DNA of 64,000 nucleotides from a virus. Below the pieces are notes generated by a model, which saw only the letters and a program-made list of their open reading frames with translations, made no database searches and was not told where the DNA came from. Of this stretch, positions 1 to 64,000 are shown one piece after another. The stretch's first letter is position 1. The number at the start of each line of letters is the position of its first letter. A program made the translations under genes and the position numbers. The DNA is taken from positions 16,645 to 80,644 of IMG/VR virus record IMGVR_UViG_3300045110_000102. The stretch is one strand, 5' to 3'.

Positions 1-104
1 TTGCGAAGAAGAAGCCGGAGCAGAAGCCGCAGCCGAAGCATGAGTCCTCGCTCGGGCAGGCGCAGAAGCCAGCACAGCAGCAGCCGCAACCGAAGAAGGA
101 TTGA
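1..104 (+). CDS. 3' end of upstream Lys/Gln/Pro-rich protein (partial)
   Basis: Open frame 3 (AKKKPEQKPQPK...KKD) ends TGA at 102-104. Confidence 0.5.
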   Translation, partial: AKKKPEQKPQPKHESSLGQAQKPAQQQPQPKKD

Positions 105-109
105 CCGCG

Positions 110-613
110 ATGGCGTGGCCGGTCGCACCAGTCACACCGGGGCTCCGCAATCCGACGCTGCCGCCGACCGTCTCGGAATTCAGGAAGATGTTTCCGGAGT
201 TCGATGAGGTGTCGGACGAGCACGTGCAGGTGTATCTCGACATCGGCTGTTCGTGGATTGATCCGAGCTTCTGGTTCAGCCCCGACGCCAAGGTCGCAGC
301 GATGTTCGCCGCCGCGCATTATCTCTCGATGCACGACAAGGCCAGCGGCGGCGAACTCACTGGCAGCACCGGCGGCGGCGTGACTCCGCCCGGCGGCGCA
401 GTCGATCCTGAACTCGGCAAGATATGGGTGAAGAGCGTTCGCTTCCGCGACCGGTCCGTCACCTATGATCGCGTCTCACTCACCGACCAGAAGAAGACCA
501 ACGGTGCCGACGCCACCAAGACAGCGTCATCTGAATTCTGGAATGCAACGCTCTACGGTCAACTCTATCTGTCGTACCGCAGGCGCAACGTCTCTCATGT
601 GGCGGTGATCTGA
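110..613 (+). CDS. DUF4054-like head-tail connector
   Basis: FRKMFPEF...AAHYL...W..T.YGQ.Y motifs; position at start of tail module. Confidence 0.75.
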   Translation: MAWPVAPVTPGLRNPTLPPTVSEFRKMFPEFDEVSDEHVQVYLDIGCSWIDPSFWFSPDAKVAAMFAAAHYLSMHDKASGGELTGSTGGGVTPPGGAVDPELGKIWVKSVRFRDRSVTYDRVSLTDQKKTNGADATKTASSEFWNATLYGQLYLSYRRRNVSHVAVI

Positions 614-614
614 G

Positions 615-998
615 ATGGAATATGTGCACACTGTAAAACGCATGCGCATGACGGCGGTGTTGCAGGCCATCGACGGCGGCAACTCACCGGGACAGATCGA
701 GCTTCGCACCGCTGATCGAATGATCCTCGCGACGCTGATCATGCAGCGCCCGAGCTTCTATCTGGTCGGCGATGATCTGGTGTTGACTGCGCCGTGCACC
801 GGTTGGGTCACGGTCAAGGGCGAGGCTGTGATCGGCACCATCACCGATGGCAGCGGCAACATCTGCATCGACGACATGAGCATCGGCGTCGATGTCACTG
901 AAGACAACGTGCACGACTACGAGATTGTGCTCGACGACAACATGCTCGAAGTCGGCAATCAGGTCACCATCGTCACGGCGACAATCGAACATGGCTGA
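615..998 (+). CDS. Putative virion structural protein
   Basis: Beta-rich ORF tightly coupled within the structural operon. Confidence 0.5.
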   Translation: MEYVHTVKRMRMTAVLQAIDGGNSPGQIELRTADRMILATLIMQRPSFYLVGDDLVLTAPCTGWVTVKGEAVIGTITDGSGNICIDDMSIGVDVTEDNVHDYEIVLDDNMLEVGNQVTIVTATIEHG

Positions 999-1416
999 CG
1001 TCGAGAAGGACACGACAGAGCTTGACGATCAGGTGGACGCGGTGTGGGGCGAGGCAGTGGTGCTGCGCCCGATGAAGTCCATCAGCGGCGGCTATCGTGA
1101 AGCGCTGCCCGATCCCGAGCGGATCGAGGTGATCGCGAAGGGCATCTACGATCAGGGACGCGGTGCTCCGGTCGAGACCGGCGGCGGCATGGCGCATCGG
1201 CAAGCGACGGTGGACTCGACGTTGTCGATCCGTCACGAGCCGGTCGATAAGTGCAAGCTGCGCAAAGGTGATCGGGTTTATTTTCCGGTGCGGAAGGAAA
1301 CGCACGAGGTGACATTCATCTTCGATGATCCCGGCGGACGACCCGACGTGCACCTCGTGCGCGTGCTCGAAGAGGACGACGTGCCGGTGGTGAATCCATT
1401 GAGGTCTTCTCGATGA
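991..1416 (+). CDS. Head-tail joining/head closure protein (gpFII-like)
   Basis: ATG at 991; VDAVWGE...LRKGDRV pattern; synteny. Confidence 0.55.
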   Translation: MADVEKDTTELDDQVDAVWGEAVVLRPMKSISGGYREALPDPERIEVIAKGIYDQGRGAPVETGGGMAHRQATVDSTLSIRHEPVDKCKLRKGDRVYFPVRKETHEVTFIFDDPGGRPDVHLVRVLEEDDVPVVNPLRSSR

Positions 1417-2333
1417 GCATCATCCGCATGCTGACGCGGCTGACTGCAGTCTCGGCGCTGCGCGGCAGGACGTGGGCGGCGGATCGCGTGTTCGACTCCG
1501 ACAACACGCCGCTGAGCCAAGCGCTGACGCTGAACGAAGCGGCCAAGCCTTACATCGTGGTGTTCACTGATGCCGACAATCGCCCGGACATCGGCAACAC
1601 CGATCTGTTCATCGGTCGCCGCGAGGTCACGCTGACGCTGGAGATCGGCGTCGCGTCGAAGATCGAGGGCGAGGTCGGCAAGGAGGAGATCAAGATTCCC
1701 CTGACCGACGAAGGCATGGAAGTCGCGCTCGACATGGTCGAGGACCAAGCGATGGCCACGCTGTGGGGCGACCCGCAGGGTGACTGGTCCGAACTGCTGA
1801 AGGGGCTGGTGCTGCGCGTTGATCGCGTCGCTGGCCAGCGCGGTGCATCGACGACGCGAGACCGTCGCTGGGCGGCGCGGCAGGTGTCGTTCATCTGCGA
1901 TGTAGTGAGCGATCTGCCGCCGGGTGTGCCGGTGCCGCACGATCATCCGATCAGATTGTTCTGCGATGTCTCGAAGGCGAATCCCGAGGCGCAGATGCAG
2001 CCCATCGCCAAGATATGCGAAGCGCTGATCAGCCGCGAGGCTGCGCCGAAGTGGGAGCAGGTGCAGGCGTGGATGGGTGTGCGACGGATCGGGCTGCGCG
2101 CCATCGGTCAAGCGCCGCTGGCTGCTGACATGCCGGGACTGCGCGCGACGCTGCATGGCGACGACCTGACCGACAAGCACGGCGAGGCACCGATCCTGCG
2201 CAAGATCACGCACGACGACATGCAGATGGAGACGCATCCGAAGATCGGCCTCAACGATGAATTCGCAATCGAGACCAACGTTGCGCTGATCAAGCCGAAG
2301 CCGCCGAAGGACAAGATCGAAGCGGACGATTGA
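1413..2333 (+). CDS. Putative tail terminator/completion protein
   Basis: T.A.DRVFDS N-terminus; ATGA overlap with previous gene; synteny. Confidence 0.5.
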   Translation: MSIIRMLTRLTAVSALRGRTWAADRVFDSDNTPLSQALTLNEAAKPYIVVFTDADNRPDIGNTDLFIGRREVTLTLEIGVASKIEGEVGKEEIKIPLTDEGMEVALDMVEDQAMATLWGDPQGDWSELLKGLVLRVDRVAGQRGASTTRDRRWAARQVSFICDVVSDLPPGVPVPHDHPIRLFCDVSKANPEAQMQPIAKICEALISREAAPKWEQVQAWMGVRRIGLRAIGQAPLAADMPGLRATLHGDDLTDKHGEAPILRKITHDDMQMETHPKIGLNDEFAIETNVALIKPKPPKDKIEADD

Positions 2334-2938
2334 TGGCTGGGCTCAACCTCTTCATCGACACGACAGAGCTTGTCGAGTTCTCGGACAAGATGAAGAAGGC
2401 GGAGAAGGTCACCAAGCCGATCATCGCCGCAGGCATCAACGAAGTCGGTGATGGGTTTGTCTCCGTGCTCACGACCAGCGTCGCGCGATCAAGCGGCATG
2501 GACCCGGAGTCGGTGCGCGGGCTGCTCCGTGTCAAGCGCGCGAACCGGAGCAACCTTGAATACGTCGTGACGATGGACGAGTCCCTGATCGCGGGCAACG
2601 CCATCGAAGGCAAGCGCGAGAGCCGCGACTTCGGCAGGCGCGACCCTGAAGAACTGGTGATCATCGTCTCGAAGAAGGACGATCTTGTCTGCATGGATTG
2701 CGAAGAGCTTGCAGCGTCCGGGCCGATGCCGATGGAGATCGCGCGGCAGCACGTGCCGAAGCACAAGAACTGCCGCTGCATGATCCTGCCCTACGTGCGA
2801 CCGGGCCGACGCCTGCAGGTGGAGAGAAGCAGAGGGCTCGGACGACCGAAGGGCGATGACAGTCTGACATTGCGCCAACTGGCGCAAACGTTCCTCGACA
2901 AGACGGCAACCTCGATAAGAATCGAGATCACCAAATGA
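2330..2938 (+). CDS. Minor tail/neck protein (gpZ-like) with MuF-type Cys/His motif
   Basis: AGINEVG N-terminal helix region; CMDC...PKHKNCRC. Confidence 0.5.
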   Translation: MMAGLNLFIDTTELVEFSDKMKKAEKVTKPIIAAGINEVGDGFVSVLTTSVARSSGMDPESVRGLLRVKRANRSNLEYVVTMDESLIAGNAIEGKRESRDFGRRDPEELVIIVSKKDDLVCMDCEELAASGPMPMEIARQHVPKHKNCRCMILPYVRPGRRLQVERSRGLGRPKGDDSLTLRQLAQTFLDKTATSIRIEITK

Positions 2939-3630
2939 GCGACAAGTACCAGAAGCTGCTGCAGCAACTCGCTGATCTCCGCCGTCAGATGGCGGACACG
3001 CACCAGAGCGGCACCGTGCACGAGGTGAAGGGCACGAAGCTGCGGATGATGATGGGCAAGGACAAGGACGGCAAAGAGATTCTGAGTCCGTGGCTCAACA
3101 CCTCGAACCATCGCGGCGGCGCGACCGAGCAGCGCTTCTACAAGAAGGGACAGACGCTGGCGATGATCTGTCCTAACGGCGACGTCTCGCAGGGCATGAT
3201 CGCGCCGTACGCGCCGAGCAAGGAGTTCAAGACGCCGGAGCATGCCGACGGCAGCGGGCAGGATGAGGAGTCGTATCAACTCGACGACTATCGCGCGAAG
3301 CAGACGAAGGAAGGTTACGACAACTGGCTGCAGCCCGATGACTCGAAGGATCAGAAGGGCGGACAGCAAGGCGGTCAGCAGGGCGGCGGTGGTGGTGGCA
3401 AGAAGCAGCAGAAGGGCCACACCGGCGGCGACAAGGCGGTGATGAAGAGCCGCATGAACAAGGACGGTGGCATCACGCATCGCGTCGGCAAAGATGCGCG
3501 GCTGATGGCGCACAAGGAAGGCACGAAGATGCGCATGGCATCTGACTGGGTGGTGGTGAAGAAGGGCAAGATCATCTTCAGCCGACCACCGATCCTCGGC
3601 AAGGACCCGATCAAGAACGACGACAAGTAA
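2935..3630 (+). CDS. Baseplate spike/assembly protein V
   Basis: GTVHEV...SPWL...GQ.....PNGD OB-fold pattern. Confidence 0.75.
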   Translation: MSDKYQKLLQQLADLRRQMADTHQSGTVHEVKGTKLRMMMGKDKDGKEILSPWLNTSNHRGGATEQRFYKKGQTLAMICPNGDVSQGMIAPYAPSKEFKTPEHADGSGQDEESYQLDDYRAKQTKEGYDNWLQPDDSKDQKGGQQGGQQGGGGGGKKQQKGHTGGDKAVMKSRMNKDGGITHRVGKDARLMAHKEGTKMRMASDWVVVKKGKIIFSRPPILGKDPIKNDDK

Positions 3631-3647
3631 ACCAACAGGAGACAGCA

Positions 3648-4178
3648 ATGCCTACACCAGAACAGCGAGCGGTCATTCTATCGAGCGAGCGTAACGCCCC
3701 GCGTCGGCAGGTGATCTTGCAGAAGTATTACGTCTACGACCCGGGCGTGCGCGCCAACGATGAACTCGGCGGACTTCGTGTGCGCGATGAGAACGACGGC
3801 AAGGGACTGTTCGTCCTCGCCGCTCCGCAGATGATCCAGTACTGGATCGATCAGGGCTTGATGGGCGAGAAGCCGGTCGGTGAAATCTCCGACGCGGGCA
3901 AGAAGCTGCTCAACCAGATCACGCGCGGTCGCACCGAGAATCCGGATGAGACGCCGCCGCATCTGCCGAAGTACGACCGCATGATCCAGTCGGGATCGCC
4001 GGGCTCGGCGCTGAAGGAGCCGGTCTCGGTCGCGCGTCGCAAGCAGATGCAGAAGGCGAAGAAGGGCAACGACCGCGAAGCGAAGCGCAAGACGCCGGAG
4101 CAGCGTGGCCGCGTTGCGCCGACACCTCCGCGCAACGAAGCACCGAAGCCGCCGATCATGGGCACGCCTGCGGAGTAG
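3648..4178 (+). CDS. Hypothetical protein
   Basis: AGGAG RBS; coding-like codon usage. Confidence 0.6.
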   Translation: MPTPEQRAVILSSERNAPRRQVILQKYYVYDPGVRANDELGGLRVRDENDGKGLFVLAAPQMIQYWIDQGLMGEKPVGEISDAGKKLLNQITRGRTENPDETPPHLPKYDRMIQSGSPGSALKEPVSVARRKQMQKAKKGNDREAKRKTPEQRGRVAPTPPRNEAPKPPIMGTPAE

Positions 4179-4181
4179 TAC

Positions 4182-4739
4182 GTGGCCGACAATCCCTACT
4201 ACGACGTCAACGAGGAGATGTGGCCAGACCTGAAGTATGGCCGCATCGTTCTCCACCCGGTCCGCATTGGAATGGATCGCTACACCGGCAAGATGCTGAC
4301 CGGGTGGAATCACGTCGTCCAAAGCATGGTGCTGATCTTCGCGACACGGTTTCACGAGCGTGTGCTGCGTCGCTGGGTCGGCTCATTCGTCCCGCATCTA
4401 ATCGGCAACAACGCGACCGAGACCACCATCGCGCGGTTCTACTGGGCGATTGCAACGGGGCTCGATCTCTGGGAGCCGAACTATCGCATTCAGCGTGTGC
4501 GCGTCGGCAATCGCGACAGCGGCTCATCGCTGACATCTACTGAAGAGCTTCGCACCGGTCATCTCACCACGTCGATGGATGGCGTCTATCGTCCGCGCGG
4601 TCACCTCGGCAACGACGATCCAGAAGTGCGCCGGGCCATCGGTCTGACGTCGCGCGGTTATAATTTGTGGGAGCGCCAGCCCGGCTACATTCAGGGCGCG
4701 CCGCCTGATCTCATTGGTGAGCCGGGGAGAACGCCTTGA
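4182..4739 (+). CDS. Baseplate wedge protein W (gp25-like)
   Basis: GMDRYTGK...HVVQS..IFAT...RVLRR.GS...WEP. Confidence 0.85.
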   Translation: MADNPYYDVNEEMWPDLKYGRIVLHPVRIGMDRYTGKMLTGWNHVVQSMVLIFATRFHERVLRRWVGSFVPHLIGNNATETTIARFYWAIATGLDLWEPNYRIQRVRVGNRDSGSSLTSTEELRTGHLTTSMDGVYRPRGHLGNDDPEVRRAIGLTSRGYNLWERQPGYIQGAPPDLIGEPGRTP

Positions 4740-5698
4740 GCGACGTGTTCGATTATCTCAATCCATCGCGCAGCGGACAGTCACTGACTGATCGGCTGAG
4801 CGAGCGCATCTCTGTGCTCGTGCCTGCGAACCTGCAGCCGATGGTCGTGCTGGAGAAGATCAACGTCGAGCAGATTCTCGCCGACCGCATGGCGCGACTG
4901 AAGGCGCTGTGGGCGAAGTACGATCCGCCGATGGCGGCGCAGTACGACGTCGAGAACCTTGAGTTCGATCCGATCAAGATCAACCAAGAGGCCTGCAGCT
5001 ACTTTGAATTGATGCTACGGGATCGCGTGAACCAAGCCGCACGCGCGATCACGCTGGCGTACGCGATCAGCACCGATCTCGATGCTATCGCGTCACGCTA
5101 TCCCGGCGGTGTGCCGCGTCTCGAAGGCGAGAGCGATGATCGATATCGTCGCCGCATCTGGCTGTCGCCGAACACGCTGAGCCCGCACGGCACCGCCGAG
5201 GCGTACGAGTTCTGGGCGCTGACCGCATCGCCGGAATTCCGCGACGTCACCGCGATGCGCATGGTGATGCACGACTACTATCCGACGATCCTGATCACCT
5301 GCCTGATGGAGCCGCCAGCCGATCCGGAGCCGACACAGGAAATACTGGTGCGCACGCGCGCGTACATCCACGATCTTTCACGGCAAGGGCTCACCGATGT
5401 GATCTCGGTCAACCCGCCGAAGGTCAAGCACATCAACTACAAGATCGCGGTGTGGCTCTATCCCGGTGCGATGCCTGATCAGACGCTTGAGAAGATGAAG
5501 GACCGCGTCTTCAAGCTGATCGATAATCAGTACTGGCTCGGCCACGATCATTCGCTGATGGCGATCAACGCCGCGTGCGCGCTGCAGGGCGTGCATCACG
5601 TGGACATTCTCGAACCGACCGACGACGTCTTCGTCGGACCTGACTGGGTGATCAAGGTGGACAATGTGAGCGTGCTCATCGCCGGGCGCGCCATATGA
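4736..5698 (+). CDS. Baseplate J-like protein
   Basis: RVNQAARA..LAYA...DLD, ESDDRYRRRI, GTAEAY. Confidence 0.9.
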   Translation: MSDVFDYLNPSRSGQSLTDRLSERISVLVPANLQPMVVLEKINVEQILADRMARLKALWAKYDPPMAAQYDVENLEFDPIKINQEACSYFELMLRDRVNQAARAITLAYAISTDLDAIASRYPGGVPRLEGESDDRYRRRIWLSPNTLSPHGTAEAYEFWALTASPEFRDVTAMRMVMHDYYPTILITCLMEPPADPEPTQEILVRTRAYIHDLSRQGLTDVISVNPPKVKHINYKIAVWLYPGAMPDQTLEKMKDRVFKLIDNQYWLGHDHSLMAINAACALQGVHHVDILEPTDDVFVGPDWVIKVDNVSVLIAGRAI

Positions 5699-7152
5699 GC
5701 GACATCGTCACTGAGGGACTCATTCAGGCACCGGGCGCGAAGCTGCTCTATCGCGCATCGACCGGGCTTGAGAAGGCGATGGCCGACGTCGATGGCGAGC
5801 GGCTGATCGGCACCTATGCCGAGATCATCATCGACCAGTGGGACCCGTACCGCATCAGCTACACGAACCTGCCCTATCTCGCGTATGCGATGGGCACGCT
5901 GCTGTGGGAGGATGGCTGGAGCGAGAGCACGCAGCGCGAATGGACTGCGGTGCAGTTCACCTTCAAGAGCCTGCGCGGCACGCTCGCTGGCATCGAGATG
6001 GCGCTGGAATATTCCGGTCGCGACTTCTCGCCGCCGCAAGGTTACACGGTGCAAGAGGCGCTACGACCGCCGCAAGCGTTCTTCGCTTCGCCCGGTCTTA
6101 CCAAGGAGGAGTTCGATTTCTGGATTCACAAGATGCCGGAGATCAGGATCACGTTCTCCGAGGGCGTCGGCTGGGACAGCGAAGACGTCCTGTTCTGCGG
6201 TGACGGTGGCGCTCAGTGGTTCGTCGGGCTTGATGATGGTGAGGCGCTGCATGGTCGCAAGGCTTTCCTTCGAGTGCGCGGCAAAGATATCCCGTTGCAG
6301 GTTTACACGTTCACCAAGGAGATCAACAGCAAGGTCTCGATTGACTACGAGCGCATCTGCATTCCCGGCCTCGCCGGTCCAGCGTTCACGCAAGACGACT
6401 TCGTCAACGACGAGAACTTCGTCTGCGCTGAACTGAAAGTGCCGCAGCTTGTCACGGTGCGGATCGACGGCAGCTACGATCACGAACAGAGCGCGCTGCA
6501 TCTCGACACGGTCGTGCCCGGCATGGACCCGATTGATGTGCGCTACGAACGCGACAGCGACATCGGCTGGGGCAACAGCTTCTTCTTCGTCGGCGATTGG
6601 TCTGATCATCGCAACACGCTGGAGCGTGACGATCCGCACCCATCGCATCCGATTGAGATCGCGCCGCCGATCACGCCAGAGCATCCGATAGCTTATCCGG
6701 AGTCAGGTCTGCCGACACAGCCGCCGCCGCTCCCGACGCAACCGGTGCCGATTGTCTACTACGCTGACGCTGGCTTCGATGCCGCGCGCATGTTGGCTGA
6801 CCGCATCTTCCTGAACGATCCGGCGATTGCTGCGGCGATCACCGGCGGCGTCTCATTCGTTGGTGTCGATTATGTCTCGTGGCCGCAGTACACGGCTGAC
6901 CTGATGATCGACCTGCATATGAATGATGATTTCTGGAGTTGGTTCGCTGACGAAGGCTACACGAACGACGATAACTACTTCGCCAGTCACGTTGATCTAC
7001 AAGACTTCGACCGCGCATGCCGCGCTGTCGTCGTCGCACAAGCGCTGCGAGATCGAGTGCGCACCGCCTATGACCCGACACGCTTAATCGAACTTCGCGA
7101 ACGCGCTTGGACAGAAACCACGGTTGATCAGCAGGTCCCGAACTTGCTTTGA
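5695..7152 (+). CDS. Tail protein I (P2 gpI-like), extended
   Basis: LPYLAYA...W...W...QR...GT..GI motif; follows gpJ. Confidence 0.8.
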   Translation: MSDIVTEGLIQAPGAKLLYRASTGLEKAMADVDGERLIGTYAEIIIDQWDPYRISYTNLPYLAYAMGTLLWEDGWSESTQREWTAVQFTFKSLRGTLAGIEMALEYSGRDFSPPQGYTVQEALRPPQAFFASPGLTKEEFDFWIHKMPEIRITFSEGVGWDSEDVLFCGDGGAQWFVGLDDGEALHGRKAFLRVRGKDIPLQVYTFTKEINSKVSIDYERICIPGLAGPAFTQDDFVNDENFVCAELKVPQLVTVRIDGSYDHEQSALHLDTVVPGMDPIDVRYERDSDIGWGNSFFFVGDWSDHRNTLERDDPHPSHPIEIAPPITPEHPIAYPESGLPTQPPPLPTQPVPIVYYADAGFDAARMLADRIFLNDPAIAAAITGGVSFVGVDYVSWPQYTADLMIDLHMNDDFWSWFADEGYTNDDNYFASHVDLQDFDRACRAVVVAQALRDRVRTAYDPTRLIELRERAWTETTVDQQVPNLL

Positions 7153-7165
7153 GGAGAGACAGCAG

Positions 7166-9568
7166 ATGGAACGCAAAGTAAATATTCAGGACTGGCAGAA
7201 GGTCACGGTCGAAGACTTTAACAACTTCGGTCTTTTCCCCCGCGCGTCCTTCGATCACATCGTCGTCGATACGCTGATCCCCGACATGGCCTTCACCGGC
7301 TTCGCTGTCGTGCAGACAGCACCGGCTGTGGTGACGGTCGGCAGCGGTCGGCTCTATCACGCTGGTCTTGTGTTCTACAACGACAACGAAGGCGGCACCT
7401 CGCTCGATCTGCTCAGCGTGCTGCCGGTGGTGACGCGGCGCTATGTCGGCGTGGTCGCATGGGGCCAAGAGATCGAGACGGACACCGAGCCGCGAACGTT
7501 CCTCACCGATCCGGTGACGCGCGCGACTGTGGCGCGTGTTGTCTCCACCGAGTCGCGGCGCTGGACGAACATCTCCACCGTGGTCGGCGCTGAAGGTCCT
7601 GACCCGCAGAAGCCAGCCATCGCATCGAATACGCTGGTGGTGGCGTGGATACTTCTCGACTCGACCGGCATCGTTGCGATCCAGATGGTTGAAGACAATC
7701 GCGCGCCGAACCTGCGCGATCTCGACAACCGCATGAACGAGAACGATGCATGGCGCATCCGCACGACGTCGCGCCTCGATACGCTGGCGACCGATCTCGC
7801 CGCGCTGGCTGCACGTCTCGCTGGCACCGCATCGATGCAACTGGCGCTGCGGCTTGCCGCAGACATCGCGCGCGTGAAGGAGGAGCTTAATCTCCCCGAC
7901 AGCTACACCTCATGGGGCGCGGATCACTTCCTGACCAACGACGAGTCCGACGTGCACGACGTGCCGCCGAACCCGGACTACATCGCCAAGGTCGAGGAGG
8001 GCATTCGCTTCCCGAACGCTGCAGAGCGCGACTCGCAGATGTCGCTGTTGAACCCGCTCGATCCGGCGGTGATCAATCAGGCGAACTTCGTGCTGCCGCT
8101 CTATCACGAGAAGACACGGCTCGAAGTGCTCGGCAACGACAGCGAGTTGTCGATCTCGCAGTATCAATTCCAAACCATCTCTTGGGAATTGTGCACGAAG
8201 ACCCGCACGCGCATCCGCTTTGGCACGCCGATGTATGTTTGCTACAACGGCTGCTGGTGGTTCGCGCCATCCGGTCAGGACTGGCAAACGTCAATCGGCA
8301 TGGGCGAATGGGCGAACGGCTTCGGCGGCTCGACCGGCATGACGCCGAACACCGATCTGATCTACGATCCGATCCGCAACATCCTGACGCGTGGCACCGA
8401 GACATTCCAAATCCTTGACGTGCAGGATGTCTCGACGCACACCGTGCTGCGCATCGCGCAGTTCTGGGTCGATGAGATCATCGACTCCTACTACTGGCGG
8501 CAGATCATCACCGTTGAAGGTCTCAGCGGTTCGGTGGTGGCGCAGTCGTTCCTGAACTCGCAGGGCGGCTGGCTGACGTCGGTGGAATTGTTCTTCACGC
8601 GCATCGCCACATCCGGCGACGTGCACGCGCTGATCGTCGAGTGCAACGACGTCGGCGCGCCGAACTATCAGAAGGTGATCGCACGCTCGACCATCGTGTC
8701 GGACCTGCTGCGCTCGCCACCGTTCGCGACGAAGATCGGATTCCTTCCGACCTATCTGGCGAAGGGCAAGCGCTACGCTGTCGTGCTGCAGACGCCCGGC
8801 AATCACTTCGTGTCGCTGGTGCACAACAACAAGTTCGCGCAGGGCTCGCTGTTCACATCGACGGACGGCGCGTGGGCCTCGGGCGACCTGACCAAGGACA
8901 TCGCACTGCGGCTGAACTTCGCGGAGTTCGAGTCCACCCGCTGCACCGTGCAACTGGCTGGCCTCGAATTGAATGGCGGCATCGCGGCCATCGATCTCAA
9001 CTTCGATTCGACGCGTCCGCCGGGCACCACGATCTCATTCGAGATTCAGCACAACGGCGTGTGGGTGCCGCTCGGCTACTACGACAGCAATCCGCTGGTC
9101 GCGTTGCCGCCGCTGCTGCCACTGCGCTGCATCCTTGTCGGCACCACCGATGAGATGCCGGGCATCGGCGTCGCTGCGAATTCGCGCTCGCTGACGTCGC
9201 GGCCTCGCAATGACTTCCGTCACATCTCGACGGTGCGGACGATGCCGAACCCGGTCAACACGGTCTACGTGGACTTCCGGCTCGACGCGTGGCGCGGTGA
9301 AGACAGTGCTGGCTACGAGTACCACACCTTCACGCCAGCGCTGTTGATCGGTGCGGGCTTCCAGAACGTGGTGCCGCCTGCAGTGATCGAGGATGAAGTC
9401 GCGCCGGACGATCCGACAGGATTGCGTCGTCGCTGCATCTGGGACCTTGCGTCGTTCGGTGGCACACCGATCACGGCTTACAAGATCAGATGCGAGGGCT
9501 GGTCGGACAACGCGCTCGCGCTGTTCCACGTTTCCGAGCGTGTCGATATCGGCATCAACCTCATGTGA
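7166..9568 (+). CDS. Large baseplate/tail protein (DUF4815-like)
   Basis: GAGGAG RBS, ATG 7166; AQSF...WLTSVELFF motif. Confidence 0.6.
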   Translation: MERKVNIQDWQKVTVEDFNNFGLFPRASFDHIVVDTLIPDMAFTGFAVVQTAPAVVTVGSGRLYHAGLVFYNDNEGGTSLDLLSVLPVVTRRYVGVVAWGQEIETDTEPRTFLTDPVTRATVARVVSTESRRWTNISTVVGAEGPDPQKPAIASNTLVVAWILLDSTGIVAIQMVEDNRAPNLRDLDNRMNENDAWRIRTTSRLDTLATDLAALAARLAGTASMQLALRLAADIARVKEELNLPDSYTSWGADHFLTNDESDVHDVPPNPDYIAKVEEGIRFPNAAERDSQMSLLNPLDPAVINQANFVLPLYHEKTRLEVLGNDSELSISQYQFQTISWELCTKTRTRIRFGTPMYVCYNGCWWFAPSGQDWQTSIGMGEWANGFGGSTGMTPNTDLIYDPIRNILTRGTETFQILDVQDVSTHTVLRIAQFWVDEIIDSYYWRQIITVEGLSGSVVAQSFLNSQGGWLTSVELFFTRIATSGDVHALIVECNDVGAPNYQKVIARSTIVSDLLRSPPFATKIGFLPTYLAKGKRYAVVLQTPGNHFVSLVHNNKFAQGSLFTSTDGAWASGDLTKDIALRLNFAEFESTRCTVQLAGLELNGGIAAIDLNFDSTRPPGTTISFEIQHNGVWVPLGYYDSNPLVALPPLLPLRCILVGTTDEMPGIGVAANSRSLTSRPRNDFRHISTVRTMPNPVNTVYVDFRLDAWRGEDSAGYEYHTFTPALLIGAGFQNVVPPAVIEDEVAPDDPTGLRRRCIWDLASFGGTPITAYKIRCEGWSDNALALFHVSERVDIGINLM

Positions 9569-9586
9569 TCAGGGAGAACTCAACAG

Positions 9587-10072
9587 ATGGCTACCGATAG
9601 ATTCCCACAGCGCAACGCGACGATGCCGATGAGCGAAGAGCGCATCAGAGCCGCGCGCGCCAAGCTCGATCCCGGTCATGCATCACCGGCGAACTACCCG
9701 GCATCTGACGGCAAAGGATCGCGCCGCGAGATACGCAAGGGCGAGTGGCTCGATGATCGCGTGATCACACCGAACGCACGCCCGACACCGTCGCCGCACA
9801 ATCCTCCGCCGCTGCCAGACAAGCGAGAGCTTCCGGCGTCGTACGATCCGGCGATGGTGTACAACGTCAAGTTCGGCTCGCCTTGTCAGTATGTCGGGCG
9901 CATTCTCAATCCCGGTCGCGCGTACAAGATGACCGGCAATGTCTGCGCCGATCCGAACGTGCAGCCGAAGATCATCGACGCAGTGCTGATCGGGCCGACA
10001 CCAGCGCCGCCCGATGTCGGACCGACCACGACGAAGAGCGTCGCGCCAACCACGGCAAAGAAGAAGGCCTGA
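9587..10072 (+). CDS. Hypothetical protein
   Basis: GGGAG RBS; within tail operon. Confidence 0.6.
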   Translation: MATDRFPQRNATMPMSEERIRAARAKLDPGHASPANYPASDGKGSRREIRKGEWLDDRVITPNARPTPSPHNPPPLPDKRELPASYDPAMVYNVKFGSPCQYVGRILNPGRAYKMTGNVCADPNVQPKIIDAVLIGPTPAPPDVGPTTTKSVAPTTAKKKA

Positions 10073-10075
10073 CCG

Positions 10076-11911
10076 ATGGCACTGAAGCGGCTCGATGAAG
10101 AGTTCGAACTGAAGCCCGGCACGCAGTTGCTTCCGTACATGAAGCGATTGCTGCCGTCGCTTGAGGCTCGCTTCCAAGACTTGGAAGAAGTGGACCGCAT
10201 GCTGACCAAGATCGGCGAGGACATTCGTGCGGCGGCATTGCTGCGCATGAATGACATCCTGATCCCGGCAACCGAAGACATCCTCGCGGTCACCAAGCTC
10301 GGCTTCCTGCTCGCTCCGATCTCGACACCGTACACGCTCGTGCTCGGCTACATGGCGATGTACGTTGACGAAGGCGTGCAGCGCGACACGTTCACGCCGT
10401 CGCCTTATCTGATCATCGAGCACGTCGATGCGCCAGACGATTACGCCATCGCGCGGCTGGTCAACTACGATCAGAAGACCGGCATTCTTGAAGTGAACAT
10501 CACGGCGATCCACGGCTCGCCCGGTCCGCATCCCTACATGGTGTCATCGACGCCGGGCATGGCGGATTCAGCGAAGCTCTACCACGACGCCATCACGCCG
10601 ATGCACGAAGTGGTGGTGTCTGACCACGAGGAGGTGGTCTTCCTGCACGCCGAGATCATGGCCGCAGCGCAAGCGCTGGCGGAGTCTGGTCTCGATGCTT
10701 ACGCGTTCATTCGACGCGACGGCACCGTGCCGTTCGAGGCGCTGCAGGTTGGTCTCGCGCCGCCGTCGAACGCGAACGACAACTACATTCCGACCAGCGG
10801 ATGGGTGCGCTCGCGCATCGTCGAGTACGTCAACACGGCGGTGAAGAAGACCGGCGATGTGATGACCGGTCCGCTCACGATCCCGGCGTATCCGACGCAA
10901 GACGCGCACGCTGCCAGCAAGAAGTATGTCGATGATGCGTTCGGTGCTGGCGGCACGATGCGCGGCGACCTGACGATCAACGACAGCTATCCTTCGCTGC
11001 TGATGAAGCCGACAGGCCCGCAGCAGGATCGATTGCTCGAAGGTCTCAACTATGACGGCGCGCGCCGGTGGGTGATGGCGCTCGGCGATGGCTCTGACGA
11101 CTTCGCGCTGTATCGCTACGGCGACGCGGGCAACTATCTCGGCACCGGGCTGCACATCCGGCGCAGCGATGGCGGCGTGACGCTCGGGCCGATCTCCACC
11201 GGCTATCTCTCGAACGTCGGCGGCATGAACATCGACGGCGATCTTTATCTCCATCGCGGCACCAGCGGCACCGGCGTGGTCTTCCTCAATCACACCGGCA
11301 GCGCGTATCACTATTGGGACGGCGCGACGCACACCTTCACCGGTGGCGGCGGCGCGTTCCACGGTGGCATGAACGTGCATCACCTGAACTGCTACAGCAT
11401 CAGCACGCAGGGACACTGGACGACGACGTGGGGAATGACGTCGCACGGGCCGATAGACATCAACGGCGCGCTGACCATCCGTGGCGACATGGTCTTGGAG
11501 AGTCCGAACGCGAACTACATTCGGTTCTGGGATGGCACATGGGGCAACATGTACATCCACCACAACGACGACAACATCGGCTTCCTCGGTCACGACGGCG
11601 GTTGGCGCGCGTACGTCAACAACTCCTCGCAGATGTGGCTCGGCGCGTACGGATGGATTCACGACTACGTCAACAACACCGCGAGCCATCATGCGTGGAC
11701 GGCAGCGAACCATCGCTACAATGAAGTGGTCTACAGGATTCGCTTCGCGCATCTCGGCGACGTGCAGCACTACTACAACCAATTGCAGGAGCCGTGGGGC
11801 GCAGGCGTGATCACCGGCATCACCGGTTGCTACTCGTCCTACTACGTGATCGGTCGCTATCGGCAATGCCACATGATGATCGCGGGCGGCTGGTACGCTG
11901 CAAGCTACTGA
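10076..11911 (+). CDS. Tail fibre / receptor-binding protein
   Basis: K.GD.MTG.L and HAASKKYVD fibre motifs; Gly/Trp/His-rich beta C-terminus. Confidence 0.8.
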   Translation: MALKRLDEEFELKPGTQLLPYMKRLLPSLEARFQDLEEVDRMLTKIGEDIRAAALLRMNDILIPATEDILAVTKLGFLLAPISTPYTLVLGYMAMYVDEGVQRDTFTPSPYLIIEHVDAPDDYAIARLVNYDQKTGILEVNITAIHGSPGPHPYMVSSTPGMADSAKLYHDAITPMHEVVVSDHEEVVFLHAEIMAAAQALAESGLDAYAFIRRDGTVPFEALQVGLAPPSNANDNYIPTSGWVRSRIVEYVNTAVKKTGDVMTGPLTIPAYPTQDAHAASKKYVDDAFGAGGTMRGDLTINDSYPSLLMKPTGPQQDRLLEGLNYDGARRWVMALGDGSDDFALYRYGDAGNYLGTGLHIRRSDGGVTLGPISTGYLSNVGGMNIDGDLYLHRGTSGTGVVFLNHTGSAYHYWDGATHTFTGGGGAFHGGMNVHHLNCYSISTQGHWTTTWGMTSHGPIDINGALTIRGDMVLESPNANYIRFWDGTWGNMYIHHNDDNIGFLGHDGGWRAYVNNSSQMWLGAYGWIHDYVNNTASHHAWTAANHRYNEVVYRIRFAHLGDVQHYYNQLQEPWGAGVITGITGCYSSYYVIGRYRQCHMMIAGGWYAASY

Positions 11912-11920
11912 GGATTAACG

Positions 11921-12358
11921 ATGCTGGAATATATCGATCACGGCGACTGGGTTGCCTACAGGCCGGAGAAACACTGGCTGTTTGATCACAATCCGAGAGT
12001 GATGTTCTGCAAGCGCGTGTCCGATGGCGTTGATTGGTACGACTATCGCAGAGAGGTCGGCATCGCGACGTCAGTGTCGCTGAAGATGACGCTGAAGCAG
12101 TTCGAGGGTCGCTGGCAGGTGATGACCACGAACCGCGAAGGCGAGATGATCTGGCCGGAGAACACCAAGCTGATCGAGTTCGATTACGACGGCGAAGATC
12201 ACGAGCGACTGTGGCGCAAGTTCTTCGATCTGAAGACGCGCGAATTCACCGATCCCGAGCCAATGTCGGAGCGACCGTTCGTCGAAGCGCTCGCGAAGGA
12301 GCTTGGCGTCGATCAGGACAAGCTCATCAAATTCTTGGAAGGGAGCCGACATGGCTGA
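11921..12358 (+). CDS. Tail fibre assembly chaperone-like protein
   Basis: W..Y.P...DGVDWYDY; directly after fibre. Confidence 0.6.
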   Translation: MLEYIDHGDWVAYRPEKHWLFDHNPRVMFCKRVSDGVDWYDYRREVGIATSVSLKMTLKQFEGRWQVMTTNREGEMIWPENTKLIEFDYDGEDHERLWRKFFDLKTREFTDPEPMSERPFVEALAKELGVDQDKLIKFLEGSRHG

Positions 12359-12644
12359 CATAGCTTTCTTTGAAGGGCGACAGACAAATCAGATTCCTGT
12401 CGCGCACGAGGTCTGGCCAAAGTCACCGCTGACGATGACGGCGATGACGATGGAGTGCAATCCTGTTGGGCAGGTGGTGGTGACGCCTATTGTGCAGGAT
12501 CAGAACGTCGGCGACTACGTACGCGAGATTCGCATCTTCTCACTGGCATCGGCTGGTGTTGAGCCGAGGCTGTTGCTTGCAGTCAAGATGCACGGACTCA
12601 CCGTCAAGCAGCTAGAGATCATCACGCCACCAAGCACGATGTAG
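12351..12644 (+). CDS. Hypothetical protein
   Basis: GGGAG RBS, ATG 12351. Confidence 0.55.
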   Translation: MADIAFFEGRQTNQIPVAHEVWPKSPLTMTAMTMECNPVGQVVVTPIVQDQNVGDYVREIRIFSLASAGVEPRLLLAVKMHGLTVKQLEIITPPSTM

Positions 12645-12675
12645 ATTCCCCCCGCTCACAAATAAGGAGACGACA

Positions 12676-14445
12676 ATGGGCGATCCGGTATTTGGTATTA
12701 GCATTCGCAAAGTCGATGAAGGCGCGCGGCCCGTACTTGCCGCCGACCTTTCCACCATCGGACTCATCGGTCCCTCACCGCTGGCCGATCAGGTTATCTA
12801 TCCGCTCGACACTCCGGTGTTCCTGAACTCGAACGATCACAACAAGACGAAGAAGCTCGGCTACTCCGGCTACCTCGCCGACGCTGTGCGCGCGATCAAC
12901 GATCAGCTTGGCGAGACGCAGTTCGCTGGCCGCATCGTTGTGATCCGCACTGCGCAGGGCACCGACCCTGATCCCGCACTGGCGCTGCAGCAGACCATCA
13001 GCAACATCGCTGGCGACTCGCTGCAGGGCACCGGCATGTGGGCGTTCCTCAAGTCTGCAGCGAAGCTCGGCTTCACGCCGCGCATCCTGCTTGCGCCCGG
13101 CTACACCTCGCAGATGGCGAACGGCATCGGCAGGATCGAGCGCACCGCGCCCGGCCAGAACTACGTGATGGATCATCTCTATCCCATCGAGTTCGAGGGC
13201 GGCGGCATCAACGTGGTGCCCGCGACCGGCCACGCCATCGGCATGAGCAACGGCACGCTCGGCCCGGTGGTGCTCGAACTGCCCGGCGCTTGGTACGACA
13301 GCCCGCCGACGGTGGTCGTTCCTCCGCCCGGCTACACCTGCACGGCTGCGGCCATCGGGACCGGTGGTCTCGGCTATACGGTCGGCGAGCAACTGATGAT
13401 GCCTGACAACGTCATCCTCAACGTTGACTCGATTGATGACGTCGGCGGCAACGGCGCGATCCTCACAGCGAGCGTCGTCAATGCTGGCTTCATCGTCGGC
13501 ACCACCGCGCCGCCGACGGTGCCGGTCGAGCCGCTGTCATCGACTGGTGCTGGCACCGGCGCGACCTTCACCGAGACGTGGGACGTGAGCGGCGAGCTTG
13601 CAGCGTACGAAGCCGAGGTGATGGCGGGTGCGAATCCGATCGTCGCCAGCGCGACGCCGATCTGCAATCAGTTGCTCGGTCACATGATCGTCGAGAGCGC
13701 AGGCTCTTCGATGCAGAACGACTTCGACTGGCGTGAGACGATGCAGAGCCATCGCCTGATCGCACTGTCGGGCGGCTGTCGTGTGATGGACCCGATCACG
13801 TCGTACATCGTGATCCGTCCGCTCGCGCCGCGTATGGCTGGCATCATGATCCGTCGCGATCACGAGACCGGCGCGCCGTTCCACTCTGCGGCGAACCAAG
13901 CGGTGCAGGGCATCGTCAGCCCGAACCGCGACATCGGATTCAATCTGACCGACAGCGCGAACGAAGCGCAGGAGTTGCTCGGAGCGAACATCGGTGTGCT
14001 GGTGCGTGGCGAGATCGGCGACGACTTCGCAATCGCGTCGGGCGGCTTCGTGCTGATCTCGACCGACAACGTCGGCGAAGACCCGATTTGGCAAATGTAT
14101 AATGTCATGAGAGGACGCGATTACATTCACCTCGGGATGCTCAAGACGCTGCGCTTCTATCTCGGTCGCTACAACATCATCGGTCACACGGTGCAGGCGA
14201 TCCTGAACACCATGCAGTTCTTCCTGCGCGACCTGCATGCCGATCAGCACATCCTCGGCTACAAGGTGAACTTCCGCACCGAGGGCAACTCGCCGGAGCA
14301 GATCAGGCTCGGCCATCTCACCGTCGGCTTCAAGGCAGAAGAGCCGCCGGTCCTCAAGCATCTCACCATCGAGTCTTCGCGCTATCGCGAAGCCATCGAC
14401 GAGATGGTCGCCGATCTCGCAACGCAGTTGAATCTCGCTGCGTAA
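12676..14445 (+). CDS. Tail sheath protein (P2 FI-like) with insertion domain
   Basis: PRIL.APG, RD...G.PFHS.AN, N.PEQIRLG.L.V....EEPP. Confidence 0.92.
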   Translation: MGDPVFGISIRKVDEGARPVLAADLSTIGLIGPSPLADQVIYPLDTPVFLNSNDHNKTKKLGYSGYLADAVRAINDQLGETQFAGRIVVIRTAQGTDPDPALALQQTISNIAGDSLQGTGMWAFLKSAAKLGFTPRILLAPGYTSQMANGIGRIERTAPGQNYVMDHLYPIEFEGGGINVVPATGHAIGMSNGTLGPVVLELPGAWYDSPPTVVVPPPGYTCTAAAIGTGGLGYTVGEQLMMPDNVILNVDSIDDVGGNGAILTASVVNAGFIVGTTAPPTVPVEPLSSTGAGTGATFTETWDVSGELAAYEAEVMAGANPIVASATPICNQLLGHMIVESAGSSMQNDFDWRETMQSHRLIALSGGCRVMDPITSYIVIRPLAPRMAGIMIRRDHETGAPFHSAANQAVQGIVSPNRDIGFNLTDSANEAQELLGANIGVLVRGEIGDDFAIASGGFVLISTDNVGEDPIWQMYNVMRGRDYIHLGMLKTLRFYLGRYNIIGHTVQAILNTMQFFLRDLHADQHILGYKVNFRTEGNSPEQIRLGHLTVGFKAEEPPVLKHLTIESSRYREAIDEMVADLATQLNLAA

Positions 14446-14541
14446 TATTCTCACCCGTTCGGGCAGCACGAACTGACGTGCTTAAAACTGTAGGGACGAC
14501 TGCAAGCGTCCGCCCGAACACTTCTTGAAAGGAATGATTCA

Positions 14542-15126
14542 ATGGCAAACCTCGGCACTATCTACGTGATGGAGTCCGCGAACCTGATCGTCGGCGACCG
14601 TGGCAACAACGGCTCGGCGGCGGGTATCTCGACGCATCTCGTGCTGCAAGAGTTGAAGCTCCCGATGCTGGAGGAGAACAACGTTGACCACGCACCCGGC
14701 GGCGCGCCGGTGGCAATCGAGATTCCCACGCACATCAACAAGCTCGAAGCGACGTTCAACCTCGCTGGCTGGGACCCGATGATCATGGGCAAGATCGGGC
14801 GAGAGGGATACGAGCATCACGTCTTCACCGCGTACGGACTGATCAGGGATCGTCGTACCTCGACGGCGCTGCAGGCCATCGCGGTGATGCAGGGTCGGCT
14901 CGGTCGCGTCAATCCGACCGCGTTCTCGAAGGGCAACCTGATGGCGCACGAGTACTCGATCAAGACCATCGTGCACTATGAACTGTGGATGCAGATGTCG
15001 GCGGAGGACAAGGACCCGACCGAGATTTACTGGTGGGACTTCTTCACCTCGCGTCTGCGCAGTGGTCGCGAAGAACTCACCGACCGCATGGTCAACGTGC
15101 TCGCGATCCCGGCGAACCCGGTCTAA
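14542..15126 (+). CDS. Tail tube protein (P2 FII-like)
   Basis: LKLP.L....H.PGG, KLEATF, GRLG; follows sheath. Confidence 0.88.
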   Translation: MANLGTIYVMESANLIVGDRGNNGSAAGISTHLVLQELKLPMLEENNVDHAPGGAPVAIEIPTHINKLEATFNLAGWDPMIMGKIGREGYEHHVFTAYGLIRDRRTSTALQAIAVMQGRLGRVNPTAFSKGNLMAHEYSIKTIVHYELWMQMSAEDKDPTEIYWWDFFTSRLRSGREELTDRMVNVLAIPANPV

Positions 15127-15129
15127 GCG

Positions 15130-15297
15130 ATGGCGATGACAGTCGCGCAATTGATTGCCGAGCTTCAGAAGATGGAGGTCGGCAAGCGCGTCGTCGTCGC
15201 AGATCGCGACGGCGCGGGCGGTCACGAGGACATCGAGTTCATCGACAAGCGAGTCGATAGGGGCGAAGACGTCGTCGCGATCTGGTTTCACCATTAA
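15130..15297 (+). CDS. Small hypothetical protein
   Basis: 55-aa ORF MAMTVAQLIAELQK..., below the ORF-track cutoff. Confidence 0.55.
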   Translation: MAMTVAQLIAELQKMEVGKRVVVADRDGAGGHEDIEFIDKRVDRGEDVVAIWFHH

Positions 15298-15308
15298 CGG
15301 GAGCGGCA

Positions 15309-15764
15309 GTGATCACGCACAATAAGATGGGCGGTCGCACCGTCGAGCTATTCATTCCGTTCGAGCACGGCGGCAAGAAGATCGAGAAGATCACCTTCTC
15401 GCCGCTGCTGCTCGGGCACGTGCTGCGCTGGAATGAAGGCGCGTGGAAAACCATGATCGGCTTGCTGGTCGAGCTTGCCGACGTGGACGAGACAGTCGTT
15501 CGCGGTTTGCGCTATCCGGACGCCGACCGGATCATGGAGACGTTCCTCGGCATGCTGACGCCGGAGATACGCGACGACATCGGCAACAACCGCATCCCGA
15601 CTCCGTTCAACGCCGACGAAGATGTCGAGGCTGCGATGCGAGCGGTCGCGGCAGGACAGACGGCGAATGGCGGCGACGATGGTCAGGGGCTCGACCCATC
15701 CCTGATGCGTGGCCCGGGCGTGCCGCTGCCGGAAGCTGGATTCGATCTGAGCGAAGAACCCTGA
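15309..15764 (+). CDS. Tail assembly chaperone (gpE-like)
   Basis: L..P.EHGGK.I..I, L.YPD; lies between tube and tape measure. Confidence 0.7.
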   Translation: MITHNKMGGRTVELFIPFEHGGKKIEKITFSPLLLGHVLRWNEGAWKTMIGLLVELADVDETVVRGLRYPDADRIMETFLGMLTPEIRDDIGNNRIPTPFNADEDVEAAMRAVAAGQTANGGDDGQGLDPSLMRGPGVPLPEAGFDLSEEP

Positions 15765-15777
15765 AAGGGTTTGAACG

Positions 15778-18700
15778 ATGGGCGCTAACGACCAAGAGAC
15801 AACGGTCCGCATCACCGCCGAGGACAACACCAGCAAAGCGGTGACGTCTATCGGCGCGCGGTTCTATGCCCTGCACAAGGAAGCGCAGGCGATGTTCCGT
15901 GGCTACGCTGACGGCGCGCTGGTCAGCACCAAGTCCATCGAGATGTTCGCGAAGAAGAACAAGACCACCTTCGATGAAGCCTTCCAGCAGATGCAGAAGC
16001 TGCACGACGCCGAGAACAAAGCGTTCAAGGCGCGGCAGGACGCTGCCGCCAACACGGACAAGGACAACACGAAGCAGGCGGCTGGCGCGAAGGGTGTCGC
16101 CAAAGAACTGGCGGGGATGGCCGCGCGCTATCTGTCGGTCGCCGCTGCCGTCGATATCGTGCGGCGTTCGTTCCTCGGCTTTGCCGACTTCGACAAGAAG
16201 ATGCGGCTGATCCAGAACGGCACCGACGCGACCAAGGAGCAGATGAAGGAATTCTCCGCTGTCATCAAGCAGGTCTCGGCGGAGACCGGCGCAAGTCTCG
16301 ACGACGTCGCCGAAGGCTTCAAGACATTGCAGGAGACCGCGAACCTCTCGCTCGCCGAGACGCAGAAGATATTGCCGGAGCTTGCGGTGCAGGCCGATGG
16401 CATGGGCGTCAGCGTCACGCAGCTTGGTCGGCTGATGGGCGAGATGATGCGCAACTTCAACATCCCGGCTGCGGATGCCAGCCGCGCGATGGAGATCATC
16501 TCGCACGGCGCGCGCAAGCTCGGGCTCAACGTCGGCGATCTCGGCCCGGCGATCTCTGGTCTCACGTCGTCGATGGCGGAGTGGGGATACACCGGGGCCG
16601 AAGGTGCGGCGCGCATGGTCGCGATGCTCGGCGAAGCGCGCAAGGCGACCGGCGATTCCTCGAAGGCCGCGCAGGTTCTCAGCAACATCTTCGAGAAGCT
16701 CGGCTCGGGACAACTGGCAGAAGCGCTCGGCAAGAATCCGCAGATGCTCTACAAGCAACTGAAGGAGATTCAAGCCGCAGGCGGCGACGTCATGGGCGCG
16801 ATTGTCGCCATGATGGAAAAGGCGACCGATCAGCGCAAGGTGGCTGAAGCCATCGGCGTTCGCGACATCAAGGTCGTGCGCAAGCTGACCGAGTCGTGGG
16901 GCGACATGACCGGCAAGATCACCGAAGCGAAGAACGCGCAAGGTGGTTACGCTGCAGGATTGAACACGCTCAACAGCGCGCAGGGTCGCGTCAATCAGTT
17001 GATGGCGAGCATCGTCGAGTTGATGAACTCGCTCGGCGCACTGCTCGATGCGCTCGGCGCAACCACCGCACTGAAGTTTCTCGCCGATCAGATCATGGCC
17101 GCAGTCAAAGGCATGGAGCGTCTGACCGAGTTGTGGAAGTGGATCACCGGGCAGGAGATCAAGAAGCCCGAATGGATTCCGCAGAGCGGCGCGGAGTTCA
17201 GGCATCGGCTGTGGGGCTCGCGCGAGTATGGCGGCTTCGGCGAATTGAAGCGACCGTGGGATCGCGAGAAGAACGCGCCGGGCATGACGAAGGAAGAGAA
17301 GGCGGCGGAGCAGAAGCGCATCGAGTCGATGTCGCCGCAAGAGAAGGCGCTGTACGAGCAGGGCTTGAAGCGCCAGCGCGAACTGAACCAGCAGATCGAG
17401 ACCACGACCGGCAACATCAAGAAGATGTCGTTCGCGTTGCCGGACACGCCGGGCTTCAAGGTGTGGAAGACCGCGCTCGGTGTCCCGCAAGGCGGCGGCG
17501 CTCCGAGTGCTGGCTATGGTGGCAGCGGCGATGCGTCGGTGCTTCCTGCATCGTACTCGCCGGGCGGCGGTCTCGTGCATCGCGCGAGCTACGGCGGCGG
17601 CGACGGCACGCCAATCGGCAATGCATTCTCGCGCGCGAACGCGATGGGCGCGGGCACACGCAACGTCGTGGACTTCGCTGCGGCGCGCGCGCGTCGCGTG
17701 TCGTATGGCGGCAGCGCGGACGCGCGCACGCTCGATGCTGATTATCATCCCGGCGAAGGCGGTTACCTCGGCGGGCCGGGCGGCGGTGTCGGCCCCGGCT
17801 ACGGTGGGCACGGTGCAGGCGGTCCGGGCATCCCCGGCATGGAGCGCGCTGGTCCCGGCGGCTATGGCTCATCCTATGGCGGCGGCAGTCAACCGCAGAT
17901 GACGGGGCGCGGATCGTCGCTGCCGGGCGCTGGCGGAGAGCGCACGCACGCGAGCCTTCCACCACCGAGCGGACCGCAGTCGCCGACTGAACCGTCTGGT
18001 GCCGTCGATGAGCACGGGCACGCGCACACCGGTGTCGGCGGCTATAACTTCATGGGCAGCGAACGCGCACGGAGGATGGGTTACAACATCCAGCACGGAA
18101 GCCGCGAAGCGCAGATGCCGTTCGCGACTGGCATTCCGAAGGATGCATACGGCGGCAGGCTGTCAACGATCCGCGCGAACAAGTACGCCGGACCGGACAT
18201 GGCGGGCTTCCTGAAAGACCTGCACGAGGCTGGCGCGCCGCTCGATCAATTCGCTGGTGCCTACGTCAACAAGCCACGGCAACACGGCTACGGCAACGCG
18301 CTCGACATCGAGACCGGCTTCGGCAGCGGACCGGACAACAGTCCAAAGCTCCACGCGTGGGCGATGAAGAACCCGGAGCTATTCAAGAAGATTCAAGCGC
18401 AGCGTCATATGCGCAACCTCGATCCGACATCCGGATCGACGGTGAAGGATTGGGGACACTTCGAGTGGACGCCGACCGGCAGAGCGCCAGTGGGCCAGAC
18501 GCAGACCGCGTCCGCCGATGCAGCAAACCCGATGGGTACGCCTGACACTGCGCCAGCGGCGGGCGGAACGGCATCAGGAGACTTCAAAGGGAATCGCGTC
18601 AACCAAGACGTCCTGAAGACGCGCATTCAACAAGCCAACTCCGAATGGATGAAGGACCCCAAGAATCAACAGAAGATTTTCCGAACGCTTCAGGCTGAAG

Positions 18701-19494
18701 GCGGCGGCAACATAGCTGCCAACTTGGAGCAGATGTCGAACTACGCAGCGTCCAGAAACAAGAGCCTGCAACAGGTTGTGGAAGCTCGGGGCACCAAACA
18801 ATTCTATGGTCCGCTTCGGCGTTTCCACGGTGATCCCGGCGCAGGGCGAATGATGCCGCATGAGCGTGATGCGTACAACAGCGCATGGACTCCACAGAAG
18901 CAGGCGGCGTGGGACAAGGCCAGCAACGAGGTGTTCTCTGGCGGGTCCAACAGAATCAATTACGCAACCGATCAAGGAACGGTCGGCGATCCGAACTATG
19001 ACCCGAACAGGATGACCAACGTCGGCGGCAATATGTTCGGTGTTCAACCGGGCACTGGAAAGTGGGTTAGTGCGCAGCGAGGTAAGCCACAAGTCGAAGG
19101 TCCAGTCACCGCTGTCGCCGAAGCGCCGAAGACTGAGACGCCAGCGACGACGCAGACTGCAGAGGCAGGGCAAGACAACACGCCGCTCGGTCGCGCGTTC
19201 GCAGCGAGCCAACGCAGCAGGACGCGCGGCATTACCAGAGACCCGGTGCACGATGCTCAGATGGAGCGCCATCGCGAGGAGACCGAGGCGCTGAAGAAGA
19301 AGGACGCCGCAGCACCAGCGGAGGAGCCGTCGATCCCAGAGCGAGCGAAGAACGAAGTCGAGAAGCCGCTGCAGATGAATGTCAAGGTCAACCAGAACGA
19401 CGTGCAATTCGCGCGCTCATCGATGAAGCGACAGGCTGATCGTGAGGTGCGCGAAGCGCGGTGGAGTTCGTACAGCGACATAGGTGCTGCATGA
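15778..19494 (+). CDS. Tape measure protein with C-terminal M15-peptidase-like and SleB-like domains
   Basis: Helical TP901-type core; HGYGNALDIE..DWGHFEW; AEG..E..N..QF..GGNMF. Confidence 0.85.
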   Translation: MGANDQETTVRITAEDNTSKAVTSIGARFYALHKEAQAMFRGYADGALVSTKSIEMFAKKNKTTFDEAFQQMQKLHDAENKAFKARQDAAANTDKDNTKQAAGAKGVAKELAGMAARYLSVAAAVDIVRRSFLGFADFDKKMRLIQNGTDATKEQMKEFSAVIKQVSAETGASLDDVAEGFKTLQETANLSLAETQKILPELAVQADGMGVSVTQLGRLMGEMMRNFNIPAADASRAMEIISHGARKLGLNVGDLGPAISGLTSSMAEWGYTGAEGAARMVAMLGEARKATGDSSKAAQVLSNIFEKLGSGQLAEALGKNPQMLYKQLKEIQAAGGDVMGAIVAMMEKATDQRKVAEAIGVRDIKVVRKLTESWGDMTGKITEAKNAQGGYAAGLNTLNSAQGRVNQLMASIVELMNSLGALLDALGATTALKFLADQIMAAVKGMERLTELWKWITGQEIKKPEWIPQSGAEFRHRLWGSREYGGFGELKRPWDREKNAPGMTKEEKAAEQKRIESMSPQEKALYEQGLKRQRELNQQIETTTGNIKKMSFALPDTPGFKVWKTALGVPQGGGAPSAGYGGSGDASVLPASYSPGGGLVHRASYGGGDGTPIGNAFSRANAMGAGTRNVVDFAAARARRVSYGGSADARTLDADYHPGEGGYLGGPGGGVGPGYGGHGAGGPGIPGMERAGPGGYGSSYGGGSQPQMTGRGSSLPGAGGERTHASLPPPSGPQSPTEPSGAVDEHGHAHTGVGGYNFMGSERARRMGYNIQHGSREAQMPFATGIPKDAYGGRLSTIRANKYAGPDMAGFLKDLHEAGAPLDQFAGAYVNKPRQHGYGNALDIETGFGSGPDNSPKLHAWAMKNPELFKKIQAQRHMRNLDPTSGSTVKDWGHFEWTPTGRAPVGQTQTASADAANPMGTPDTAPAAGGTASGDFKGNRVNQDVLKTRIQQANSEWMKDPKNQQKIFRTLQAEGGGNIAANLEQMSNYAASRNKSLQQVVEARGTKQFYGPLRRFHGDPGAGRMMPHERDAYNSAWTPQKQAAWDKASNEVFSGGSNRINYATDQGTVGDPNYDPNRMTNVGGNMFGVQPGTGKWVSAQRGKPQVEGPVTAVAEAPKTETPATTQTAEAGQDNTPLGRAFAASQRSRTRGITRDPVHDAQMERHREETEALKKKDAAAPAEEPSIPERAKNEVEKPLQMNVKVNQNDVQFARSSMKRQADREVREARWSSYSDIGAA

Positions 19495-19739
19495 GAGACC
19501 AAGACTGGGTCGTCACCTTCAAGGTTGAAACGCGTCAAGGCACATCGATCACCGAGTTCTATCGTGGCTCGCGCAACGAGTGCCTGCGCATCAAGGAGAT
19601 GAGCACCAGCGGCGGCTCTGATGATCAGCAGGCAACGCGCGGCTGGCGCGCCATCGCCGGGCTTGCGCAGGAGTGGGACGACTTCATCGACCACGAGAGT
19701 CCGGTCGAGGTGTTTGCTGTTGCGATGATGGGGCGGTGA
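19491..19739 (+). CDS. Hypothetical protein
   Basis: ATG overlaps the tape measure stop (ATGA). Confidence 0.55.
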   Translation: MRDQDWVVTFKVETRQGTSITEFYRGSRNECLRIKEMSTSGGSDDQQATRGWRAIAGLAQEWDDFIDHESPVEVFAVAMMGR

Positions 19740-19743
19740 TCGA

Positions 19744-20367
19744 ATGGCGAACTGGGTTCTGTTTCAATGGGGGCCGATTCAATTTCAGGTCTTTCCGTTC
19801 AACGTCAACGAGATGTCGCATCACACCGGTGCTGACTGGGCGAAGAAGGAGATCGCCGGTGCCGCGATGTATCGCGAGTGGGTTGGTGAGAACGACGAGC
19901 AGATCACGCTGAAGGGCCGCGTCTTCCCGCACTTCTTCGCGCGCGCTGCGTACACGCGCAAGATCAGACAGCCAGTGGTCGGCGGCGGAGCGGTGATGAC
20001 CGTATCGCCCGACGAGAACAATCCGGTCGGCGGGCTGTTGCAGCAGCACACCGGCGGCGACTTCGCCAACAGCGGCGGGCTCACGCATCTCGACGTGATC
20101 GACAACATGCGCAGGCTCGGTCAGGCGCACGTGCTGATCCGTGGCGATGGCTGGCACTTCGGCTGGTTCATCATCGAGACGCTCAATCGCGGACACTCGC
20201 TGATCGCGCCCGACGGCATCGGCCAGATGATCGAGTTCGAGGCGAGCTTCCAACGCGTGCCGATCCCGAACGACGGCGCGTCGAACTATGGACAGATCAC
20301 GGGATCGGGTGGCGTGCAGAACGAAGCACCGTCACCGGCACCAGCGCCGCCGGACAGGTTCGCATGA
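19744..20367 (+). CDS. Tail protein U (P2 gpU-like)
   Basis: EWVGE...ITLKG.VFP; RGDG..FGWF.I. Confidence 0.85.
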   Translation: MANWVLFQWGPIQFQVFPFNVNEMSHHTGADWAKKEIAGAAMYREWVGENDEQITLKGRVFPHFFARAAYTRKIRQPVVGGGAVMTVSPDENNPVGGLLQQHTGGDFANSGGLTHLDVIDNMRRLGQAHVLIRGDGWHFGWFIIETLNRGHSLIAPDGIGQMIEFEASFQRVPIPNDGASNYGQITGSGGVQNEAPSPAPAPPDRFA

Positions 20368-20681
20368 CAGTCTCATCCTATGACGTGGTGACAGTCTCAT
20401 CCGACTACATCACCGCCGACAGCATTCTGTGGAAGCGCTATCGCAACCGCGCGCCGAAGATGATCGAGCAGATGATGGATGACAATCCGCACCTCGCGAA
20501 GTGTCATCGCTATTCGCCGTTCCTTCCGGTCGGCACCGTGGTCCGCATCCCGATTGACTTCGGCGTCTTGAGCGGCGCGCCGCAGCGCAAGAACACGGTC
20601 GTGCTGTGGGGCACGACTGGCGAGAGCGATCCGGAGCAGCAGATGTATCAAGGGACACGGAAGCCGGGGGAAGTGGTGTAG
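20364..20681 (+). CDS. Tail protein X (LysM-like)
   Basis: D.I.WK.Y...NP.LA...LPVGTVV.IP...V.LW. Confidence 0.88.
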   Translation: MTVSSYDVVTVSSDYITADSILWKRYRNRAPKMIEQMMDDNPHLAKCHRYSPFLPVGTVVRIPIDFGVLSGAPQRKNTVVLWGTTGESDPEQQMYQGTRKPGEVV

Positions 20682-22259
20682 ATGGCTGAGCATCAAGGTC
20701 CGCGTCGTCGCGCTGCATGTCACATCTGGGTCGCTGGCAAAGACGTGTCGGCGCGGCTGTCGCCGTATCTGATCTCGGTGCAGGTGATCGACTCGCTGTC
20801 TGAGATGCCTCAGTGCAACATCGAACTCGATGACCGCAATGCGGAGCTACAGATTCCGCCGGATGGCGATCCGATATACGTCGCGCTCGGCTGGGCAGGT
20901 GAAGGCCCGCGACTGTTTGAAGGCGGTCGCGGCAAGACGTTCGAGCACACCGCGAGCCTCGGGCTCATGGCTGGAGAGAAGGAAGCCGCGTGGGGCGGTC
21001 CCGGTATGGTGCCGGTGTTCATTGGATGGGTGACGTCGGTCGAGTCAGGCTTCGGTCGTCGTGGCGGCGGTCGTCGATTGTGGATCGAGGCCAAAGGCAA
21101 CAACGACAAGAGCACGACGAAGGAGCTTCAACGTGGACACGTCGGAGAAGGAAAACAGGAGGACGGTGGGGGAGGCTCTCAAGGAGGTGGGAGTGGCGGC
21201 GGCGCGGGTGGCTCGGGCGGCGGTGCGGGTGCTGGTGGCGGTGGTCAAATCCCAATGCAGACGGCTCTCACGCAAGTGTTCGCGAAGTCCGGACTGAGCG
21301 TGAAGCTCTCGCCGCAGATGGCGAAGATCAAGCGCGACTATTGGAATTGGAATGACTCGCCGATGAACCTCGGGCGACGTCTCGCCGAAGAGAACGGCGG
21401 CTTCTTCACGATCTCGAACAACATCGCATCGATGGTCGGCAAGGGTGAGTTCACCAACGCCGACGGCACACCGATGCCGAACGTCGAGGCGGTGTGGGGC
21501 GTCAACCTGATCGGCTGGCGCATCAAGCCGTACACCTCGCGGCCACAGTACGGCGGCGCTGCTGCGCGGCACTTCGACTTCATGGAAGCTGCGTGGAAGA
21601 CCGTCGAAGGAAAGGTCGGCGGCTCGACACCGTTCGGCGGAGCCGGTGCCATCGCGCATCAGATCGCATCGGTGGCTGACTCCGCAACCGCCGAGCAGAA
21701 CAACGCGGGCGCTGCGGGCGATGCATCGAGCAATCGCGGGCACGGCTGGGTGCTGCTCAACGGCGAACCGAACTGCAAGGCTGGCGGCATGGTGACGATT
21801 GTCGGCGCGCGGCCCGGCATCGACTGCACCTATCTGATCGAGCAGGCCGAGCACAACTACACGCGCGGCGTCGGCTATACCACGCGCTGCAACGTGATGT
21901 ACCCGACGCCGATCCCGACCGATTGGGGATGGAGCAACGACCCGGGCATGGGAAAGATTCCGACCGAGCGCGACAAGACGGTCGAGGAGAAGAAGGCCGA
22001 CGTCGAGAAGAAGGCGGCGGACGAGCGCGCCGCAGAGATCGAGGAGGAGAAGAAGGCCATCGAAGAGCGGCAGCGCAGAGCCGATCAGGCGTTCATCGAA
22101 GAGCGCGCCAACTCAGACTTCGTCCCCGGGCGCGCGCCGTTCGATAATTACTGGGGATGGATGAGCGGCGAGCCTAGCGCGCGCGACATCGCGGCGGCAA
22201 AGCTCTGGTACGAGCGCCGCAATCAGGCGCTGCCGCCTGCGTGGCAGAAGTATCAATAG
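20682..22259 (+). CDS. Late control D / baseplate hub protein
   Basis: LIS..V.D...IELDD, LGW, H.Y.RG.G.TT. Confidence 0.85.
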   Translation: MAEHQGPRRRAACHIWVAGKDVSARLSPYLISVQVIDSLSEMPQCNIELDDRNAELQIPPDGDPIYVALGWAGEGPRLFEGGRGKTFEHTASLGLMAGEKEAAWGGPGMVPVFIGWVTSVESGFGRRGGGRRLWIEAKGNNDKSTTKELQRGHVGEGKQEDGGGGSQGGGSGGGAGGSGGGAGAGGGGQIPMQTALTQVFAKSGLSVKLSPQMAKIKRDYWNWNDSPMNLGRRLAEENGGFFTISNNIASMVGKGEFTNADGTPMPNVEAVWGVNLIGWRIKPYTSRPQYGGAAARHFDFMEAAWKTVEGKVGGSTPFGGAGAIAHQIASVADSATAEQNNAGAAGDASSNRGHGWVLLNGEPNCKAGGMVTIVGARPGIDCTYLIEQAEHNYTRGVGYTTRCNVMYPTPIPTDWGWSNDPGMGKIPTERDKTVEEKKADVEKKAADERAAEIEEEKKAIEERQRRADQAFIEERANSDFVPGRAPFDNYWGWMSGEPSARDIAAAKLWYERRNQALPPAWQKYQ

Positions 22260-22271
22260 GGAGATTCACCC

Positions 22272-22913
22272 ATGACAACCATCGTCATCAGTTCGGGGCA
22301 TGGAGCCAAGGTGCCGGGCGCGGACGGCATCATCAACGAAGTGCAGCAGGCCCGACGCGTCGTTGATGCGCTGGCTGCGGAGTTGGAGTCGCGTGAGGTC
22401 AACGTGATCGTGTTTCACGACGACACCTCGACCAGTCAGGGCGAGAACCTCAACACCATCGTTGCGGCGCATAATCGCGAGACGCGCGATCTCGACATCA
22501 GCGTGCACTTCAATGCGTTCGAGCAGCGCGAGGGTCCGGTCGGCACGGAGGTCTGGTACATCAGCCAGAAGAATCTCGCCGCGCAATTGTCGGCAGCGAT
22601 GGCTGACGGTGGTGACTTCATTGATCGCGGCGCGAAGTACACCGATGATTTGAAGTTTCTCAACTCGACGAATAAGCCAGCCGTGCTGCTTGAGGTCTGC
22701 TTCGTGGACAGCGAGGAGGACTGCCGACTGTACGAGATGAACTTCACCACCATCATCGAAGCGCTGGCTGACGTGTTCGCCGAGGGCGAGGAAGAGATCA
22801 CCGAGCCGGTGCCGCCGCCGGGCGAAGAGATCATCCCGCCGCGCGTGGACATCTCGGTCAGCGGTGATGTGCTGATCTACGTCAACGGCGATCAGGTCGG
22901 CACGAAGGGTTGA
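22272..22913 (+). CDS. N-acetylmuramoyl-L-alanine amidase (Amidase_3)
   Basis: GHG, E, SVHFNA, GTEV, PAVLLEVCFVD. Confidence 0.92.
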   Translation: MTTIVISSGHGAKVPGADGIINEVQQARRVVDALAAELESREVNVIVFHDDTSTSQGENLNTIVAAHNRETRDLDISVHFNAFEQREGPVGTEVWYISQKNLAAQLSAAMADGGDFIDRGAKYTDDLKFLNSTNKPAVLLEVCFVDSEEDCRLYEMNFTTIIEALADVFAEGEEEITEPVPPPGEEIIPPRVDISVSGDVLIYVNGDQVGTKG

Positions 22914-22917
22914 AGCC

Positions 22918-23481
22918 ATGCCAAATGAAACGCTGGTCATCTCCGTCGCTGGCGCGAACCTGATCAAGCACTTCGAGTCGTGTTTGAAGAAGAGCGGGCC
23001 GGATCGATTCACCGCATATAAATGTCCAGCGGGAGTCGCCACCATCGGATGGGGCACGACATCGGAGAACGGGCACAAGATCACGATGGGTCTGGTGTGG
23101 TCGCAAGCGCAATGCGATGCCGCGTTCCTCAACGACATGCACGTCTTCGAGTCCGACGTGCGCCGTCTCGTCAAGGTGAAGCTGGAGCAGTGGCAGTTCG
23201 ATTCGCTCGTGAGCTTTTCATATAACTGCGGGGCCGGTGCGTTCGCTGGTTCGACTCTGTTGAAGAAGGTGAACGCGCAGGACTTCGATGCGGCGGCGCT
23301 GGAGTTTCACAAGTGGTGCAAGGCGAAGGGCAAGAAGCTCGATGGGCTTGTGCGCCGACGCGCGAGCGAGTCGCTGTTGTTTCAGAACATTGCGGATGAA
23401 GACTACGACGGCAAGCCTGACAAGATCATCAAGCCGCTCGATGATCCTATGCCGCAACATGTGGACAAGCCGTCTCATTGA
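22918..23481 (+). CDS. Lysozyme/endolysin (GH24)
   Basis: IKHFE...AYKCPAGV.TIGWG; QFDSLVSF.YN.G; GLVRRR..E. Confidence 0.95.
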   Translation: MPNETLVISVAGANLIKHFESCLKKSGPDRFTAYKCPAGVATIGWGTTSENGHKITMGLVWSQAQCDAAFLNDMHVFESDVRRLVKVKLEQWQFDSLVSFSYNCGAGAFAGSTLLKKVNAQDFDAAALEFHKWCKAKGKKLDGLVRRRASESLLFQNIADEDYDGKPDKIIKPLDDPMPQHVDKPSH

Positions 23482-23494
23482 AGGAGTACTGCTT

Positions 23495-23665
23495 ATGACA
23501 CTCGGTCTCGCATTCTGGATCATCATGCTCATCTGGTTCGTGTTCGGCGGGCTGGTTCACTTCGGCATGGTTGCTGCTGCCTACACTGGCGTCGGCACGC
23601 TGTTGCTGTTCGTGCTGTTCCTGATCTTGGGATGGCAGGTGTTCGGCGCGCCGCTGCATAAATGA
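23495..23665 (+). CDS. Small two-TM membrane protein (holin candidate)
   Basis: AAGGAG RBS; 56 aa, two hydrophobic segments. Confidence 0.6.
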   Translation: MTLGLAFWIIMLIWFVFGGLVHFGMVAAAYTGVGTLLLFVLFLILGWQVFGAPLHK

Positions 23666-23832
23666 GCGCGACGCTATGGGGCGTGGTGGTCGCAGCCCTG
23701 CTCGCTGTCGTGGTGTTGCTGTGGTCTACCGGCGCGCTTCGATCACCGACCCTGCCCGATGATCGCAAGTCGCAAGTCGATCCGCTGCCGCCGTATCCGA
23801 GCGGCCCGCCGTCGATCTGCAAAGGATGTTGA
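23662..23832 (+). CDS. Small single-TM protein
   Basis: ATG overlaps previous stop; MSATLWGVVVAALLAVVVLLW...CKGC. Confidence 0.5.
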   Translation: MSATLWGVVVAALLAVVVLLWSTGALRSPTLPDDRKSQVDPLPPYPSGPPSICKGC

Positions 23833-23924
23833 GTTTGTGCTGGCTCTCGATCATCGTCGCGCTGATGGCTGGCGGGATCGCGGGCGTACTGGCGATGGCT
23901 GTCGTGAAGATCGCGAAGGACTGA
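23826..23924 (+). CDS. Tiny single-TM peptide
   Basis: 32 aa MLSLCWLSIIVALMAGGIAGVLAMAVVKIAKD, ends at the terminator. Confidence 0.4.
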   Translation: MLSLCWLSIIVALMAGGIAGVLAMAVVKIAKD

Positions 23925-23958
23925 AGGCCCGGGCTCATCACCCGGGCCTTTTTATTTG
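23925..23958 (+). terminator. Intrinsic terminator ending the late operon
   Basis: AGGCCCGGG-loop-CCCGGGCCT followed by a T tract. Confidence 0.85.
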
Positions 23959-24011
23959 TCAATCGCGTTAATCGTGTTGCCGCTAATTCTCCGCCACGAT
24001 TAGCGCCACGA

Positions 24012-24656
24012 TTACGCCGTGACGGTGCGCCGTCGGCGTGCGAGCGCGAGCAGACCACCGCACGCTGCGATGAGTCCGGGGATGCCAGCGCCAGCGACGG
24101 GGCCGGGCACTGCAAGCGGCGTGACGTCGATGCGATAGTGCTCGAAGTCAGTGATCGTGCCGCCGACATTTACGAGGTCGAGGTCCCAGATGCGTTCGCC
24201 GTTGATCGCTTGGAAGTCGAATCCGTTCTGTCCGTTGCCGAGAGCGTAGCCGCCGAAGTTAAAGTTCTTGAAGGTGCCGTCAGCTTCCAGCGCGGTGACG
24301 TGGAAGAACATACTGCCGCTGCCTTTGATGGAAAAGATTTCCCGCGTGACAGCAAGCTGTCCGATGTTGTCGCGATCAAAGATCGAGATGTCGAGGTCGG
24401 ACGTGTTCACGATCTTGATGTCGTTTCCATTTGCAGCGCCGCTGAACGCGCCGTTGCCAGAGAGATCGCGGAAGCGCACCACCTCATCGTTCTGTCCGTT
24501 GAGCCGACCGAGGATCAGGTTGGTGCTGGCGATGTTGGTGAAGATGACGTTGTTGCCGGTGCCGCCTTGACCGGTGGTGTCGATGATGATGTCGGCGAAG
24601 GCTGGCGTTGCCAACGCAGTGAGGATCGCCGCGAGGGCGAGCAGCTTGGTCTTCAT
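24012..24656 (-). CDS. Secreted surface protein with VPGP-type (PEP-CTERM-like) sorting tail
   Basis: Signal peptide MKTKLL..PAFA; C-terminal VPGPVAGAGIPGL, TM helix, RRRR. Confidence 0.85.
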   Translation of the reverse strand: MKTKLLALAAILTALATPAFADIIIDTTGQGGTGNNVIFTNIASTNLILGRLNGQNDEVVRFRDLSGNGAFSGAANGNDIKIVNTSDLDISIFDRDNIGQLAVTREIFSIKGSGSMFFHVTALEADGTFKNFNFGGYALGNGQNGFDFQAINGERIWDLDLVNVGGTITDFEHYRIDVTPLAVPGPVAGAGIPGLIAACGGLLALARRRRTVTA

Positions 24657-25118
24657 GGGGAGCCCCTTGGTGTCAGTGTTTGCAAACGTGACCGGCGAAC
24701 GGTACGCGCGCCGAGGTGCGCGAGCCAGCCGCATATTCTGGACACTGTGGACGGCATAACTCCTACGTGGGGCGCGTCCGGCCCGGCGGGACAGGGACCC
24801 TGACCGACCTTGCCGCCTCAATGGCTCGTTTCCCGGCGGCATCTGCCGCGTCCATGAGTTGCTGAAGCTCGACCCATGTCACCGTAGCGCCCGGGGCCGA
24901 GGCCTCTCCAGCCCCCGCGCTGCTGATCCTGCGGGCCTTCCACGCCCGGGCTCTCCCGGCGGTCACCCGGCGGCGGTGGCACCTCGGACAGGTCGCCCGG
25001 CGAATCGCCCCCACGGGCTTCCAGCGGCGGTGACAGGCCTCACAAATCAGCAGGGTCATGGTCCGGTCGCGATCTCTCGTTAGCCCCTGTAGGGTCACTC
25101 AAACCCAAGGGAGAGCCT

Positions 25119-25649
25119 ATGCCTTACGTCACTGGATTCCTGAACGTTCACGAGGGCGGACAGCCCGACAACGCGCTGCCGGGTGGCGGCGGTCACCCAT
25201 CGCAGGGACTGCCCGGCCACGGTCACCCGGGCCAAGGCCTGCCGATGCCGCCCAGCGGGACGCTGCCTGCGCCGCCGCCCGGCATGTGGCCGCCGCCGTC
25301 GCTCGGCAACCCGATCCTGCCAGCACCTCCCGGCACGCCGCCCGGCACCATCTGGCCATCGCCGGGACTCCCCGATCATCCGAGCAACGTGCTCCCGGGT
25401 GGCGGACACGCGAGCGGCCAGCCGATCCCGCCGCCGCCCGGCGGATCGATTGACAACACGCTGCCGAGCGCGCCGCCGCAGGCAGGCAACGGTCTGCCGT
25501 CGAAGACCTACTGGATGATTTGCTACGCGCCGAATCTCGGATGGAAGTACGTCGCGGTCGATCCGTCGCTGACGCCCGGCCAAGGCTTGCCGCCTGCATC
25601 GGGCTCGATTGACAACACGCTGCCGCAGGCACCAGCGCCGAAGAAGTAG
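25119..25649 (+). CDS. Pro/Gly-rich repeat protein
   Basis: GGGAG RBS; repeats PDNALP/IDNTLP/GQGLP. Confidence 0.7.
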   Translation: MPYVTGFLNVHEGGQPDNALPGGGGHPSQGLPGHGHPGQGLPMPPSGTLPAPPPGMWPPPSLGNPILPAPPGTPPGTIWPSPGLPDHPSNVLPGGGHASGQPIPPPPGGSIDNTLPSAPPQAGNGLPSKTYWMICYAPNLGWKYVAVDPSLTPGQGLPPASGSIDNTLPQAPAPKK

Positions 25650-25704
25650 AACATCACGCACTTCGTCAACGCATTGGGCCAGCATCGGAAATATCCGTGC
25701 TGGC

Positions 25705-25971
25705 CTATTGCTTCCGGCCTGTCCCGGTGATGTGCGTGGTGTTGCTCTTGATCCACTCGACCATGTCATCGCGCAGCACAAATCCCTCAAGCTGCTCGGC
25801 GAAGGCGTGCGCCTGTCCGATGCGATCCTGCTTGCCCTTGTCGGTCGAGATGATCTGGCACGCGACCGCCAGCGTCAGCGCGGTGCACGCTTCCGCGTTG
25901 TCCTCGCCAGCGAGGAGACCGTTGATCTGATCGACCAGCCGCACGACGTAGTCTTGTCGCTCATCGCTCAT
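25705..25971 (-). CDS. Hypothetical protein
   Basis: ATG overlaps upstream stop. Confidence 0.55.
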   Translation of the reverse strand: MSDERQDYVVRLVDQINGLLAGEDNAEACTALTLAVACQIISTDKGKQDRIGQAHAFAEQLEGFVLRDDMVEWIKSNTTHITGTGRKQ

Positions 25972-26357
25972 GTCTTCGGTCCTACGAGGAAGGTTGGAGG
26001 GGCGGGGATCGGCATGCGCAGCGAGCGCCACATGTGCAAGCAGTGCGGATGGAAGTTCACGTGCAGCGACTTCGGCGGATGATACTGCACGACCAGTTCT
26101 TCTTCCGCCCAGAAGATGTCCTTGACGAAGCACATCTCCTCCCACGTCGGACAGCGTTCCTCGCACGAGACCGACACGTGCTCCCATCCGTTCTCCTCAT
26201 CGATGCCGCTCGATATCGCGAGCAACAGCGTCGTGCCGCCGCCCTTGACTGGCGCGAGCAGCTTGAACATTCCGGCGAGTCCATAGCTGTCGTCGCTCGC
26301 CATGTCGCCGGTGCGAACGCGGTTCGCCTGTAGCACCAGTGGAATGTAACGCCTCAC
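25968..26357 (-). CDS. DUF7694-like phage protein
   Basis: WEHVSVS...CPTWEEMC.VK..FW...HP....VNFHP.CLH.WR. Confidence 0.75.
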   Translation of the reverse strand: MRRYIPLVLQANRVRTGDMASDDSYGLAGMFKLLAPVKGGGTTLLLAISSGIDEENGWEHVSVSCEERCPTWEEMCFVKDIFWAEEELVVQYHPPKSLHVNFHPHCLHMWRSLRMPIPAPPTFLVGPKT

Positions 26358-26590
26358 CCGTTCACCGCTGGCTTCATGTTGCTGTTTGCGTCGATGAAGT
26401 GATCCATCAGGCTGCGCATCTTGATGCGCTCCTTGTCTGGCATCCGCTTCAGTCCCCACGCGATGCACGCAGCAAGCGCCATGATGCTGTCGCCGGTGGT
26501 CTCACCCTCCAGTACGTCGCCGATCCTCGTTGCCAGCGCGTTCATGTGCGCGGCCTGCTCCTGCGGTGTGCGCTTCTGATTGTCTGTCAT
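26354..26590 (-). CDS. Hypothetical protein
   Basis: Coupled ORF; weak similarity to 25705-25971. Confidence 0.5.
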   Translation of the reverse strand: MTDNQKRTPQEQAAHMNALATRIGDVLEGETTGDSIMALAACIAWGLKRMPDKERIKMRSLMDHFIDANSNMKPAVNG

Positions 26591-26597
26591 CACGCGC

Positions 26598-27029
26598 TCA
26601 CTGCTTCGTGCCGGGATCGTACGCGTCGAGGAGCTTGTCGAGCCCTTGATCGGCGACACTACATTCATCAACGAGGCGGCGATGGGCAACGTCTCGCGTG
26701 ATCTTACCATCGCGAAGCTCGTGCATAATGCCGTTGACCTTAGCCATATTGCTCGCGATCTCTTCATTGCTGAGTTCATCCTTCACGTTGCTCTCCTTGT
26801 GCTGTCTGATCTGCTCTTCGAATATTCGCATCACGTCAGTGGTCGCGACGCCGTTGCTGATGCGGCTCGCCATGCCGCTCTGATCCCCGTACGGAAACAC
26901 GAGCAGGATGAATCCGTTGTTGCGCTCGCCGCCGGTTGCGACCTTCTCGCCATTGAGAATCCGATCCAGCGCAGCCGCGAGGTTCTGCATCGCCTCGCTC
27001 ATCGTCATCTCGATTCCGTCTTCGCTCAC
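26598..27029 (-). CDS. Hypothetical protein
   Basis: GFILLVFP...ISN motif common in phage small proteins. Confidence 0.55.
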   Translation of the reverse strand: MSEDGIEMTMSEAMQNLAAALDRILNGEKVATGGERNNGFILLVFPYGDQSGMASRISNGVATTDVMRIFEEQIRQHKESNVKDELSNEEIASNMAKVNGIMHELRDGKITRDVAHRRLVDECSVADQGLDKLLDAYDPGTKQ

Positions 27030-27307
27030 AGTTCTTCTCCGTCCGAGTGATCCTTCTTCAGCGTCTCCAGTTCGGCTGAGACGCGCGTCGCGATGATCGA
27101 GTTGGTCGCGCGGTCCTCGGTCAGGTCGAAGCGTTTCTCTTTGTGCTTCGAGTACGCGATGATGTACCAGCGCATCTCGTCCATCTTGTACATCTTGCCG
27201 AGCGGCACCGTTGCGGTCTCGCCCATCTTCAATCGCTTGAGGATGTTGTGCACATACTCCGACATCGTCTCCAGCTTCTGCTTCTGCTCCTGCCACGGCT
27301 CCATCAT
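27026..27307 (-). CDS. Hypothetical protein
   Basis: GAGGAG RBS. Confidence 0.55.
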   Translation of the reverse strand: MMEPWQEQKQKLETMSEYVHNILKRLKMGETATVPLGKMYKMDEMRWYIIAYSKHKEKRFDLTEDRATNSIIATRVSAELETLKKDHSDGEEL

Positions 27308-27510
27308 CTGTACTCCTCGATGCTGGTCGGCTGACCCATCAGCGTGATGTTGACCGAACCCTTCTTGAGTTGACCGAGGATGCTATCGGCAAGGTCGTTC
27401 GCCTTCTCGACGGTGCTAGCAACGAAGATCAGCCGCACCTCGCGGCCAATCACCTCGACGCGGACTCCCTTGCCGTAGTCGGGGTTGGTGAATTGTCGAT
27501 CAGTCGCCAT
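27304..27510 (-). CDS. Hypothetical protein
   Basis: TGATG coupling. Confidence 0.5.
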   Translation of the reverse strand: MATDRQFTNPDYGKGVRVEVIGREVRLIFVASTVEKANDLADSILGQLKKGSVNITLMGQPTSIEEYR

Positions 27511-27707
27511 CAGTAGTCCTTCCGCGTGGTCTCGATCTGGTAGGCAAGGTCGCGCATCCTCTCGATGGTCTTCGGCACGTTGTTCACTCCGATGGTCATC
27601 ACGGCGTACACCTCGCCGTCCTCCCTTTCCAAGTTGAAGTGAATCGCCGTGCACTTCGGATCGCTGCACAGGCCCATGATGAAGCTGTGCGCCAGTTCGG
27701 CTGTCAT
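27510..27707 (-). CDS. Hypothetical protein
   Basis: GGAGG RBS; ATGA coupling. Confidence 0.5.
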   Translation of the reverse strand: MTAELAHSFIMGLCSDPKCTAIHFNLEREDGEVYAVMTIGVNNVPKTIERMRDLAYQIETTRKDY

Positions 27708-28083
27708 CGTCTGCACCTCCATGATTTGCCGCCGCGCGTGATCACCTTGCGCATGTGATGCCGTGTGCAGACGTCGCCGCGATCCGCAACGCGAGCGCGC
27801 GTGCGCTTCACTGGCGTTGGCTCATCATCGACCACGAGCACCGGCGGCACCTTCGACTCCGGAGGATCGAGCACGATGCGCTCTGTCTTGACCGGCACCG
27901 GCTCGGTCGATGCGACCACCGGTCGCGCGATTTGAATCTCTCTGACCCTGTCCTGCTTCTTCAGCGGCTCGGCCTCGACCTGCAGGTTCGGCTTCGGCAC
28001 CACGATGCGCTCGGCGCTTGGCACGCGCTGGATGGCGAACACCACCATCAGCGCGGCCAGAGCGGAGACGCCGAACCAAACAC
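27704..28083 (-). CDS. Putative exported protein (start uncertain)
   Basis: N-terminal hydrophobic stretch; C-terminal DVC.RH..RKV....SWRC. Confidence 0.45.
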
Positions 28084-28273
28084 TACTCCGAGTCAATGGA
28101 GACCAGTGCAGATCGAACGAGAGCGGCTTCCACCGGATGGCCGTTCTCTTCCAGAAGGTTGATCGCGCTGTTGACGACTTCAACAAGCCGCCCATTGCGA
28201 GCGATGCTGCGCCGAAGTGCAGCGGCGAGATGCTCTCCGACTCGGAGCATGCGCTCGGTCCTCTCATCAGGCA

Positions 28274-28714
28274 TCATCCCATCTTCTTCGTGAAGTCGTC
28301 GCACGCGTCGCGGATCGCCTTCGACAGATTGCTGGCTGTCTCGATCAGCAGCTTGGTGTGCTCGCCCTTGTTGCGTATCTGCTTCGCCGCTTCCTCGATG
28401 GTCTTGAGGTCGTGAAGCAACTCTGTCTGCGAAGCATCAAGCTGCGGCATCAGCGCCTTCACCATGTCGCCGAGCTTCTCGACCTGCTCCGCCGTGTGCT
28501 CGTACTGCGTCATCACCGCTTGCGCAGAGAGCTTGCCGAGATCGGGATTGTGCGCGTCGAGCATCGGGATGCCGTCCTCACGCGCGGGCGGCGGACGGCG
28601 CACCACTTCGGAGACTTCTTCTTCAAGCGTGCGCAGGTTGATGTGCTCGCGGCTGCGCGCCGGTGGGCGGACAGCGTTGCCGGTGCGCGGCAGTGTTGGC
28701 AGTTGTTCGTTCAT
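28274..28714 (-). CDS. Hypothetical coiled-coil protein
   Basis: TCAAAGGAGCG RBS. Confidence 0.6.
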   Translation of the reverse strand: MNEQLPTLPRTGNAVRPPARSREHINLRTLEEEVSEVVRRPPPAREDGIPMLDAHNPDLGKLSAQAVMTQYEHTAEQVEKLGDMVKALMPQLDASQTELLHDLKTIEEAAKQIRNKGEHTKLLIETASNLSKAIRDACDDFTKKMG

Positions 28715-28908
28715 TCGGTCGCTCCTTTGATGCGTTCAGTTGTGTAGATAGGGGAGAAGATTATCAGGCACCTTCTTCTTGCCGTGCCGGTGCATGAAGT
28801 TGGCGAACATGCGGCACTGCGCGTCGATGCGTTCTTCGATTGGAAGCCTGCGCGATTCCTTCAGCATCTCCATGAGCGCAGGCAGTTCTCTGATGGCGGC
28901 ATCTTCGC

Positions 28909-29235
28909 TCACTGGTCGCTTCCTTTGATGCGTTGATATCTCGTGTAGTACTCGATGCAGAGTTCGAAGGGATCGGGCACACCGTGTGCCGCCCACCATT
29001 CGAGTTCGTTGCCGTGCGCGTGCTGCGCCATGTGATGGTTGTGCTTCAGCGGCAAGGCCCAACGGTCATCGGGCTTGCCCCATCCCTTGTCTTTGCCGTG
29101 CTTGAATGACCGTGCGCGAAGATGCGCGGCATCACATGGCGGAGCTTGCAAGCAGCCGCACACGCAACGTTGCGAGCGCAGCCACTTGAGGTAGCCCGGA
29201 TCACGCAGTGGCGGTTGCCGCTGCCGCAGTGTCAC
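28909..29235 (-). CDS. DUF968-like (HNH-like Zn) protein
   Basis: YLKWLR...C.C...AAH...KPDD.W..PL..H..QH. Confidence 0.75.
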   Translation of the reverse strand: MTLRQRQPPLRDPGYLKWLRSQRCVCGCLQAPPCDAAHLRARSFKHGKDKGWGKPDDRWALPLKHNHHMAQHAHGNELEWWAAHGVPDPFELCIEYYTRYQRIKGSDQ

Positions 29236-30278
29236 CGGCGTTTGCCTTTGTTCGGCTCTTGCTTCGGCTTGCGGTCGGGCGGGAAGATGTCCGCTTGGAC
29301 TTCGCCCTGCTGCTGCCCCGTGCCAGATGATCCGGCAGATTGTTCGCCATCCTTCGGATCGCCGCCGACAGCATCAGCGCTTCCGCCTTTGTCCGCACCG
29401 TCGTCGGCTCCAGCACGAGGCTGATCGCCCCGTCCTTCACCGACAGGTTCATCACCACTTCCTTTGACAACTTCATCTTTCACCTCTTCTTTGACGACGT
29501 CGGAATTGACTTCGCCTTCTATGATCGAGTTGCGAGCCGCTGCCTGCGTGGCAACGTGCTCGACGTCGAAGCCTCGATCTCCTGCCGCGCGAGCCGCCTT
29601 GGCGTCGCGAAGTTTCTGTGCGTAGGCCGCAACCTTGCTGATCGGCATATCGACCGCTATCGATCCGTCATCGAGTTCGTCCGGCGTGTAGACGCCGAGC
29701 AGCACTTCGCTGGCGAACAGTCGGCACCATTGCCGCACGGTCGAGTAAGCAAGCTGCACCTCGGGCACCGTCTCCCACAGTGGCGAGCCACCGTAGCCGC
29801 CACCATCCCTGCGCTTCGGTCGTGCGTCGAGCATCTCCTTCAGCGTCGGGCTGGTGTACTCGTGCGGCCTCTCTTCGCCCCTGAATAGGCCGGACACCTT
29901 GCAGCGGCGCTGATCGCCTTCGCCGAGTATCTCGTGCCGCAGCCGCGTCTTCAGCGGAGCGCGCGCGGTGATCACCGCATGCACAAGCTGCGCCTCGAAC
30001 GCGATCCGCTCTTCGCCCTTGTTCACTACCTGATAGGACTTCTCAGCGACGGCGAACGGGTCCATCTGCCAGCGCAGCGCGCGCGAGCAGATCGCGAGAC
30101 AGCCGCCGGGATTGCCGCGCAGATAGCCCGGCACTGCCGAGCCGGAGACCGCCATCAACTTGGCGAACTCCATCACCTGTCCCATGTTCTCCAGCGCGAT
30201 GCCGCCGATCTCGGCATTCACTGTGATCGGTGCAGCGATAGCACGATCAACACGCCTCTCGATTTCAGTCACGTCCAT
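29232..30278 (-). CDS. recT: RecT-like ssDNA annealing recombinase
   Basis: P.YLRGNPG.C, W.MDPF.VA..Y, W...P..QL.Y...R.W.R..LLGVY..DE; adjacent to RecE. Confidence 0.8.
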   Translation of the reverse strand: MDVTEIERRVDRAIAAPITVNAEIGGIALENMGQVMEFAKLMAVSGSAVPGYLRGNPGGCLAICSRALRWQMDPFAVAEKSYQVVNKGEERIAFEAQLVHAVITARAPLKTRLRHEILGEGDQRRCKVSGLFRGEERPHEYTSPTLKEMLDARPKRRDGGGYGGSPLWETVPEVQLAYSTVRQWCRLFASEVLLGVYTPDELDDGSIAVDMPISKVAAYAQKLRDAKAARAAGDRGFDVEHVATQAAARNSIIEGEVNSDVVKEEVKDEVVKGSGDEPVGEGRGDQPRAGADDGADKGGSADAVGGDPKDGEQSAGSSGTGQQQGEVQADIFPPDRKPKQEPNKGKRR

Positions 30279-30304
30279 AGTCTTTGCTCCGTTTGAGTTC
30301 AGAT

Positions 30305-31240
30305 TTACGCAAGGCCTTCAGCCTTCAGTCGAGCGTCGATGCGCGCGCGCTTCTCGATGCCGATGCCGAGCGCATCAAGGTCACCCTCGCCCGGTCCCGG
30401 CCAATGACCGGCGTCGATGCACCGGCGCACCTCGCGCATTGCCCATCGGTTCATCTGCCGACCGCGTCCCAAGTCTTCCTCGACCAGCGGGACGGTGCGC
30501 GCGCAGTACGGGCTCGCGGTCTCGACGAACATTAGCATGAACGAAGCGAACGGCAGACCGAGTCCCTCGCAGACTTCGCCGATCAGCGCGCCTTGCTGCT
30601 GATATCCGAGATCGTGGATCGACGCCTGCAGCGCGTACGATGTCACCTCGCGCGCAGTCTTGAGATCAACGAAGTCGTCTTCCGTCGGCGGGATCACGTC
30701 GGGCCGCACCTTGATCCAGAGTCCAGTCTCCTTGTCCTTCCAGAAGCCGGAACACTCGACGTAGCCAGACAGCAGACCTTCATCCACCAGCGGTTCGAGC
30801 TTGAGACTCTTCGCCATCTGCACGATGGACTTCAACTCCTTCACCGTGACGATCACGCGGCCTTCGCGTGCTTGCCGCTCATTCCATTCCTGACAGGCGT
30901 GCGCGTTGTTATTCCACTTCTTCTCTTCACCGGTCTTGCGGTCGCGATAGGTCTCGGGCTGCGCGGTGAACTTCGCATCGAACTTGTCTTCGCCGAGCAG
31001 CAGGTGATGCGCCGCCGAGCCGAGCAGCATCGGTCGCGTCACTTCGCGCGCTTCACTCTCTGGGTTCTCGCACCACTGCGCGTGCATGTGCTTCGCGCTC
31101 TTGCTCCAGAGCGTGCGCAGGTTCGATGATGACACCGTCGGACCGTCGCAGAGGTCGGCGCTGTGATAGCGCTCGATGGGGATGCCCGAGTACCAGCCGG
31201 GCTTGGTTATTTTCTTGCCAGTCCACTTCGTCACTTGCAC
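30305..31240 (-). CDS. recE: Exonuclease VIII / RecE-like PD-(D/E)xK nuclease (DUF3799)
   Basis: YH...VSSS.L, G.A.H, K.RPD...DLKT, Y..Q.A. Confidence 0.85.
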   Translation of the reverse strand: MQVTKWTGKKITKPGWYSGIPIERYHSADLCDGPTVSSSNLRTLWSKSAKHMHAQWCENPESEAREVTRPMLLGSAAHHLLLGEDKFDAKFTAQPETYRDRKTGEEKKWNNNAHACQEWNERQAREGRVIVTVKELKSIVQMAKSLKLEPLVDEGLLSGYVECSGFWKDKETGLWIKVRPDVIPPTEDDFVDLKTAREVTSYALQASIHDLGYQQQGALIGEVCEGLGLPFASFMLMFVETASPYCARTVPLVEEDLGRGRQMNRWAMREVRRCIDAGHWPGPGEGDLDALGIGIEKRARIDARLKAEGLA

Positions 31241-31284
31241 CTTGGTTGCTCCTTTGGTGTCGTCATAAATTGAGTCGAACGGCG

Positions 31285-31350
31285 ACCATAGCCTCTGGTC
31301 AATCCGTTTTCAACCGGCTATTGTTAAACCTTCTATGGATTTTTCCAGAG
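31285..31350. promoter_or_regulatory. Divergent promoter/operator region
   Basis: Minus strand TTGAAA-N17-TATGGT (31313-31285); imperfect inverted repeat CTCTGG..AATCC / GGATT..CCAGAG. Confidence 0.55.
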
Positions 31351-31364
31351 GGTGAACGAGAGAG

Positions 31365-31649
31365 ATGATGATGGGAGCACAGACCAATGGCTCTTCGCGC
31401 AAGCGGTTGCGCGGAGAGGTGATCAACCGCAGCAAGAACAGGGACAAGAAGCGCGACGCGATCATGCGGACAGTCTTCGCGCGGCCCGGCTTTGCCAGCG
31501 AGATCGCCAAGCATCTGGGTGTTTCTCCACAGAATGTTTCTGCATGGAATCGCGTACCGCCTCACCACGTGGTCGCGCTCGCGCCTATGCTGGGACTTCC
31601 GCCCGAGAAGATTCGCCCGGACATCTTCGGAGGGAGACGCAGGATTTGA
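31365..31649 (+). CDS. Cro-like HTH regulator
   Basis: IAKHLGVSPQNVSAW..VP...IRPDIF. Confidence 0.8.
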   Translation: MMMGAQTNGSSRKRLRGEVINRSKNRDKKRDAIMRTVFARPGFASEIAKHLGVSPQNVSAWNRVPPHHVVALAPMLGLPPEKIRPDIFGGRRRI

Positions 31650-32092
31650 ATTGGACCGATGCCGCCGATGCGATGCTGGTCAAGCTGTGGGATAGCGGAG
31701 CCTCGCTCGGCTACGTGGCGGATGGATTGTGCCTCGCTGGCTACGTGGTGAGCCGCAACTCTGTCGCCGGTCGTAAGCACCGATTGACACAGAAGGGCGT
31801 GGTCTTCCGGCGCGTCGGTCCACCGATCAGGAGCAAGCCACTACGACAGCCTATCAACCAGCAACGGAGCAAACGAATGAACACCAAAGCAACTGACACT
31901 CCTGTCGAGCCGTTTGATCACAGTACTCACGAGGGCATCGAGTATCTGGAGAACATTGATGGATGCAAGGCCATCCTCGGCAAGCGCGGCGGGGCGTGGA
32001 TGTTGCCGATGGTGTGCGGACGACGGAGGACAAGCGGAGAGCCGTACTGCAACGAGCACCTGATGATCTACACCAACCAGCAAAGGAAATGA
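31646..32092 (+). CDS. gcrA: GcrA-like cell-cycle regulator
   Basis: WT...L.KLW..G.S...A...SRNSV.G..HRL; C-terminal C..CG..PYC..H. Confidence 0.8.
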   Translation: MNWTDAADAMLVKLWDSGASLGYVADGLCLAGYVVSRNSVAGRKHRLTQKGVVFRRVGPPIRSKPLRQPINQQRSKRMNTKATDTPVEPFDHSTHEGIEYLENIDGCKAILGKRGGAWMLPMVCGRRRTSGEPYCNEHLMIYTNQQRK

Positions 32093-32093
32093 C

Positions 32094-32552
32094 ATGGCCA
32101 AAGCAGCGAAGACCACTGAAGTCGAGATCACCGAGAAGATGGTGAACAAGTTCGTCGGCGACATTCTCGAACGACAGGAGCGAATTGAATCCGCGCGCGG
32201 CACGTACATGAATGCCGCGCGTCGTGAGCGTGAGGCGATGACGACGATCTACGAAGGCCTCGCTGCGCGTGGCGTATCGCAGAAGTCGGCGAAGACCGAG
32301 ATCAAGATCATCAATGCGCTTGAGCGGATCAAGGGCTGGATGTCCGATCTCGAAGTCGAAGATCGCAAGATGGTGCAGCGGCTCGCGAAGGTGCAGGGCG
32401 ACAAGAAGCAGTTGCTGTTGTTCGGCGAACTACCAGCCGCACCGAAGCCCGAGAAGAAGAGCAAGGAGAAGAAGCCAGCCGAGCCGGTGCAGACCGATCT
32501 CGTTGAAGCAACCGCCGCCGCTGGCGCTCCATCACTGTCGCTGGTGTCGTGA
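32094..32552 (+). CDS. GapR/DUF2312-like DNA-binding protein
   Basis: FV..I...E......IY......G...K pattern; next to GcrA. Confidence 0.45.
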   Translation: MAKAAKTTEVEITEKMVNKFVGDILERQERIESARGTYMNAARREREAMTTIYEGLAARGVSQKSAKTEIKIINALERIKGWMSDLEVEDRKMVQRLAKVQGDKKQLLLFGELPAAPKPEKKSKEKKPAEPVQTDLVEATAAAGAPSLSLVS

Positions 32553-32558
32553 GGGTCG

Positions 32559-33146
32559 ATGCTGGGTAAGGAAGCAAACGCTGGAAGAGCACCGATGCGC
32601 GACCGACCGGGGGACCGTTACGACACGGCACCTCCGGCGGTTCACGCGCTGATGTCTGTCGAGAAGCTACCGCACTACATCTGGGAGCCAGCCGCTGGCA
32701 AAGGCAACATCGTCAAGGTGCTCCGCGCCGCCGGGCACCACGTGATCGCCACCGACATCAGGAAGCGCGGCTGTCCGGATGCGACGCTGACCAACTTCCT
32801 TGATCCGCAAGAGACCTATCTTGCCGACTGCATCCTGACCAATCCTCCGTACTCATACGCGACGGAGTTCATCAGCCGGTCGCTGGGGCTCGCGCCGCTG
32901 GTGATCATGCTGCTGCGTCTCAACTACCTCGAAGGCGGGACGCCGAAGACCGCAGCCGGGCGCGAGCGTGCGCGGGTGCTCGACAGACTCTCACGTGTGC
33001 ACGTGTTCTCCAATCGCCTGCCGATGATGCATCGCGCTGGCTGGAAGGGGCCGCGCGCATCGAGCGCCATCGCGTTTGCTTGGTACGTGTGGGATCGCGA
33101 TCACGTGGGACCGACAACAATCGACCGCATCAGATGGGAGCAGTGA
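32559..33146 (+). CDS. DNA N6-adenine methyltransferase
   Basis: Y.T.P, IWEPAAGKG, TNPPY, AWYVW. Confidence 0.85.
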   Translation: MLGKEANAGRAPMRDRPGDRYDTAPPAVHALMSVEKLPHYIWEPAAGKGNIVKVLRAAGHHVIATDIRKRGCPDATLTNFLDPQETYLADCILTNPPYSYATEFISRSLGLAPLVIMLLRLNYLEGGTPKTAAGRERARVLDRLSRVHVFSNRLPMMHRAGWKGPRASSAIAFAWYVWDRDHVGPTTIDRIRWEQ

Positions 33147-33147
33147 C

Positions 33148-34182
33148 GTGGCAGTGGTGTGGACTGATCCGAGGAAGGCAGCGAAGGCTGCGGAGAAAAA
33201 GTACGACGCGTTGAATCACCTGCTGTTTCAGTTCGGCGTGAACAATCTCACTGCCGATCAATTCTGGGGACAGATGAACCAGAACGGCTGGGGGCAATCA
33301 GACATCGACGCATGGTGCGCCGATTATTACCAGAGGAGCGCAGAGGAAGATGCAAAGCAAGAAGCCAAACGAGAAGAAGGGCGGCATGGGTCCGCGCGAA
33401 CAACAGCTTCGCGATATGCGCGAGGCGCGAGCGGACAAGGCGGCGCGAGCGGGTCGCGAGATGAGAACGGCGCAGGCCAAGAAGTTGATCGACCAAACTA
33501 TCACCAAGCCGAACAAGCCCGCGCGCAAGCCCGCCAAGCAGCGAAGGGCCTCGGGCAGGGGGAGGTGATCCATCTACGCGAGGAGCGCAAGCAGCGCGCG
33601 ATTGTCGTTGGGCAGGCGCGCTACGACTTCGCTCAGCGCAACGGCTACCTCAACTCCGGCGCGATGCTGGAAGCTCTCCCGCAGTTCAGCATCGACGGCG
33701 CGGTCGGCGAGTGCGGCATCGGCGACCGCCTCGGTCTGGAGTGGCACGAGAACATCGGCAAGATCGACGGCATCGATGTCGGCACGATAATCGAGGTGCG
33801 CTCGCGACCGCCCGGCAAGGAGCTTGGCATCCGAGACAGTGACCGGCGCTTCCTGCCGCACGTGTTCGTGTGGGTCTACAAAGACTACAGCGTGCGGATA
33901 CTCGGCTGGCTCTATGGCTTCGAAGGCATGCACGAGAAGGACAGCGAGCTTCACCGGCAGCGATGGAATGAGAATTCTTACTGTTGGTACAACCCACCGC
34001 CGTATCGCTCATTCGAATCTCTGGAGCGCATCATTGCAGACGAGACCAAGGTCGCGCGCATCTTGGCGAAGCACATCGAGGATGAACCGCGCCGCGAGGA
34101 GAAGCGGAGGATTGAACGAGCGAGGCAGCGAGAGAGAGCGGCGGCAGCAGCGGCGGCTGCTGAAGAACAAGGCGGGGCGTGA
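33148..34182 (+). CDS. Hypothetical protein; C-terminal part (internal GTG 33565) PD-(D/E)xK-like
   Basis: G..GE...D.....IEV(R)S...ILGW; in-frame second start. Confidence 0.5.
   Translation: MAVVWTDPRKAAKAAEKKYDALNHLLFQFGVNNLTADQFWGQMNQNGWGQSDIDAWCADYYQRSAEEDAKQEAKREEGRHGSARTTASRYARGASGQGGASGSRDENGAGQEVDRPNYHQAEQARAQARQAAKGLGQGEVIHLREERKQRAIVVGQARYDFAQRNGYLNSGAMLEALPQFSIDGAVGECGIGDRLGLEWHENIGKIDGIDVGTIIEVRSRPPGKELGIRDSDRRFLPHVFVWVYKDYSVRILGWLYGFEGMHEKDSELHRQRWNENSYCWYNPPPYRSFESLERIIADETKVARILAKHIEDEPRREEKRRIERARQRERAAAAAAAAEEQGGA
33350..33568 (+). CDS. Small basic protein, overprinted
   Basis: GAGGA RBS; stop coupled (GTGA) to the internal start at 33565. Confidence 0.5.
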   Translation: MQSKKPNEKKGGMGPREQQLRDMREARADKAARAGREMRTAQAKKLIDQTITKPNKPARKPAKQRRASGRGR

Positions 34183-34246
34183 TGCATCCCCGAGCGCAGG
34201 CGACTGCGCTCCACGATGCACCACCGCATCATCGAGGAGATACTAC

Positions 34247-34906
34247 ATGAGGAAGTTTCTATTAGCCTGCACTGCGCTGGCCGCGATGTCATTGCCTGCC
34301 AGCGCTTCGGTCACGTTCGAGTCCAAGCTCAGCGGTACGGGCGACAACGTGATCTTCAACTCCTTGAGCGGCGACGTCGCGCTTGGAAGTCTGAACGGTC
34401 AGCATCAAGGTCTCGTCGAGTTCAGGGCGCTCGATGTCTCGACATTCAATGCCGCTGCTAACGGCAACGACATCAAGATCAACGGCACCAACAATCTGCA
34501 GATCGAGGTGCATGATCAACTGAACTCGTTCGTCATCGGCACCACCACGCAGGTGTTCTCGGTGATCGGCACTGGCAACCTGTTCGCGTTCGTGCGTGCT
34601 GTTGACGCCAATGGAGTTGAAGAGCCGCTCTTCACCTTCGACCTTGGCGATCTCGGCAATGGCCACGCTCAGAACGGGTTCACGTTCCACGCCACCGACG
34701 GCGAGGTGATGACCCGGCTGACGTTGCTCGTTCAGGATGGCACGCTCACTGAGTTCGAGCACTACCGCATCGACGTTGGTGTGGTGCCGACGGCTGCAGT
34801 GCCTGAAGCATCGACGTGGGCGATGATGATCGCTGGCTTCATCGGCGTTGGTGGTCTGGCGATGCGCAAGCGTCGTCGCGAAGGTCTCACGTTCCGTCTC
34901 GCGTAA
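34247..34906 (+). CDS. PEPxxWA-CTERM surface protein
   Basis: GAGGAG RBS; signal peptide; VPEASTWAMMIAGF..VG...RKRRR. Confidence 0.9.
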   Translation: MRKFLLACTALAAMSLPASASVTFESKLSGTGDNVIFNSLSGDVALGSLNGQHQGLVEFRALDVSTFNAAANGNDIKINGTNNLQIEVHDQLNSFVIGTTTQVFSVIGTGNLFAFVRAVDANGVEEPLFTFDLGDLGNGHAQNGFTFHATDGEVMTRLTLLVQDGTLTEFEHYRIDVGVVPTAAVPEASTWAMMIAGFIGVGGLAMRKRRREGLTFRLA

Positions 34907-34973
34907 ACGAAGCGATAAGGCAGTGCCCGACGTGTCGGGTGCTGCCTTGCAGCTTTGAGATAAAGGAGCAAGC

Positions 34974-36521
34974 ATGCTGCAGATTGTTGGATGGCTTCGC
35001 CAGAAGATCACCGCAGTCCTGTCCCGATACAAGCGCAAGACGATCCCACCGCCGCCAGTGCGAGCAACACCGAGGCCGCAACCAGAACCGAATTCAGAAG
35101 CCCCTGATGATCGCTTCGGCTACGGTCAGGAAGTGCCGCCCGGGCCGGAGCCTGAGCCGCCGCGCAAACGCGGACGCCCGGCAGTATCGGAAGAGATCAA
35201 GCTGCTTCGGAAGCGGCGTCTCAGTCACGACAAGTTCGTCACGCCACAAGGCGAGCTACCGCCGCCGGTCACGCGCGAGCCCAAGCCGCGCGTGGAGCGC
35301 GTCGAGTTGCCGCCGCTGCCCGAAGCTCCGCCGCCGAGGAAAACCTATGTGCGCGGCGTGCATCACGAAGACGCCGAGGATGTGCTGTACGACTCGACCG
35401 AGTTCTTCGGCATGTTCAACTTCAGAGACACGATCCTGCAGCAACTTGAACGCTACTTCGTCTACCTCGCGCGCATGAAGAAGTACGACAAGGATTCCTA
35501 CGGGCTCTATCGTCAGTACGGCGCAACGCTGCTGCCCTACATCGACACTGGCGCGCATGACCGCCAAGGCATGAGCGAGGACGACAAGAAGAATCCACCG
35601 GGTCCGCTGCCGCTTATGCCGGAGTGGTTCAACCGCATGCGCCCGACGTTCGGCTGCTTCGTGTATGGCGCTGATCCCGAGACCGAGAAGTGGGAGCTTG
35701 TCAAAGACGCGGAGAAGAAGGGCTTCACGCGGTGGGTGCCGAAGTTCATGTACATCACCAAGCACAAGAAGCCGCCGCCGACGCTGCAGATGAAGAGCGG
35801 CGGCGACATCTACTCGATGACCGTGTGGTGGGACCGACCGCATGATCCGACCAGCAAGCGCAAGTACGGCACGCCGACCGAGTTCGGAATGTTCGTCAGC
35901 AAGGACGGATCACAACTGATCGCGCTGCGCTCGCTGCGGACTCGCATCGTCAAGATATGGTCGAAGAAGCACAAGCAGAACGTTCGCTTCCCCGAGCGCG
36001 TGTGGGAGATACCCGACGAGTTCGAGTCGTGGGCGCGCAACAACGGCGAGGACGCGCAGCATTTTCTGGCGCGACTCTTCCTCACGTCGGTGGCGCGCAT
36101 GTCGAACGTGCAGCGCGGCGTCGTGCGTGTCGCCGCCAGCAAGGACAACATGACCGCAGTGTTCTCGGTCAATCACGAGAAGATGGGATACTTCTTTCAG
36201 GATCGCGACATCCACATCGGCGACACCGGCGCGCGCAAGCGCATCTTCCACATGGTCAAGCCGCACACGCGCAGGGACGGGGCCGAGGTGCCGCTGCACT
36301 TCCGTGGCGAGCGCGAGTTCACGTGGGCTGGCTACGACGTGCGCATCACCGTGCCCGGGTGGGATCACCCGAACTTCGACGAGTTCGACGTCGGCACCAT
36401 CGATGAGCACTGGCTTGATAAAAAGGAGTTGAAGGGGATGATGAACGAAGAAGAGCTTGGCCGCAGGCTGGCCGAGCGGATCAAGAAGGCGCAGCACGGG
36501 AGACACGATGGTCACCGATGA
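34974..36521 (+). CDS. Hypothetical protein (515 aa)
   Basis: AAAGGAGCAA RBS; strong codon bias. Confidence 0.7.
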   Translation: MLQIVGWLRQKITAVLSRYKRKTIPPPPVRATPRPQPEPNSEAPDDRFGYGQEVPPGPEPEPPRKRGRPAVSEEIKLLRKRRLSHDKFVTPQGELPPPVTREPKPRVERVELPPLPEAPPPRKTYVRGVHHEDAEDVLYDSTEFFGMFNFRDTILQQLERYFVYLARMKKYDKDSYGLYRQYGATLLPYIDTGAHDRQGMSEDDKKNPPGPLPLMPEWFNRMRPTFGCFVYGADPETEKWELVKDAEKKGFTRWVPKFMYITKHKKPPPTLQMKSGGDIYSMTVWWDRPHDPTSKRKYGTPTEFGMFVSKDGSQLIALRSLRTRIVKIWSKKHKQNVRFPERVWEIPDEFESWARNNGEDAQHFLARLFLTSVARMSNVQRGVVRVAASKDNMTAVFSVNHEKMGYFFQDRDIHIGDTGARKRIFHMVKPHTRRDGAEVPLHFRGEREFTWAGYDVRITVPGWDHPNFDEFDVGTIDEHWLDKKELKGMMNEEELGRRLAERIKKAQHGRHDGHR

Positions 36522-37050
36522 ACGCTTCACTGGCACCGTGCTCGCACTCGATCTCGCAACCGTCGCTGGATGGGCGCTCGGCAAGCCGGGCTCGACTCCG
36601 AAGTTTGGCACCATGCGGTTCGGCAAGCCCGGCGCATCGCGCGCCTCGATCTATCGCGTCTTCCGCACGTGGATGGATGGATGGTCTGGCCCGGCGACGA
36701 CGCCCGACCTGATCGTCTACGAGTTACCGATGCAGCCGCTGCACATGCGAGGCAAGACTAGCATCGACACCAGCAAGATGTTGATCGGTCTCGCCGAGCA
36801 TCTCGAAGAATGGTGCTTCGATGTTGTCGAGCTTCGCGAAGCAACGGTGGGTCAAGTGCGCTCGCACTTTATTGGGCAGAACCTGAAGTCGGAGTTCGCT
36901 AAGCCTGCGACGGTCGAGCGTTGCCAGATGTTGGGATGGAAGGTCAACAACACTGACGAAGCTGACGCGTGCGCGCTGTGGGATTACCAGTGCGGATTCC
37001 TCCGGCCCGATCTCGCGCACAAGACCACGCCGCTATTCCGGCGCAGGTGA
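36508..37050 (+). CDS. RuvC-like Holliday junction resolvase
   Basis: VLALDLAT..GWA, IVYE, DEADA. Confidence 0.8.
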   Translation: MVTDERFTGTVLALDLATVAGWALGKPGSTPKFGTMRFGKPGASRASIYRVFRTWMDGWSGPATTPDLIVYELPMQPLHMRGKTSIDTSKMLIGLAEHLEEWCFDVVELREATVGQVRSHFIGQNLKSEFAKPATVERCQMLGWKVNNTDEADACALWDYQCGFLRPDLAHKTTPLFRRR

Positions 37051-37090
37051 TTCGCGGGACGCGCGGGCCTCGCGCGCATCAACGCGCATT

Positions 37091-37140
37091 CCTACGTGGG
37101 GAGTGACTCCTACGTGGGGAGCGGACGCGGCTACGTGGGG
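37091..37140. repeat. Three tandem CTACGTGGGG motifs
   Basis: Copies at 37092, 37110 and 37131. Confidence 0.85.
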
Positions 37141-37690
37141 AACGTCATCAACGAATAGCGGTGCGCTCGGGCGAATCACACCGCATCGTGAGTCAACCGA
37201 ACTGTCCCGAATTGCCCGCTAATCTTTTTATGACCGGGAGGTGAAAAGGATTCGACACGCGCTGGCCGAGCGCGTCAGGGTCGCCACCGAGAAAAAAGAA
37301 GGGCGTCACCGGTTCACTGCCAGTGACGCCCTAATCCGAGACCTTTGTCTGAAGCAAAGGCTGGATGCATTCGCGCGAATAAATACCATCCGCGCCCTGC
37401 CATCAAGCATTTTCCCCAGATGAAGGTTCCTCGGTCGGTCACGTCGGCCAAGAACCTGTTGCTGTGGGATGACTGCTCGGAGGCTCCCGGTCCCAAACAC
37501 AGCCCGCCGTGATCGTACTGCCCTGAGCCGTGGGGAACGTCAGCTATTGGGCTGGCCCTTTGTCCACTTTGGGACGGCTGAACCAAGCGAGGACAACGAG
37601 TACTTCGGGACCGACCAGCCGGGACAGACCCTGCTGGTTATCCTTGGAGGAAAGTGGATAGGAGTGTCTGGAATCTGAAAAGGAGCAACG

Positions 37691-37885
37691 ATGACGAAGC
37701 GAATGGACTGGCGCAAGACGCGCAAATTCGAAGCGCGCGAAGAGAAGTATTCACCGGGCAAGGTGCTCGACAATGGTCGAGTGATCCGCGACGCGCCGCG
37801 CGATAAACTCGATGAGCGCGCTCGCTACGTAGAGCGCGCGTGGCTGAAGAAGCAAGGGCTCGGCCCGAACCTGAAGAAACAATGA
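37691..37885 (+). CDS. Small basic protein
   Basis: AAAGGAGCAA RBS. Confidence 0.65.
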   Translation: MTKRMDWRKTRKFEAREEKYSPGKVLDNGRVIRDAPRDKLDERARYVERAWLKKQGLGPNLKKQ

Positions 37886-37946
37886 GGACTTGAAAGATCG
37901 GGAGACAAGCGGCTATTGTAAGATCGTCAAAGGAGCAACCACGACG

Positions 37947-38258
37947 ATGATGAAACAAATTCCATTGAGGACCTACGACCTACTCGGCGGCATTCACAAT
38001 CAATCGCCGATGGGATTGACGACAGAGAAGCACTGGTTCGTGCACGATAGCGGACGCCTCGGCATCGTGCTGCTCGACAACATCGACAAGGACTGGTCGT
38101 TCGTTGCGCTGGCGCATGATCCGCGCAAGCCGCACGGCATGTCGTTCCGCTGCTACGATGTTGGCGCGAGCTTCAATGCGCCTGACGAAGCGCGCGATGC
38201 GCTGGCCATCGCGCTCGATCAAGAACCCGATCCAGTCTTCTTCACGGAGTCGGTGTGA
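37947..38258 (+). CDS. Hypothetical protein
   Basis: TCAAAGGAGCAA RBS. Confidence 0.65.
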   Translation: MMKQIPLRTYDLLGGIHNQSPMGLTTEKHWFVHDSGRLGIVLLDNIDKDWSFVALAHDPRKPHGMSFRCYDVGASFNAPDEARDALAIALDQEPDPVFFTESV

Positions 38259-38635
38259 TGCAGCACCACAACGAGTTGCTGCTCACGGTGGTGGAGAGGT
38301 TATCCGACGCGACCAACCTGCTCCGCATCATTCTTCGTGAACGAGGCGCTACCGGTGCGATACAAGAGATGCCGGTCGATGAGAGCTTCCTCGACAAGCG
38401 TATCGCAGAGATCGACTTCGGCTCGGCGACAACGAAGCTCCACTGGATGTGCTTCAGCCACTTCGACTGCATCAGCCTGAACGGCGACTATCGCACCACG
38501 CCAATCACCACTGTGCGCGATCTAATCTCGCACAGCGAGGATGAGATGCTTCGCGTCTACAACATCGGACGCATCACAACGAAGCGCATCAAGGCGGTGC
38601 TGGCTGCGCACGGCTTCCAACTGAGGGTGCACTGA
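38255..38635 (+). CDS. RNA polymerase alpha-CTD-like protein
   Basis: I.TV.DL...SE.E.LR..N.GR.....I...L...G..L. Confidence 0.75.
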   Translation: MMQHHNELLLTVVERLSDATNLLRIILRERGATGAIQEMPVDESFLDKRIAEIDFGSATTKLHWMCFSHFDCISLNGDYRTTPITTVRDLISHSEDEMLRVYNIGRITTKRIKAVLAAHGFQLRVH

Positions 38636-38795
38636 TGAACATTCCATCCCCGATCAAGGTCGCACGCAACACGTACCTCGTGCTCGACACGATACTGCTG
38701 CTGACGCTGCTCGGCTTCGCGCGCATCCTCAACTGGCTCGGGCTGATCCGTCTCGGCTGGGTCGTGATCCATTGGTGGCGAGGAGACCTGAAGCG

Positions 38796-39743
38796 ATGAC
38801 ACGCGACACCATCGAGAAGTCGTTCGGTCGCTGGCGTGAGATACTGCCAGCGCTCGGCGTGCCATCAGCGATCCTCACCAACAAGCACCAGCCCTGCCCG
38901 ATCTGCGGCGGCACTGATCGCTTCCGCTTCACCGACCGCACAAGGTCCGGTGATTTTTTCTGCAGCATGTGCGGCGCTGGCAAGGGCATGCAGTTGCTGA
39001 TGCGTGTGAAGGGTTGGGACTTCAAGCAGGCAGCGCGCGAGGTCGATGCGATCATCGGAAACCTGCCGCTGCCGCAGCAAGGGCCGGAGTTCTATGCGAG
39101 CAAGGCGGCGAACCCTGCATCACTGCGTCGCCTGTACGGCGAGAGCTTAGCGGTGAGCGCCGCTGATCCGGTGGCGAAGTATCTGAAGCGTCGCGGCATC
39201 ACATCGACCAGCAAGGCGCTGCGCTACATCGAGCGCATGAAGCACCAGCCAACGCAGCGACACTACGCCGGGATGCTCGCGGTGTTCTCCGATGCCGCTG
39301 GCAAGGCGGCGACGTTGCACCGAACCTTCCTGACCGAGGACTTCGACAAGCTCTGCACGATGTTCATGCCGGGCACGGTGCCGAACGGCGGCGCGATCAG
39401 GCTGGCGCGCGAGGCGGAGACGATGGGTATCGCCGAAGGCATCGAGACCGCACTGTCGGCGAGCGATCTTCACGGCATGCCAGTGTGGGCAACGACGTCG
39501 TCGGTGATGCTGGAGAAGTGGCAACCGCCAGCGATAGCTAAGCACGTGGTGATCTTCGGCGACAATGATCTGAGCTTCACCGGACAGGCGTCGGCGTTCA
39601 CGCTGGCGAAGCGGCTGACGCTCGAAGCCGAGAAGAATAGGATCGAGCTACGCGTCTCGGTCGCGATCCCCGCCGTGCCGGGCTTCGATTGGAATGACGT
39701 GGTGATGGAAGATGATGCAGCGCTGAAGATGGAGGTCGCGTGA
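38796..39743 (+). CDS. DNA primase (Zn finger + Toprim)
   Basis: H.PCP.CGG.DRFRF; AEGIETALS; GDND. Confidence 0.9.
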   Translation: MTRDTIEKSFGRWREILPALGVPSAILTNKHQPCPICGGTDRFRFTDRTRSGDFFCSMCGAGKGMQLLMRVKGWDFKQAAREVDAIIGNLPLPQQGPEFYASKAANPASLRRLYGESLAVSAADPVAKYLKRRGITSTSKALRYIERMKHQPTQRHYAGMLAVFSDAAGKAATLHRTFLTEDFDKLCTMFMPGTVPNGGAIRLAREAETMGIAEGIETALSASDLHGMPVWATTSSVMLEKWQPPAIAKHVVIFGDNDLSFTGQASAFTLAKRLTLEAEKNRIELRVSVAIPAVPGFDWNDVVMEDDAALKMEVA

Positions 39744-40036
39744 TGAGCAAAGAGCGAGACATGAATCAACTGCGTGCGGTGTTGGAGGAGTTCGCGCGGC
39801 GCGAGCGCGAGCCGGACTATCCCGAGGCGCTGATCAATCTGATCGACGCAATGCGCGCCTACATCAAGATCGATGTCGCCATCGCTGACGAGCTATTGAG
39901 CGAAGGTCAGATCACGCGCACCGAGTACACCAAGGGGATGATCGAGACCAAGCAGTTGATGATGATCCTGCGCAAGTTCGAAGCGCACGGCATCGACCCA
40001 TCGCTGCACGGTACGATCAAGGAGCCGCGCCGATGA
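39740..40036 (+). CDS. Hypothetical protein
   Basis: Coupled between primase and helicase. Confidence 0.55.
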   Translation: MMSKERDMNQLRAVLEEFARREREPDYPEALINLIDAMRAYIKIDVAIADELLSEGQITRTEYTKGMIETKQLMMILRKFEAHGIDPSLHGTIKEPRR

Positions 40037-41592
40037 TGCTCCCGCTCGAAGATGTAGCACCAGCGAGTATCCTGCGGGATGATCAGGAGAACGCACTGCA
40101 GACGCTGCGCGAGGCGGTCGGTCGCCGCGAGCACCGCATCTGCATGCAGGCACCGACCGGCTGGGGCAAGACCGTGTTCGCTGCTGCACTGGTGAACGCG
40201 GCGCACCAGCGCAACAAGAAGGTGATGTTCACGGTGCCAGCGATCTCACTGATCGACCAGACCGTCGGCATGTTCGCGAAGCAAGGCATCCTCGAAGTCG
40301 GCGTGATCCAAGCCAATCACCACATGACGAACTGGGATATGCCGATCCAAGTCTGCAGCGTGCAGACGTTGATGAAGCGCAAGGCGATGCCGAGCGTTGA
40401 CGTCGTGCTGATCGACGAGGTGCACATCTGGTTCAATGCTTACGAGAAGTGGCTCGGCACCGGCAAGGAAGGCGACACGGACCGCGTGCCAGAGTGGCGC
40501 GGCATCCCGGTGATCGGGCTCTCGGCAACACCGTGGAGCAAAGGGCTCGGCACGTGGTTCAGTCACTTCCACAAGGCAGCGACGATCCGCGAGATGATCG
40601 AGGCTGGCCATCTGTCGAACTTCAAAGTCTATGCGCCATCGCATCCGGACCTGTCGAACGTTCGCACCACCGGCGGCGACTATCAGATCGATGAACTGTC
40701 CGAAGCGATGCAGGAAGGCAGGCTCGTTGCCGACGCGGTTGATACGTGGCTGAAGCTCGGTGAAGGCAGGCCGACGCTTTGCTATGCGGTGGACCGCGCG
40801 CACGCGATGAAGCTCAAGCTGCAGTTCGAAGCGGCTGGTGTGCCGTGCGGATATCAGGATCACATGACATCGGATTCTGATCGAGCGTGGCTGCGCAAAG
40901 ACTTCCACAGCGGCAAGCTCAAGGTGGTGTGCAACGTCGAGACGTTGACCACCGGCATCGATTGGGATGTGCGATGCATCGTGCTGTGCCGACCGACGCG
41001 CAGCGACATGCTGTTCACGCAGATCATCGGACGCGGACTGCGCAACGCGCCGGGCAAGGATCACTGCTTGATCCTCGATCACTCCGACAATCACAACCGG
41101 CTCGGCTTCGTCACTGACATCGACGAGAGCTACGTCGGACTGCACGTCGGTCAGACGCCGCGCCACGACAATCGCACCAAGGAGATCAGACTGCCGAAGG
41201 AGTGCCAGCAGTGCGGATATCTGAAGATGCCGAAGATGTCGCGCTGCCCGGCGTGCGGGTTCGTTGCGCAGGTGCTGAGCAACGTCGAGCCCGATGCTGG
41301 AGAGCTTCGCGAGTTGCAGCCGAAGCCACCGAAGCCGAAGGCGGAGATCGTTACCGTCGAGCAGAAGGGCGTGTTCTACGCCGAGCTTAAGGGCTACGCG
41401 ATCAAGAAGGGTTACAAGAACGGCTGGGCCTATCACAAATATCGCGAGCGCTTCGGTGTTGCGCCAGCGGGTGTGATCGACAAGGTGCGACCGATCATGC
41501 CGACGCTCAGCACATTGAACTGGATCAAGCACATTCAGATTGCATTCGCTAAGTCGAAGACGCGAACGTGGGACGGCGCGCGAGGCGGGTGA
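40033..41592 (+). CDS. Superfamily 2 DEAD/DEAH helicase with Zn ribbon
   Basis: PTGWGKT, DEVH, SATP, QIIGRGLR, C..C..C..C. Confidence 0.93.
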   Translation: MMLPLEDVAPASILRDDQENALQTLREAVGRREHRICMQAPTGWGKTVFAAALVNAAHQRNKKVMFTVPAISLIDQTVGMFAKQGILEVGVIQANHHMTNWDMPIQVCSVQTLMKRKAMPSVDVVLIDEVHIWFNAYEKWLGTGKEGDTDRVPEWRGIPVIGLSATPWSKGLGTWFSHFHKAATIREMIEAGHLSNFKVYAPSHPDLSNVRTTGGDYQIDELSEAMQEGRLVADAVDTWLKLGEGRPTLCYAVDRAHAMKLKLQFEAAGVPCGYQDHMTSDSDRAWLRKDFHSGKLKVVCNVETLTTGIDWDVRCIVLCRPTRSDMLFTQIIGRGLRNAPGKDHCLILDHSDNHNRLGFVTDIDESYVGLHVGQTPRHDNRTKEIRLPKECQQCGYLKMPKMSRCPACGFVAQVLSNVEPDAGELRELQPKPPKPKAEIVTVEQKGVFYAELKGYAIKKGYKNGWAYHKYRERFGVAPAGVIDKVRPIMPTLSTLNWIKHIQIAFAKSKTRTWDGARGG

Positions 41593-41593
41593 T

Positions 41594-42232
41594 GTGAAAC
41601 GAAGACGAGGAAGCCACAGCAAATCGAACTACGTCGTCGGGTACTTCTTCGACAGCCAGATCATTGATCGTGACTTCGATGACGACGAGCTTGATCTCGT
41701 AGCACTGCGCGACAGGATCACGGCGGGCAAGGCGGTCGCACTGCATCCAGATGGAGATCGACGCGACACGATGGACGATCCGGTGCCGCTGCACAGTCAC
41801 GTGCCGAACGGCGGATCGTACGCGGAATTCCCGAGCGTGTATCTGATCCTGAAGGAAGCGAAGGCGCAGCGCGAAGCTGACCGAGCACGGGACATCGAGC
41901 GCGAGAAGCGCAGGAAGGAGGTCGAGCAGATCACCACCACGCAGGTCGAGGAGCGCAAGCACAAGCCGTGGAAGCCGCCGCAGTGGGTGCCGAAGCCGTT
42001 CGATCCGCGCGAGTACGATTGGACGCCGGAGCAGGCGATGCTCAACAACATGCGGCTGAACGATCCGCTCGCGCCCGGCATCGCGCGCGTGTGGCAAGGC
42101 TACGTGATGATCAACGAAGGCGATACGAAGAACGCAACACTGGCAAATCACGATGTGCCGTGGCGCGAGGTGTGGAGAGGTCGTGGGAAAATCATTTACG
42201 AGAGGAGTATAAATTATGGCTGGGTTGGATGA
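41594..42232 (+). CDS. Hypothetical protein
   Basis: Open frame directly after the helicase. Confidence 0.55.
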   Translation: MKRRRGSHSKSNYVVGYFFDSQIIDRDFDDDELDLVALRDRITAGKAVALHPDGDRRDTMDDPVPLHSHVPNGGSYAEFPSVYLILKEAKAQREADRARDIEREKRRKEVEQITTTQVEERKHKPWKPPQWVPKPFDPREYDWTPEQAMLNNMRLNDPLAPGIARVWQGYVMINEGDTKNATLANHDVPWREVWRGRGKIIYERSINYGWVG

Positions 42233-42542
42233 TGAGATGCAGTCAGCGCTCGAAGCTGACGGAGAGAAGCTGCGCCAGTTGACCGGCGAGGATCACGGGC
42301 CGTTCGAGCTACCTGAATTCTCGGTCTGGCAATTCCTGATCGACGGAACGCAGGAGAAGGTGCGCGACCATGTCACCGCGCGCGAAGCGGTCGAGGCCGC
42401 GCGTCATTACACCAACAACGTCGCGACGAAGATGGGGGTCACCGAGCGCGTGATCATCACCGACGGCGGCGACGACTGCGTGTTCGAGTGGAAGAAGGAA
42501 GAGGGCATCACGTTCCCGCCAGAAGCAAAGGGGCGACGATGA
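42216..42542 (+). CDS. Hypothetical phage protein
   Basis: GAGGAG RBS; RVIITDGGD..VFEWK..G. Confidence 0.65.
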   Translation: MAGLDDEMQSALEADGEKLRQLTGEDHGPFELPEFSVWQFLIDGTQEKVRDHVTAREAVEAARHYTNNVATKMGVTERVIITDGGDDCVFEWKKEEGITFPPEAKGRR

Positions 42543-42844
42543 ACATCATTGAATATCTGAAACGTCAGCGCGTGTTCTCGGAGCGGGCATTCGGCCCCGG
42601 CGACAGGGCGAAGGGAGTTGTGGATCACATCCGCAAGGAATTGGTGGAGGTTGAGCAAGACCCGCGCGATCTGAAAGAGTGGATCGACGTTGTGACGCTG
42701 GCGCTGGATGGCGCATGGCGGGCAGGCTTCTCGCCGGAACAGATCGCCGCTCAACTGGAAGCGACCCTCGCGCGCAATGAAGCCAGAGCGTGGCCCGATT
42801 GGCGCACCATGCCAGCAGACCAAGCAATCGAGCACATCCGATGA
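42539..42844 (+). CDS. DUF550 dATP/dGTP pyrophosphohydrolase (MazG-like)
   Basis: FGPG...GV.DHIRKEL.E...EW.DV..LALDG.WR...WPDWR..IEH. Confidence 0.85.
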   Translation: MNIIEYLKRQRVFSERAFGPGDRAKGVVDHIRKELVEVEQDPRDLKEWIDVVTLALDGAWRAGFSPEQIAAQLEATLARNEARAWPDWRTMPADQAIEHIR

Positions 42845-43095
42845 GTCATCACACCATCGAGTGGATCGACATGGAGAGGAAGCCGAAGGTCGCGCCGAAC
42901 CCGGCGTATCCTGATGGCATCGACATCGACCTGTCGCGCGGTGCGGAGAAGACGTGCACCGTCGAGCTACCGTATCCGGCGAAGCGCATCGGCTACTACG
43001 TTGTCGCGTGCACCCAGTGCGACTTGCGCACCGGCATCACGACCGCCGGTCGCCCCGATGATCCGCGTTCAGTCAAACTGGAGTGCAAGCGATGA
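42841..43095 (+). CDS. Small Cys-containing hypothetical protein
   Basis: Coupled ORF; C..C...TTAGR.DDP. Confidence 0.6.
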   Translation: MSHHTIEWIDMERKPKVAPNPAYPDGIDIDLSRGAEKTCTVELPYPAKRIGYYVVACTQCDLRTGITTAGRPDDPRSVKLECKR

Positions 43096-43400
43096 CGCAC
43101 ACGAAGGACCTGCTCGCCGACGAACTGATGAAGCTCGGCCTGATCAACATGAGTCTGCAGGCGCGCGGCGGCTACTACCACGACTTCCTGTCACCGCTGG
43201 CGACGCCGGAGATTCAACTCGTCAACGATCTGGCAGAGGCCGCGCGCAAGCGCAACGACATCCGAGACCCGATCATGGAGTTGCGCCAGCGCGTGATCAA
43301 TGGCGACTTCGATGCCAACCGCGAGGAGAGCGACGCGTGGGCGGCGAGCGAGGAAGGGCAGGATGCATTCCGCAGGCTGATCAGGGACAAGCCGTCGTGA
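43092..43400 (+). CDS. Hypothetical protein
   Basis: ATGA coupling. Confidence 0.6.
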   Translation: MTHTKDLLADELMKLGLINMSLQARGGYYHDFLSPLATPEIQLVNDLAEAARKRNDIRDPIMELRQRVINGDFDANREESDAWAASEEGQDAFRRLIRDKPS

Positions 43401-43657
43401 GCGTGATCGACCGGGTGTCGCTGTGGGATCAGATCGCGGAGGTGAAGCGCGAGATTGATCAGCGCAAGCGCGTATACGTTAGGATGATTGCGCAGGAGAA
43501 GATGACCAAGGCAGAAGCAGAGCGACGCATGACGGTGATGTGCGCTGTGCTGGCGACGCTGGAGCGATTACGCGGGCTGGGCAACAAGATCAACGACGAA
43601 GGAGAGCCCAATGACTCACGAGGAGGAATTAAAAGCACTGCAGAAGACGGTCCTTGA
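43397..43657 (+). CDS. Hypothetical phage protein
   Basis: QIAEVKREI..RKRVY motif. Confidence 0.6.
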   Translation: MSVIDRVSLWDQIAEVKREIDQRKRVYVRMIAQEKMTKAEAERRMTVMCAVLATLERLRGLGNKINDEGEPNDSRGGIKSTAEDGP

Positions 43658-43856
43658 ATTCGAAGAGGTGGCGACACGAGTGGAGGAGAGGTTCACAACG
43701 GCCTACGATCCGACCGTTGAGAGCAAGCGGGTCAACGTCTCGATGGGATGGTGGCTGGTGATCAAGCGCCTCGGGCTGGCGATATGGATCAGCGACACGA
43801 AGCCGGAGATCACATCCGGCGACCTGTTGTCGATCAGCATCAAGAAGGTCCCTTGA
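43611..43856 (+). CDS. Hypothetical protein
   Basis: AAGGAG RBS. Confidence 0.55.
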   Translation: MTHEEELKALQKTVLEFEEVATRVEERFTTAYDPTVESKRVNVSMGWWLVIKRLGLAIWISDTKPEITSGDLLSISIKKVP

Positions 43857-43878
43857 GATCGCAGCGGTGATCGCATAG

Positions 43879-43982
43879 GGTCCGGGCCTTCCAGCGGGCG
43901 AGACTTGGGTTTGAAGTTTGCTCCTTTGACCAAGACTCCGAGCGGACCGGAGGGGGCGGCGGCGCAAGCTGCTGCCCCTTCT
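43879..43982 (+). ncRNA. Candidate anti-RBS small RNA with 3' terminator hairpin
   Basis: Nested stems display GTTTGCTCCTTTGAC; GCAA-tetraloop hairpin with G-U pairs valid only on the + strand. Confidence 0.55.
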
Positions 43983-44073
43983 GCGCGACTCCTACGTAGG
44001 GAACGTCATTGCAACCGGGGAGTTGAGGTCCCGGCGACATCCGTCGCCACCTTGATCAAGGAAGGAAACGCAA

Positions 44074-44274
44074 ATGACGAACCAGAATCTGAAGAGCGCC
44101 GCCGAACAGGTGAAGGCATCGCTCGACAAGATCACGCAGGCCAAGGACAACCCGCAGCAGATGCAGCAGGCGATCAACGACGCGAAGCAGAAGGTCGATC
44201 AGCTTGTGCAGCAGGCGGACCAAGGTTCACAGCAGGCTGGCAGCGGCGGACAGAGCCAAGGCCAGCAGCGCTAA
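44074..44274 (+). CDS. Small Gln-rich hydrophilic protein
   Basis: AAGGA RBS; stand-alone gene with its own terminator. Confidence 0.7.
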   Translation: MTNQNLKSAAEQVKASLDKITQAKDNPQQMQQAINDAKQKVDQLVQQADQGSQQAGSGGQSQGQQR

Positions 44275-44320
44275 TAAAAAAAGGCCCCCGACCACCACGC
44301 GGTGATCGGGGGCTTTTCAG
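44275..44320. terminator. Bidirectional intrinsic terminator
   Basis: A tract, GCCCCCGA..TCGGGGGC stem, T tract, between convergent genes. Confidence 0.85.
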
Positions 44321-44322
44321 TT

Positions 44323-44529
44323 TCAGTGATGCACGAGCGACATCACGTGTTCAGGTGTCAGATTATATCTCCTCATCACGAGCAGCAGCATCTCGACCGC
44401 AGCGGGGATCGAGTGCTTCTCAGCGATCCATTTCCGAACGGTGGTCTCGTTGACGTGGAAGAACGTCGCGGAGTCGATCTGCGTCAGCTTGAGATGAGAG
44501 ATCGCGTCGCGATACTCATCGCCAGTCAT
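44323..44529 (-). CDS. XRE-type HTH protein
   Basis: L.LTQ..SA.FFHV...TVRKW.....IP. Confidence 0.75.
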   Translation of the reverse strand: MTGDEYRDAISHLKLTQIDSATFFHVNETTVRKWIAEKHSIPAAVEMLLLVMRRYNLTPEHVMSLVHH

Positions 44530-44543
44530 CGGTGCATTCCTTT

Positions 44544-44840
44544 TCAGTAGCGGCGTTGTGGATAGTAGGGCGCATGCGGTGGCGGCGGCGGGTCCGGGTA
44601 TCGATTGACGGACACGTTGCTGCCGTAGATCGGATCGCGATATGGATCGACCGGAACGCATTGCACGTTGGTCTTCATCTGCAGGCGCGCACCATTGATC
44701 GTCGCACTGGGCGGGACTTGGTATAGCGTCTGCGCGGCGTACTCGCAGGCCTCGCGTGAAGGCCAGTCGGTGTGGTTCGAATCGACAGACACGCTGCCGG
44801 TGTTCGACACCACGATCATCGCGTACATCAATCGCCACAT
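44544..44840 (-). CDS. Hypothetical exported protein
   Basis: S.EACE.A...CVP motif. Confidence 0.55.
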   Translation of the reverse strand: MWRLMYAMIVVSNTGSVSVDSNHTDWPSREACEYAAQTLYQVPPSATINGARLQMKTNVQCVPVDPYRDPIYGSNVSVNRYPDPPPPPHAPYYPQRRY

Positions 44841-45112
44841 GGTCGTGCTCCCTTCCTTCGCTCCATGCTGACGATCTCCACCTTGCCGAACGCACCGAAC
44901 ACCGTCTTGACCACGCGGTTCATTGCCTCGTGGTCGCTGGTGTCGTCGTTCGTCAGGCTGTAGGCAGCGCCGGAGATCATGTCGGCGGCGACTGCCATCA
45001 ACACGACCGCGACGTCTTCCTCGTCGTCGAGTAGCTGGGTGACCAGCATGACCGACTTGCGTGCTCGCTCGACTGCGGTCTTCGCGAGGTCGTTGACAAT
45101 TGCTTGGCTCAT
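44828..45112 (-). CDS. Hypothetical protein
   Basis: AAGGAGCAA RBS. Confidence 0.6.
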   Translation of the reverse strand: MSQAIVNDLAKTAVERARKSVMLVTQLLDDEEDVAVVLMAVAADMISGAAYSLTNDDTSDHEAMNRVVKTVFGAFGKVEIVSMERRKGARPCGD

Positions 45113-45342
45113 TTCCTGTTGCTCCTTATGGTGCCGGTCTGCTGACCGAGCGGGTTGTAGATCGTGGTCGTGCCGTTGCTCGTGACCGCGCGCCCGGTGT
45201 TCTGACCGAGCGCGTTCGAGAACGTGGTGGTGTTGCCGCTGGTCACAGCGCGGCCAGTCTCACGACCCATCGAGTCGCGGAAGGTTTGCTGCTGCGCCAG
45301 CGCTGGCGAGCACAGCAGCATCAGTGCGAGGAGGACTCTCAT
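45109..45342 (-). CDS. Small secreted repeat protein
   Basis: Signal peptide; three TTT(F/I)x(D/N)xxG..TG repeats. Confidence 0.65.
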   Translation of the reverse strand: MRVLLALMLLCSPALAQQQTFRDSMGRETGRAVTSGNTTTFSNALGQNTGRAVTSNGTTTIYNPLGQQTGTIRSNRK

Positions 45343-45893
45343 CGGGCGACCCACGGTCGGCGCGCCTTCGGCTTCGGGTTGGTCTTCGCGCGGGGCTTCT
45401 TCGTCGGCTGATCGAGCAGCCACTGCTGCCCGGCATCGAGGCCAAGCTCGTACAGCTTCGGCGCGGTGTGACGCGCGAAGAAGAAGTCGAGCACGCCATA
45501 GACGCCGTTGCGCAACGCCGCGCGCCGCACGTACGCGGTGGCGAACGGCACGCCGAAGTAGCCATAGACCTGACCGTTGTCTTCGATGGTCGGATCGACG
45601 ACGACACCGTCGGCATCGACCAGCCACGCGTGATCGATGCCGACGCCGTGGATGTAGGCCTTGCCCTCGCAGTAGGTGAGGTCGGGATTCCACAGCGCGG
45701 TGTGCAGCGCGTTCATGAAGCAGCCGTGTCGCTCACCGCGCGGTCCATCGTACGTGTGAGGACCGATGCGATACGCGCGCGCGTGCGCCAGCATGAAGTC
45801 GTTGTAGACATTCGGCCCGAAGGCCTCCCGTCGGGTCTCGAAGTCGGCGCGCATGCCAACTTCAATCTCCTCCGGCGTGAGGGTGTTCATCAT
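45339..45893 (-). CDS. Hypothetical protein (transglutaminase-like C/H/D motif)
   Basis: CFMNA...YCEG...HAW.VD.....DPT...YFGVPF. Confidence 0.65.
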   Translation of the reverse strand: MMNTLTPEEIEVGMRADFETRREAFGPNVYNDFMLAHARAYRIGPHTYDGPRGERHGCFMNALHTALWNPDLTYCEGKAYIHGVGIDHAWLVDADGVVVDPTIEDNGQVYGYFGVPFATAYVRRAALRNGVYGVLDFFFARHTAPKLYELGLDAGQQWLLDQPTKKPRAKTNPKPKARRPWVAR

Positions 45894-46172
45894 TGTCTTT
45901 GCTCCTTTGATTGTTGATGTAGTGAAACAGTGCGACGCGGTCGTTGTCGTCGAGGCGCACGTCGCTGTAGGTCAGGGCTTCGATTCCTCGGCGCTGGAAT
46001 AGTCTGGCCAGCGCTGCCAGTGTTCTCTCGTCCATTGCATCTCCGTGTCTGGTTGATAGGTTCAGAACGCCTGTCGCATCATGAGCAATGCGACCACAAG
46101 CAGGACAGCAGAGAAGACGGCGACCGCCGCCATCGCTGTCACCTCTTCGGTCCACATGTCCGGGTCCCCCAT

Positions 46173-46204
46173 AGAAAAGCCCGGCAGCGGGATTGCTGCC
46201 GGGC
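46173..46204 (-). terminator. Intrinsic terminator
   Basis: GCCCGGCAGC hairpin followed by TTTTCT on the minus strand. Confidence 0.75.
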
Positions 46205-46222
46205 CGAGTGCGTCGTTGGTCG

Positions 46223-46699
46223 TCAGCCGTTGTTGATCAGGTCGAGCGCCGCCTTGCCTGTCAACGGCATCTTGCGAGTCTCACCAGACTTCTTCGCCTT
46301 CATCTTCGCGATGCGGCCAGCCGCCTTCGCCTTCTTGACCGAGGCCTGCTCGGCCTTGATCTCATCGGCGACCGCAGCATCCTTCGCGCTCCTACGTAGG
46401 AACGTCGGGATATCGAGATCAACGTCGCGCGGTGGCGGCGTGATCGCGGCATGTGCCTTGACCGGCGGCACCACCGTGACCGGACCATGCGGCGGGTCAG
46501 CGATGAATGAACCGGTCGGAGGGTCCGCAACGAACTTCACTTCAGGCTCCGCCGCCAGCGCCGCGATCATCTTCGCGCGCGCCAGCCGCTTCGCTTCCTT
46601 CTCCAGCTTGGCGAGGTTCGTCATCGTCAGCTTGAGCTTCGTCTTGTTCTTCGCGATCAGTCTCTCGACGTGATCGAGGTCGCGCTTCTTCTTTGCCAT
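46223..46699 (-). CDS. Basic hypothetical protein
   Basis: TCAAAGGAGCC RBS; contains LDIPTFLRR. Confidence 0.7.
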   Translation of the reverse strand: MAKKKRDLDHVERLIAKNKTKLKLTMTNLAKLEKEAKRLARAKMIAALAAEPEVKFVADPPTGSFIADPPHGPVTVVPPVKAHAAITPPPRDVDLDIPTFLRRSAKDAAVADEIKAEQASVKKAKAAGRIAKMKAKKSGETRKMPLTGKAALDLINNG

Positions 46700-46880
46700 G
46701 TTGGCTCCTTTGATTGTCAAACAGCCCGCTCGACGAGCGAGCAGGTGAAGTGTAGCAAACGCACTTGCGCCAAATCGCGAGTCGAGCCGATGCGCATGCA
46801 GCAAACCACTGCAGCACAAGGGTCGAGCATCGCGATTTGGAAAACTTGACTCCGATAAATACAGGGCGAGACGCGCGTGA

Positions 46881-47156
46881 TCAGCGCGGATCGTTATCGG
46901 AAACCACTGTGAGTGAAGGGGCGACGCTGACGGAAATATTTTTTCCGAGCGTCTCCTTCGCGATCTCACTGGCGCGGTCGAGCGCGCGAGCAAAGCCATC
47001 GTGCCAGCCCTCGCAGTACTCGCGAGCCATCCTGATCTTCAAGCACTGCTCGTCGCGGTTCTTGTAGCTCCAGCCGCGCACCTCAACGTCGTTGATGGTC
47101 ACGGTGATCTCGCCTTCATCGTTGTCGATCAGGCGAGGGAAGTGTGGAGTGTTCAT
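46881..47156 (-). CDS. Hypothetical protein
   Basis: AAGGAGCA RBS. Confidence 0.55.
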   Translation of the reverse strand: MNTPHFPRLIDNDEGEITVTINDVEVRGWSYKNRDEQCLKIRMAREYCEGWHDGFARALDRASEIAKETLGKNISVSVAPSLTVVSDNDPR

Positions 47157-47446
47157 CGTGTCTGCTCCTTCGGTGCAGCGTAGCGGGGGCGGAAGCAATG
47201 ACGCAGCACGAATAGCTGGCGGTCGAGGTGTCGCTCGATGCCGACGATGTCGTGCACGAAGTGCTCATCGGGAGAGTCGAGCAGATCGTTGAGACGCAGC
47301 GGCACCGCGAGATGCGTGGCCACAAGGTCCATCTTCACGTCGCGCTCTTCGCGATCAGGAAAGAACACGAGCGCACGATGCACGATGGCATCGATCACCG
47401 CGAACTCGCTCTGGCTGATCGGTGGTGTCTTCACTCTGGGCTTCAT
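47153..47446 (-). CDS. DUF6874-like protein
   Basis: MDL.ATH..PLRL..LL...D..F.HDI.GI..HLDR....CF.PRY. Confidence 0.7.
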   Translation of the reverse strand: MKPRVKTPPISQSEFAVIDAIVHRALVFFPDREERDVKMDLVATHLAVPLRLNDLLDSPDEHFVHDIVGIERHLDRQLFVLRHCFRPRYAAPKEQTR

Positions 47447-47466
47447 CTGGTTTGCTCCTTCTGGGT

Positions 47467-47724
47467 TCAGATGATGTAGTCGGGATCGGTCGGCCCATTG
47501 CCGCCGAACCATTGCTGCTCTGCGAGATACTCCTTCGCGATCTCGCTCGCTTCATCGTCGTCGAGCCTCACGTTGAGGTACGACCAGACGGCGACGAACA
47601 TCGGCTCAGCGCCGCATTGCCAGCCGACGAGCCGCGCGTTGTCGGGCCTCTCGTCGGCATCCTGTTCTGCGCCGGTGTCATCGAGGCACAGGCTGATGTA
47701 GGGGATGGCGTCTTCGCGTTTCAT
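47467..47724 (-). CDS. Acidic hypothetical protein
   Basis: GGAGG RBS. Confidence 0.55.
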   Translation of the reverse strand: MKREDAIPYISLCLDDTGAEQDADERPDNARLVGWQCGAEPMFVAVWSYLNVRLDDDEASEIAKEYLAEQQWFGGNGPTDPDYII

Positions 47725-47954
47725 CGGTCCTCCACCCAGTTGAAGTAGAAGCGCGGGCTGTGCGTGAATTCCAGCGAGCCCTTCTTGCCGTCGCTCTTGC
47801 GCGTGACGACAACGAACGGAGCGGCGAACGAGTGCACCGTGAATTCGCGGCTCATCTCGTCCGTCGTCCAGCGTTGATCGGCCACTGCGAGATCGTGCAG
47901 CGGTTGATTGTCGGCGAGCATCGCGCGCCGCAGTCCTTCAGTGTGGTCAGTCAT
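47721..47954 (-). CDS. Hypothetical phage protein
   Basis: F.APFVVV.RKSDG..GSLEF.H.PRFYF. Confidence 0.65.
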   Translation of the reverse strand: MTDHTEGLRRAMLADNQPLHDLAVADQRWTTDEMSREFTVHSFAAPFVVVTRKSDGKKGSLEFTHSPRFYFNWVEDR

Positions 47955-48147
47955 AGTCGGTGGCTCCTTTGGCCAATTGAAAACGATGCGGCTTGGTCTT
48001 CACCAAGTGCATGTAGACATCGCGGGCAGTCACCTCGCGGCGTTCGATGTCGTGTCCGCCGCACTGCGTACAATTCCAGCCGCCGAAGCCGTCGTCACCG
48101 CAGGTGTTGCAGTGATAGGCCTCGGCGCGCTCTTGCTCAGTCATCAT
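47947..48147 (-). CDS. Small Zn-ribbon protein
   Basis: CNTC...CTQC. Confidence 0.5.
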   Translation of the reverse strand: MMTEQERAEAYHCNTCGDDGFGGWNCTQCGGHDIERREVTARDVYMHLVKTKPHRFQLAKGATDYD

Positions 48148-48460
48148 GCTCCTTCTCCTCGGGCGGCCAGCGCCACGTGTCTTCGTTGTCGTCCCACTCC
48201 ATGCCGACCGGGATCAGCCAGAGGTCACCGTCTTGATGCAGCGTGTACTGCACGCCGCTCTCGCTGGTGACGCGGGCCTTGTCGATGACAATGTCCCACG
48301 CTTCCCAGTAGTGTTCGTGATCCGGGCCAGCTTCGAGGATGGCCCAGTCTTCGTCGCTCACGTCCGCCACGTGCGAGCGTGCAACGTGGATCGTGAAGTC
48401 GCGCGGGATGTAGATGCCGCGCGCATCGTTCAGCAGCAGTAGTGCTTCAGGTCTCGTCAT
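48137..48460 (-). CDS. Hypothetical phage protein
   Basis: RGIYIPR.F...YWEAW...Y.L.QDGDLW. Confidence 0.65.
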   Translation of the reverse strand: MTRPEALLLLNDARGIYIPRDFTIHVARSHVADVSDEDWAILEAGPDHEHYWEAWDIVIDKARVTSESGVQYTLHQDGDLWLIPVGMEWDDNEDTWRWPPEEKEHDD

Positions 48461-48650
48461 CGCTTTGCTCCTTTGTTGGGAAAGATGAATGTCTCGTCGG
48501 ACAGTTGCCGCTCCATCTCGCGGCGCTCGATCTCGGTGGCTACTGGATCGGGATGAAGCCGACGCAGATGTTGCGTCGGAGTCTCGTCGAACGATGGCGA
48601 TGGCTCGCCGTTCAACATGGCGCGCATGGCGCATTGGATGCAGATCATCA

Positions 48651-49136
48651 TCAGCTTGTTGCTCCTTCTGGAATATTCCACTGCATCCCGTTCTCGTCGG
48701 GCTCGGTCATGTTCACTTCGTGCTCGCCGTGATGATCGACCATCGTGCGTCGTGTCGTGCGAGCGGCACCGCACACAACGCGATAGCCGCCCTTCACCAG
48801 CAGTTCGATGACCGAGCGTACGTCGTTGCGTCGCCATGCTGTCGGCGTGCCGGGCATGGTGAGCGCAGCCATCACTTGCGGATCGGTCGATGGTGCGAAC
48901 ACCACCTTGGATCGGTCGGGCCGCATCGCAGCGACCAGCCGCTCGCGCGGGTCCTCGCGCGACTGGCTCTGCAGCCAGAGGCATTCGAACTCGATGCAAG
49001 CGGGCGGTCGCTCCTCGTAAATCGTGCAGCCCTTGCCGATGTCGCAGTGCGTGCACCAGACACCGGCGGGCTTCTTGATGGCGGGGATGTCGAACACGCG
49101 ACAGCACGCCGTGCAGCTTCCGCAGTGGTTTGTCAT
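48651..49136 (-). CDS. YkgJ-like CxxCxxCC protein
   Basis: CGSCTACC...C.HC...C.IY..RP..C..F.C.WL. Confidence 0.75.
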   Translation of the reverse strand: MTNHCGSCTACCRVFDIPAIKKPAGVWCTHCDIGKGCTIYEERPPACIEFECLWLQSQSREDPRERLVAAMRPDRSKVVFAPSTDPQVMAALTMPGTPTAWRRNDVRSVIELLVKGGYRVVCGAARTTRRTMVDHHGEHEVNMTEPDENGMQWNIPEGATS

Positions 49137-50005
49137 AGTTGCTCCTTTGATTGCTGCTTCGCTGCAGCGTGGGTGTAGGCTTGCTGGGTTGAGTAGTCGT
49201 CGCGTCGTGGCAGAGACGGGATCGCCTCGGCCAGTTCTCTTGCGTGCTTCGGATGCCGATCACCATCGAGCCACTGCATCACCGCGTTCGCTGCGGCGTT
49301 GCCCTGCTCGACCATGCGCTGATCCTTCACGTCCTCGGTGAGCAGCGCGGTGCGCACATCGAGAATGCAGCGCGCGACGGCGCGGCCTTCATCGACCTGC
49401 TTCATCGCGCGCTTGGTTGAGCCGACCACGAGCGCTTCACCGAAGCGCAGGCAGAGGCCTGCGTCCCAGTGCTTCTCGCTGTCGCGCATCAGCAGCCCGA
49501 GCACGCCGATGAAAGCCAGCGCGCCGGTGGTGGTGCCGACCGTCAGCTTGACGCCGCGCTCGTGCATGCGACCGATGGCATGCTTCGAGATGTAGGCAAG
49601 GTTCATGTCAGCCATCACCGCGCAACTGCCGGGGCGTCGGCAGATGATGCGATGCTGTGAGATGTTGACGCCGGTCTCGGTCACGCCTTCGAGCGGGTGA
49701 TCGCCAGCGCTAAGCGTTGCGAAGTCGAGCCAGACCGAGCGCGTCCCTCCTGCATAGTCGAGCATGAAGTGCGCGCAGTGTTCTGGCGTGACGTGGTCGT
49801 TGAGATGCTTGACGATCTTACGCACCGCAGCGACGCGCTTGATCGGGTTGCCGAGCTTGTGGATGCGCTCGAACGCGTCGAGCACAGCGTCGGTCCAATC
49901 CTTCGCGCCGGGTGCGAGTGCGGTCGCATGCATCGCTTCGCGTCGCCGTAGCTCGCGGAAGTATTGCTCCGCGAAGATACGGCTCGCCGTTGGCAGCGGG
50001 GCCAT
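49133..50005 (-). CDS. Hypothetical protein
   Basis: 290-aa ORF; SKHA.GR..ER motif. Confidence 0.6.
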   Translation of the reverse strand: MAPLPTASRIFAEQYFRELRRREAMHATALAPGAKDWTDAVLDAFERIHKLGNPIKRVAAVRKIVKHLNDHVTPEHCAHFMLDYAGGTRSVWLDFATLSAGDHPLEGVTETGVNISQHRIICRRPGSCAVMADMNLAYISKHAIGRMHERGVKLTVGTTTGALAFIGVLGLLMRDSEKHWDAGLCLRFGEALVVGSTKRAMKQVDEGRAVARCILDVRTALLTEDVKDQRMVEQGNAAANAVMQWLDGDRHPKHARELAEAIPSLPRRDDYSTQQAYTHAAAKQQSKEQL

Positions 50006-50037
50006 GTGGTTTGCCTTCCGGGTTTGAGGTGGTCTGC

Positions 50038-50176
50038 ATCCAGCCCGCAACAGTGGTCGTTCGATCAGCAGTGATCTGCCACGCTACGTTCCGACTTATT
50101 CCCCCCGTCGGCATCGCCGATATTCGCTCCTGTCTTCAGCGGGTCTCTTGGGCCGGGCTCTTACGCCGGGCTGGAT
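50038..50176 (-). ncRNA. Candidate structured intergenic RNA
   Basis: 10-bp closing stem ATCCAGCCCG/CGGGCTGGAT with internal hairpins. Confidence 0.4.
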
Positions 50177-50225
50177 AGTGCGATGAGCACTGTGAGACGG
50201 CGCACGGTGCGCCGTCCTGCAGTGG

Positions 50226-50594
50226 TCACTCCATGCCCCACAGCCGACGAGCGGCGGCGAGGCTGTCGCGATTCTTGCGGTCGAAGGTGTTGCACCGCTC
50301 GGTGTGATCGAGATTGCGCGGCTCGCTGCTCAGCTTCATGTCGCAGCCCTTGCTCGAATTGACGAGCAGCTTGGCCGCGTCACGCAGCGCGCCGGTCGAG
50401 CCTTCGACCAGCCCGCACGCTGACAGCCCGTCGATCATCACCAGCGACGGACAAGGCCCGGCGCGGCGGCGATGAACCTCCGCACCGAGATCGCACAGCG
50501 ATGCGTAACAGCACGCACCGCAGCGATTGCACGGCGCACCGTGCTTCGGCTTGCGCTCCATCATGGAGCGCGGGACAGCGGCGATGATTGCCAT
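50226..50594 (-). CDS. Cys-rich CxxCxxCC protein
   Basis: CNRCGACC...C...CP.L...CGL. Confidence 0.6.
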   Translation of the reverse strand: MAIIAAVPRSMMERKPKHGAPCNRCGACCYASLCDLGAEVHRRRAGPCPSLVMIDGLSACGLVEGSTGALRDAAKLLVNSSKGCDMKLSSEPRNLDHTERCNTFDRKNRDSLAAARRLWGME

Positions 50595-50595
50595 G

Positions 50596-50703
50596 TCACT
50601 TGCAGTGTTGATGTGTGCCGTGGTCGTGGCACGTGTGGTTCGGATGCGCCGCCGCTCCCGTGATCGAGAGCAGCAGCGCGGCGATGATGGCGAGGGTCTT
50701 CAT
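50596..50703 (-). CDS. Tiny secreted His/Cys peptide
   Basis: AAAGGA RBS; signal peptide then HPNHTCHDHGTHQHCK. Confidence 0.55.
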   Translation of the reverse strand: MKTLAIIAALLLSITGAAAHPNHTCHDHGTHQHCK

Positions 50704-50717
50704 GGTGCGTGGTCCTT

Positions 50718-51062
50718 TCAGTGACCGTGATGGAAGGTGCGACCGCCGTCGTGCGAGTGCACGCCGTGAGCCAGTGCTTGCTTGTTGACGCCGCGTCCCG
50801 CGACCAGTTCGGCGCGCGCGATTGCGGCCTTCGCCAGTGCAGTGCCGGTCGCCATGATGCGGCGATAGATGCACGCGTCGGTGCAGCCATCCTTCTCGCT
50901 GTCGGTCATGCCATCGAACGCGATGGCTCCCGTCTTCTTATCGACGAGGACCTTGAGCTTGTTCTTGCGGATCAGTTCGTCAGCGAACGACGCGACCGCC
51001 TTCACTTCGGCGGCGCGCTGCTGGATGGTTTGGTTTTTCTTCAGGCGGGTATCGCAAGGCAT
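50718..51062 (-). CDS. AAA-module associated protein, His-rich tail
   Basis: GAGGAGCAA RBS; ends HSHDGG..FHHGH. Confidence 0.7.
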   Translation of the reverse strand: MPCDTRLKKNQTIQQRAAEVKAVASFADELIRKNKLKVLVDKKTGAIAFDGMTDSEKDGCTDACIYRRIMATGTALAKAAIARAELVAGRGVNKQALAHGVHSHDGGRTFHHGH

Positions 51063-51089
51063 TGTCGTTGCTCCTCTGAGCGTTGAATT

Positions 51090-51122
51090 GAAAACCGGGC
51101 GGCGAGTCATTCGCCGCCCGGC
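51090..51122 (-). terminator. Internal intrinsic terminator
   Basis: CCGGGCGGCGA hairpin followed by TTTT. Confidence 0.7.
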
Positions 51123-51131
51123 AGGTGTCGA

Positions 51132-51908
51132 TCAGATTTCAAGCACGCGCTGCTTCGGCGCAGCCGCCTTGATGTCCGCCGCAGGTGTGAGGTCGAGCGC
51201 GCGCGCGTCCTGCTTGGGCGCGGCGATCTCGTTCGCCTCATCGAGATCGAGGAACGCAGTGCGCGCCTCGGTGACCGAGCGAATAGCCCGCATGTCGATC
51301 TCGACTGCGGCCTGCTCGCCAGCCTTCACCATCTTCTTCGCGGCCTCGCGCGCGGCCTCGACAGCCAGCGTGATGCGTGCCGCAGCTTCTGGCGACAGCA
51401 TCTGTCCGATGCCCCTCGCCTTCGCCGCTGCTTCGCGGATCGACTTGACGTCGAGGTTACGCAAACCAGACTCCATCTGGTTCATCAGGTCGGAGACTTC
51501 GGAGTTGATCGCCTTCACCGCTTCGACGTCGTCGCTGGCGATCTTGCCGACCATGACGTAGACCGACACGCGCGTGAGCGTGGCGGTGCGGTTGAAGTCA
51601 TCGACCACCTTGTGCGCGGCCTTCACTGCGGCATCGAGTTCTTCCTGCGCCTTCTCAGGGCAGAGCAGACCGAACGCCGAGTTGACGCACACGCCGTTGA
51701 TGATCGAGCGCGCCTTGCTGCGCGCCTCGCCTGCCGCCTTGAACTCGACGGGATCAGCGATGGTGCGCTTCGTCTCCCACTCGGCGATAGCCTTGCCATC
51801 GACGATGGTCTCTTGCGCGAGATCGCGCTTCGCGTACTGCACGTTGCCGCGCACCGAGGTCTTGAGGGAGATCAGGAAGCCGGGGCGGAGGGTTTCAAAC
51901 TTAGACAT
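51132..51908 (-). CDS. AAA-module associated helical protein
   Basis: TCAAAGGAGCAA RBS; S.FGLLCP motif. Confidence 0.7.
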   Translation of the reverse strand: MSKFETLRPGFLISLKTSVRGNVQYAKRDLAQETIVDGKAIAEWETKRTIADPVEFKAAGEARSKARSIINGVCVNSAFGLLCPEKAQEELDAAVKAAHKVVDDFNRTATLTRVSVYVMVGKIASDDVEAVKAINSEVSDLMNQMESGLRNLDVKSIREAAAKARGIGQMLSPEAAARITLAVEAAREAAKKMVKAGEQAAVEIDMRAIRSVTEARTAFLDLDEANEIAAPKQDARALDLTPAADIKAAAPKQRVLEI

Positions 51909-51934
51909 GGTCGTTGCTCCTTTGAGCGTTGAGA

Positions 51935-51970
51935 ATAAAAAAGGGCGGTGCGCTTCATGCGACACCGCCC
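51935..51970 (-). terminator. Internal intrinsic terminator
   Basis: GGGCGGTG hairpin followed by TTTTTTATT. Confidence 0.75.
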
Positions 51971-51980
51971 GGGATCAAGA

Positions 51981-53564
51981 TCAGAGATCGAGCGCGACAA
52001 CTTTGCGCGCGGCCTCTGCAGTCTCAGCAGCCGATGCGGGGCGAGCCCGACCAGATGCCCAGTCACGCAGCTTCGCGATCTTCTCGGAAGCCGTCTTGCT
52101 GAGCGGCACCACCGTGGCGGCAGCGTCGATCAGGTCCTGCGTGTTGATCTCGCGAGCGCCATCGTTGAACGCGCAGAACAGCGCGTCAGGCACGATGGCC
52201 GCGATCTCGGAGCCGGTGAATCCCTCGGTCGCCTTCGCGACCTTGGCAGCGTTCACCGCGACGTCACCGCGACCGTGGTCGCGCAGCGCAGCGGAGAGCA
52301 CCGCACCGCGTTCAGTCGTGGTCGGCAGATCGACGAACCAGACTTCGTCGAAGCGCCCTTTGCGCAGAAGCTCGGGCGGCAGTGCAGAGACATCGTTCGC
52401 GGTCGCGATCACGAACGCCTCGCCCTGCCGCTCTTGCATCCAGTTGAGCACCGCACCGAGCGCATCGGATGACACGCCGCCATCCGCCGAGCCCGACGTT
52501 GCACCCTGCAAGGCCTTCTCGATCTCGTCGAACCAGACGACGCAGCGTCCGATTGCTTCGATCAATTTGAAAACCTTGCGAAGGTTCGCCTCGCTGTCGC
52601 CCACAAATTTGGACTTGAGCGCACCGAGATCGACCTTCAACAGCGGCACCGACCACGCCGTGGCGATTGCCTTGGCAGTGAGCGACTTGCCGCAGCCGGG
52701 CACGCCGACCAGCATCGCGCCCTTCGGCGCGGGCAGACCGTACGCGCGCGCCGCCGGGCTGTACGCCGAGCGCCGCACGTTGAGCCAGCCCTTGAGATTG
52801 GCGAGACCGCCGACCGCATCGAGCCCGCCCTTGATCGGGTCGTACCATTCGAGCACGCGCTCGCGAGACACGACGCGCTTCTTCTCGCTGGCGACCATCG
52901 CTGGATCGATCCGGCGCAACTGCACCAGCGACCGCGCGTAGCACGCCTGCGCCTCTTCACCGGAGAGGCCGACCGCAGCGTCGATGGCCGCGTCGCGTTG
53001 ACCGTTCGGCGCTGCGCTCTCACGCAGGTCGTCCGGCAGTCCGTCAATCGCCGCGTCGAGGATGGCGGCGATCTCCGCGCGATCAGGCATCGGCCAATCG
53101 ATGACCGTCGCATGACCAGCAAGCTCCGCCGGGACATCGCCCTTCGGCGAGATGACGATGATCGCCTGCGCGCTCTCACGCGGCGCGCCCGGGAGGGAGC
53201 GTGCGAGGTTGCGCAACTGGCGCATCGTGGTGACGCCGACCGCACCGTCGAGCCACGCGGGAAGGTCCCGCATGATCCAGACGCCGCGCTCGTTGCCCTT
53301 CGAGCGAGAGTCGATCAGCGTCAGCGCAGCGCCCGGGTCTTGAGCGTCGCGCATATCGTTGATCGGCTTGCCCGAGATGTCGGTCACGCCAGCGGCGACG
53401 TCCCACGTGCGCGGGATGTAACCGGCGGCAGCAGCCGCTTCGATCAGCAGCCGCTCGACGCGGGCTTCTTCGCGCGTCACGATCCAGATCAGAGGATTGC
53501 GAGCACGCAGCAGTGCAGAGACGTCAGCAGCCACGATCTGGCCGCGTGTTTTATCGGATGACAT
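51981..53564 (-). CDS. AAA+ ATPase (Ycf46-like)
   Basis: GVPGCGKSL, WFDEIEK, ATAN, LPPELLRKGRFDE, LR.WA..RAR.AS. Confidence 0.9.
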   Translation of the reverse strand: MSSDKTRGQIVAADVSALLRARNPLIWIVTREEARVERLLIEAAAAAGYIPRTWDVAAGVTDISGKPINDMRDAQDPGAALTLIDSRSKGNERGVWIMRDLPAWLDGAVGVTTMRQLRNLARSLPGAPRESAQAIIVISPKGDVPAELAGHATVIDWPMPDRAEIAAILDAAIDGLPDDLRESAAPNGQRDAAIDAAVGLSGEEAQACYARSLVQLRRIDPAMVASEKKRVVSRERVLEWYDPIKGGLDAVGGLANLKGWLNVRRSAYSPAARAYGLPAPKGAMLVGVPGCGKSLTAKAIATAWSVPLLKVDLGALKSKFVGDSEANLRKVFKLIEAIGRCVVWFDEIEKALQGATSGSADGGVSSDALGAVLNWMQERQGEAFVIATANDVSALPPELLRKGRFDEVWFVDLPTTTERGAVLSAALRDHGRGDVAVNAAKVAKATEGFTGSEIAAIVPDALFCAFNDGAREINTQDLIDAAATVVPLSKTASEKIAKLRDWASGRARPASAAETAEAARKVVALDL

Positions 53565-53648
53565 TGAGATGCTCCTTTGAGCGTTTGATATTGAAGACAC
53601 CGGATGGTGCTTCGTGCCGCGCACCTTGCGATGCGCGGAGGCGAAGCA

Positions 53649-53972
53649 TCACGCAGCCAGCGATGCGCCGGAGCGCGCGCGGACTGTGAGGGTCGGCACC
53701 GGCACGAGCTTGATGTGCGCGGTGCGGTACTGCGGCGAGAGCGTGTCGCGATACTCGGCGACGACCGCCTTGATGCTCGCCTTCAGTTCGTCCGAGAGCG
53801 TCTCGCGCTTCGGTGCAGTGACAGCGAGGCGGAAGGCCTCGCCTTCGTAATTGCCGACGTCGAGATCGCCGAGCGACTCCTTCAGTGCGTCCTCTTCGAT
53901 CTTCAGTGCGGCGATCTGCGCCTTGAGATAGCCGAGGCGGTCGATGGTGGCAGACAGGTTGGTGCGCTTCAT
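53649..53972 (-). CDS. Hypothetical phage protein
   Basis: IDRLG.LKAQIA.L; AAAGGAGCAAA RBS. Confidence 0.65.
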   Translation of the reverse strand: MKRTNLSATIDRLGYLKAQIAALKIEEDALKESLGDLDVGNYEGEAFRLAVTAPKRETLSDELKASIKAVVAEYRDTLSPQYRTAHIKLVPVPTLTVRARSGASLAA

Positions 53973-54019
53973 GGTTTGCTCCTTTGCGCGTTGGGTCAGT
54001 GTGGCGAGGTGAGGTGAAC

Positions 54020-54379
54020 TCACTCCCGTACGATTGCTTGAGGGATGCCGGTGAAGGCGACGATGCGGCGAGCCTCTGCCATCGAGCGGCAGGGACGCTC
54101 ACCGAACATGTTCGGCGAGAGCCACACGGTGAGGACGCAGCGCTCGCCGTCGAAGCCAGCGGTGCGGGTGACCGCCTTCTGCTGTGCGCGGATCGCGTCG
54201 CGTTGTTCGATCAGGCCTTCGAAGACCAGTTCGAGTTGATCCACCCAGTGATCAGCACGCGAGTGGCTGGCGCTGATCTCAAGGAAGTCGATGCAGAAGA
54301 CGAAGCGGTCGATCTCCGCTTCCCATGCGGTGGCGTGATCGAGCGTGGCGGAGTTGATCTTGTCGGTGACGGATGACAT
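54020..54379 (-). CDS. Hypothetical protein
   Basis: AAAGGA RBS. Confidence 0.55.
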   Translation of the reverse strand: MSSVTDKINSATLDHATAWEAEIDRFVFCIDFLEISASHSRADHWVDQLELVFEGLIEQRDAIRAQQKAVTRTAGFDGERCVLTVWLSPNMFGERPCRSMAEARRIVAFTGIPQAIVRE

Positions 54380-54390
54380 CGGGTGTCCTT

Positions 54391-54615
54391 TCAGACGTTG
54401 GAGTTGAGTGCAGCGACTGCTGCGTTGATGGCGTCTTGCTTGCCGGTGGTGGAGATGATCTTGAACTTCGTGCCCTTCGCGATGGTGAAGCCGACCGCGT
54501 CGTGCATGCTCTGTCCTTCTTCGACGACCACGTTGCGGTCGAAGTCACCGAACTGCGGTGACCATGTCTTCGTGCTCGGGTCGCGTTCGAGCAGCGTGAA
54601 ATATTTGCGAGCCAT
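54391..54615 (-). CDS. First gene of early operon, hypothetical
   Basis: GAGGA RBS; Y.TL..R...W.PQFGD.DR..V..E. Confidence 0.65.
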   Translation of the reverse strand: MARKYFTLLERDPSTKTWSPQFGDFDRNVVVEEGQSMHDAVGFTIAKGTKFKIISTTGKQDAINAAVAALNSNV

Positions 54616-55079
54616 GTTGTCCTCGTTGGTTGGGGGATGTTGATGCAGTGCATCTCGACACGGCGCTGACGATGCGGGCTGACATTGCAAACTGCGTTGT
54701 CCCGGTTACGTGCGCGCCGTGCTCAGATGCACTCCCTCGTGAGGGAGTGGAATTATTTGGGATGTTGTTGAGGGCTGTCTGTTCAGCCGTTACGTGACAG
54801 GTCCCTCAGTCTGGACCGCTTCCGCCGCTGCTCGTGGTCGGCGTTCGCATGCACTGTCAGGTGATGCAGAAGGCCAGCCGCTTGCGCGAGATCACCGCTC
54901 AGAAGTCGCTTCGGAGTTATCGGTCCGTGGGATGCCATCCCGTCATGAAGCGCCGTGACGCGCTTAGACCGTTTTCTCCGCCCCAACTGAGACGACCGGT
55001 TTTTTCCTGCGGCTTGTGCCGTCCGGGTGTTCGGTCCCGGTCTCGTGCAGCCCCGCGTCAGTGCCGGGCCGAGACCAAG

Positions 55080-55108
55080 ATATAGGGCGAATCGCCCGGG
55101 CCTGCAAG
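55080..55108 (-). promoter_or_regulatory. Alphaproteobacterial sigma70-type early promoter
   Basis: CTTGCA-N17-CTATAT on the minus strand. Confidence 0.75.
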
Positions 55109-55335
55109 TGCTCATTTAACAATAGGTAAGGCCACTGAAATCAATGACTTAGGGGGTGAAAACAGGGCTGAATGCCTGCTCCCGGGCTCGAATCGCGCTC
55201 CTACGTGGGGCGCTGGAGGGTCTCACCGGGGGAGGTTGTCCACTGGTACATGATTGCAAACGCGGGGAATCGCGTGCACGTTTCCGCGCGAATCACGTTC
55301 GCATTTCAACAACCACACCGCATCGAAGGGGCACG

Positions 55336-55803
55336 ATGTTCTGGGCTGTCGCACAATCGCATCCATTGTCAGAACGCAAAGCGATGGCGCATCTCGAACG
55401 TCAGGGCTTCACATCGTACGCACCACGCGAGCGCATCACGCGCATCGTACGCGGTCGCAAGGTGACCGACGCGCGCTGGTTATTCCCGCGCTACCTTTTC
55501 ATCTGGGTCGAGGATCAGTGGCAGCGATGGTTCTCGACCTTCGGCATCTCGACTGTCCTCATGAATGGATCAATGCCCGCGAAGCTCCCCGACGGTTGGA
55601 TCGAAGGCATGCGTGCGCAAGAGCGCAACGGCCTCATCACCGTGAACAAGTCACGCTTCATCAAAGGCCAGCCAGTGCAAGTGTGCGGCGGTCTGCTCGA
55701 TGGACGCAAAGGTATCTACCAAGGCCAGACATCCAGACAGCGCGAGATCGTGCTGCTCGATGTGCTCGGTCGTGTTGAGTTAGCGCCCGGTCTGCTCCGA
55801 TAG
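55336..55803 (+). CDS. NusG/RfaH-family antiterminator
   Basis: W.V.....E..A..HL.RQG...Y.P...LFPRY.F; ST.G...V; KOW G..V....G. Confidence 0.88.
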   Translation: MFWAVAQSHPLSERKAMAHLERQGFTSYAPRERITRIVRGRKVTDARWLFPRYLFIWVEDQWQRWFSTFGISTVLMNGSMPAKLPDGWIEGMRAQERNGLITVNKSRFIKGQPVQVCGGLLDGRKGIYQGQTSRQREIVLLDVLGRVELAPGLLR

Positions 55804-55910
55804 CGTGAGAGCAAACCATACGGTGCGCGGATGATCTGAGAGACGCATTCTCAGTGGCCCGCCGGTAGGCTGTCCGCGATGATGCCTCCCTATAATATGG
55901 ACGGAAACAC

Positions 55911-56351
55911 GTGAGCAGCACCGACGTCGAACTGACAGGCAAAGCGAAGACCCAGTACAAGAAGGGCGATGTCCGCGCTGGTCGCAAGCCGGGCACACCG
56001 AACCGCTTCACCCGCATCCTGAAGGAAGCCGTGCTGATCGCAGCCGAGCTTGAGGGATCAGACGGACAGGGCAAGGGCAAGCTGGTCGGGTTCATGCGCA
56101 AGGTGTCACGCGAAGACATCCGCGCCTTCTGCATGCTGCTCGCCCGGGCGATGCCATTGCAGAACGAGGGCCGCACACTCGACGACGCGCCCGAGGAGGA
56201 CATCACCTACAAGTCGGTCGCCGATGTGCAGCGCGAGCTTGCGTCACGTGGCATCACGCTCGATCTCGCCTTCCGCATCCTGCGCGAGCCGAGCATTGAT
56301 CAGCCGAGCATCGACGAGCGCTTCCTCGCCGGGGAGTCGTTCAAGGGATGA
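55911..56351 (+). CDS. Terminase small subunit (putative)
   Basis: GRKPGTPNR.T..LKEA; upstream of the large subunit. Confidence 0.65.
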   Translation: MSSTDVELTGKAKTQYKKGDVRAGRKPGTPNRFTRILKEAVLIAAELEGSDGQGKGKLVGFMRKVSREDIRAFCMLLARAMPLQNEGRTLDDAPEEDITYKSVADVQRELASRGITLDLAFRILREPSIDQPSIDERFLAGESFKG

Positions 56352-56695
56352 CCGACAGCATCGAGCAGATGGAAGCGAGGGTCCGCTCCATGTTCGAGCA
56401 AGCGGAGATGCTGAAGAAGCGCATCGCCGGGATGGACTTCGAGCTTGCGCCGGTGGTGAAGCAGGAGCGCGATCTCCGCGCCAGCATCGAGCGCACGCAC
56501 GGCGGACCGGGCAAGTTCAAGGCAGCGACCGCACCTGATCGAGCACCGATGTTCGAGAAGCTCACCGACATCGCAGTGAAGCACGGACGCCGCAAGCAGG
56601 AGAACGCGCAAGCGAAGCGCGCCGTGAAGGCGTACCTCAAAGAGATCACCGGCATCGTCAAGCTGGTGCGCAAGATGCAGGAGAGTTCGAAGTGA
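56348..56695 (+). CDS. Hypothetical protein
   Basis: ATGA coupling. Confidence 0.55.
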   Translation: MTDSIEQMEARVRSMFEQAEMLKKRIAGMDFELAPVVKQERDLRASIERTHGGPGKFKAATAPDRAPMFEKLTDIAVKHGRRKQENAQAKRAVKAYLKEITGIVKLVRKMQESSK

Positions 56696-56886
56696 ACACG
56701 GTGATCCTCGATCTCGCTGCGGCGGATCAGCACTTGCTCAGCTACAAGCGCAAGCAGTTGTCGCGCGCCGATCTGGTGCTCGCGCTGCGTGATGAATGCA
56801 ACGTGCCATCGCATCTGATCGACGTCGCGATTGCAGAGATCGACGACACGCCATTGCACAAACTGGAGCAAGAGATTGAGGGCTGA
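56692..56886 (+). CDS. Hypothetical protein
   Basis: GTGA coupling. Confidence 0.5.
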   Translation: MNTVILDLAAADQHLLSYKRKQLSRADLVLALRDECNVPSHLIDVAIAEIDDTPLHKLEQEIEG

Positions 56887-56889
56887 CCG

Positions 56890-58353
56890 ATGGTGCGCTT
56901 ATCACCACCGAAGGAAGAGTACTGGCCCGCAGATGTAAGCGCCGTTGGTGAAGTACCTGCAGCAATCGCACGTGAGGACTTCTACGCGTTCCGCAAGATC
57001 ATCCGACCGCGCCTGATGTTCGCGTGGTGGCAGCGCGATGTTGCGAAGAACCTGATGGACTTCTACGACGACCTACTCGCAGGCAAGCGACCAGCCATCG
57101 TGCTGATGGCACCACCGCAACACGGCAAGACCGAGCAGGTGGCGGACTTCATCGCGTGGGCATCGGGCAGAGACCCGAGCTTGAAGACGATCTTCGGCAG
57201 CTACTCGGAAGACCTTGGCGTGCGCGTGAACATGACGCTGCAGCGTACGTTCGAGAGCCCACGCTATCGCGCGGTGTTCGGCAACACGCGCATCAACAGT
57301 GAGAACGTATCGAGCGATGCCGGTCGATGGATGCGCAACACCTCGCTGCTTGAGTTCGTGAAGCGCGAGGGATCATTCCGCAACACGACGGTGATGGGCC
57401 AGATCAACGGCATGGGGCTGAGCCTCGGCGTGATCGACGATCCGATGAAGGGCCGAGCCGAAGCGTCATCGAAGACGATACGCGACAAGACATGGAGTTG
57501 GTTGACCGATGACTTCTTCGGTCGCTTCACTGACGACGCTGGGCTGATCATGATCATGACGCGCTGGCACCTCGACGATCCTGCGGGCCGATGGCTCGAA
57601 CACTTTCCGAACACGCGTGTGCTGCGCTATCCCGCCATCGCTGAAGAGGACGAGGAATTCCGCAAGAAGGGCGAGCCGCTCTTCCCTGAGCACAAGTCGC
57701 TGGAGTTCTTGCTCGACCGCAAGAAGGTGCTGACCGAAGCGGGATGGCAGAGCATCTATCAGCAGCGCCCCATCGCTGCAGGTGGCGACATGTTTCCGGG
57801 CGAGCGCTTCCGCGTGATCAGCAGCGTTGATCGCAACGCCGTGCGCCGCTCGATCCGCTACGTTGACAAGGCGGACACGCAAGACGGCGGCGCGTTCACT
57901 GCGTGCGCACTGGTGCACGACATGAAGGACGGCACGACCGTCGTCGAGGACATGCTACGCGGACAATGGACTGCGCTCGAACGTGACACGCGCATCCTGC
58001 AGGCAGCAGAGGCCGACAAGAAGACGTGCCCGCGCTACTCGATCTGGTTCGAGCAAGAGCCCGGCAGCGGCGGCAAGGAGTCAGCGGAGTCCAGCGTGCG
58101 CAAGTTCAGGGGCTTCAACGTTCAACTCGACAAGGTGACAGGGTCGAAGGAAGTGCGGGCCGAGCCGTACGCAGCGCAGGTGCAGGCCGGTCAAGTGTCA
58201 CTGGTTGCGGGATCGTGGAATAGATTGTTCATCGAAGAGCACGAGCAGTTTCCGTTCGGCAAGTACATGGATCAGGTGGACGCGACTGCAGGTGCGTTCA
58301 ACAAGCTCGCATCGCAAATCGGGAGTTATGACCGCACGATGTCGTGGGTCTGA
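56890..58353 (+). CDS. terL: Terminase large subunit
   Basis: PPQHGKT, IDDP.K, TRWH.DD, YQQ.P, FP.G..DQVD. Confidence 0.95.
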   Translation: MVRLSPPKEEYWPADVSAVGEVPAAIAREDFYAFRKIIRPRLMFAWWQRDVAKNLMDFYDDLLAGKRPAIVLMAPPQHGKTEQVADFIAWASGRDPSLKTIFGSYSEDLGVRVNMTLQRTFESPRYRAVFGNTRINSENVSSDAGRWMRNTSLLEFVKREGSFRNTTVMGQINGMGLSLGVIDDPMKGRAEASSKTIRDKTWSWLTDDFFGRFTDDAGLIMIMTRWHLDDPAGRWLEHFPNTRVLRYPAIAEEDEEFRKKGEPLFPEHKSLEFLLDRKKVLTEAGWQSIYQQRPIAAGGDMFPGERFRVISSVDRNAVRRSIRYVDKADTQDGGAFTACALVHDMKDGTTVVEDMLRGQWTALERDTRILQAAEADKKTCPRYSIWFEQEPGSGGKESAESSVRKFRGFNVQLDKVTGSKEVRAEPYAAQVQAGQVSLVAGSWNRLFIEEHEQFPFGKYMDQVDATAGAFNKLASQIGSYDRTMSWV

Positions 58354-58366
58354 TAGGAGATCGAAC

Positions 58367-64000: not shown

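What the first reader, a model, noticed from the sequence alone, without database searches (positions are those of the whole stretch)
43879..43982. Candidate phage sRNA antisense to the shared RBS of about 20 early/middle genes (an RNA-based temporal switch)
Seen: the 3' end of the replication operon folds into an outer stem GGTCCG/CGGACC (43879/43948) and an inner stem GAGaCTTGG/CCAAGaCTC whose apex carries GTTTGCTCCTTTGAC (43916-43930). A GC hairpin with a GCAA loop follows, and its G-U pairs work only on the + strand. The apex is the exact reverse complement of the extended RBS TCAAAGGAGCAA(A/C): 11-13 nt perfect matches upstream of starts at 45893, 49136, 51908, 53972, 48460 and 37947, and near matches upstream of 31240, 30278, 34974, 37691, 45112, 47446, 51062, 53564 and 46699. 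On the minus strand this copy has no start codon after it, so it is not an RBS itself. Late structural genes use AGGAGA-type RBSs (3648, 7166, 12676, 58367) and would escape. Inference: a 3'UTR-derived RNA made in the middle phase silences many early mRNAs through one seed, conceptually like P1 c4 or P4 CI RNA but multi-target.
Basis: partly seen in the sequence, partly recalled or inferred. Interest (0 to 1): 0.88.

Follow-up and report, generated by a model that had tools for sequence, protein, structure and literature searches.

The report
Phage hairpin RNA mirroring its ribosome-site tag
An uncultured 80-kb soil phage puts one private, extended ribosome-binding tag before about 20 non-structural genes and keeps a single mirror copy of it at the tip of a conserved RNA hairpin. 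In related phages tag and mirror copy change together, so one small RNA probably controls translation of the whole gene set, though no transcript has been seen.

Summary
TCAAAGGAGCAA occurs 12 times with at most 1 mismatch, against 0.11 expected. All copies but one sit 5-9 nt before an ATG of a non-structural gene. The exception (43916-43930, read on the + strand as the complement) tops a stem-loop that is followed by a GC hairpin with a GCAA loop.

New here: the same two-hairpin module occurs in at least 13 related IMG/VR phage lineages. A one-hairpin version occurs in 3 more, whose tag is AGGAGTCTGA. In each phage the mirror copy matches that phage's own tag (classes GGAGCAAAC, CAACC, CAAGC, CACGAC, GTCTGA).

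The second hairpin is more stable on the mirror-copy strand in 12 of 13 lineages, with 29 G.U pairs against 5. A TTGnnn-N16-18-TAnnnT promoter-like site lies upstream in 6 lineages. The module is inverted between the same neighbouring genes in some relatives, so it behaves as its own unit and not strictly as the replication operon's 3'UTR.

Best reading (about 0.6): a roughly 100-nt antisense RNA against the shared RBS. Transcription, repression and timing are all inferred.

Cluster K mycobacteriophage Anaya shows the same layout: its one reverse start-associated sequence (SAS) is a hairpin loop.

This scan has already reported the same layout on other DNA, in at least 8 followed-up genomes.

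The parts
43853..43881 (+). Promoter-like site TTGAGA-N17-TAGGGT. The -35 overlaps the stop codon of the upstream 81-aa gene.
   Evidence: Sequence. The strict pattern TTGNNN-N16-18-TANNNT occurs only 6 times on the + strand of the 64-kb window. It lies 25-45 nt upstream of only 0.2% of positions. Equivalent sites occur at the same place in L027, L106 and L011 and in L085 and L096. Inferred, not shown to fire.
43879..43948 (+). Stem-loop 1. Outer stem 43879-84/43943-48, inner stem 43900-08/43930-38, weak apical stem UUGAAG/CUUUGA with the 7-nt loop UUUGCUC.
   Evidence: A stem-loop with the mirror motif at its tip is present in all 13 GGAGCA-type lineages, with unrelated stem sequences.
43916..43930 (+). 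Apex: GTTTGCTCCTTTGAC, the exact complement of the extended RBS tag. The predicted seed is the loop UUUGCUC.
   Evidence: P(unpaired) is 0.91-0.96 for UUUGCUC. The 17-mer is identical in L027 and L028 at the syntenic spot although the flanks have diverged.
43949..43982 (+). Stem-loop 2: a 15-16 bp GC hairpin with a GCAA (GNRA) loop and 4 G.U pairs. Probable 3' end or terminator-like hairpin; no U-tract follows.
   Evidence: It is strand-asymmetric in 12 of 13 lineages, with 29 G.U pairs against 5. The terminator scan did not call it.
45899..45910 (-). Tagged RBS (13-nt match) of the 184-aa gene starting at 45893.
49139..49150 (-). Tagged RBS (12-nt match) of the gene starting at 49136.
51914..51925 (-). 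Tagged RBS (12-nt match) of the gene starting at 51908.
53976..53987 (-). Tagged RBS (13-nt match) of the gene starting at 53972.
48465..48476 (-). Tagged RBS (12-nt match) of the gene starting at 48460.
37927..37938 (+). Tagged RBS (13-nt match) of the gene starting at 37947, in the same + operon as the module.
53569..53580 (-). Tagged RBS (11-nt match) of the AAA+ ATPase gene starting at 53564.
51068..51079 (-). Tagged RBS (1 mismatch) of the gene starting at 51062.
46702..46713 (-). Tagged RBS (10-nt match) of the gene starting at 46699.
47449..47465 (-). Tagged RBS (11-nt match) of the DUF6874 gene starting at 47446.
31246..31257 (-). Tagged RBS (11-nt match) of the gene starting at 31240.
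28719..28730 (-). Tagged RBS (1 mismatch) of the gene starting at 28714.
34958..34974 (+). Tagged RBS (10-nt match) of the 515-aa gene starting at 34974.
31859..31875 (+). Tag-like RBS (GGAGCAAAC) of the gene starting at 31877.
47958..47974 (-). Tag-like RBS (CAAAGGAGCC) of the gene starting at 47954.

Best explanation
The stretch 43853-43985 (+ strand) is a small non-coding RNA gene of about 100 nt. It has a weak sigma-70-like promoter embedded in the end of the upstream gene, and transcripts may also arrive by read-through from the helicase operon.

The RNA folds into two hairpins. Hairpin 1 presents the complement of the phage's private, extended ribosome-binding tag (TCAAAGGAGCAAA/C) at its tip. 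Hairpin 2 is a stable GC stem with a GNRA loop that forms the 3' end.

Proposed action: the open 7-nt loop UUUGCUC first contacts GAGCAAA in a target. Pairing then spreads to 10-13 bp (predicted -19 to -25 kcal/mol) across the Shine-Dalgarno sequence of about 15-20 non-structural genes on both strands. This competes with the 7-bp pairing to 16S rRNA, so it lowers their translation and perhaps their stability. Structural genes with AGGAGA-type sites match over only 5-6 nt and escape.

Shown: the motif statistics, the exact complementarity, conservation of the module, co-variation of apex and tag, strand asymmetry of hairpin 2, and predicted accessibility of the apex.

Inferred: that the RNA is made, that it pairs in the cell, that the effect is repression, and when it acts.
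For: 1. Enrichment and position. The tag occurs 12 times against 0.11 expected. Every copy but one lies 5-9 nt before an ATG of a gene in the 28.7-54 kb non-structural region.

2. Conservation. The exact 17-mer plus both hairpins are retained at the syntenic spot in L027 and L028, whose helicase is only about 60% identical, while the flanks have diverged.

3. Census. The module (mirror motif at the tip of stem-loop 1, then a GC hairpin, no start codon on the other strand) was found in WIN, L027/28, L079, L106/80, L011, L090, L085, L131, L094, L093, L096, L126 and L100. A one-hairpin form, with the mirror motif as the loop, occurs in L118, L122 and L113.

4. Co-variation.
- Each orphan scores best against its own phage's RBS weight matrix (WIN and L027, which share one motif, count as one class).
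- L100 has RBS GGAGCACGAC and orphan GGGAGCACGACC.
- The AGGAGTCTGA clade has CAGACUCC in the loop.
- The orphan of L122 (genome G004) reads GGAGTCTAA, a variant also seen at three of its RBSs.

5. Strand.
- Hairpin 2 is more stable on the mirror-motif strand in 12 of 13 lineages, by about 7 kcal/mol on average, with 29 G.U pairs against 5.
- GNRA or UUCG loops occur on that strand.
- U-rich tails follow on that strand in L096, L085, L090 and L118.
- If hairpin 2 ends transcripts on that strand, hairpin 1 is necessarily part of them.

6. Promoter-like site. The strict TTGNNN-N16-18-TANNNT pattern lies 28-40 nt upstream of the motif in WIN, L027, L106 and L011, against a background of 0.0-0.6% of positions. 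It is also present in L085 and L096.

7. Accessibility. The mirror core is less paired than the RNA average in 12 of 13 lineages.

8. Independent parallel. The single reverse SAS of Cluster K phage Anaya is the 10-nt loop of a conserved hairpin on the coding strand.
Against: - No RNA evidence of any kind.
- In the window hairpin 2 has no U-tract, and the terminator scan did not call it.
- The promoter match is weak: -10 TAGGGT, which the scan tool did not call.
- Stem-loop 1 folds about as well, or better, on the other strand in L027, L079 and L106, so it does not discriminate the strand by itself.
- In L094 the mirror core is predicted to be mostly paired.
- One RNA would have to titrate about 20 sites on abundant mRNAs, which needs high expression.
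- Half of the apex (CUUUGA) is paired in the predicted fold.
- The lineages are related, so counts such as 12 of 13 are not fully independent.
- An orphan that is a target-like site would track the consensus just as well.
Confidence: 0.6

Rival explanations
1. Same RNA strand, but acting in cis. The mirror motif in the 3' end of a long operon transcript pairs with tagged RBSs on that same mRNA, or on read-through transcripts entering the next operon. This would tune translation or create RNase III sites, as the icaR 3'UTR does with its own Shine-Dalgarno sequence.
For: The module directly follows a co-oriented stop codon in WIN, L027, L079, L106, L011 and L090. In the L085/L090/L093/L094/L126/L131 group it lies between the replication operon and the next + gene. 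The + operon of the window carries tagged RBSs itself, at 31877, 34974, 37691 and 37947.
Against: Most tagged genes in the window (13 of about 19) are on the opposite strand, in a different operon. In L100 the mirror strand is opposite to both flanking genes. Promoter-like sites suggest a separate short transcript.
Confidence: 0.15
2. The functional copy is the sense strand. An RBS-like tag without a start codon, displayed in a hairpin loop, serves as a decoy or extra binding site for whatever recognises the tag (30S subunits, or a phage or host protein such as a translational repressor).
For: The sense copy is conserved and co-varies just as well, by definition. Stem-loop 1 is more stable on the sense strand in L027, L079 and L106. 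In L079, L106, L011 and L100 the sense strand is co-directional with a neighbouring operon. The conserved flanks of the tag (TC..CAA) do not pair with 16S rRNA, so some other reader of the tag must exist (established 16S 3' end; same argument as in PMC3203893).
Against: Hairpin 2 is built for the other strand, with 29 G.U pairs against 5, more stable in 12 of 13 lineages. In those orientations hairpin 2 precedes the sense tag and would end transcripts before it. In L090, L118 and the L085-L131 group no co-directional transcription unit would carry the sense copy. No RNA-binding protein family was found among 30 neighbouring proteins. That is a weak point, since most of them match no family at all.
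Confidence: 0.1
3. An ordinary terminator region with a left-over RBS. The orphan would be a decayed gene start or a recombination boundary sequence kept by gene conversion among tags, with no function of its own.
For: Neighbouring small genes come and go: the 81-aa and 66-aa genes flanking the module are absent from relatives. L096 and L094 have a short ORF after the sense tag.
Against: The orphan stays free of a start codon and at the tip of a hairpin across lineages whose helicases are only 45-75% identical, and across four or five tag classes. In L027 the sense reading hits a stop at once. A dead RBS would not keep 17 of 17 identity while the flanks diverge.
Confidence: 0.07
4. A DNA-level site. 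The tag and its orphan would be operators for a DNA-binding protein, and orientation would not matter.
For: The module is found in both orientations relative to its neighbours.
Against: The tag is fixed 5-9 nt before start codons and always in the sense of the gene. That is a translation signature and not an operator signature. The G.U asymmetry is an RNA property.
Confidence: 0.04

Closest known systems
Start-associated sequences (SAS) of Cluster K mycobacteriophages (Pope et al. 2011, PMC3203893). Their role is still called unknown in PMC11373665 (2024) and PMC12699233 (2025).
   Same: Both are a private asymmetric tag of 12-13 nt built around the Shine-Dalgarno core. Both lie 3-9 nt before ATG starts of 11-19 non-structural genes, and in both the conserved positions go beyond what pairs with 16S rRNA. 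[quoted passage not shown] I found that in Anaya this copy is the 10-nt loop of a conserved hairpin on the coding strand, in the 385-nt gp96-gp97 gap. The region is conserved in 138 records and the stem shows compensatory changes.
   Different: The tag sequence is different (TCAAAGGAGCAA against GGGATAGGAGCCC). The host group is different (probably a proteobacterium, against Mycobacterium). There are no ESAS inverted repeats here. No published work assigns an antisense RNA to SAS. This is therefore an analogue, not a member.
P1/P7 c4 RNA and P4 CI RNA (phage immunity antisense RNAs); P22 sar
   Same: Each is a small phage RNA whose exposed loop sequences pair with the ribosome-binding region of phage mRNA to block translation. 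c4 specificity differs between P1 and P7, much as the tag and mirror pairs differ between relatives here.
   Different: c4 and CI act on one or two sites in their own operon and are cut out of a precursor. Here one seed matches about 20 dispersed start sites. There is no Rfam match to those families. No immunity role has been shown.
Bacterial multi-target anti-Shine-Dalgarno sRNAs with C-rich loops (RsaE/RoxS and other Staphylococcus Rsa RNAs), cited from my own knowledge
   Same: An unpaired pyrimidine-rich loop pairs with the SD of many mRNAs. Architecture is a hairpin followed by a terminator hairpin.
   Different: Those RNAs use a 4-6 nt generic C-rich motif against host SDs. Here the match extends to 12-13 nt, includes phage-specific flanks, and co-evolves with a private tag.
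icaR 3'UTR anti-SD interaction in Staphylococcus aureus, cited from my own knowledge
   Same: An anti-SD motif in a 3'UTR pairs with an SD to repress translation.
   Different: icaR acts in cis on a single mRNA. See the first rival explanation.

Membership tests
SAS-type private RBS tag (Cluster K definition, PMC3203893) | Asymmetric conserved sequence of 12-13 nt containing the SD core, in many copies per genome | tested here: met
   12 copies with at most 1 mismatch against 0.11 expected. About 19 copies with looser matching.
SAS-type private RBS tag (Cluster K definition, PMC3203893) | Located 3-9 nt upstream of start codons, mostly ATG, in the sense of the gene | tested here: met
   Spacer of 5-9 nt to ATG at all copies but the orphan.
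SAS-type private RBS tag (Cluster K definition, PMC3203893) | Restricted to non-structural genes | tested here: met
   All copies lie at 28.7-54 kb. There are none at 1-24 kb or 56-64 kb, which hold the large + strand genes read as structural. There are none in the other 16.6 kb of the record.
SAS-type private RBS tag (Cluster K definition, PMC3203893) | Consensus GGGATAGGAGCCC | tested here: not met
   The tag here is TCAAAGGAGCAA(A/C). It is analogous, not homologous.
SAS-type private RBS tag (Cluster K definition, PMC3203893) | A single reverse-oriented copy not linked to a gene start | tested here: met
   43916-43930. The Anaya counterpart was checked.
P1 c4 / P4 CI antisense RNA families | Match to the curated covariance models | tested here: not met
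   No Rfam family reaches its gathering score in the whole window. At E up to 1 on 43700-44350 there are only sub-threshold BjrC68 and NsiR1 hits on terminator-like hairpins.
P1 c4 / P4 CI antisense RNA families | Targets lie in the RNA's own operon upstream of the controlled gene; processing from a precursor | tested here: inconclusive
   Some targets are in the same + operon, but most are in the opposite operon. Processing cannot be tested without RNA.
Intrinsic (Rho-independent) terminator | GC-rich stem followed directly by a U-tract | tested here: not met
   In the window hairpin 2 is followed by GCGCGAC and is not called by the scan. The feature is met in relatives L096, L085, L090 and L118.
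Trans-acting base-pairing sRNA (general) | Own promoter and defined 3' end giving a discrete short transcript | not testable with these tools
   Only a promoter-like site and a 3' hairpin are available. No RNA run is listed.
Trans-acting base-pairing sRNA (general) | Accessible seed complementary to targets, conserved and co-varying with them | tested here: met

The most novel reading that the evidence does not exclude
Private RBS tags with a matching 'master' mirror RNA may be a general, convergently evolved phage control system. It would be present in these proteobacterial soil phages and in Cluster K mycobacteriophages.

Its rapid diversification among close relatives (CAAAC, CAACC, CAAGC, CACGAC, GTCTGA, each with its own mirror) may reflect specificity. 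The RNA of a resident or first-arriving phage would silence the tagged genes of an incoming phage of the same tag class but not of another class. That would be an RNA-based exclusion or heteroimmunity code like P1/P7 c4, but genome-wide. It would also act as the phage's own early-to-late translational switch.
Probability: 0.15. Interest if true: 0.92.

Novelty: new variant of a known kind. Interest (0 to 1): 0.8.

Why it matters
Start-associated sequences have been an unexplained feature of phage genomes since 2011. The original authors asked whether an RNA or a protein reads them.

Here the tag, its single mirror copy in a hairpin loop, and their co-variation across several tag classes point to an RNA reader. 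The same layout in Cluster K mycobacteriophages makes this testable, because those phages are cultured, genetically tractable and already have RNA-seq data. Loop mutants and compensatory tag mutants would give a direct test.

If true, a phage can switch a whole set of about 20 dispersed genes at the level of translation with one 100-nt RNA. The tag and mirror pair would then be a portable, orthogonal handle for synthetic control of gene sets.

Tried and rejected
- **GenBank phages, nucleotide search of 43000-45000:** no match. The helicase protein is under 40% identical to any cultured phage.
- **Rfam:** nothing at gathering score; only sub-threshold terminator-like hits locally.
- **Exact 15-mer scan of IMG/VR:** 62 hits, by my rough estimate about the number expected by chance for a collection of that size, with no flank similarity. 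Two (L027, L028) proved to be true relatives.
- **Decayed minus-strand gene start:** rejected. There is no start codon, no conserved ORF (L027 hits a stop at once), and the 17-mer is kept while the flanks diverge.
- **First look for an orphan in the AGGAGTCTGA clade (at most 1 mismatch):** gave only true RBSs and one in-gene hit. The orphans were found later as hairpin loops.
- **MAFFT alignment of the modules (A3):** too poor for column-wise pair counts on stem-loop 1, so I used per-sequence folds instead. No covariance model was built.
- **Pfam on 30 neighbouring proteins:** no RNA-binding family. Found only a helicase, a primase, an AAA+ ATPase and DUF6874.
- **Bacterial genomes:** only two MAG contigs, from Casimicrobiaceae and Bradyrhizobium bins. 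The host is not settled.
- **Sequencing runs:** no RNA holder listed.
- **Laying four soil DNA runs:** contigs only. One variant strain has 5 differences in 2 kb, none in 43853-43985. This has no statistical power.
- The loci concerned were then read by coordinates only.
- **Not done:** the metagenome-contig scan was not used.

Full report
**What the window is.** The window is bases 16645-80644 of an 80.6-kb IMG/VR virus record, 95% complete by CheckV and 61.5% G+C. It was found only in soil metagenomes. No cultured phage is close: there is no nucleotide match, and the helicase is under 40% identical.

The gene map is:
- structural genes on the + strand at 1-24 kb and 56-64 kb;
- a - block at 24-31 kb;
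- a + replication block at 31.4-43.9 kb, with a primase at 38.6 kb and an SF2 helicase at 40033-41592;
- a - block running from 54.6 kb down to 44.3 kb.

The finding lies where the + and - blocks converge.

**The observation.** All elements are at the stated coordinates. The GC hairpin 43949-82 has a GCAA loop and four G.U pairs on +. Its energy is -30.5 on + against -17.1 kcal/mol on -.

TCAAAGGAGCAA with at most 1 mismatch occurs 12 times against 0.11 expected, and nowhere else in the record. Eleven copies lie 5-9 nt before an ATG in the sense of a gene. The twelfth (43918-29, - strand) has no start codon within 20 nt.

Six have contiguous matches of 12-13 nt to the apex and nine have 8-11 nt. 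The four late genes with AGGAGA-type sites match over only 5-6 nt. Predicted duplex energies with the apex are -19 to -25 kcal/mol for tagged starts.

**Relatives.** A helicase alignment found 56 related IMG/VR loci, and two more came from a 15-mer scan. L027 and L028 have a helicase about 60% identical. They carry the identical 17-mer AGTTTGCTCCTTTGACC at the syntenic place, again at the tip of a stem-loop and followed by a GC hairpin, although the surrounding sequence differs. Their apical stem differs from the window's on the 5' side only (UCGGAG against UUGAAG) and still pairs with CUUUGA through wobble pairs on that strand.

A descriptor search looked for the mirror core, then a GC hairpin within 50 nt, with no start codon plus ORF on the other strand. 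Together with inspection, it gave the same module in 13 lineages: WIN, L027/28, L079, L106/80, L011, L090, L085, L131, L094 (=L132), L093, L096, L126 and L100. The stems of hairpin 1 are unrelated in sequence between lineages, but the mirror motif is always at the tip.

**Tags differ between relatives and the mirror copy follows.** The shared RBS is not the same in all relatives:
- (C)AAAGGAGCAA(A/C) in WIN, L027 and L079;
- CAAGGAGCAAA in L106;
- AGGAGCAACC in L011;
- GGAGCAAGC in the L085/L090/L093/L094/L096/L126/L131 group;
- GGAGCACGAC in L100 (at least 11 genes);
- AGGAGTCTGA in L113, L117, L118 and L122.

Scored against weight matrices built from each phage's true RBSs, each orphan fits its own phage best. 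WIN and L027 share one motif. With five classes, a full match has a chance of 1 in 120.

L100's orphan reads GGGAGCACGACC.

In the AGGAGTCTGA clade the orphan is the loop of a single GC hairpin. In L118 the loop is AGCAGACUCC and the tail is GUUUUAAGG. L122 and L113 have the equivalent. All three are co-directional with the helicase. The orphan of L122 (genome G004) has the TAA variant that three of its own RBSs also carry.

By itself, though, it does not say which strand matters.

**Which strand.** Three lines point to the strand that carries the mirror motif.

(a) Hairpin 2 is more stable on that strand in 12 of 13 lineages, by about 7 kcal/mol on average. It carries 29 G.U pairs there against 5 on the other strand. 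The loops are GCAA (WIN, L079, L106, L011) or UUCG (L093) on that strand.

(b) Where a U-rich tail exists, it follows the hairpin on that strand (L096, L085, L090, L118). If hairpin 2 ends RNAs on that strand, hairpin 1 with the mirror motif is by necessity in their 3' part.

(c) A strict TTGNNN-N16-18-TANNNT site lies 28-40 nt upstream of the motif in WIN (TTGAGA-N17-TAGGGT, 43853-81), L027, L106 and L011. Such a site precedes only 0.0-0.6% of positions in these loci. L085 and L096 have one as well, and L079, L090, L093, L094 and L100 have near-matches.

Hairpin 1 alone does not discriminate, because it folds about equally on both strands.

**Position is not fixed to the replication operon.** In WIN and L027 the module follows the helicase operon. 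In L079, L106 and L011 the whole module is inverted between the same two neighbours and follows the last gene (HTH-like by my reading of its sequence; no Pfam match) of the opposite operon. L011's hairpin 2 overlaps the end of the convergent gene.

In the L085-L131 group the module sits between the replication block and the next + gene. In L100 its mirror strand is opposite to both flanking genes. In the window it is flanked by two small genes (81 aa and 66 aa) that relatives lack. The module thus behaves as a self-contained unit.

**Accessibility.** In partition-function folds of the predicted RNAs, the 8-nt mirror core is less paired than the RNA average in 12 of 13 lineages. In the window UUUGCUC is 0.91-0.96 unpaired. 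The 3' half of the apex (CUUUGA) is in a weak stem with two wobble pairs, so pairing would start in the loop and spread.

**Mechanism proposed.** A roughly 100-nt RNA (about 43887-43985, +) pairs through its loop with the tag on about 15-20 start regions. It covers the Shine-Dalgarno sequence over 10-13 bp, which outcompetes the 7-bp AAAGGAG pairing with a CCUCCUUU-type 16S 3' end. That 16S comparison rests on established knowledge; the host is not identified. The likely outcome is lower translation, perhaps with cleavage of the duplex.

The steps shown and the steps inferred are listed under Best explanation. I put this at about 0.6. A cis-acting 3'UTR version gets 0.15, a sense-strand decoy or protein site 0.1, a relic 0.07 and a DNA site 0.04.

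**Comparison with what is known.** The tag fits the definition of the start-associated sequences (SAS) of Cluster K mycobacteriophages in every respect but sequence (PMC3203893). Their function is still described as unknown (PMC11373665, PMC12699233).

[quoted passage not shown] I checked Anaya. It has 15 forward copies and one reverse copy. The reverse copy lies in the 385-nt gp96-gp97 gap among + strand genes. On the + strand it is the 10-nt loop CCUCCUAUCC of a hairpin, fold z -4.8.

The region is conserved in 138 Cluster K records. A 7-phage alignment supports the stem with compensatory changes. In Adephagia, late transcription is reported to start near the right genome end (PMC11373665), so a late-made anti-SAS RNA is conceivable there. 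I did not test this.

P1 c4, P4 CI and P22 sar work alike but act on one or two sites, and no Rfam model matches. A 2025 review of phage sRNAs lists no multi-target anti-RBS RNA (PMC12197685).

**Earlier notes of this scan.** A word search showed that the scan has already reported the same layout on other DNA, in at least 8 followed-up genomes, with the same closest-known family. These are AI notes and not independent evidence. I reached the Cluster K result from the paper and the sequence before reading them. Notes on this genome added a consensus promoter at about 54.6-55.1 kb and a palindrome TCCTACGTAGG directly after hairpin 2 at 43990-44000 (sequence).

**Limits.**
- No RNA data exist.
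- Laid DNA contigs gave no useful variation.
- The lineages are related, so counts are not independent.
- Column-wise covariation statistics for hairpin 1 were not obtained, because the alignment was too poor.

**Verdict.** It is corrected on biogenesis and left open on timing. It is a new variant of a known kind (antisense control of translation initiation) and offers a testable answer to the SAS puzzle.

Noticed in passing
L176 (Mycobacterium phage Anaya JF704106) 29850-29905, i.e. record about 59850-59905: The single reverse-oriented SAS of this Cluster K1 phage is the 10-nt apical loop (CCUCCUAUCC) of a conserved hairpin on the coding strand, in the 385-nt gp96-gp97 gap. A terminator-like hairpin lies about 10 nt upstream (the whole element begins about 60 nt upstream). 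The region is conserved in 138 Cluster K records, and 9 of 49 pairs show compensatory changes.
   Followed up: partly
Related loci L011, L079, L090, L100, L106, L113, L117, L118, L122 and others: Relatives of this phage each use a different private RBS tag: GGAGCAAAC, GGAGCAACC, GGAGCAAGC, GGAGCACGAC, GGAGCATCA and AGGAGTCTGA. The tag diversifies between lineages but is homogenised within a genome.
   Followed up: partly
L113 about 7835-7850, L122 about 7685-7700, L118 about 10250-10265: A conserved box GAAGGTATGAAA lies 15-25 nt upstream of the anti-tag hairpin in all three genomes of the AGGAGTCTGA clade that I read. It may be a -10 region or a processing site.
   Followed up: no
window 43990-44003: The palindrome TCCTACGTAGGGA, followed by ACGTC, lies 8 nt after hairpin 2. 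It may be an operator, perhaps for the 66-aa gene at 44074.
   Followed up: no
window 43611-43856 and 44074-44274: Two small genes (81 aa and a 66-aa Q-rich coiled-coil-like protein) flank the module and have no counterpart in L011, L027 or L028. They look like local insertions. A bidirectional terminator follows at 44284-44313.
   Followed up: partly
L132 and L133: The only bacterial-genome hits for the helicase are contigs binned into a Casimicrobiaceae MAG and a Bradyrhizobium MAG. The Casimicrobiaceae contig looks the same as the viral contig L094 (same length, coordinates and flanking sequence). Hairpin 2 gives a sub-threshold Rfam hit to the terminator part of the Bradyrhizobiaceae sRNA BjrC68. 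The host hints conflict (beta- against alphaproteobacteria).
   Followed up: no
L096 7757-7800 and L094 10361-10400: In these two relatives the sense strand of the orphan tag is followed by an ATG and a short ORF (about 18 codons read by eye in L094, under 40 codons in L096). This is probably chance, but a micro-ORF cannot be excluded.
   Followed up: no
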